A DNA stretch of 37,247 nt. Origin: an uncultured Solibacteraceae bacterium. GTDB lineage: Bacteria > Acidobacteriota > Terriglobia > Bryobacterales > Bryobacteraceae. The notes below the pieces were generated by a model. The model saw only the letters and a program-made list of their open reading frames with translations. It ran no database searches and was not told where the DNA came from. The stretch spans positions 1 through 37,247 of the forward strand of contig CAYZJD010000003.1 of assembly GCA_964478455.1 (NCBI GenBank). The letters are read 5' to 3'. Below, one piece after another: positions 1 to 37,247 of this stretch. Made by a program: the position numbers and the translations under genes. The stretch's first letter is position 1. Each line of letters opens with the position of its first letter.

Positions 1-14824: not shown

Positions 14825-15700
14825 TCACACGTAGCTAAGCACGAGACCGCGCACGATCAGATACCATCCGTCCACGAGCACGAACAGCAGCAGCTTGAAC
14901 GGCAGCGAGATCACGCTCGGCGACAGCATGCTCATGCCCATCGCCAGCAGAACGTTGGCTACGACCATATCGATGATCACGAACGGCACGAAAACCAGGA
15001 AGCCGATCTGGAAGGCCTCTTTGAGCTCGCTGGTCACAAAGGCCGGAATCAATATCTGGAAGTCGTTCTTGTCGAGCTGGCGCGAGGGCTGGCGGGGCTC
15101 GGAGGGCGCCGGAGGCGCCTGCGCCGCCGCCTGGGCCGCCTGTGCCACGCCAGCGGCTAGCGGCGGGGCCGTCGCCGGCTGCTGTCCCACTTGCGGAGCC
15201 GTTGCGGGCTCCTGTGACGCCGGCGGGGCCGGCCGGCGGTCCAGCCGCGCCGCCAGTTCCATGAACAGAACACGGTCGGTGGCGTGGCTGTGCCGCGACA
15301 GGAATTGCCGCAGAGGCTCCCTGCCCTTCCCGGCCGCGTCGAAGAGGTTTCTTATGCTGCCTTCAGAGAAAATCGATGGACTTGACCCGATGGCGCCCGC
15401 CGCCTGGTACATCTCCCGCGCCACCGGCGTCATGATGAATATCGTCAGGACGAACGCCAGCCCGGTGATGATCTGGTTGGGCGGGACCTGCTGCGTTCCC
15501 AGCGCGTTGCGCAGGATGGAAAGCACCACCGATATCTTGACGAACGACGTCAGCATGATGACCACGAAGGGCGCCAGCCCCAAGGCGCCCAGCACGATCA
15601 CCATCACCACCGGGTTAGTCAGTTGCCCTCCCCCGGATGCCTGCGCCGATGCCGTTCGAGCCAACAGCAGCAAGCCACAGACGGCAAACAAGTTCTTCAT
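14825..15700 (-). CDS. sctR: T3SS export apparatus protein SctR (FliP/YscR family) with N-terminal signal peptide and a low-complexity insertion
   Basis: Conserved LIPAFVTSELKEAFQIGFLVFVPFVIIDMVVANVLLAMGM block. N-terminus MKNLFAVCGLLLLARTASAQA looks like a cleavable signal. A Pro/Ala/Gln-rich insert covers residues about 155-208. Confidence 0.92.
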   Translation of the reverse strand: MKNLFAVCGLLLLARTASAQASGGGQLTNPVVMVIVLGALGLAPFVVIMLTSFVKISVVLSILRNALGTQQVPPNQIITGLAFVLTIFIMTPVAREMYQAAGAIGSSPSIFSEGSIRNLFDAAGKGREPLRQFLSRHSHATDRVLFMELAARLDRRPAPPASQEPATAPQVGQQPATAPPLAAGVAQAAQAAAQAPPAPSEPRQPSRQLDKNDFQILIPAFVTSELKEAFQIGFLVFVPFVIIDMVVANVLLAMGMSMLSPSVISLPFKLLLFVLVDGWYLIVRGLVLSYV

Positions 15701-15713
15701 ATGACTCCCCCGA

Positions 15714-16127
15714 TCAGGTGTCTTTCGAGCGTTTCAGCCCTCTCAGCAGCCGGCTGAAATCCCCCTCCTGCCTGGGTTGCGCGGATTGCTCCTGGAGATA
15801 GGCCTCCAGGCTCTGTGAGTCCAGCCTCGTCAGGTAATGAATGTCACCCTCCGAGGTGCCGACCAGAAAGAAATCGCCGCCGGCTTTGATGATGTAGAGC
15901 GCCTTCCTCGGCTCCAGCGGATAGCGGGCGACCACGCGAATCGGACCACCAGCCAGGCGTTTGAAACCCATCATGCGCGGGATCCAGAACCGCGTCGCCA
16001 CATAGGCCAGAATAAGAATCGCCGCCAGAACCAGCAGCAGCTTGAGATAGTCCAGAATCTGCGTGTTGAGCGCGCCGACCTGCTGGGCCGGGTCCGCGAT
16101 CTGTGACATGAGCAGGATGGTCTTCAC
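15714..16127 (-). CDS. FliO-like single-pass membrane protein
   Basis: 137 aa with one TM helix (LKLLLVLAAILILAYVATRFWI). This is followed by IRVVARYPLEPRKALYIIKAGGDFFLVGTSEGDIHYL, which matches the FliO-family pattern (v..l.Lg.k..l.lv.vg...lLlGvt...i..L). Located between the FliN-like (sctQ) and FliP-like (sctR) genes, as fliO is in flagellar operons. 4-nt overlap with sctQ. Confidence 0.55.
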   Translation of the reverse strand: MKTILLMSQIADPAQQVGALNTQILDYLKLLLVLAAILILAYVATRFWIPRMMGFKRLAGGPIRVVARYPLEPRKALYIIKAGGDFFLVGTSEGDIHYLTRLDSQSLEAYLQEQSAQPRQEGDFSRLLRGLKRSKDT

Positions 16128-17689
16128 GTAACTCTCCAGGAGAGTATCCGGACGCCCAGCCTCCCATCCACATCGACCAGTTCCCCGTCACCCACGATCT
16201 TGCCGTTGATCGCCAGTTGGACCGGGTCCGTCTTCGACCGGTCCAGCTCCAGGATCGTACCGCGCACGAGGCCGTTGGCTTCCGTCAGCGTCAGCTCCTT
16301 CTCGCCCAGCACAACATGGAGGCGGATGGTGAGACGGCTGAAGTCGGGAACCGCTTGCCCGCTCGCCGCCTGCTCGCCCTTGCCGGTATCGTCCATCAAG
16401 ACACTCCTCTCAAAGTAGTTGTCGATCTCCAGAGTCCAAGGGTTGTCCTTCTTCGGCGCTGCCTTCCATCCGCGGCTGAAGTCGCCCGGGAACAGCAGCT
16501 CGCCGTCGGAGGTGAAAAGAAGAATGTCGGAGGGTTCCACCCGCCGCAGTTCGTCCGCGGTCAGTTCCACATAGCCCGTCGATGCCGTGAAGCGGAACGA
16601 AATCGCCGGCGGAAACCGGACTTCGGCGCCGGCGGGCGCCTCTGCCTCCATCGCCGCCAGCAGCTCGTAGGGGAAGTAGAGCCGAAAGGCCTCCGTCAGC
16701 CCGCTCAATTCCATGGAGAACGCCAGCGCGATCCCACGGCTGTCCGGAGCAAACCGTGAGGGCCCAGAGCAGGACGCAAGCGCATACTGGAATGGAAACC
16801 GCAGCCCGCGATTGGCTCTCTCGATCACCGACAGCAAGATGAACTCCAGGAGCCCGTCGTCGGATGGTGTGATGCCCGCTTCCGCTCCCTCGAGTCCGAC
16901 CGGCTGGAGCAGGAGGTTGACGAGCTCCGACAGAAAAGACCGCCGCGCTTCCAGACAAGCCGCCTTCCCGATGGGATGCACCAGCACGAAGTACGCGGCC
17001 GCGCCCGCCGTCGCCGCGCCGCGGAATTCCTCCCAGGCCATCGAGCGGGCCCGCGGAGACGAGACTCGCACTTGCGACTCCGGGATCCACGTCTCCTTGT
17101 ACCTCACCGTGAACGAGTACGGGAACATGGTGAAGCGGTCGCCCGAGCGCAGCACGTGCGGCTGCCGCGCCTGCAATCTCTTCCGGTCCACGTACGTCCC
17201 GAGGGAACTACCGAGGTCTTCCAGCAGGTACTGCCCGTGCTCGAGAAAGATCCGCGCGTGGTTCGTGGCGATCGCCGTCGCCGGCAGAACCAAGTCATTG
17301 TCCGCCCCCCGGCCGATGCGGTACTCCTCCTTCTCAATGACCAGTTCCCGCTCATCCTGTTGAGGCTGAAGGCTGTAAGTCTGCAAGAGCACGAGCTGTC
17401 GCGCCCCCGGACGGGCCAGCAACTCGCCGAAAACCTCCGACACCCACCCTTGCCAGTCCTGATAGCCGGGAAACGAGCGGCAAAACCAGTTCCACAGGCG
17501 GACCTCCTCGCGCGTGTGGGCGGCGAGGCCCTCGAAACGGTAAGGAGGAGGGCCTTTCATGGCGTTGCTATCGGGATCCCTCTCCACGGCGGACGCCGGG
17601 CATCGTTCTCGCGCCCGTGCTTCATCGCCTTCCTTGGCCGCCGCGTCCCTGGCCTCCTCGTTGCTGGCCGCCCCGCTCTTCCCGACCAC
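16124..17689 (-). CDS. sctQ: T3SS cytoplasmic sorting platform protein SctQ (FliN/SpoA C-terminus) carrying an internal FHA domain
   Basis: C-terminal SpoA/FliN domain (LTIRLHVVLGEKELTLTEANGLVRGTILELDRSKTDPVQLAINGKIVGDGELVDVDGRLGVRI). FHA signature at residues about 112-196 (YRIGRGADNDLVLPATAIATNHARIFLEHGQYLLEDLGSSLGTYVDRKRL...GDRFTMFPYSFTV). The start is uncertain: GTG at 17689 overlaps sctP, and ATG at 17560 is the alternative. Confidence 0.85.
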   Translation of the reverse strand: MVGKSGAASNEEARDAAAKEGDEARARERCPASAVERDPDSNAMKGPPPYRFEGLAAHTREEVRLWNWFCRSFPGYQDWQGWVSEVFGELLARPGARQLVLLQTYSLQPQQDERELVIEKEEYRIGRGADNDLVLPATAIATNHARIFLEHGQYLLEDLGSSLGTYVDRKRLQARQPHVLRSGDRFTMFPYSFTVRYKETWIPESQVRVSSPRARSMAWEEFRGAATAGAAAYFVLVHPIGKAACLEARRSFLSELVNLLLQPVGLEGAEAGITPSDDGLLEFILLSVIERANRGLRFPFQYALASCSGPSRFAPDSRGIALAFSMELSGLTEAFRLYFPYELLAAMEAEAPAGAEVRFPPAISFRFTASTGYVELTADELRRVEPSDILLFTSDGELLFPGDFSRGWKAAPKKDNPWTLEIDNYFERSVLMDDTGKGEQAASGQAVPDFSRLTIRLHVVLGEKELTLTEANGLVRGTILELDRSKTDPVQLAINGKIVGDGELVDVDGRLGVRILSWRVT

Positions 17690-18335
17690 GTTCCTGCCGC
17701 GGCGGTTGCGGATCGGACTGCACCTGAACGCTGCCCACTTTCAAACCCCGCATCGTCAGCGCGTGAGCCAGCGTTTCCACGTTCCTGTTCAGGAACTGCG
17801 CCACCTGATCGGACCGCGTGAGGAACTGAACCGAGATCTGGCCCTCGCTCTTTCCGATGTGAATCCGCAAGCCTTCCAGCGTGTGCGACTGAAGCTCGAT
17901 CCGCACTTCGCTCTCGCCCCGCGCGTTGACCGCCACCACTACCTCGCGGACCAGGTCCTGAATCGCCCGGGATTCCAAAAGCCGACTCGGACCCTCCGTC
18001 TTGCGAACCTCCGGTGGAAGCGGCTGTTGCCCCAGGGCGGGCGAAGGCTGCCGCAGGCGTCCCGCTTCTTCCTCGGCCGCAAGACGCGGGCGCTCTTTGT
18101 CGATAGCGCCTTCGAGCAGCTCTGCCTCTCCGGTTCCTTTTTCCTTCTCCTTTTCTTTCGCCTCGCCCGCACCTTCGGCCGTTTCTTTTCCGGAGCCAGT
18201 TTTCAGTTCCTGGCGGGGAGTGGTCTTCTTGGCGAGTACCTTGGCGAATCCGCCCGGCTGCCTGGGCGCGGTCGCCGGTTCATCCTGCCTGGCAGGCACG
18301 GCGGGCTGCGACGGGGGAGTGTCATGCACCTTCAT
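17622..18335 (-). CDS. sctP: SctP / FliK-like length-control and substrate-switch protein
   Basis: 237 aa with a disordered Pro/Glu/Lys-rich N-terminal half. The C-terminal segment EVRIELQSHTLEGLRIHIGKSEGQISVQFLTRSDQVAQFLNRNVETLAHALTMRGLKVGSVQV matches the FliK/YscP C-terminal (T3S4) domain pattern. Canonical position between sctO and sctQ. Confidence 0.65.
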   Translation of the reverse strand: MKVHDTPPSQPAVPARQDEPATAPRQPGGFAKVLAKKTTPRQELKTGSGKETAEGAGEAKEKEKEKGTGEAELLEGAIDKERPRLAAEEEAGRLRQPSPALGQQPLPPEVRKTEGPSRLLESRAIQDLVREVVVAVNARGESEVRIELQSHTLEGLRIHIGKSEGQISVQFLTRSDQVAQFLNRNVETLAHALTMRGLKVGSVQVQSDPQPPRQERGREERGGQQRGGQGRGGQGRR

Positions 18336-18829
18336 GTCGATTGCCTGTTCCGCATGAACAGGATGTTGCCGATCTCATCCTGCTCGAGCGCCTCTTTCCT
18401 TTCGGCCTCCGCGAGAAACCGTCGCTCCAGCTTCGAGCGGTGCTTCGTCAGAATCTCCACCTGCCGCGTACATTCAGCTACCTGTCGCCGGGCGTTCTCC
18501 AGCCGCTCCTCGGCCTCCTCAATGACGATCTTCTGCGAAAAGACCGCATCCCGCGCCGTCTCCACGTCTTGCCCCAAAGCGCGCAGGCGCTCGACGCGCC
18601 GCCGGATCTCGTCTCCCGTCACCGGCCGCTCGCTACCGCCATCGAGCAACGAGCGCCTCAATCCGTCGCGCTGGGCCGCGAGCTGTTCTTCCTTTTTCCT
18701 CAACTCTTCGAGCTTCTGCCTCTCCGCCCGCAACTCCTTCTGGCGCTCGGCAAGCGCCTCCTCGGCTTCCTCCTTCTCGCGGCTCTTCTGATCCAGCAGC
18801 GGCTGGAGGCGGTAACGAAACGTAGCCAC
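18332..18829 (-). CDS. sctO: T3SS stalk protein SctO (FliJ/YscO family)
   Basis: 165-aa coiled-coil protein starting FRYRLQPLLDQKSREKEEAEEAL... like FliJ-family proteins. Positioned right after the ATPase gene. Confidence 0.7.
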   Translation of the reverse strand: MATFRYRLQPLLDQKSREKEEAEEALAERQKELRAERQKLEELRKKEEQLAAQRDGLRRSLLDGGSERPVTGDEIRRRVERLRALGQDVETARDAVFSQKIVIEEAEERLENARRQVAECTRQVEILTKHRSKLERRFLAEAERKEALEQDEIGNILFMRNRQST

Positions 18830-18851
18830 ACTCTCTCCACGCTAGCGCGGC

Positions 18852-20180
18852 TCAATTCATGAACATCTTCTTCAAACCCGCGACCGTGTCCGGGAACCCG
18901 ATCCTTTCGCGCGTTCCCTGCTTCAGAAACGCCGTGATCTCGTCGATCTTCTCAATGGCGTAGTCCACCCGTGCATCGCTCCCCTTCTCGTAAGCGCCGA
19001 GCAGAATCAGGTCCTTCTGCTTTTCGTAAGTGGCCAGCACCTCCCGCATTTTGCCCGCGGCCTTGCGATGCTCGGGGTCGGCCACCGAGCTCATCACGCG
19101 GCTCACGCTATCCAGCGCGCTGATCGCCGGATAGTGGTTCTGCGCCGCCAGGTCGCGCGACAGGATGATATGCCCGTCGAGAATGGAACGCACTTCGTCC
19201 GCGACCGGCTCGTTCATGTCGTCGCCGGCCACCAGCACCGTGTAAAAGGCGGTGATCGACCCCTTGTCCGAGTTGCCCGCCCGCTCGAGCAGCTTCGGCA
19301 GCTCCGCGAACACGGACGGCGTGTAACCGGCGCGCGCCGGCGGCTCCCCGCACGCCAAGCCCACCTCCCGCTGGGCCCGCGCGAACCGCGTCACCGAGTC
19401 CATCATCAGCATGACTTTCTTACCCTGGTCGCGGAAATACTCAGCGATCGCCGTACCGACGTACGCCCCCTTCAGCCGCACCAGCGAGGGCTTGTCGGAA
19501 GTGGCGCACACCACCACCGACCGCTGCATCCCCTCCGGGCCCAGGTCGTGCTCCAGAAAATCCCGCACCTCGCGGCCGCGCTCGCCGATCAGCGTGATCA
19601 CGTTCACCTCAGCCTCGGTGTTTCGCGCGATCATCCCAAGCAGTGTGCTCTTTCCGACACCGGCCGCCGCGAACAGGCCGATCCTCTGCCCCTCCCCGCA
19701 CGTCAGCAGCGAGTCGATGACCCGGATCCCGATCGAGATCGGCTCCGTTACCCGCTTGCGTCGCAGCGGATCCGGCGCATGCCCGTAAACCGGATACTCC
19801 TTATCGCAATGGAGCGGCCCGCGCGTCTCCGTGTCCATCGGTTCGCCGAGCCCGTTGAGCACCCGGCCCAGCAGCCCGTCGCCCACCTTCACCGTCAGGC
19901 AATTGCCCGTCGGCACGACGTCGCTCTGCGGCCCGATGTCCACCAGGTCGCCGAGCGGCATCAGCAGCGCATCGCTGCCCTGAAAGCCGACCACCTCCGC
20001 CTTCACCGGAACGCTCGATCGCGGGTTGTAGATCAAGCACAGCTCGCCGACCCACGCTTCCGGAACCGAGGCCTTCACCAGCAATCCCACCACTTCCTTG
20101 ACCCGGCCCTTCACCTGGACCGGGGCCGCGTGTTCGACCTCTTCCAGATACTTGCCGAGATCGATGACTTTGCTCGCCAT
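18852..20180 (-). CDS. sctN: T3SS ATPase SctN (FliI/YscN family)
   Basis: 442 aa. Walker [16 protein letters not shown] and Walker [14 protein letters not shown], with F1-beta-like organisation. TAATG overlap with sctL. Confidence 0.97.
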
Positions 20181-20809
20181 TACTTTTTAGCCGCTCGCAG
20201 GAGGATCTCCTCCATGCACTTCAACTGCGTCTCCAGTCGCGCATCGATGACTCCCAGGTCGCTCTCCACGATGCACCCGCCCGGAGCCACCGAATCATTC
20301 GCCACAATGTGGATGTCGCGGGAAGACCCCACGACCTCTTCCAGTTTGCCGATGTGGCGCCGCACTTCCTCGAGGTGCGCGGAATTCACCTGGATCGACA
20401 GGGACCGCTCGCGCCGCACACTCCGCAGCGCTTCCCTCACGATGCCGACGATCGTTTCGGGCGCCGACGCAAGCTGCCCGCCAATGATCTTCTCGGCGAT
20501 CCGCACCGCCAGCCGCACCAGTTCCGCCTCGTAATCCTTCTCGAGCTTCGCCGCCGCCTCATGCGCCGAGGCGAGCGCCGCGTTCCACTGGCGCAAGCCT
20601 TCCTCGTAGCCATCCTCTCTGGCTTTGGCCAGGATCGCCTCTCGCTGGCGGCCGGCCTCTTCGAGCACTTCGGCCGCTTGCTGGCGCGCCATCTGCACAA
20701 TGTCCCGCGCCTCCAGCGTGGCCGAGAAGATTTCCTTCTTGACGACCTTCTGCCCGGGTATCGCCGCCGGCTCGGCGGTGGGCTTAGCCTTGATGATCTT
20801 CTCGTCCAT
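20180..20809 (-). CDS. sctL: T3SS stator protein SctL (FliH/YscL family)
   Basis: 209 aa. Charged coiled-coil N-terminal half ([32 protein letters not shown]) and FliH-like C-terminal domain. Immediately upstream of, and overlapping, sctN. Confidence 0.75.
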
Positions 20810-21089
20810 GCGACCCCCGGAGGAACTCGCACGCTGCCCGCCGCAGCCACGGCGGCGCCCCTTCCAGTCCGCCTCCCCAACGATCTCGCGCGGCGCGCCA
20901 AGCCGCCTGCGCCTCCGACTGGCGGAGGCTGCGGAGGCGGTTTTTCCACTCCGCCGGTTCCAGTGCTGCCGCTTCGTCGAGCAATCCGCGAACTACCCTC
21001 TGGCCGGGCTCCGCCAGCAACGCCAGGACCGGCTCCAGCCGCTCCCGACCCTTCAGCAAACCGAGATAGCAGAACGCCGCTTCCCTCAA
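20784..21089 (-). CDS. Hypothetical small protein in the SctK position
   Basis: 101-aa ORF with a 4-nt overlap (ATGA type) with the sctJ stop and a 26-nt overlap with the sctL start. No motif recognised, and shorter than known SctK proteins. Confidence 0.35.
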   Translation of the reverse strand: MREAAFCYLGLLKGRERLEPVLALLAEPGQRVVRGLLDEAAALEPAEWKNRLRSLRQSEAQAAWRAARDRWGGGLEGAPPWLRRAACEFLRGSHGREDHQG

Positions 21090-21907
21090 CGCCGCCCGGC
21101 TCCTTCCGCCACGCTTTCGGCCGGCAACTGGCGCCGCTGCGCCATTGTCGTCAGCTCGTTTTCAAGCCGCCCCACTTTCGCGCGCAGCCGGTTGGCCCGC
21201 AAGGCCAGGCCAATACATCCGAGCCCTGCGATCACGGCCAGCGCCAGCGACACGACGGTGACTTCCTGGTTGCCGAGATACCAGGAGACATCGCGCGGCG
21301 GCACCGTCTTCGGCTCGATCTTCTTGTACACCACCGCCACGTTCTCCGGCTGCAAGCCTTCCACTCCCCGGGCCACAAGACTCCTGATCTCTTCCTCTTT
21401 GAGCGGAAGCTGGCTGCCCTGGTACTTCACCAGCACCGACGCCGTGGTGGGCTTTCTGTCCTCCCGGTCCATCAGCGGGCTGTTCTCCGGCAGCACCACG
21501 TGTACCCGCGCGTCCACCACGCCCGCCACCGACTTCAGGGTCCGGCTGATTTCTCCGGACAGCCCGACGATCAGCCGCGCCTTCTCCTCACCCGCCGTCG
21601 GGATCATCCCGCCGCCGGGGAAGGCTTCCGATAGTCCCTTAACCTTCTCGCGCGGCAATCCGTTCTCCTGAAGGATCCGCCAGGCCAGCACCAGGTTCTG
21701 ATCGCCTCCTTTTACTTTCACCGTCCACAGCGGGCCTTCTTTCTGCTCGCCGCCCACTTCCCGCTCGCGCGCGGCATCCAGCCCGTGCTCCTTGAGCAGA
21801 ACGATGATCTCCTGTGCCTCCTGCTCGCTCAGGCCCGTTTGGAGCTCCTGCTTCAGACAGCCCGTCAGCACCGCCAGGATCAGCACCACCCATAAGCACT
21901 TGCGCAT
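21086..21907 (-). CDS. sctJ: T3SS inner-membrane ring lipoprotein SctJ (YscJ/PrgK family)
   Basis: Start trimmed to the ATG at 21905-21907, preceded by GGGAGAGGAG. Signal peptide and lipobox MRKCLWVVLILAVLTGC. YscJ-like LSEQEAQEIIVLLKEHGLDA, plus a C-terminal TM helix (VTVVSLALAVIAGLGCIGLAL). Confidence 0.88.
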   Translation of the reverse strand: MRKCLWVVLILAVLTGCLKQELQTGLSEQEAQEIIVLLKEHGLDAAREREVGGEQKEGPLWTVKVKGGDQNLVLAWRILQENGLPREKVKGLSEAFPGGGMIPTAGEEKARLIVGLSGEISRTLKSVAGVVDARVHVVLPENSPLMDREDRKPTTASVLVKYQGSQLPLKEEEIRSLVARGVEGLQPENVAVVYKKIEPKTVPPRDVSWYLGNQEVTVVSLALAVIAGLGCIGLALRANRLRAKVGRLENELTTMAQRRQLPAESVAEGAGRR

Positions 21908-21978
21908 GTTCTCCTCTCCCGATGAGGACGCCGGGCCCGGCTCTTCCGACACATCCGAAACCGGCCCGCGCGAGGCAC

Positions 21979-22527
21979 TTATACCTGCGTCTGTAGAATG
22001 GATTTAATTCCGGAATTGACCTGCTCCACCACCTTGCTCACCAACTCGATGTTCTGTGTCATCTGGTAAATCTGCATCTGTACTTTCAGTAAGTCGCGAG
22101 GGTTGTTCGTTCCGGCGAGACCGTTGACTAATTCTCCCGTCGCCTTGAAGTTCGCCTCGATGGTGTTCAGCCGCTGCCGGATCGGATCGAACGCCGATGA
22201 CTTCGGGAGGGCATTCACCTGGCGGGTCAGCCCGTCCATCCTCACCTGCGTGCGCTTCATGTCCACCTTGAACACTTCTCGCGGCGACCGCGAGCGCCCC
22301 GCCTGCATCCGTCTCCGCAGATCGCTTTCCAGGACCCGCGTCTGCTGGGCGGAAACTTGCGTGACCTGCGGAGGGAGATTGTAGGGCACGTTCAGACGGT
22401 CGTCCTGAAGGTTGCTCCGGATCTGGTCGAACTTTGACGGCCCCCCCTTCTCCGTCGCGGCCGTCCCGAAGTCCTGCTTCGGGGTGATCGCCCTCACAGC
22501 GCCTTTGCTGATGATCGGATCCGCCAT
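21979..22527 (-). CDS. sctI: SctI-like inner rod protein (YscI/PrgJ family), enlarged
   Basis: 182 aa. The C-terminus DLLKVQMQIYQMTQNIELVSKVVEQVNSGIKSILQTQV aligns by eye with the YscI C-terminus as I recall it (DLMLMQWSLIRITIQEELIAKTAGRMSQNVETL). Sits directly upstream of sctJ, as in ysc/psc loci. Confidence 0.6.
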   Translation of the reverse strand: MADPIISKGAVRAITPKQDFGTAATEKGGPSKFDQIRSNLQDDRLNVPYNLPPQVTQVSAQQTRVLESDLRRRMQAGRSRSPREVFKVDMKRTQVRMDGLTRQVNALPKSSAFDPIRQRLNTIEANFKATGELVNGLAGTNNPRDLLKVQMQIYQMTQNIELVSKVVEQVNSGIKSILQTQV

Positions 22528-22635
22528 ACTCCCCTGCCTGGGCTATACTAGCGCCCGCTCCCGCGGGCGTCCGGCGTCGTCATTCCTGGCCGGCGCTGGC
22601 CGCACAACTGTCCCCCGGCTAGCGGTCGTCTCCAA

Positions 22636-22662
22636 TTATCGGCCCACCCGGAGCAAAGTTTC
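22636..22662 (-). promoter_or_regulatory. Sigma-28 (FliA)-type promoter reading into sctI
   Basis: Minus strand reads GAAACTTT-N11-GCCGATAA against the enterobacterial consensus TAAAGTTT-N11-GCCGATAA. The -10 element matches 8/8 and the extended -35 matches 6/8, with exact spacing. The -10 overlaps the last codons and the TAA stop of the FliA-like gene. The sctI ATG lies about 100 nt downstream. Confidence 0.6.
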
Positions 22663-30248: not shown

Positions 30249-30549
30249 AGTACGGCTCCGCAGTCTCCAGGATTGCCTTGCGCCGAATCCAATTCGAGCT
30301 CCGCTCAATGGCTCGCCGCGAAACGAGGTCCACTTTTCTAGCCAGGATGCTTGACAGCTCCTCCTCCATCGCGACGTGATCGAGCAGGCTCCAGTCTGCG
30401 TCCGGGGCGAAGCTGACCAGCAGGTCCACATCGCTGTCCGGGCGAAAATCATCGCGCAGGGCAGACCCGAACACGCGGAGTTCGACGATCTTCCACCGGC
30501 GGCAGAACTCATCGAGCCGCTCTGTAGGAATGGGAATCTTTTGGCGCAC
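30235..30549 (-). CDS. mntA: MntA-like nucleotidyltransferase antitoxin
   Basis: 104 aa with the minimal nucleotidyltransferase motif VFGSALRDDFRPDSDVDLLVSF. Overlaps the downstream HEPN gene, the typical arrangement for this pair. Confidence 0.8.
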   Translation of the reverse strand: MRQKIPIPTERLDEFCRRWKIVELRVFGSALRDDFRPDSDVDLLVSFAPDADWSLLDHVAMEEELSSILARKVDLVSRRAIERSSNWIRRKAILETAEPYFVSR

Positions 30550-30707
30550 TGTGCCGCCGCCCTAACGGCAGGATACCAAGGCAGACAGCACCGTAGGAAG
30601 TACTCCGGTGGCCAAGGGTGGGCACAAATCTGAACACCCTGGCGAAGGGTCGGCCGATGTCCACACGCCATCAACCGCCGTAAGCTAGTGAGTGCTTGCA
30701 GGATAAC

Positions 30708-30785
30708 TGGTCGGGGCGAGTGGATTCGAACCACCGACCTCCTGGTCCCGAACCAGGCGCTCTAGCCAGGCTGAGCCACGCCCCG
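30708..30785 (-). tRNA. tRNA-Pro (anticodon CGG), CCA encoded
   Basis: Minus strand reads CGGGGCG-UG-GCUC-AGCCUGGCUA-GAGC-G-CCUGG-UUCGGGA-CCAGG-AGGUC-GGUGG-UUCGAAU-CCACU-CGCCCCG-A-CCA. The cloverleaf folds cleanly and the anticodon loop is UU-CGG-GA. Confidence 0.93.
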
Positions 30786-30849
30786 ACTCCTTATTCAGTG
30801 TAGCCCGCCGCCTGGGGGCAAGCAAGGACTTGTCGCGGCGCGCCGGCCC

Positions 30850-31095
30850 TCAGTATGGCGGCCCAAGCTGCTGGAACTCGAACCTCCGCGGGTCCAGGCC
30901 GCGGGCCGTGAGCTGGCGGATGCACTCCTCGACCGAGTCGCCGATCGCCTCGATTCGCCGCAGCGGCAGCGTCTCCGGAGTGTACACTTCGAGCGCAACC
31001 GTCTTGCCGACGAGTTGCGTGCGCTCTTCGAGTGTCAGCCGCTCCGGTGCACGGCCGATGACGGTCTTGGGGTCAATCGCGGATGCAAACGGCAT
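30850..31095 (-). CDS. Hypothetical small protein (81 aa)
   Basis: Compact ORF with host-like codon bias. No motif recognised. Confidence 0.45.
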   Translation of the reverse strand: MPFASAIDPKTVIGRAPERLTLEERTQLVGKTVALEVYTPETLPLRRIEAIGDSVEECIRQLTARGLDPRRFEFQQLGPPY

Positions 31096-31175
31096 TGAGG
31101 CGATTCTATCATCGGCCGCGCCGCCATCCGAATGCCGGATGGGCCCATCGGCGGCTCCTGTTAAGATGAACTCGA

Positions 31176-32570
31176 ATGTCCTACGACCTCATCGTTATCG
31201 GGAGCGGTCCGGGCGGCTATGTGGCCGCCGTTCGCGCCGGCCAGTACGGCCTGAAGACCGCCATCATCGAGAAGTCGCCCAAGCTGGGCGGCACGTGTCT
31301 GCACGTGGGCTGCATTCCGACCAAGGCGCTACTCCACACCGCGGACGTTTGGGAGGATCTCCTGCACGGCTCCGAGCAGGGCATCCTCTGCGACAATGCG
31401 CGCCTCGACTACCCGAAGACCATCGAACGGAAGAACCAGGTCGTCGCCAAGCACGCCAAGGGCGTGGAGTTCCTGATGAAGAAGAACAAAGTCGAGTGGG
31501 TCAAAGGCCAGGGCCGCCTGCTCGGCCGCGGCCGCGTCGAGGTCCGCTCGGGCGGCGGCGTCAAGACGCTCGAGGCGAAGCACATCATCATCGCCACCGG
31601 CTCGGAGGCGCGCATGCTCCCCGGGCTCGATCGCGACCCGGAGCGCATCCTCACGAACATCGAGATCCTCGACATGACCGTCATCCCGAAAACGCTGGCG
31701 GTCGTCGGCGCCGGCGCGGTCGGCGTCGAGTTCGCCTCCATCTTCAGCCGCTTCGGATCGAAAGTCACTTTGCTTGAGATGCTCCCTCGCATCGTGCCGC
31801 TCGAAGACGAGGAAGTCTCCAAGGAACTCGAGCGGGTGTTCAAGAAGAAAGGCATCCGCGTGGAAACGGCCGCGAAGGTCGAGAACATCCGGCGCGCCGG
31901 CGCGGGCGTTCAATTCAGCGCCACACTCGCCGGCGGCAAGCGCGAGGAGATGGAGGCGGAGAAGATCCTCATCGCCGTGGGACGCAAGCCGAACACCGAC
32001 AACATCGGCCTCGAAAACACGCGCGTCGAGCTGGATCGCGGCTCCATCAAAGTGAATGAGTGGCAGCAAACGGGCGAGCCGGGTGTTTACGCGATCGGCG
32101 ACGTGGTGGCCGGGACGCCGCTGCTGGCTCACGTGGCCTCGATGGAGGGCCTGGTCGCGGTGGGGCACATCGCCGGCAAGCGGGCGAGGCCGGTCGATCC
32201 GCGGCGCATCCCCAACTGCACTTACACCGAGCCGGGTATCGGCAGCGTCGGCCTCACCGAGGCCAAGGCGCGCGAGCTGGGCTACAAAGTGAAGATCGGC
32301 AAGTTCGGTTTCATGCCGAACAGCAAGGCCAGCATTCTCGGCCGCCACGACGGCTTCGTGAAGGTAGTGGCCGACGAGAAGTACGGCGAGATCCTCGGCG
32401 TCCACATCATCGGCCCGCAGGCCACCGAACTGATCGCGGAAGGGGTGGCGGCGATCGAAGCCGAGGCGACGGTGGAGACGCTGACCAGCACCATTCACTC
32501 CCACCCCACGCTCTCCGAGGCGGTGGGAGAGGCGTTCAACGCCATCTACGGTCTGGCTATCAATGCGTAG
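31176..32570 (+). CDS. lpdA: Dihydrolipoyl dehydrogenase (E3 component)
   Basis: 464 aa. FAD-binding motif DLIVIGSGPGGY, redox-active disulfide GGTCLHVGCIPTK, NAD-binding motif VVGAGAVGVE, and C-terminal HSHPTLSE. Confidence 0.95.
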   Translation: MSYDLIVIGSGPGGYVAAVRAGQYGLKTAIIEKSPKLGGTCLHVGCIPTKALLHTADVWEDLLHGSEQGILCDNARLDYPKTIERKNQVVAKHAKGVEFLMKKNKVEWVKGQGRLLGRGRVEVRSGGGVKTLEAKHIIIATGSEARMLPGLDRDPERILTNIEILDMTVIPKTLAVVGAGAVGVEFASIFSRFGSKVTLLEMLPRIVPLEDEEVSKELERVFKKKGIRVETAAKVENIRRAGAGVQFSATLAGGKREEMEAEKILIAVGRKPNTDNIGLENTRVELDRGSIKVNEWQQTGEPGVYAIGDVVAGTPLLAHVASMEGLVAVGHIAGKRARPVDPRRIPNCTYTEPGIGSVGLTEAKARELGYKVKIGKFGFMPNSKASILGRHDGFVKVVADEKYGEILGVHIIGPQATELIAEGVAAIEAEATVETLTSTIHSHPTLSEAVGEAFNAIYGLAINA

Positions 32571-33213
32571 GTGCGAGCTTCGCGACCTGGGGCGCGTCGA
32601 GTACAGCGAAGCCTTCGAGTTGCAGCGCGCCCTGGTGGAGGAGCGAAAGAGCGGCCGGATCCCGGACCAGTTGCTCATCGTCGAGCATCCCCATGTCATC
32701 ACGCTCGGCCGCAACGGCAAGCCGGAGCACTTGCTGGCCGGAGAGGAAGCGCTGCGCCGGGCCGGCGTCTCGTTTTATCCGGCCGATCGCGGCGGGGACG
32801 TCACCTACCACGGGCCGGGGCAGATCGTCGGCTACCCGATCCTCGACCTCCGCGAGTGGAAACGCGACGTGGTGGCTTACGTGCGCGCCATTGAGCAGGT
32901 GATCATCGGCGCGCTGGCTGAATTCGGCCTCGCCGCCGGACGCATTCCCGGCTGGACGGGCGTGTGGGTGGACGGCAAGAAGATCGCCGCCATCGGCGTT
33001 CACATCAGCCGCTGGGTCACCTCCCACGGCTTCGCGCTGAACGTGGACACGGATCTGCGCTATTTCCAGTACATCGTTCCTTGCGGGCTCAGCCAGCCTG
33101 TCACGTCCATGGCGGCACTGGGCGCGGGCGCGAGCCGCGCGCGGGTCGTCGAGGCGCTCGCCCGCCATTTCGCCGGCATATTCGAGTGTGAGATCATCTC
33201 ATCGGATTTGTAG
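32563..33213 (+). CDS. lipB: Octanoyltransferase LipB
   Basis: 216 aa with LipB motifs (LLIVEHPHVITLGRNG, RGGDVTYHGPGQIVGYPILDL, KIAAIGVHISRWVTSHGFALNV). 8-nt overlap with lpdA. Confidence 0.93.
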   Translation: MRRCELRDLGRVEYSEAFELQRALVEERKSGRIPDQLLIVEHPHVITLGRNGKPEHLLAGEEALRRAGVSFYPADRGGDVTYHGPGQIVGYPILDLREWKRDVVAYVRAIEQVIIGALAEFGLAAGRIPGWTGVWVDGKKIAAIGVHISRWVTSHGFALNVDTDLRYFQYIVPCGLSQPVTSMAALGAGASRARVVEALARHFAGIFECEIISSDL

Positions 33214-33222
33214 GATCTTCGA

Positions 33223-34947
33223 GTGAGTTCGCGGACCGTCCACGCGGTGCTGGAGGAAACGGCGGCGCGCTACGGCCATCTTCCGGCGCTGCACCAGCCA
33301 GAGGGCGGAAAGCACCGCGTGTACACCTGGGCCGAGTACAAGCGGGCGGTGGAAGAAATCGCCGCCGGGCTGCGGCGTCTCGGCGTCCAGAGGGGCGAAG
33401 TGGTGGCGCTCGATGCGGAGACGCGCGCGGAGTTTTACCTCGCCGACATCGGCACGATGACCGCCGGCGCGGTGGCCGCGGCCCTTTACCCCAGCTATCC
33501 CGTGGAAGAGCGCGCCCGCACGCTGCGGGCGGTGCAGGCGCGGGCGGTGTTCGTCGAGGACCCGGGAACGCTTCAAGCGCTGCGGCAGGCGGCCGGGGAG
33601 CCGCTGGAGGCGCACTGGGTCCTTCTCAGCGGACAAGCGGCAGGCGCGATGACGCTCGAGGAGCTGCGAAAGGCGGGGCGAGAAGCGATCGAGTCGGACC
33701 GCGGGCTGGCGGCGTCGCTGAAGGCGGAAGGCCGCGGGTCGGATCCGGCGATTCTGTACCTCACCTCGGGCGCGACCGGAGAGCCGAAGATGGCGCTGGT
33801 GAGCCAGGCGGCGCTGGTGGACAACATCGAGATGGGGCCGAAGGTGCTGTCGATGGGGCCGCGGGACGCGATGGTGGCATGGCTGCCGTCGGCGCACATC
33901 GCGCAGCGGGTGGTGGTCGAGCTGCTCCCCATCCGCTGCGGTGTGCCCGTTTGGTTCGCGGAGAGCCTCGGCAGGCTGCCAGAGACGATCCGCTCGGTGC
34001 GGCCGACGATCTTCCTGGCGCCGCCGCGATTCTGGGAGCGCGTCTACACGACCATCTGCGCGGAGATCAACCGCCGGCCGGCGGTTGTGCGCAAGGCGTT
34101 CTATGGCGCGTTGGGCCTGGGCCTCGAAGCGGCGCGGTTGCGCCTGGAGGGCAAGCCCGTGCCGGGGTGGATGCGAAGCACCCTGCGGCTGGCCGACCGG
34201 CTCATGTTCCGGAAGCTGCGCGCCCGTTTCGGGGGCCGGTTGAAAGTGCCCGTGTCGGGGGCGGCGCCGCTGGGCAAGGACCTGGCGCTGTTCTACGAAG
34301 TGATCGGGATGCCGCTGGTCGAAGGATATGGGCTCACGGAGGGCGGGATCGTGTCGCTCAACCCGATCGAGGCGCCGCGGCCGGGCAGCATCGGCAAGCC
34401 GTTGCCGGGGGTGGACGTGCGGGTGGCGGAGGACGGCGAACTGCTGGTCCGCGGCCCCTGCCTGTTTTCCGGGTATTACAACGACCCGGCGGCGACGGCG
34501 CAGGTGCTGCGGGACGGGTGGCTGCACACCGGCGACCTGGCGGAGATCGACGGCGAAGGCTTCATCACGATCACCGGGCGAAAGAAGGATCTGATCGTCG
34601 CTTCGAACGGCAAGAAGATCTACCCGTCGCGGATCGAGGGCTTGTTCGGCCTGGAGCCGCTGATCAACAACGTACTGCTGATCGGCGACCGGAAACCGTA
34701 CGTGTCGGCGCTGATCACGGTCAACCGGGCGGCCGCGCAGCGCGATGTGGAGGAGGAGGTACGCAAGGCCGTGGCGCGGGTGAACCAGCGGCTGGCGCCG
34801 TTCGAGCAGATCCGCAAGTTCCGGGTACTGGATCGCGACTTCAGCATCGAGGCGGGCGAGCTGACGGCAACGATGAAGCTGCGGCGGAGTCGCGTGCTGG
34901 AGAACTACCGGCGCCTGATCGCGGAGATGTACAAAGACGGCTTGTAG
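33223..34947 (+). CDS. AMP-dependent long-chain acyl-CoA ligase (FadD family)
   Basis: 574 aa with a GTG start. AMP-binding motif LYLTSGATGEPKMALVS, plus EGYGLTEG and GWLHTGDLAEIDGEGFITITGRKKDLI. Confidence 0.88.
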   Translation: MSSRTVHAVLEETAARYGHLPALHQPEGGKHRVYTWAEYKRAVEEIAAGLRRLGVQRGEVVALDAETRAEFYLADIGTMTAGAVAAALYPSYPVEERARTLRAVQARAVFVEDPGTLQALRQAAGEPLEAHWVLLSGQAAGAMTLEELRKAGREAIESDRGLAASLKAEGRGSDPAILYLTSGATGEPKMALVSQAALVDNIEMGPKVLSMGPRDAMVAWLPSAHIAQRVVVELLPIRCGVPVWFAESLGRLPETIRSVRPTIFLAPPRFWERVYTTICAEINRRPAVVRKAFYGALGLGLEAARLRLEGKPVPGWMRSTLRLADRLMFRKLRARFGGRLKVPVSGAAPLGKDLALFYEVIGMPLVEGYGLTEGGIVSLNPIEAPRPGSIGKPLPGVDVRVAEDGELLVRGPCLFSGYYNDPAATAQVLRDGWLHTGDLAEIDGEGFITITGRKKDLIVASNGKKIYPSRIEGLFGLEPLINNVLLIGDRKPYVSALITVNRAAAQRDVEEEVRKAVARVNQRLAPFEQIRKFRVLDRDFSIEAGELTATMKLRRSRVLENYRRLIAEMYKDGL

Positions 34948-34972
34948 CGAGTGGTGAGCGGGCTTGCCGCGG

Positions 34973-35407
34973 CTATGGGTCGCCGGCCACGAACCGTATT
35001 TCCCGGCTGCCGTCGTCGAGAGCCTTCAGCCGCACTTCGATGACGTTGGCGGGCCAGACGTACGGGAAGCGCTCGCCCCATTCGACAAGGACGACCGCGT
35101 CGCGGTCGAGCACGTCGTCGAGGCCGAGAGATTCCAGTTCGCGCGGGGTGTCGATGCGATAGAGATCGACGTGGTAGACCCTGGGCGCGTCGCCGTACTC
35201 GTGGATCAGCGTGAAGGTCGGGCTGGAGACGTCCTCGGGCGCGGCAGCGCCGAGGCCCTTCACGATGCCCTTGGCGAGCGTGGTCTTGCCGGCGCCGAGG
35301 TTGCCGATCAGAAGCACGGTGGCGCGCGAGGGAAGCTCGCGGGCCAATTGCTCGCCGACGGCGATGGTCTCCTCTTCAGACCTCGTCCGGAAGACCTTCA
35401 CACTCAT
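34973..35407 (-). CDS. tsaE: tRNA t6A37 biosynthesis ATPase TsaE (YjeE)
   Basis: Start trimmed to the ATG at 35405-35407 (144 aa). P-loop LIGNLGAGKTTLAKGI, SPTFTLIHEY, and HVDLYR motifs. The upstream 104 residues of the listed ORF overlap nnr in another frame. Confidence 0.85.
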   Translation of the reverse strand: MSVKVFRTRSEEETIAVGEQLARELPSRATVLLIGNLGAGKTTLAKGIVKGLGAAAPEDVSSPTFTLIHEYGDAPRVYHVDLYRIDTPRELESLGLDDVLDRDAVVLVEWGERFPYVWPANVIEVRLKALDDGSREIRFVAGDP

Positions 35408-36920
35408 CCATCGCCTCGGGGAGGAATTCGAGCATGTCGGTGGCGAGCAGCGCCTTCTCGCCGATGGCGGCGGCACCCAGCTCGCCGCAGCGGCCGTGGA
35501 GCCAGACGGCCGCGGCGATGGCGTCTTCGGCGTCGGCGGGGAACTGCGCGAGCAGGCCGGCGATGAAACCGGTAAGGATGTCGCCGCTGCCGCCGGTGGC
35601 CATGGCCGGGGTTCCGGTGGGGTTGATGCGAACGCATCCATCGGGCAAAGCGAGCAGGGTACGCTGCCCCTTGAGGACGAGACGGACGCGCCGTTCCATC
35701 GCAAACGCGCGCGCAACACCGACGCGGTCGGCCTGGACGGCGGAGGAGTTCATGCCGGCGAGACGGCCCATCTCGCCAGGGTGGGGCGTCAGCACCAGCG
35801 ATTCGCCCGCGAAGTTCGCGCCTGCGAGCGCGTTCAGCCCGTCAGCATCGATGACGAGCGGCTGGCGGATGGAGCTCACCAGCGAACGAACAAGCGCGAC
35901 GGTTTCGGGGTGCGTGCCGAGGCCAGGGCCAAGCGCGACGACATCCTTGTTTTCGAGGAGCGCGCGAAGCCGCCCGGTGGCCGACTCCGCAATCGAGCCG
36001 TCCGTCGTTTCCGGCAAGGCCTCGGTCATGATCTCCGGCGCGTGAGACGCGATGACGGGAATGGCGGAGGCGGCCGAAGCGACCGTCGCTAGGCCCGCGC
36101 CCGCGCGCAGGGCGGAGAGCCCGGCCATGGCGGCGGCGCCAGTCTTGCCGCGCGAGCCGCCGATGACCAGCACGTGGCCGAAGTCACCCTTGTGCGCTCC
36201 CGGCGGGCGCGGGCGAAACAGCCGCTGGAAGTCCCGCGTTTCAACGAGCGAGAGGAAGATGGAGTCGTCCTCTTCGTACATCTCCGGCGGGCTGCCGATC
36301 GCACCGACGCGCAGCTCGCCCACGAAGTCGCAGCCCGGCGGCAGCACCTGGCCGATCTTGGGGGCCGTGAACGTCACGGTCGCGTGGGCGCGCACGGTTT
36401 CACCGAGGAGAGAGGGCGCATCGCTCCCGAGGCCGGAGGGGATGTCCACGGCGACGATCTTCGCTCCAGGAAAGCCGCCGTTGATCTCGCGGATGAGTCC
36501 GAGCATGCGGCCCGTGGCCGGCCCTTGAAGTCCGGTGCCGAGGAGGGCGTCGACGACGAGGGTGGCGCGGCGCACCGCGGAGGTGATTTCGCTCGACCAC
36601 GGGCAGCCGCAGGTTTCGAGCATCCGAAAATTGGCCGCGGCGTCGCCGCGGAACTCCGCCGGGTCCGAGGCGAGGACGACGTCGAGCGCCCTCGGACGGA
36701 AGCGGGTGAAGAGCTGGCGCGCGACAACGAAACCGTCGCCGCCGTTGTTCCCTTTGCCGCAAAGGATGACGATGCGCTGAGCGGAGAGCGGATGGAACTT
36801 CTCCTGAAGGAACTCGACGACGCGGTGCCCCGCGTTCTCCATGAGCACCAAGCCGGGAATGCCGAGATCCATAGTGCGGCGGTCGATCTCGCGCATCTGG
36901 GCGGCGGTGAGGACCTTCAT
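35376..36920 (-). CDS. nnr: Bifunctional NAD(P)H-hydrate repair enzyme Nnr (epimerase + dehydratase, YjeF)
   Basis: 514 aa. N-terminal YjeF_N (ILCGKGNNGGDGFVVARQL) and a C-terminal carbohydrate-kinase-like dehydratase domain (GHVLVIGGSRGKTGAAAMA, ATGGSGDILTG). Confidence 0.9.
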   Translation of the reverse strand: MKVLTAAQMREIDRRTMDLGIPGLVLMENAGHRVVEFLQEKFHPLSAQRIVILCGKGNNGGDGFVVARQLFTRFRPRALDVVLASDPAEFRGDAAANFRMLETCGCPWSSEITSAVRRATLVVDALLGTGLQGPATGRMLGLIREINGGFPGAKIVAVDIPSGLGSDAPSLLGETVRAHATVTFTAPKIGQVLPPGCDFVGELRVGAIGSPPEMYEEDDSIFLSLVETRDFQRLFRPRPPGAHKGDFGHVLVIGGSRGKTGAAAMAGLSALRAGAGLATVASAASAIPVIASHAPEIMTEALPETTDGSIAESATGRLRALLENKDVVALGPGLGTHPETVALVRSLVSSIRQPLVIDADGLNALAGANFAGESLVLTPHPGEMGRLAGMNSSAVQADRVGVARAFAMERRVRLVLKGQRTLLALPDGCVRINPTGTPAMATGGSGDILTGFIAGLLAQFPADAEDAIAAAVWLHGRCGELGAAAIGEKALLATDMLEFLPEAMDECEGLPDEV

Positions 36921-37247
36921 GCGCGCGCTCCGGCGGCGAGCGTTTCGAGCTTGCGCAGGCCCTCGGGCTCGCCCATCGCGATCAGATAGTCGCCGCCGCC
37001 GATCTCGGCTTCGGCGGGCGGATTGAAGATCATCTTGCCGTCGGCGCGGCGGATGGCGAGCACGATGACGCCGAGGTCGCGGCGGATCTGCATCTGCTTG
37101 AGGGTTCTGGAGGCGAACTCGCTCGATTCACCGACGCGCACCTGCTCGATGCCCACGTCGAGCCCCATGCTCTTGGTGGTGAAGTCGATGAAGCGGAAGA
37201 CGTGCGGGCGCAGCAGGGCCTGGGCGAGCCGCTGGCCGGTGTTGGTG
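36917..37247 (-). CDS. TrkA/RCK-domain potassium transport protein, 5'-truncated by the window end
   Basis: The reading frame is open to the window edge. The C-terminal TrkA-C/RCK_C pattern reads LDVGIEQVRVGESSEFASRTLKQMQIRRDLGVIVLAIRRADGKMIFNPPAEAEIGGGDYLIAMGEPEGL. 4-nt overlap with the nnr start. Confidence 0.7.
   Translation of the reverse strand, partial: TNTGQRLAQALLRPHVFRFIDFTTKSMGLDVGIEQVRVGESSEFASRTLKQMQIRRDLGVIVLAIRRADGKMIFNPPAEAEIGGGDYLIAMGEPEGLRKLETLAAGARA

Follow-up and report, generated by a model that had tools for sequence, protein, structure and literature searches.

An FHA domain inserted into the sorting-platform protein SctQ of an acidobacterial type III secretion system

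SctQ, the pod protein of the type III secretion system (T3SS) encoded by an uncultured Solibacteraceae bacterium, contains a genuine FHA domain, as confirmed by profile, structure-model and fold-search evidence on a 37,247-nucleotide stretch of its DNA (contig CAYZJD010000003.1; the whole stretch is called the window below). The domain is an insertion that follows about 48 N-terminal residues and not a simple N-terminal fusion, and it is genuine, selectively maintained and clade-wide rather than a one-off. It may serve as a built-in docking or adaptor module that tethers the sorting platform to a membrane-proximal partner, a reading that is preferred tentatively and held at somewhat short of probable; the docking role, the partner and any phospho-dependence are points that we infer.

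The sctQ reading frame on the minus strand is open as far as a GTG at 17689 (16124-17689, 521 aa), but translation almost certainly begins at the ATG at 17560, which would give a protein of 478 aa. Ortholog lengths range from 433 to 514 aa, a 96%-identical protein has 478 aa, and conservation begins at the Met of this ATG. In a T3SS operon that also contains sctL, sctN and sctO, the gene has sctP on one side and the export-gate genes on the other; its product has no transmembrane (TM) segment and no periplasmic part. The N-terminal segment carries a conserved LPxYTREExxLWNW motif and two helices in the AF2 model (residues 17-29 and 33-47). The FHA domain had been predicted upstream of the SctQ body and the SpoA domain, and it is indeed N-terminal to both, but it is inserted behind this conserved segment.

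The rest of the protein is related to SctQ and FliM. The FliMN_C/SpoA profile (PF01052) matches residues 452-518 of the 521-aa ORF with E=1.9e-15, and the NCBIfam SctQ model TIGR02551 aligns through its positions 56-300 with residues 285-518 of the same ORF, which leaves the 55 N-terminal model positions unmatched and narrowly misses the cut-off (95.8 bits vs 100.8); orthologs are named SctQ by NCBI despite the sub-cut-off score seen here. The top Foldseek match, over 158 aligned columns, is the FliM(SpoA)::FliN fusion 4yxc_B. The middle domain is FliM-like and matches FliM of the Salmonella C ring (8wiw_7, 8vib_M) as well as isolated FliM middle domains (4gc8, 7dm9). SctQ has tandem SpoA1 and SpoA2 domains, seen as two SpoA-like beta modules in the AF2 model, and a likely internal SctQ-C start at a candidate Met389 codon; 21 of 24 orthologs have Met or Val there.

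Table 1. Coordinates in the window of the sctQ gene, its parts and the neighbouring genes
Feature	Position	Strand	Basis
sctQ gene, 478 aa from ATG at 17560	16124-17560	minus	ORF, Pfam, TIGR02551, ortholog lengths, N-terminal conservation
N-terminal SctQ segment, residues 1-48	17417-17560	minus	alignment; AF2 secondary structure
FHA beta-sandwich, residues 49-160	17081-17416	minus	Pfam, AF2, Foldseek, phmmer
Gly83-Arg84, beta3-beta4 loop, phosphate-contacting Arg	17309-17314	minus	G 125/125, R 121/125
A98-T99-N100-H101, counterpart of S-x-x-H	17258-17269	minus	alignments to EmbR, GarA; family counts
G117-S-S-L120-G-T122, counterpart of G-S-x-N-G-T	17195-17212	minus	EmbR alignment; family counts
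FliM-middle-like alpha/beta domain, residues 161-310	16631-17080	minus	Foldseek; TIGR02551 coverage
SpoA1-like domain, residues 311-385	16406-16630	minus	AF2 strands; Foldseek
Putative internal SctQ-C start	16394-16408	minus	AGGAG 16404-16408, 7-nt spacer, ATG Met389 16394-16396
SpoA2 domain, residues 411-478	16127-16330	minus	Pfam FliMN_C E=1.9e-15
Receptor Ser/Thr kinase, 841 aa	23494-26019	minus	Pfam; TM prediction
Sigma-70 family factor heading T3SS operon	22636-23358	minus	Pfam; conserved position
SctI/SctF-like rod or needle family protein	21979-22527	minus	Pfam T3SS_basalb_I, needle_F, sub- or near-threshold
SctJ lipoprotein, C-terminal TM 231-251, 37-aa cytoplasmic tail	21086-21952	minus	Pfam; sequence
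Conserved helical ~100-aa protein in SctK/FliG gene position	20784-21089	minus	family in 42 loci
sctL	20180-20809	minus	Pfam
sctN	18852-20180	minus	Pfam
sctO	18332-18829	minus	Pfam
sctP/FliK-like	17622-18335	minus	Pfam
fliO-like	15714-16127	minus	Pfam
sctR	14825-15700	minus	Pfam
sctS	14545-14811	minus	ORF and synteny
sctT	13705-14535	minus	Pfam
280-aa protein without assigned family	12780-13622	minus	between sctT and sctU
sctU	11628-12689	minus	Pfam
sctV (FHIPEP)	6747-8912	minus	Pfam E=3e-233
Second FHA protein, tail-anchored by C-terminal TM	4532-5125	minus	Pfam FHA E=1.6e-13; sequence

The original prediction located the FHA domain at 17102-17356, that is at residues 112-196 of the 521-aa ORF or 69-153 of the 478-aa protein, and this placement is correct, as the span lies inside the whole FHA fold (about residues 49-160). 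The Pfam FHA profile (PF00498), whose significance had been proposed as a check, scores 64.4 bits vs a cut-off of 20.7 (E=1.3e-17) over residues 123-187 of the 521-aa ORF, which are residues 80-144 in the 478-aa numbering (window 17129-17323). The AF2 model of SctQ has a mean pLDDT of 83.5 and reaches 90-95 in the FHA blocks (residues 70-150), and its eleven-strand FHA beta-sandwich superposes on solved FHA domains. Foldseek matches OdhI, GarA, Rv0020c and EmbR at TM 0.8-0.9 and an rmsd of about 2 Å overall, with individual values of TM 0.85 and rmsd 2.0 for OdhI (4qcj), TM 0.88 and rmsd 1.8 for GarA (6i2q), and TM 0.89 and rmsd 1.7 for Rv0020c (3po8). In addition, the FHA sequence finds EmbR and GarA at 5e-6 in a phmmer search against the PDB.

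YscD, PrgH and MxiG are absent from the Foldseek top 50 and from the PDB sequence matches at E<=1, and the sole SctD exception among these matches is the chlamydial CT664 FHA structure 3gqs (Foldseek E=1.9e-6, TM 0.84). The Yop-YscD_cpl profile does exceed its threshold on SctQ (38.3 bits) but is overlapped by the stronger FHA match, and the NCBIfam TagH model matches weakly (44.8 bits vs a cut-off of 120). Both Foldseek and phmmer place the domain far closer to canonical phosphothreonine (pThr) readers than to the FHA-like domains of SctD, and therefore it is not simply a relocated SctD domain.

A database search for the same architecture, which had been suggested at the outset, found 125 or more distinct sequences, spread over about 55 species-level genomes (GTDB species, counted by full-length match to FHA-SctQ), nearly all of them from Acidobacteriota (Terriglobia) and always in the same operon type. 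FHA and SpoA occur together in 23 of 23 word-index homologs, and the homolog search yielded 279 matches at E<1e-30 and about 65 full-length clusters at 50% identity. The claim that FHA-SctQ fusions are undescribed stands for the literature on FHA domains, on SctQ/YscQ and on the acidobacterial and Myxococcus T3SS, where no description was found, but the databases hold the sequences just counted, with automatic FHA and SpoA domain calls on family members. An artefact, whether through faulty assembly, a frameshift or read-through joining a free-standing FHA gene to sctQ, has practically no probability and is rejected, because FHA-SctQ is continuous in 125 distinct sequences from independent assemblies and because the FHA region does not stand out from the window in GC content (0.643 vs 0.645); the N-terminal SctQ motif, moreover, precedes the FHA domain. 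In a rough SctN neighbour-joining tree, FHA-bearing and FHA-less lineages are interspersed, and the tree leaves a single or a multiple gain undecided. As a separate observation, the FHA-sctQ gene is split into two ORFs at locus L066.

Within SctQ, SpoA2 is the most conserved part (58% mean pairwise identity) and the FHA domain is the second, at a mean identity of 41-45% vs 33% for the FliM-like domain and 35% for SpoA1. Its surface-loop motifs GR, LEDLGSxLGT and FPY are invariant across orthologs that share 34-96% identity. This rank and these loops argue against the idea that the domain is a structural relic, kept only for folding or spacing and bound to no ligand, which would account for a partly degenerate pocket and which we consider very improbable.

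The pocket departs in part from the textbook FHA signature that had been ascribed to the domain. The motifs RIGRG, ATNHA, GSSLGTYV and GDRF are present, but the phosphate-contacting Ser of S-x-x-H, which pairs in the alignments with EmbR S326 and with the Ser in the SRRH motif of GarA, is Ala98, and the Asn of S-x-N-G-T, which contacts the peptide backbone and is aligned to EmbR N348, is Leu120. Conservation of the pThr-binding residues among orthologs, an expectation of the original prediction, holds for the Arg (121 of 125) and for the structural His of S-x-x-H (H101 here; 122 of 125), but not for the other two. Across the 125 family sequences the Ser position is G in 38, A in 32, S in 27 and T in 23 (S/T 40%, G/A 56%), and the loop Asn position is mostly hydrophobic, with L in 73, N in 19 (15%), M in 9 and I in 7. 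In model FHA domains such as Rad53 FHA1 and Rv0020c, losing the Ser or the Asn abolishes binding of pThr peptides. A full canonical pocket is found in deep-branching or distant members (L054, L056, L058, L059 and L060), and the ancestral SctQ FHA was probably pThr-dependent. As read from the alignments, the pocket of the present clade is half intact and remodelled, with Arg84 and His101 kept, and therefore weakened, altered or phospho-independent ligand binding is predicted.

These residues bear on a second reading, in which a receptor kinase with a periplasmic FGE-sulfatase-like sensor would phosphorylate a T3SS component or a partner and the SctQ FHA would read the resulting pThr, such that an external signal gates platform assembly or secretion. 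The domain is nearest, in sequence and in fold, to proven pThr readers, and the retention of Arg84 and of the His, together with the distant relatives that have a full pocket, is consistent with such a switch. The kinase gene immediately precedes the operon in the window, as it does in about half or more of the related loci (its ORF adjoins the sigma gene in 21 of 40), and its product combines a kinase domain (33-280), a TM segment (517-539) and a periplasmic FGE-sulfatase-like domain (602-829). Furthermore, the kinase-adjacent subclade has S/T at the equivalent of Rad53 T106 and Lys after the Ser position, and in Chlamydia the kinase PknD phosphorylates the FHA-bearing SctD homologue CdsD (PMC2765968).

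However, the switch has to contend with the replaced Ser and with an Asn position that is mostly hydrophobic, with canonical-pocket relatives that have no kinase within 10 kb, and with a clade of 12 loci that keeps the FHA domain next to no kinase (for twelve related loci the nearest 10 kb contain none). A comparison of pocket state with kinase adjacency gives no clean signal and is confounded by clade structure. Alternatively, the kinase may serve the second FHA protein, the pocket of which is fully canonical (GR, SREH, SSNGS), and which ends 2-3 residues past its TM segment and keeps its position after sctV (L085, L031, L045 and others). The cytoplasmic tail of SctJ was considered as a pThr target, and its alignment contains a conserved amphipathic helix and no conserved Thr. 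Taken together, the switch is possible but unlikely. Type VI secretion (PpkA/Fha1) and Chlamydia (PknD/CdsD) offer analogous arrangements.

The docking reading builds instead on where the domain sits. The FHA domain follows the N-terminal helices and precedes the FliM-like middle domain in a SctQ/FliM-family pod protein, which belongs to what appears to be a secretin-less, FliO-containing T3SS typical of Acidobacteriota (Terriglobia). Judging from knowledge of FliM and SctQ, it would be oriented towards the membrane-facing end of SctQ, from where it could tether SctQ, SctL and SctN to a membrane-proximal partner. In classical injectisomes the corresponding job falls to the FHA-like domain of SctD together with SctK, neither of which is recognisable in the window locus, and any remaining phospho-control could come from two products of the locus, the receptor Ser/Thr kinase and the tail-anchored FHA protein with its canonical pocket. 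Points against the docking reading are the SctJ tail with no conserved Thr, the confounded comparison of pocket state with kinase adjacency, the twelve loci with no kinase nearby, and the much greater likeness of the domain to canonical pThr readers than to SctD.

The conserved gene order runs sigma factor, rod-like protein, SctJ, ~100-aa gene, SctL, N, O, P, FHA-SctQ, FliO, SctR, S, T, U ... SctV; PF09392 is recorded on orthologs of the SctI/SctF-like protein. No Pfam match to the SctD periplasmic domain, SctK or secretin was found in the scanned ORFs of the window, which comprise the minus-strand ORFs from 2108 to 30734 except the short 5059-5421, 14545-14811 and 13838-14611, and selected ORFs of both strands from 30830 to 36920; a divergent analogue could escape the profiles. 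Candidates for a divergent SctD or SctK analogue are the ~100-aa protein and the tail-anchored FHA protein. The SctK/FliG slot that the former occupies holds YscK in Burkholderiales loci and a FliG-like gene in Archangium and Pyrinomonadaceae loci. The ~100-aa protein has no Pfam match, and a database search with it returned only two sequences; hhalign ranks FliG-like neighbours at E=0.0075 but with a probability of 5%, and SctK at E=0.3, and its AF2 model (pLDDT 54) is too poor for a fold search. Proteins of ~590 aa with FHA and TM segments in some related loci have a SctD-like outline, and were set aside since they contain a trypsin-like protease domain; they have no homologue in the window.

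Several TPR chaperone-like proteins are encoded in the locus too, as are small glycine-rich proteins that evolve fast and have needle-like C-termini. Both would suit a role of the FHA domain as a cargo or chaperone receptor, that is, a substrate-selection surface for secreted proteins or TPR chaperones, and injectisome sorting platforms are generally known to bind chaperone-substrate complexes. The putative substrates, however, are far less conserved than the domain, and most of them are undetectable across loci. Known structures suggest, moreover, that the domain is inserted where SctQ/FliM faces SctK/FliG. A receptor of this kind is quite improbable.

Docking by the FHA domain would bear on an open structural question, namely how the sorting platform is attached to the membrane ring and exchanged there. 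With the FHA domain fused to SctQ and SctD and SctK undetected, the interface would be simplified and involve fewer partners, and its covalent link should make it convenient for structural studies. The family spans canonical and half-degenerate pThr pockets and thus offers a natural series for the shift from phospho-dependent to phospho-independent binding, at the phospho-independent end point of which the SctD domains are thought to stand. A bolder proposal holds that docking of SctQ-FHA is gated by threonine phosphorylation from the co-encoded receptor kinase and that an FHA domain at the ring/platform junction is ancient. We regard it as improbable; if true, this would be the first type III system with pod assembly gated by a transmembrane Hanks kinase, and the FHA fold at the junction would be an ancient non-flagellar T3SS feature that came to be carried by SctQ in the window system and by SctD in classical injectisomes, on different sides of the interface. 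Acidobacteriota are among the most abundant soil bacteria and widely carry a Myxococcus-like secretin-less T3SS, which appears to be wired to Ser/Thr kinase and FHA signalling and matters for microbial interactions in soil. A 2012 survey recorded non-flagellar T3SS only in Chlamydiae, Proteobacteria and Verrucomicrobia (Abby and Rocha 2012).

Compared with known systems, SctQ resembles flagellar FliM in the structure of its middle and C-terminal SpoA domains, FliO is present, and the genes of the operon follow the flagellar order fliF-G-H-I-J-K ... M/N-O-P-Q-R-flhB-flhA. The window contains no FliG, FliF, rod/hook or Mot genes and, unlike flagella, has SctJ, YscO-like, HpaP-like and needle-family genes; unlike FliM, the SctQ found here has an FHA domain, tandem SpoA domains and a likely internal SctQ-C start. 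The type VI secretion pathway PpkA/PppA/Fha1 likewise encodes a transmembrane Hanks kinase and an FHA protein with a secretion machine, but the machine itself is different, and Fha1, a scaffold protein in its own right, has its pocket intact.

The Myxococcus 'needleless' T3SS*, or 'Myxo' basal non-flagellar T3SS, is also secretin-less and FliO-containing (PMC3459982, PMC10433427, PMC12248157; Myxo-type systems are covered by Abby and Rocha 2012 and Thiery et al. 2022), and it groups with the window system, apart from classical injectisomes, in the rough SctN neighbour-joining tree. In contrast, the one myxobacterial SctQ homologue examined (Archangium L079) has no FHA domain, and in its locus the FliG-like gene separates sctJ from sctL. 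An SctD has been reported for the Myxococcus xanthus system, and FHA occurs on a sigma-54 activator instead on the myxobacterial side.

The likeness to Chlamydia CdsD/PknD lies in a canonical-type FHA domain inside a structural T3SS component alongside a Hanks-type Ser/Thr kinase. In Chlamydia, however, the FHA domain is on a membrane-ring protein that is the kinase substrate, whereas the domain described here belongs to a cytoplasmic pod protein and has a partly degenerate pocket. The comparison first drawn with the SctD interface proved apt, as the FHA-like domain of SctD contacts SctK/SctQ in classical injectisomes (10.1101/2020.09.22.308627), and in PscD-PscK, PrgH-OrgA-SpaO and YscD-YscK-YscQ an FHA fold is located at the junction of the inner-membrane ring and the SctQ pod. 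FHA-SctQ is not itself a SctD, in which a TM segment and periplasmic ring-building domains follow the N-terminal FHA-like domain. SctD FHA-like domains are without both the Arg and the Ser (10.1101/2020.09.22.308627), whereas the window FHA keeps the Arg and the His; and while classical injectisomes carry the FHA-like domain on the ring protein SctD, in the window system it is a covalent part of SctQ.

The sctQ open reading frame carries an FHA domain whose Pfam match (PF00498, residues 123-187 of the 521-aa frame, E=1.3e-17) scores 64.4 bits (cut-off 20.7), and the original prediction of such a domain at 17102-17356, which corresponds to residues 112-196 of that frame, was correctly placed and lies far beyond chance. 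In the same frame, SpoA/FliMN_C was matched at residues 452-518 (E=1.9e-15), a weaker Yop-YscD_cpl match (38.3 bits) overlaps the FHA match, and the NCBIfam SctQ equivalog TIGR02551 aligns over residues 285-518 with 95.8 bits, narrowly under its cut-off of 100.8. Translation very probably begins at the ATG at 17560, for a protein of 478 aa, because a 96%-identical protein has 478 aa, orthologs have 433-514 aa, and conservation begins at that Met; in this numbering, used hereafter, the predicted FHA span becomes residues 69-153. A Shine-Dalgarno-like AGGAG lies 7 nt 5' of the in-frame ATG of Met389 (16394-16408, minus strand), a position at which 21 of 24 orthologs have Met or Val. A putative start here would yield a 90-aa, SpoA2-only product, fitting the internal start of SctQ-C; in the genes of Yersinia YscQ and Salmonella SpaO, an internal start makes the short SctQ-C product. 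Judged on its sequence, by SpoA domains, gene position and the putative internal start, the protein belongs to the SctQ/FliM family.

An AlphaFold2 model built from 24 orthologs (mean pLDDT 83.5) resolves the FHA region as a beta-sandwich, and Foldseek searches of the PDB matched it to canonical phosphothreonine (pThr)-reading FHA domains with TM-scores of 0.8-0.9 and an rmsd of ~2 A, including OdhI (4qcj), GarA (6i2p/6i2q), Rv0020c (3po8/2lc1), EmbR (2ff4) and CEP170 (4jon). The domain is thus a member of the FHA family by both profile and fold. Among these matches the chlamydial FHA 3gqs, from the SctD homologue CT664, ranked 47th, and the cytoplasmic domains of YscD, PrgH, MxiG and PscD were not among the best 50 matches; likewise, a PDB sequence search returned EmbR and GarA at E=5e-6, 3gqs at E=0.02, and no other SctD. 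The SctQ body resembles the FliM/FliN chains of the Salmonella C ring (8wiw_7, 8vib_M; E ~1e-8), the FliM(SpoA)::FliN fusion 4yxc and the FliM middle domains 4gc8 and 7dm9. The FHA does lie upstream of the FliM-like and SpoA parts, as proposed, but it is an insertion into SctQ rather than a plain N-terminal addition, because a conserved SctQ motif (LPxYTREExxLWNW) precedes it and relatives without the FHA resume alignment from the FliM-like domain onward. Residues 14-28 (17477-17521, minus strand), with the conserved YTREEvxLWNW, loosely resemble LSQxEIDxLL, the motif by which the FliM N-terminus binds CheY; no CheY-like gene was found within the window.

The same architecture recurs in databases. 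FHA and SpoA occur together in all 23 full-length homologs (34-96% identity) from an index of 5.8 billion proteins, those with a named source being labelled SctQ or FliM/FliN family and acidobacterial. An exhaustive profile search gave 279 proteins at E<1e-30, ~65 of which are full-length representatives of 50%-identity clusters, and the architecture comprises 125 distinct FHA sequences. The ~55 full-length matches among GTDB species genomes are nearly all from Acidobacteriota MAGs (Bryobacterales, Terriglobales, 'Ca. Solibacter', 'Ca. Sulfotelmatobacter' and 'Ca. Sulfopaludibacter'), the remainder comprising a few unclassified MAGs and one from Schekmanbacteria. An artefactual fusion of FHA and sctQ is excluded, since the architecture is kept across homologs and GC content is uniform. 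A literature search returned no publication describing FHA-SctQ, which is apparently undescribed in print yet has more than 100 automatically domain-annotated examples in databases. Three distant members of 668-913 aa (P0139, P0150 and P0156) bear a long N-terminal extension, which may reflect fusion with the upstream gene, and in them Gly-Thr replaces Gly-Arg while S-x-x-H and S-x-N-G-T are kept.

The structural His and loop Asn are near-universal in FHA domains, such as Rad53 FHA1, EmbR and Rv0020c. The phosphate contacts that define FHA domains come from an Arg in the beta3-beta4 loop and a Ser in the beta4-beta5 loop (10.1101/2020.09.22.308627). The signature described as textbook held for G83-R84 and H101, but Ala98 (A-T-N-H) stands in place of the Ser and Leu120 (G-S-S-L-G-T) in place of the Asn, opposite EmbR S326/N348 and the GarA SRRH/LNGT motifs in HMMER alignments; of the classical pocket residues Arg, Ser, His and Asn, two are therefore absent. 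Across the 125 sequences, Gly (125), Arg (121) and His (122) are nearly invariant, the Ser position is occupied by G (38), A (32), S (27), T (23) or others (5), and the Asn position by L (73), N (19), M (9), I (7) or others (17). Fold, Arg and His are thus kept among orthologs, but the full pThr-binding set is not kept in the window clade, so that the refuting condition attached to the original prediction holds by half. The complete GR...SxxH...SxNGT signature is present in eleven distant members, among them those of the related loci L054, L056 and L060, and likewise in L058 and the Schekmanbacteria protein L059. The SctQ FHA would derive from a canonical pThr reader whose pocket was remodelled in the window clade. 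A minor alternative is that it is a ligand-less relic; against this, by mean pairwise identity, the FHA (41-45%) is second in conservation among SctQ parts, after SpoA2 (58%) and ahead of SpoA1 (35%) and the FliM-like domain (33%).

The main rival reading, which we consider less likely than docking, is that the FHA still acts as a switch dependent on pThr, with the neighbouring receptor kinase driving it through putative phosphorylation. Type VI PpkA-Fha1 is one analog of such a kinase-driven switch. Another is PknD-CdsD (PMC2765968). The kinase has a second region of ~200 aa between its kinase domain and TM helix, and ORFs matching its N-terminal kinase part adjoin the sigma gene in 21 of the 40 related loci with enough flank. 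Kinase+FGE-sulfatase ORFs lie beside the sigma gene in 7/40, and two additional loci have the two as separate adjacent ORFs. Weaker kinase-like ORFs occur in 7 further loci, and a clade of 12 has none. Comparison of pocket residues with kinase adjacency, which clade structure confounds, revealed no specific link between kinase and SctQ FHA. After the T3SS genes comes a module (3-5125, minus strand) of genes for a tail-anchored FHA protein, for three DUF4384 proteins that bear signal peptides, and for a caspase (Peptidase_C14)+TPR protein, the last of these genes extending past the left window end. On a 90%-identical contig (L085, 10001-17327) the module goes on to encode a CsgG/FlgT_C-like outer-membrane lipoprotein and another caspase; the proximity of a CsgG-type channel to a T3SS lacking a secretin is intriguing. 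Several related loci have at their edge, beside the kinase, genes for proteins of ~590 aa that combine a canonical FHA at the N-terminus with a single TM helix and a trypsin-like protease domain in the periplasm; the window has no homologue of these proteins. The kinase, the tail-anchored FHA protein and these FHA-TM-proteases of other loci thus set the T3SS in a Ser/Thr-kinase and FHA neighbourhood.

Features of the window and of related T3SS loci (L numbers), with SctQ domains in 478-aa numbering
Feature	Position	Strand	Remarks
sctQ ORF	16124..17689	-	521 aa from GTG start
SctQ N-terminal helices	residues 17-29 and 33-47		AlphaFold2 model
SctQ beta-sandwich (FHA)	residues ~49-160		AlphaFold2 model, pLDDT 90-95
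SctQ alpha/beta domain (FliM-like)	residues 164-307		AlphaFold2 model
SctQ SpoA-like module (SpoA1)	residues 321-384		AlphaFold2 model; disordered linker, then SpoA2
SctQ SpoA2	residues 411-475		AlphaFold2 model
Receptor Ser/Thr kinase	23494-26019	-	841 aa: Hanks kinase domain, TM 517-539, periplasmic FGE-sulfatase-like domain
Tail-anchored FHA protein	4532-5125	-	downstream of sctV; fully canonical pocket
FHA-TM-protease proteins	L006 133-1902; L008 27-1808; L045 200-1993; L049 88-1863
FHA-TM-protease proteins, continued	L036 3095-4867; L041 3052-4794; L043 3095-4864
Three paralogous small proteins	5920-6267; 8950-9417; 10025-10696	-	each near a TPR chaperone-like gene
sctJ-sctL slot, window clade	window 20784-21089	-	conserved helical protein ~100 aa, in 42 loci
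sctJ-sctL slot, Burkholderiales loci			YscK
sctJ-sctL slot, Archangium	L079 3235-4662		476-aa FliG-like protein, FliG_C 25.6 bits, over threshold
sctJ-sctL slot, Pyrinomonadaceae and canonical-FHA clade	L080 1506-2492; L060 3487-4470		~330 aa, weak FliG_M/FliG_C matches

sctQ lies within a minus-strand operon of T3SS genes that runs from the receptor kinase through a sigma-70 family factor, an SctI/F-like protein, the SctJ lipoprotein, the ~100-aa helical protein, SctL, SctN, SctO, a FliK/HpaP-like SctP, FHA-SctQ, a FliO-like protein, SctR, SctS, SctT, a 280-aa unknown and SctU to TPR chaperone-like and small glycine-rich proteins, and then SctV. This order, kept in the relatives examined, is colinear with flagellar operons, and the gene content is injectisome-like. 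Recognition of cargo or chaperone by the SctQ FHA is another minor alternative. The three small paralogs have no Pfam match; each combines an N-terminal half rich in glycine with a needle- or rod-like helix at the C-terminus that ends in ...IR. This 'needleless-looking' system may secrete them as filament or rod subunits. SctR (FliP family; 14825-15700, minus strand) has 291 aa against the 191 positions of the FliP model, with an Ala/Pro/Gln-rich low-complexity insertion of ~60 aa that some orthologs share (L001, 290 aa; L003, 243 aa).

No secretin, SctK or SctD periplasmic domain was detected by Pfam in the minus-strand ORFs of 2108-30734, three short ones excepted, or in selected ORFs to the right. 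The sctJ-sctL slot of the window clade holds only the ~100-aa protein, which suggests that the usual ring-platform bridge is reduced or different; the FliG-like protein of other, non-flagellar loci merits separate study. SctJ has an unusually long cytoplasmic tail beyond its TM helix (residues 252-288; 21086-21196, minus strand) with an amphipathic helix, R.R.QR.KI..LE.QL, conserved in ~45 orthologs; the ~100-aa protein or SctQ might dock on this tail. Tentatively, we favour a reading in which the FHA, built into SctQ at the end that would face the membrane, serves as a docking or adaptor module descended from a canonical pThr reader. It would join the platform to a putative partner near the membrane, in a system where no SctD/SctK bridge is recognisable.

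In a rough neighbour-joining tree, acidobacterial SctN grouped with myxobacterial sequences, apart from classical injectisomes. The basal 'Myxo' systems (PMC3459982, PMC12248157, PMC10433427) are characterised by FliO in a non-flagellar T3SS and by the lack of any secretin, and the window system, as far as its Pfam-scanned ORFs are concerned, is like them in both respects. The closest working likeness for the FHA itself is the SctD-FHA/SctK/SctQ junction of classical injectisomes, although the FHA of the window sits on the opposite side of the interface.

Follow-up and report, generated by a model that had tools for sequence, protein, structure and literature searches.

A FliA-like sigma factor gene and predicted sigma-28-type promoters at a non-flagellar type III secretion cluster of Acidobacteriota

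Genes of the locus

The window (the whole stretch of DNA analysed here, 37,247 nucleotides long) holds a gene for a FliA-like sigma factor and, 3' of it and on the same strand, a T3SS (type III secretion system) cluster that runs from 22527 to about 2108. The genes concerned are the following, in the direction of their transcription.

23494..26019, minus strand: Ser/Thr kinase with an FGE-sulfatase domain (Pfam)
22636..23358, minus strand: FliA-like sigma factor of 240 aa, group 3, sigma-28 family (Pfam Sigma70_r2 and r4)
21979..22527, minus strand: SctI/SctF-like protein of the rod or needle family, 182 aa, N-terminus MADPI, first gene of the sct operon (PF17001 with 32.1 bits; PF09392)
13705..21952, minus strand: rest of block 1, namely sctJ, a 101-aa ORF, sctL, sctN, sctO, sctP/FliK-like, FHA-sctQ, fliO, sctR, sctS and sctT (Pfam, NCBIfam)
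10785..13622, minus strand: block 2, namely a LysM protein gene, sctU, orf140 and a TPR protein gene
6747..10696, minus strand: block 3, namely three ORFs of unknown function (223, 207 and 155 aa) and sctV

The genes of block 1 are tightly packed, and past block 3 the cluster continues to about 2108 with a TPR gene, an FHA gene and, at its distal end (2108-4489, minus strand), three tandem paralogues that each carry a DUF4384 domain. SctV reached 781.5 bits with TIGR01399 (cut-off 692.25), the FlhA model TIGR01398 staying under its own cut-off, and SctJ reached 166.5 with TIGR02544 (cut-off 161.95). Together with the presence of SctN, L, O, Q, R, S, T and U by Pfam, these scores identify the export apparatus of a non-flagellar T3SS. 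The cluster also encodes a FliO (15714-16127, minus strand), an SctP-like protein that is FliK/HpaP-like (Flg_hook; 17622-18335, minus strand) and the LysM protein (12780-13622, minus strand). A secretin domain, as expected for the outer-membrane secretin SctC, was found on no window ORF scanned.

Several further features of the region deserve mention. The conserved ORF of about 100 aa between sctJ and sctL (20784-21089, minus strand) occurs in every related locus examined; it has no similarity in Pfam or PDB and, apart from being FlgM-sized, nothing ties it to FlgM. The SctQ protein (16124-17689, minus strand) carries an N-terminal FHA domain, and the second FHA protein of the cluster is encoded at 4532-5125 (minus strand). 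The Ser/Thr kinase gene adjoins the sigma gene in most acidobacterial loci, and relatives add PP2C phosphatases (kinase region at 4463-9851 of locus L085). This setting of kinase, FHA and PP2C proteins suggests a control of the T3SS by threonine phosphorylation, as in some T6SSs. Elsewhere in the window, the 5' extension of the ORF 29910-30734 (minus strand) runs over a tRNA-Pro (CGG) gene at 30708-30785 (minus strand). Residues 173-267 of the ORF product form a HepT-like ribonuclease domain, and the actual start of this HepT gene lies probably further inside the ORF.

For the sigma factor, the best NCBIfam match is TIGR02479 (FliA_WhiG) and the best PDB matches are all FliA chains (9wsm, 6pmi and 1rp3), but the TIGR02479 score of 131.7 bits is below the curated cut-off of 189.6. 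We therefore name the protein FliA-like and treat it as a distinct subfamily, with a specificity that is extrapolated from FliA. Two of its segments are almost invariant across all 80 loci compared below, other phyla included: the 2.3/2.4 segment FKTFAYYRI(R/K)GA(I/V)YD and the 4.2 helix GLSKSWxxRxHA(K/R).

The element at the 3' end of the sigma gene

The element that ends the sigma gene, here called P1, and the features predicted around it are given below.

22636..22662, minus strand: P1, predicted sigma-28-type promoter, GAAACTTT-N11-GCCGATAA
22655-22662, minus strand: -35 of P1
22636-22643, minus strand: -10 of P1
22628..22630, minus strand: predicted start of transcription from P1, about 8 nt past the last A of the -10
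22528..22627, minus strand: 5' leader of about 100 nt from P1 to the ATG of the SctI-like gene, with the Shine-Dalgarno GGGGAG 5 nt before the ATG

A sequence-only reading had proposed at this place a sigma-28-type promoter, set in the FliA-like gene and aimed at the non-flagellar T3SS, and the details it gave agree with a direct reading of the DNA. From 22662 to 22636 the minus strand reads GAAACTTT GCTCCGGGTGG GCCGATAA; the -10 is identical to the FliA consensus, with its essential CGA core, the spacer is of exactly 11 nt, and the -35 fits TAAAGTTT at 6 of 8 positions. The same reading had the element double as codons of the sigma gene, and the translation bears this out, the stretch encoding Q-E-T-L-L-R-V-G-R-stop, that is, the last nine sigma codons and the TAA stop (22636-22638) at the C-terminal end of the ORF 22636..23358. 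P1 is the sole match in the window to TAAAGTTT-N11-GCCGATAA when up to 3 mismatches are allowed, for 0.03 expected from dinucleotide shuffles. A weight matrix of 29 nt, built from related loci only with the window left out, gave P1 a score of 21.7 bits and found 2 matches of at least 17 bits in the window against 0.047 expected.

The conservation of the element was followed in 80 genomic loci around sigma homologues, 55 of them acidobacterial, the closest relatives being Bryobacteraceae, Solibacteraceae and Terriglobia MAGs of Acidobacteriota. The sigma gene adjoins sct genes in 77 of the 80 loci, in Acidobacteriota as well as in other phyla. The pattern [AC]AAC-N15-17-CGA[TC]AA is present directly 5' of the sctI-like gene in 54 of the 55 acidobacterial loci, with 0.0014 matches expected per 160-nt window, and the single acidobacterial locus without it (L027) is also without an adjacent T3SS. 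PF09392 also matches homologues of the SctI-like protein, whose gene comes next after the motif in nearly all loci. The motif consists of the last sigma codons and the TAA stop in 33 loci and lies within the end of the sigma ORF in 3 others; it is intergenic in 10 loci because the sigma gene stops earlier there (26-50 nt before it), and in 8 loci, where the sigma gene is inverted, it occupies the divergent intergenic region and faces sctI. Since the motif is non-coding in some loci or stands beside an inverted sigma gene, the element tracks the start of the sct operon as DNA and not the peptide of the sigma factor.

The codon choice of the sigma gene is skewed to fit the motif (CGA, TAA and GCA). 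In an alignment of 30 sigma homologues the C-terminal tail is variable, yet it ends in x-(E/A)-T-(F/L)-x4-R-stop. Of 40 terminal Arg codons, 33 are CGA, compared with 9% CGA among internal Arg codons, and the sigma stop is TAA in 36 of 55 loci compared with 6 of 25 window genes. The Ala codon GCA has A as its third base in 97%, and the third base of the next Thr codon is free, precisely at the N of the motif. At the DNA level, an alignment of eight loci has no invariant columns 5' of the ATG other than AAC, CGATAA and a single isolated C. As its consensus the family has G-C-A-A-C-N-T-T, 11 nt (sometimes 12), y-c-C-G-A-T-A-A; the sequence of the spacer is unconserved and the two blocks are not mutually complementary. 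Most family members share with P1 the spacer of 11 nt, and some, including the sites P2 and P3 described below, have 12 nt. As to the -35, defined in FliA promoters as TAAA(GTTT), the family block GCAAC-N-TT shares only AA and TT with TAAAGTTT.

On the distant-phylum loci L056-L080 a loose regular expression was noisy (20 matches versus 8.2 expected), and distant clades were judged only by clear GAAACTTT-N13-GACGATAA sites. Such sites are found in a clade of UBA10199 and 'Deltaproteobacteria' MAGs, with a sigma identity of 40-42%, at 56-73 nt past the sigma stop, and in most of those loci they precede an sctI-like gene of the MxDP type. A homologous sigma gene is also carried by the Myxococcota MAG loci L062 and L075. 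This environmental T3SS is widespread, being found in Acidobacteriota, Myxococcota-like, UBA10199, Nitrospirota and other MAGs.

The predicted start of transcription follows the fliC promoter of P. aeruginosa, in which the -10 is numbered -15 GCCGATAA -8 (PMC12784957). The window is atypical in the distance that P1 keeps from the ATG (108 nt); the DNA alignment places about 95 extra nt between P1 and the ATG in the window and in L081, a 95%-identical relative, only. A terminator or attenuator in this 108-nt leader was considered and rejected, as the leader contains no terminator-like site, folds no better than shuffles (z-score -0.72) and matches no Rfam family. Most relatives have just 9-12 nt from the end of the -10 to the sctI-like ATG, whatever the arrangement of the genes (e.g., 6692-6715 in L006 and 5829-5870, minus strand, in L044). 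With a start 8 nt after the -10, such a gap would leave in most relatives a leader of 2-5 nt without Shine-Dalgarno, which is unusual and would need translation of the leaderless type.

Additional copies and the proposed circuit

Two more copies of the element lie within the T3SS cluster.

13650-13677, minus strand: P2, GCAACCTT-N12-CGCGATAA, intergenic between sctT and the LysM gene
10767-10794, minus strand: P3, GCAACTCT-N12-CCCGATAA

The strict family pattern G[AC]AAC-N-[ACT]T-N12-14-CGATAA has three matches in the window, P1, P2 and P3, for 0.006 expected, and all three are on the T3SS-coding strand, at 108, 27 and 70 nt 5' of start codons, respectively. P2 precedes the ATG at 13622, with the Shine-Dalgarno GGAGGG, and is also found by the weight matrix with 17.8 bits (site given as 13650-13678). 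P3 precedes the ATG at 10696, which has the strong Shine-Dalgarno AAAGGAGG; the fixed-spacing matrix missed it, its spacer being 1 nt longer, and a regular expression of variable spacing was needed. As its -35 shares bases with the TGA stop of the TPR gene, P3 provides a second promoter-coding overlap in the window. Both sites have counterparts at equivalent places in independent loci. Sites similar to P2 follow sctT in L084, L085 and L092 and are absent in L086, L088 and others, sites similar to P3 follow the TPR gene in L089, L093, L094, L095, L097 and L103, and one copy stands immediately after sctU in a more distant clade, so that neither P2 nor P3 is universal among the lineages. In L085 and in L028/L034/L041 a copy stands ahead of the kinase gene as well.

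These copies modify the earlier proposal that P1 drives an sct operon of about 18 kb. P1 is indeed aimed at the cluster, which spans 18-20 kb, but it is not its sole predicted promoter, P2 and P3 heading the downstream blocks; the additional copies ahead of gene blocks therefore point to a small regulon with several promoters in place of a single 18-kb operon. No terminator-like sites were found in the gaps between the cluster genes, and read-through from one block to the next would still be possible.

Copies were also noted at other places. A looser one, CAACCCTT...CGACAA, is located at 16419-16445 (minus strand) inside the FHA-sctQ gene (16124-17689), about 25 nt 5' of an internal Shine-Dalgarno with the sequence GAGAGGAG, read in the gene as codons E-R-S, and of an in-frame ATG. 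Translation from this ATG would give SctQ-C, a C-terminal piece of SctQ of about 91 aa. L103 and L093 have the same arrangement, there with CGATAA, and L092 does not. The copy in the window could serve SctQ-C as an internal promoter or could be due to chance, the loose pattern being expected 0.4 times per window. Strong copies also face away from the sigma gene, toward uncharacterised genes, in L056, L058 and L059 (about 5752-5780, minus strand) and in L087 (4707-4734, minus strand), where the copy stands ahead of an operon for proteins of 197, 192, 307 and 784 aa, the 784-aa protein carrying He_PIG repeats. The genes behind the copies in these four loci are candidate members of the regulon or candidate secreted substrates.

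We infer the promoter activity, the start site, the identity of the sigma factor that reads the sites and the control of its activity from sequence comparison, and the circuit would operate as follows. The sigma gene would be transcribed from an upstream promoter of another type, because the window has no copy of the motif ahead of it (the matrix score next in rank, 8.0 bits, belongs to a site on the opposite strand); an autoregulation of the sigma gene through the motif was rejected for the same reason. A sigma-70-like site, TTGAAA-17-CACAAT, was found by consensus scan at 23474..23502 (minus strand), about 115 nt 5' of the sigma ATG, but one such site against 1.1 expected makes it weak evidence for the promoter of the sigma gene. 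Once active, the sigma factor would direct the RNA polymerase to at least three sites of the T3SS cluster, with P1 (22636-22662) serving sctI through sctT, P2 (13650-13677) the LysM gene, sctU and the TPR gene, and P3 (10767-10794) the three unknown ORFs and sctV, so that the three together would switch on the whole apparatus. As no terminator lies between the sigma gene and sctI, read-through from the sigma gene probably gives a basal level that P1 would amplify. The sigma factor itself could perhaps be controlled by the neighbouring Ser/Thr kinase and FHA proteins, or by an anti-sigma factor. The search for a FlgM-like anti-sigma gene that the sequence-only reading had recommended yielded none among the scanned window ORFs: FlgM (PF04316) had no match, up to an E-value of 5, on eight cluster ORFs that are small or unknown or on two further ORFs, unannotated, from beyond the cluster; a profile of the ORF of about 100 aa between sctJ and sctL, run against the PDB, returned no FlgM, and neither method gave anything relevant.

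The residues of the sigma factor that would contact the promoter were compared with those of the P. aeruginosa sigma-28 open complex (PMC12784957) through the alignment to chain 9wsm. The residues by which P. aeruginosa FliA reads the -10 (D66, Y76, R80, R82, D87 and R104; PMC12784957) are kept as D56, Y/F66, R70, R72 (R or K), D77 and R94. At the position of R97, which reads the extended -10 GC in P. aeruginosa (PMC12784957), the sigma factor has K87, and the two bases before CGATAA are weakly conserved in the family. The invariant R207 stands in place of Q228, whose base-specific contact is with the upstream edge of the -35 (PMC12784957), and the -35 of the family is GCAAC versus TAAAG. This pattern of residues, with CGATAA kept, the -35 changed and the extended -10 weak, is consistent with a dedicated pair of sigma factor and promoter.

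These comparisons make it likely that P1 functions as a promoter of the sigma-28 class and is recognised by the FliA-like sigma factor encoded by the gene that it overlaps, and we consider it probable that this sigma factor is dedicated to the T3SS and has at least three cognate promoters. In another reading the sites would be true sigma-28-type promoters read mainly by a separate flagellar FliA encoded elsewhere, the adjacent sigma factor having another specificity. The -10 identical to the canonical FliA -10 and the 6/8 fit of the window -35 to TAAAGTTT agree with it, as do the conservation of FliA specificity across phyla (bioRxiv 10.1101/188474) and the flagella reported in Acidobacteria (PMC3459982), and T3SS expression would then be coupled to the flagellar hierarchy. 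We nevertheless judge it unlikely, since motif and T3SS-linked sigma gene are found together in 54 of 55 loci, and also across phyla, and since the family -35, GCAAC and not TAAAG, is paired with the invariant Q-to-R change at the sigma residue that contacts the -35.

Still less probable is that the two blocks are no promoter and form the binding site of another regulator, or an RNA-level signal for the translation of the sctI-like gene. The main argument for it is the near-leaderless mRNA without Shine-Dalgarno that a promoter start would give where, as in most lineages, the distance from motif to ATG is nearly fixed (9-12 nt). This distance is however not obligatory, as P1, P2, P3 and the sites of the kinase gene lie 17-108 nt from their ATGs, which corresponds to ordinary leaders. 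An 8-mer, a spacer of 11-12 nt and a second 8-mer with the CGATAA core is moreover the architecture of a sigma-28 promoter, and further points against this reading are the lack of complementarity between the blocks, the unconserved spacer and a window leader that folds no better than its shuffles. Finally, a match due to chance, or to selection on the C-terminal peptide (…ETLxxxxR) and not on the DNA, is highly improbable and the peptide-level explanation was rejected: the tail does recur in the protein alignment, but the same motif persists in intergenic DNA and beyond the inverted sigma gene (10 and 8 loci), synonymous positions are fixed to it, and the chance expectations are of 0.0014 to 0.03.

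Comparison with known systems and significance

The preferred reading, a FliA-like sigma factor acting on its own T3SS promoters, can be set against several known systems. The class 3 promoters of FliA in E. coli, Salmonella and Pseudomonas (TAAAGTTT-N11-GCCGATAA) have the same two blocks, the same spacing and CGATAA, and the sigma factor described here aligns best to FliA and retains its -10-reading residues. In contrast to FliA and its class 3 promoters, the target is a non-flagellar T3SS and not the flagellar late genes, the family -35 is GCAAC-N-TT with a weakly conserved extended -10 GC, the sigma factor is below the FliA/WhiG threshold with a distinct invariant 4.2 helix GLSKSWxxRxHAK, and no FlgM was found among the scanned window ORFs. 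The pair of sigma factor and promoter may, as a tentative view, be a relic of the flagellar class 3 circuit, kept as the non-flagellar T3SS split off, in which an assembly checkpoint would persist (through an anti-sigma factor that the completed apparatus would export, or a gating by Ser/Thr kinase and FHA proteins), near-leaderless sctI transcripts included.

Known sigma factors dedicated to T3SSs are HrpL of Pseudomonas syringae and Erwinia and BtrS of Bordetella, both of the ECF type, the latter with the secreted anti-sigma factor BtrA. As in these systems, the sigma gene is located in or near the T3SS cluster and several T3SS operons would be served through a common promoter motif; HrpL and BtrS belong however to group 4 (ECF) and read unrelated motifs (hrp box), whereas the sigma factor of the window is of group 3, FliA-like, with a sigma-28-type motif. 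The sigma-28 of Chlamydia is another FliA-family sigma factor in a non-flagellate bacterium with a T3SS. Unlike what is proposed for the cluster-linked sigma factor, its targets exclude the genes of the T3SS apparatus, only hctB and tsp being found by ChIP-seq (PMC12282069).

Mechanistically, the arrangement comes nearest to the motA promoter that lies within flhC in E. coli and other proteobacteria. This FliA promoter is conserved, constrains two flhC codons and, where the overlap with flhC is lost, is replaced by an intergenic copy of the motA promoter (Fitzgerald et al., bioRxiv 10.1101/188474). In both cases a FliA-type promoter, predicted here, lies in the 3' part of an upstream regulator gene, drives the next operon and constrains codons; the differences are that the overlapped gene is here that of the sigma factor itself, stop codon included, and that the operon is that of a T3SS. 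FliO in non-flagellar T3SSs has been described for Myxococcota (PMC12403147), and the cluster resembles the 'Myxo' needle-less T3SS* of Myxococcus xanthus in keeping FliO and a FliK-like protein with no secretin detected in the locus (PMC12403147; PMC10849154). In the literature searched we found no report of a linked sigma factor or promoter motif for the T3SS* of M. xanthus. The survey of Abby and Rocha contains no non-flagellar T3SS in Acidobacteria (PMC3459982). Within our partial coverage of the literature, no published report was found of a T3SS in Acidobacteriota or of a FliA-like sigma factor dedicated to a non-flagellar T3SS, and the module of sigma factor, promoter and T3SS is conserved and apparently undescribed so far.

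Injectisome-type T3SSs are thought to have descended from the flagellum, and the T3SS master regulators known to us (AraC-type activators and the ECF sigma factors HrpL and BtrS) are unrelated to flagellar regulation. With a FliA-like sigma factor and sigma-28-type promoters at a T3SS that keeps FliO and a FliK-like protein, both machines would be linked in their regulation and not just in their structure. P1 would also be, after flhC/motA, a second clear case of a promoter that constrains an overlapped coding sequence, the constraint extending here into the stop codon of the very sigma gene whose product is presumed to read the promoter. Many soil and sediment lineages share the arrangement, and GCAAC-N-TT-N11/12-CGATAA offers a simple rule to predict the regulon of an uncultured group, which could include candidate secreted substrates.
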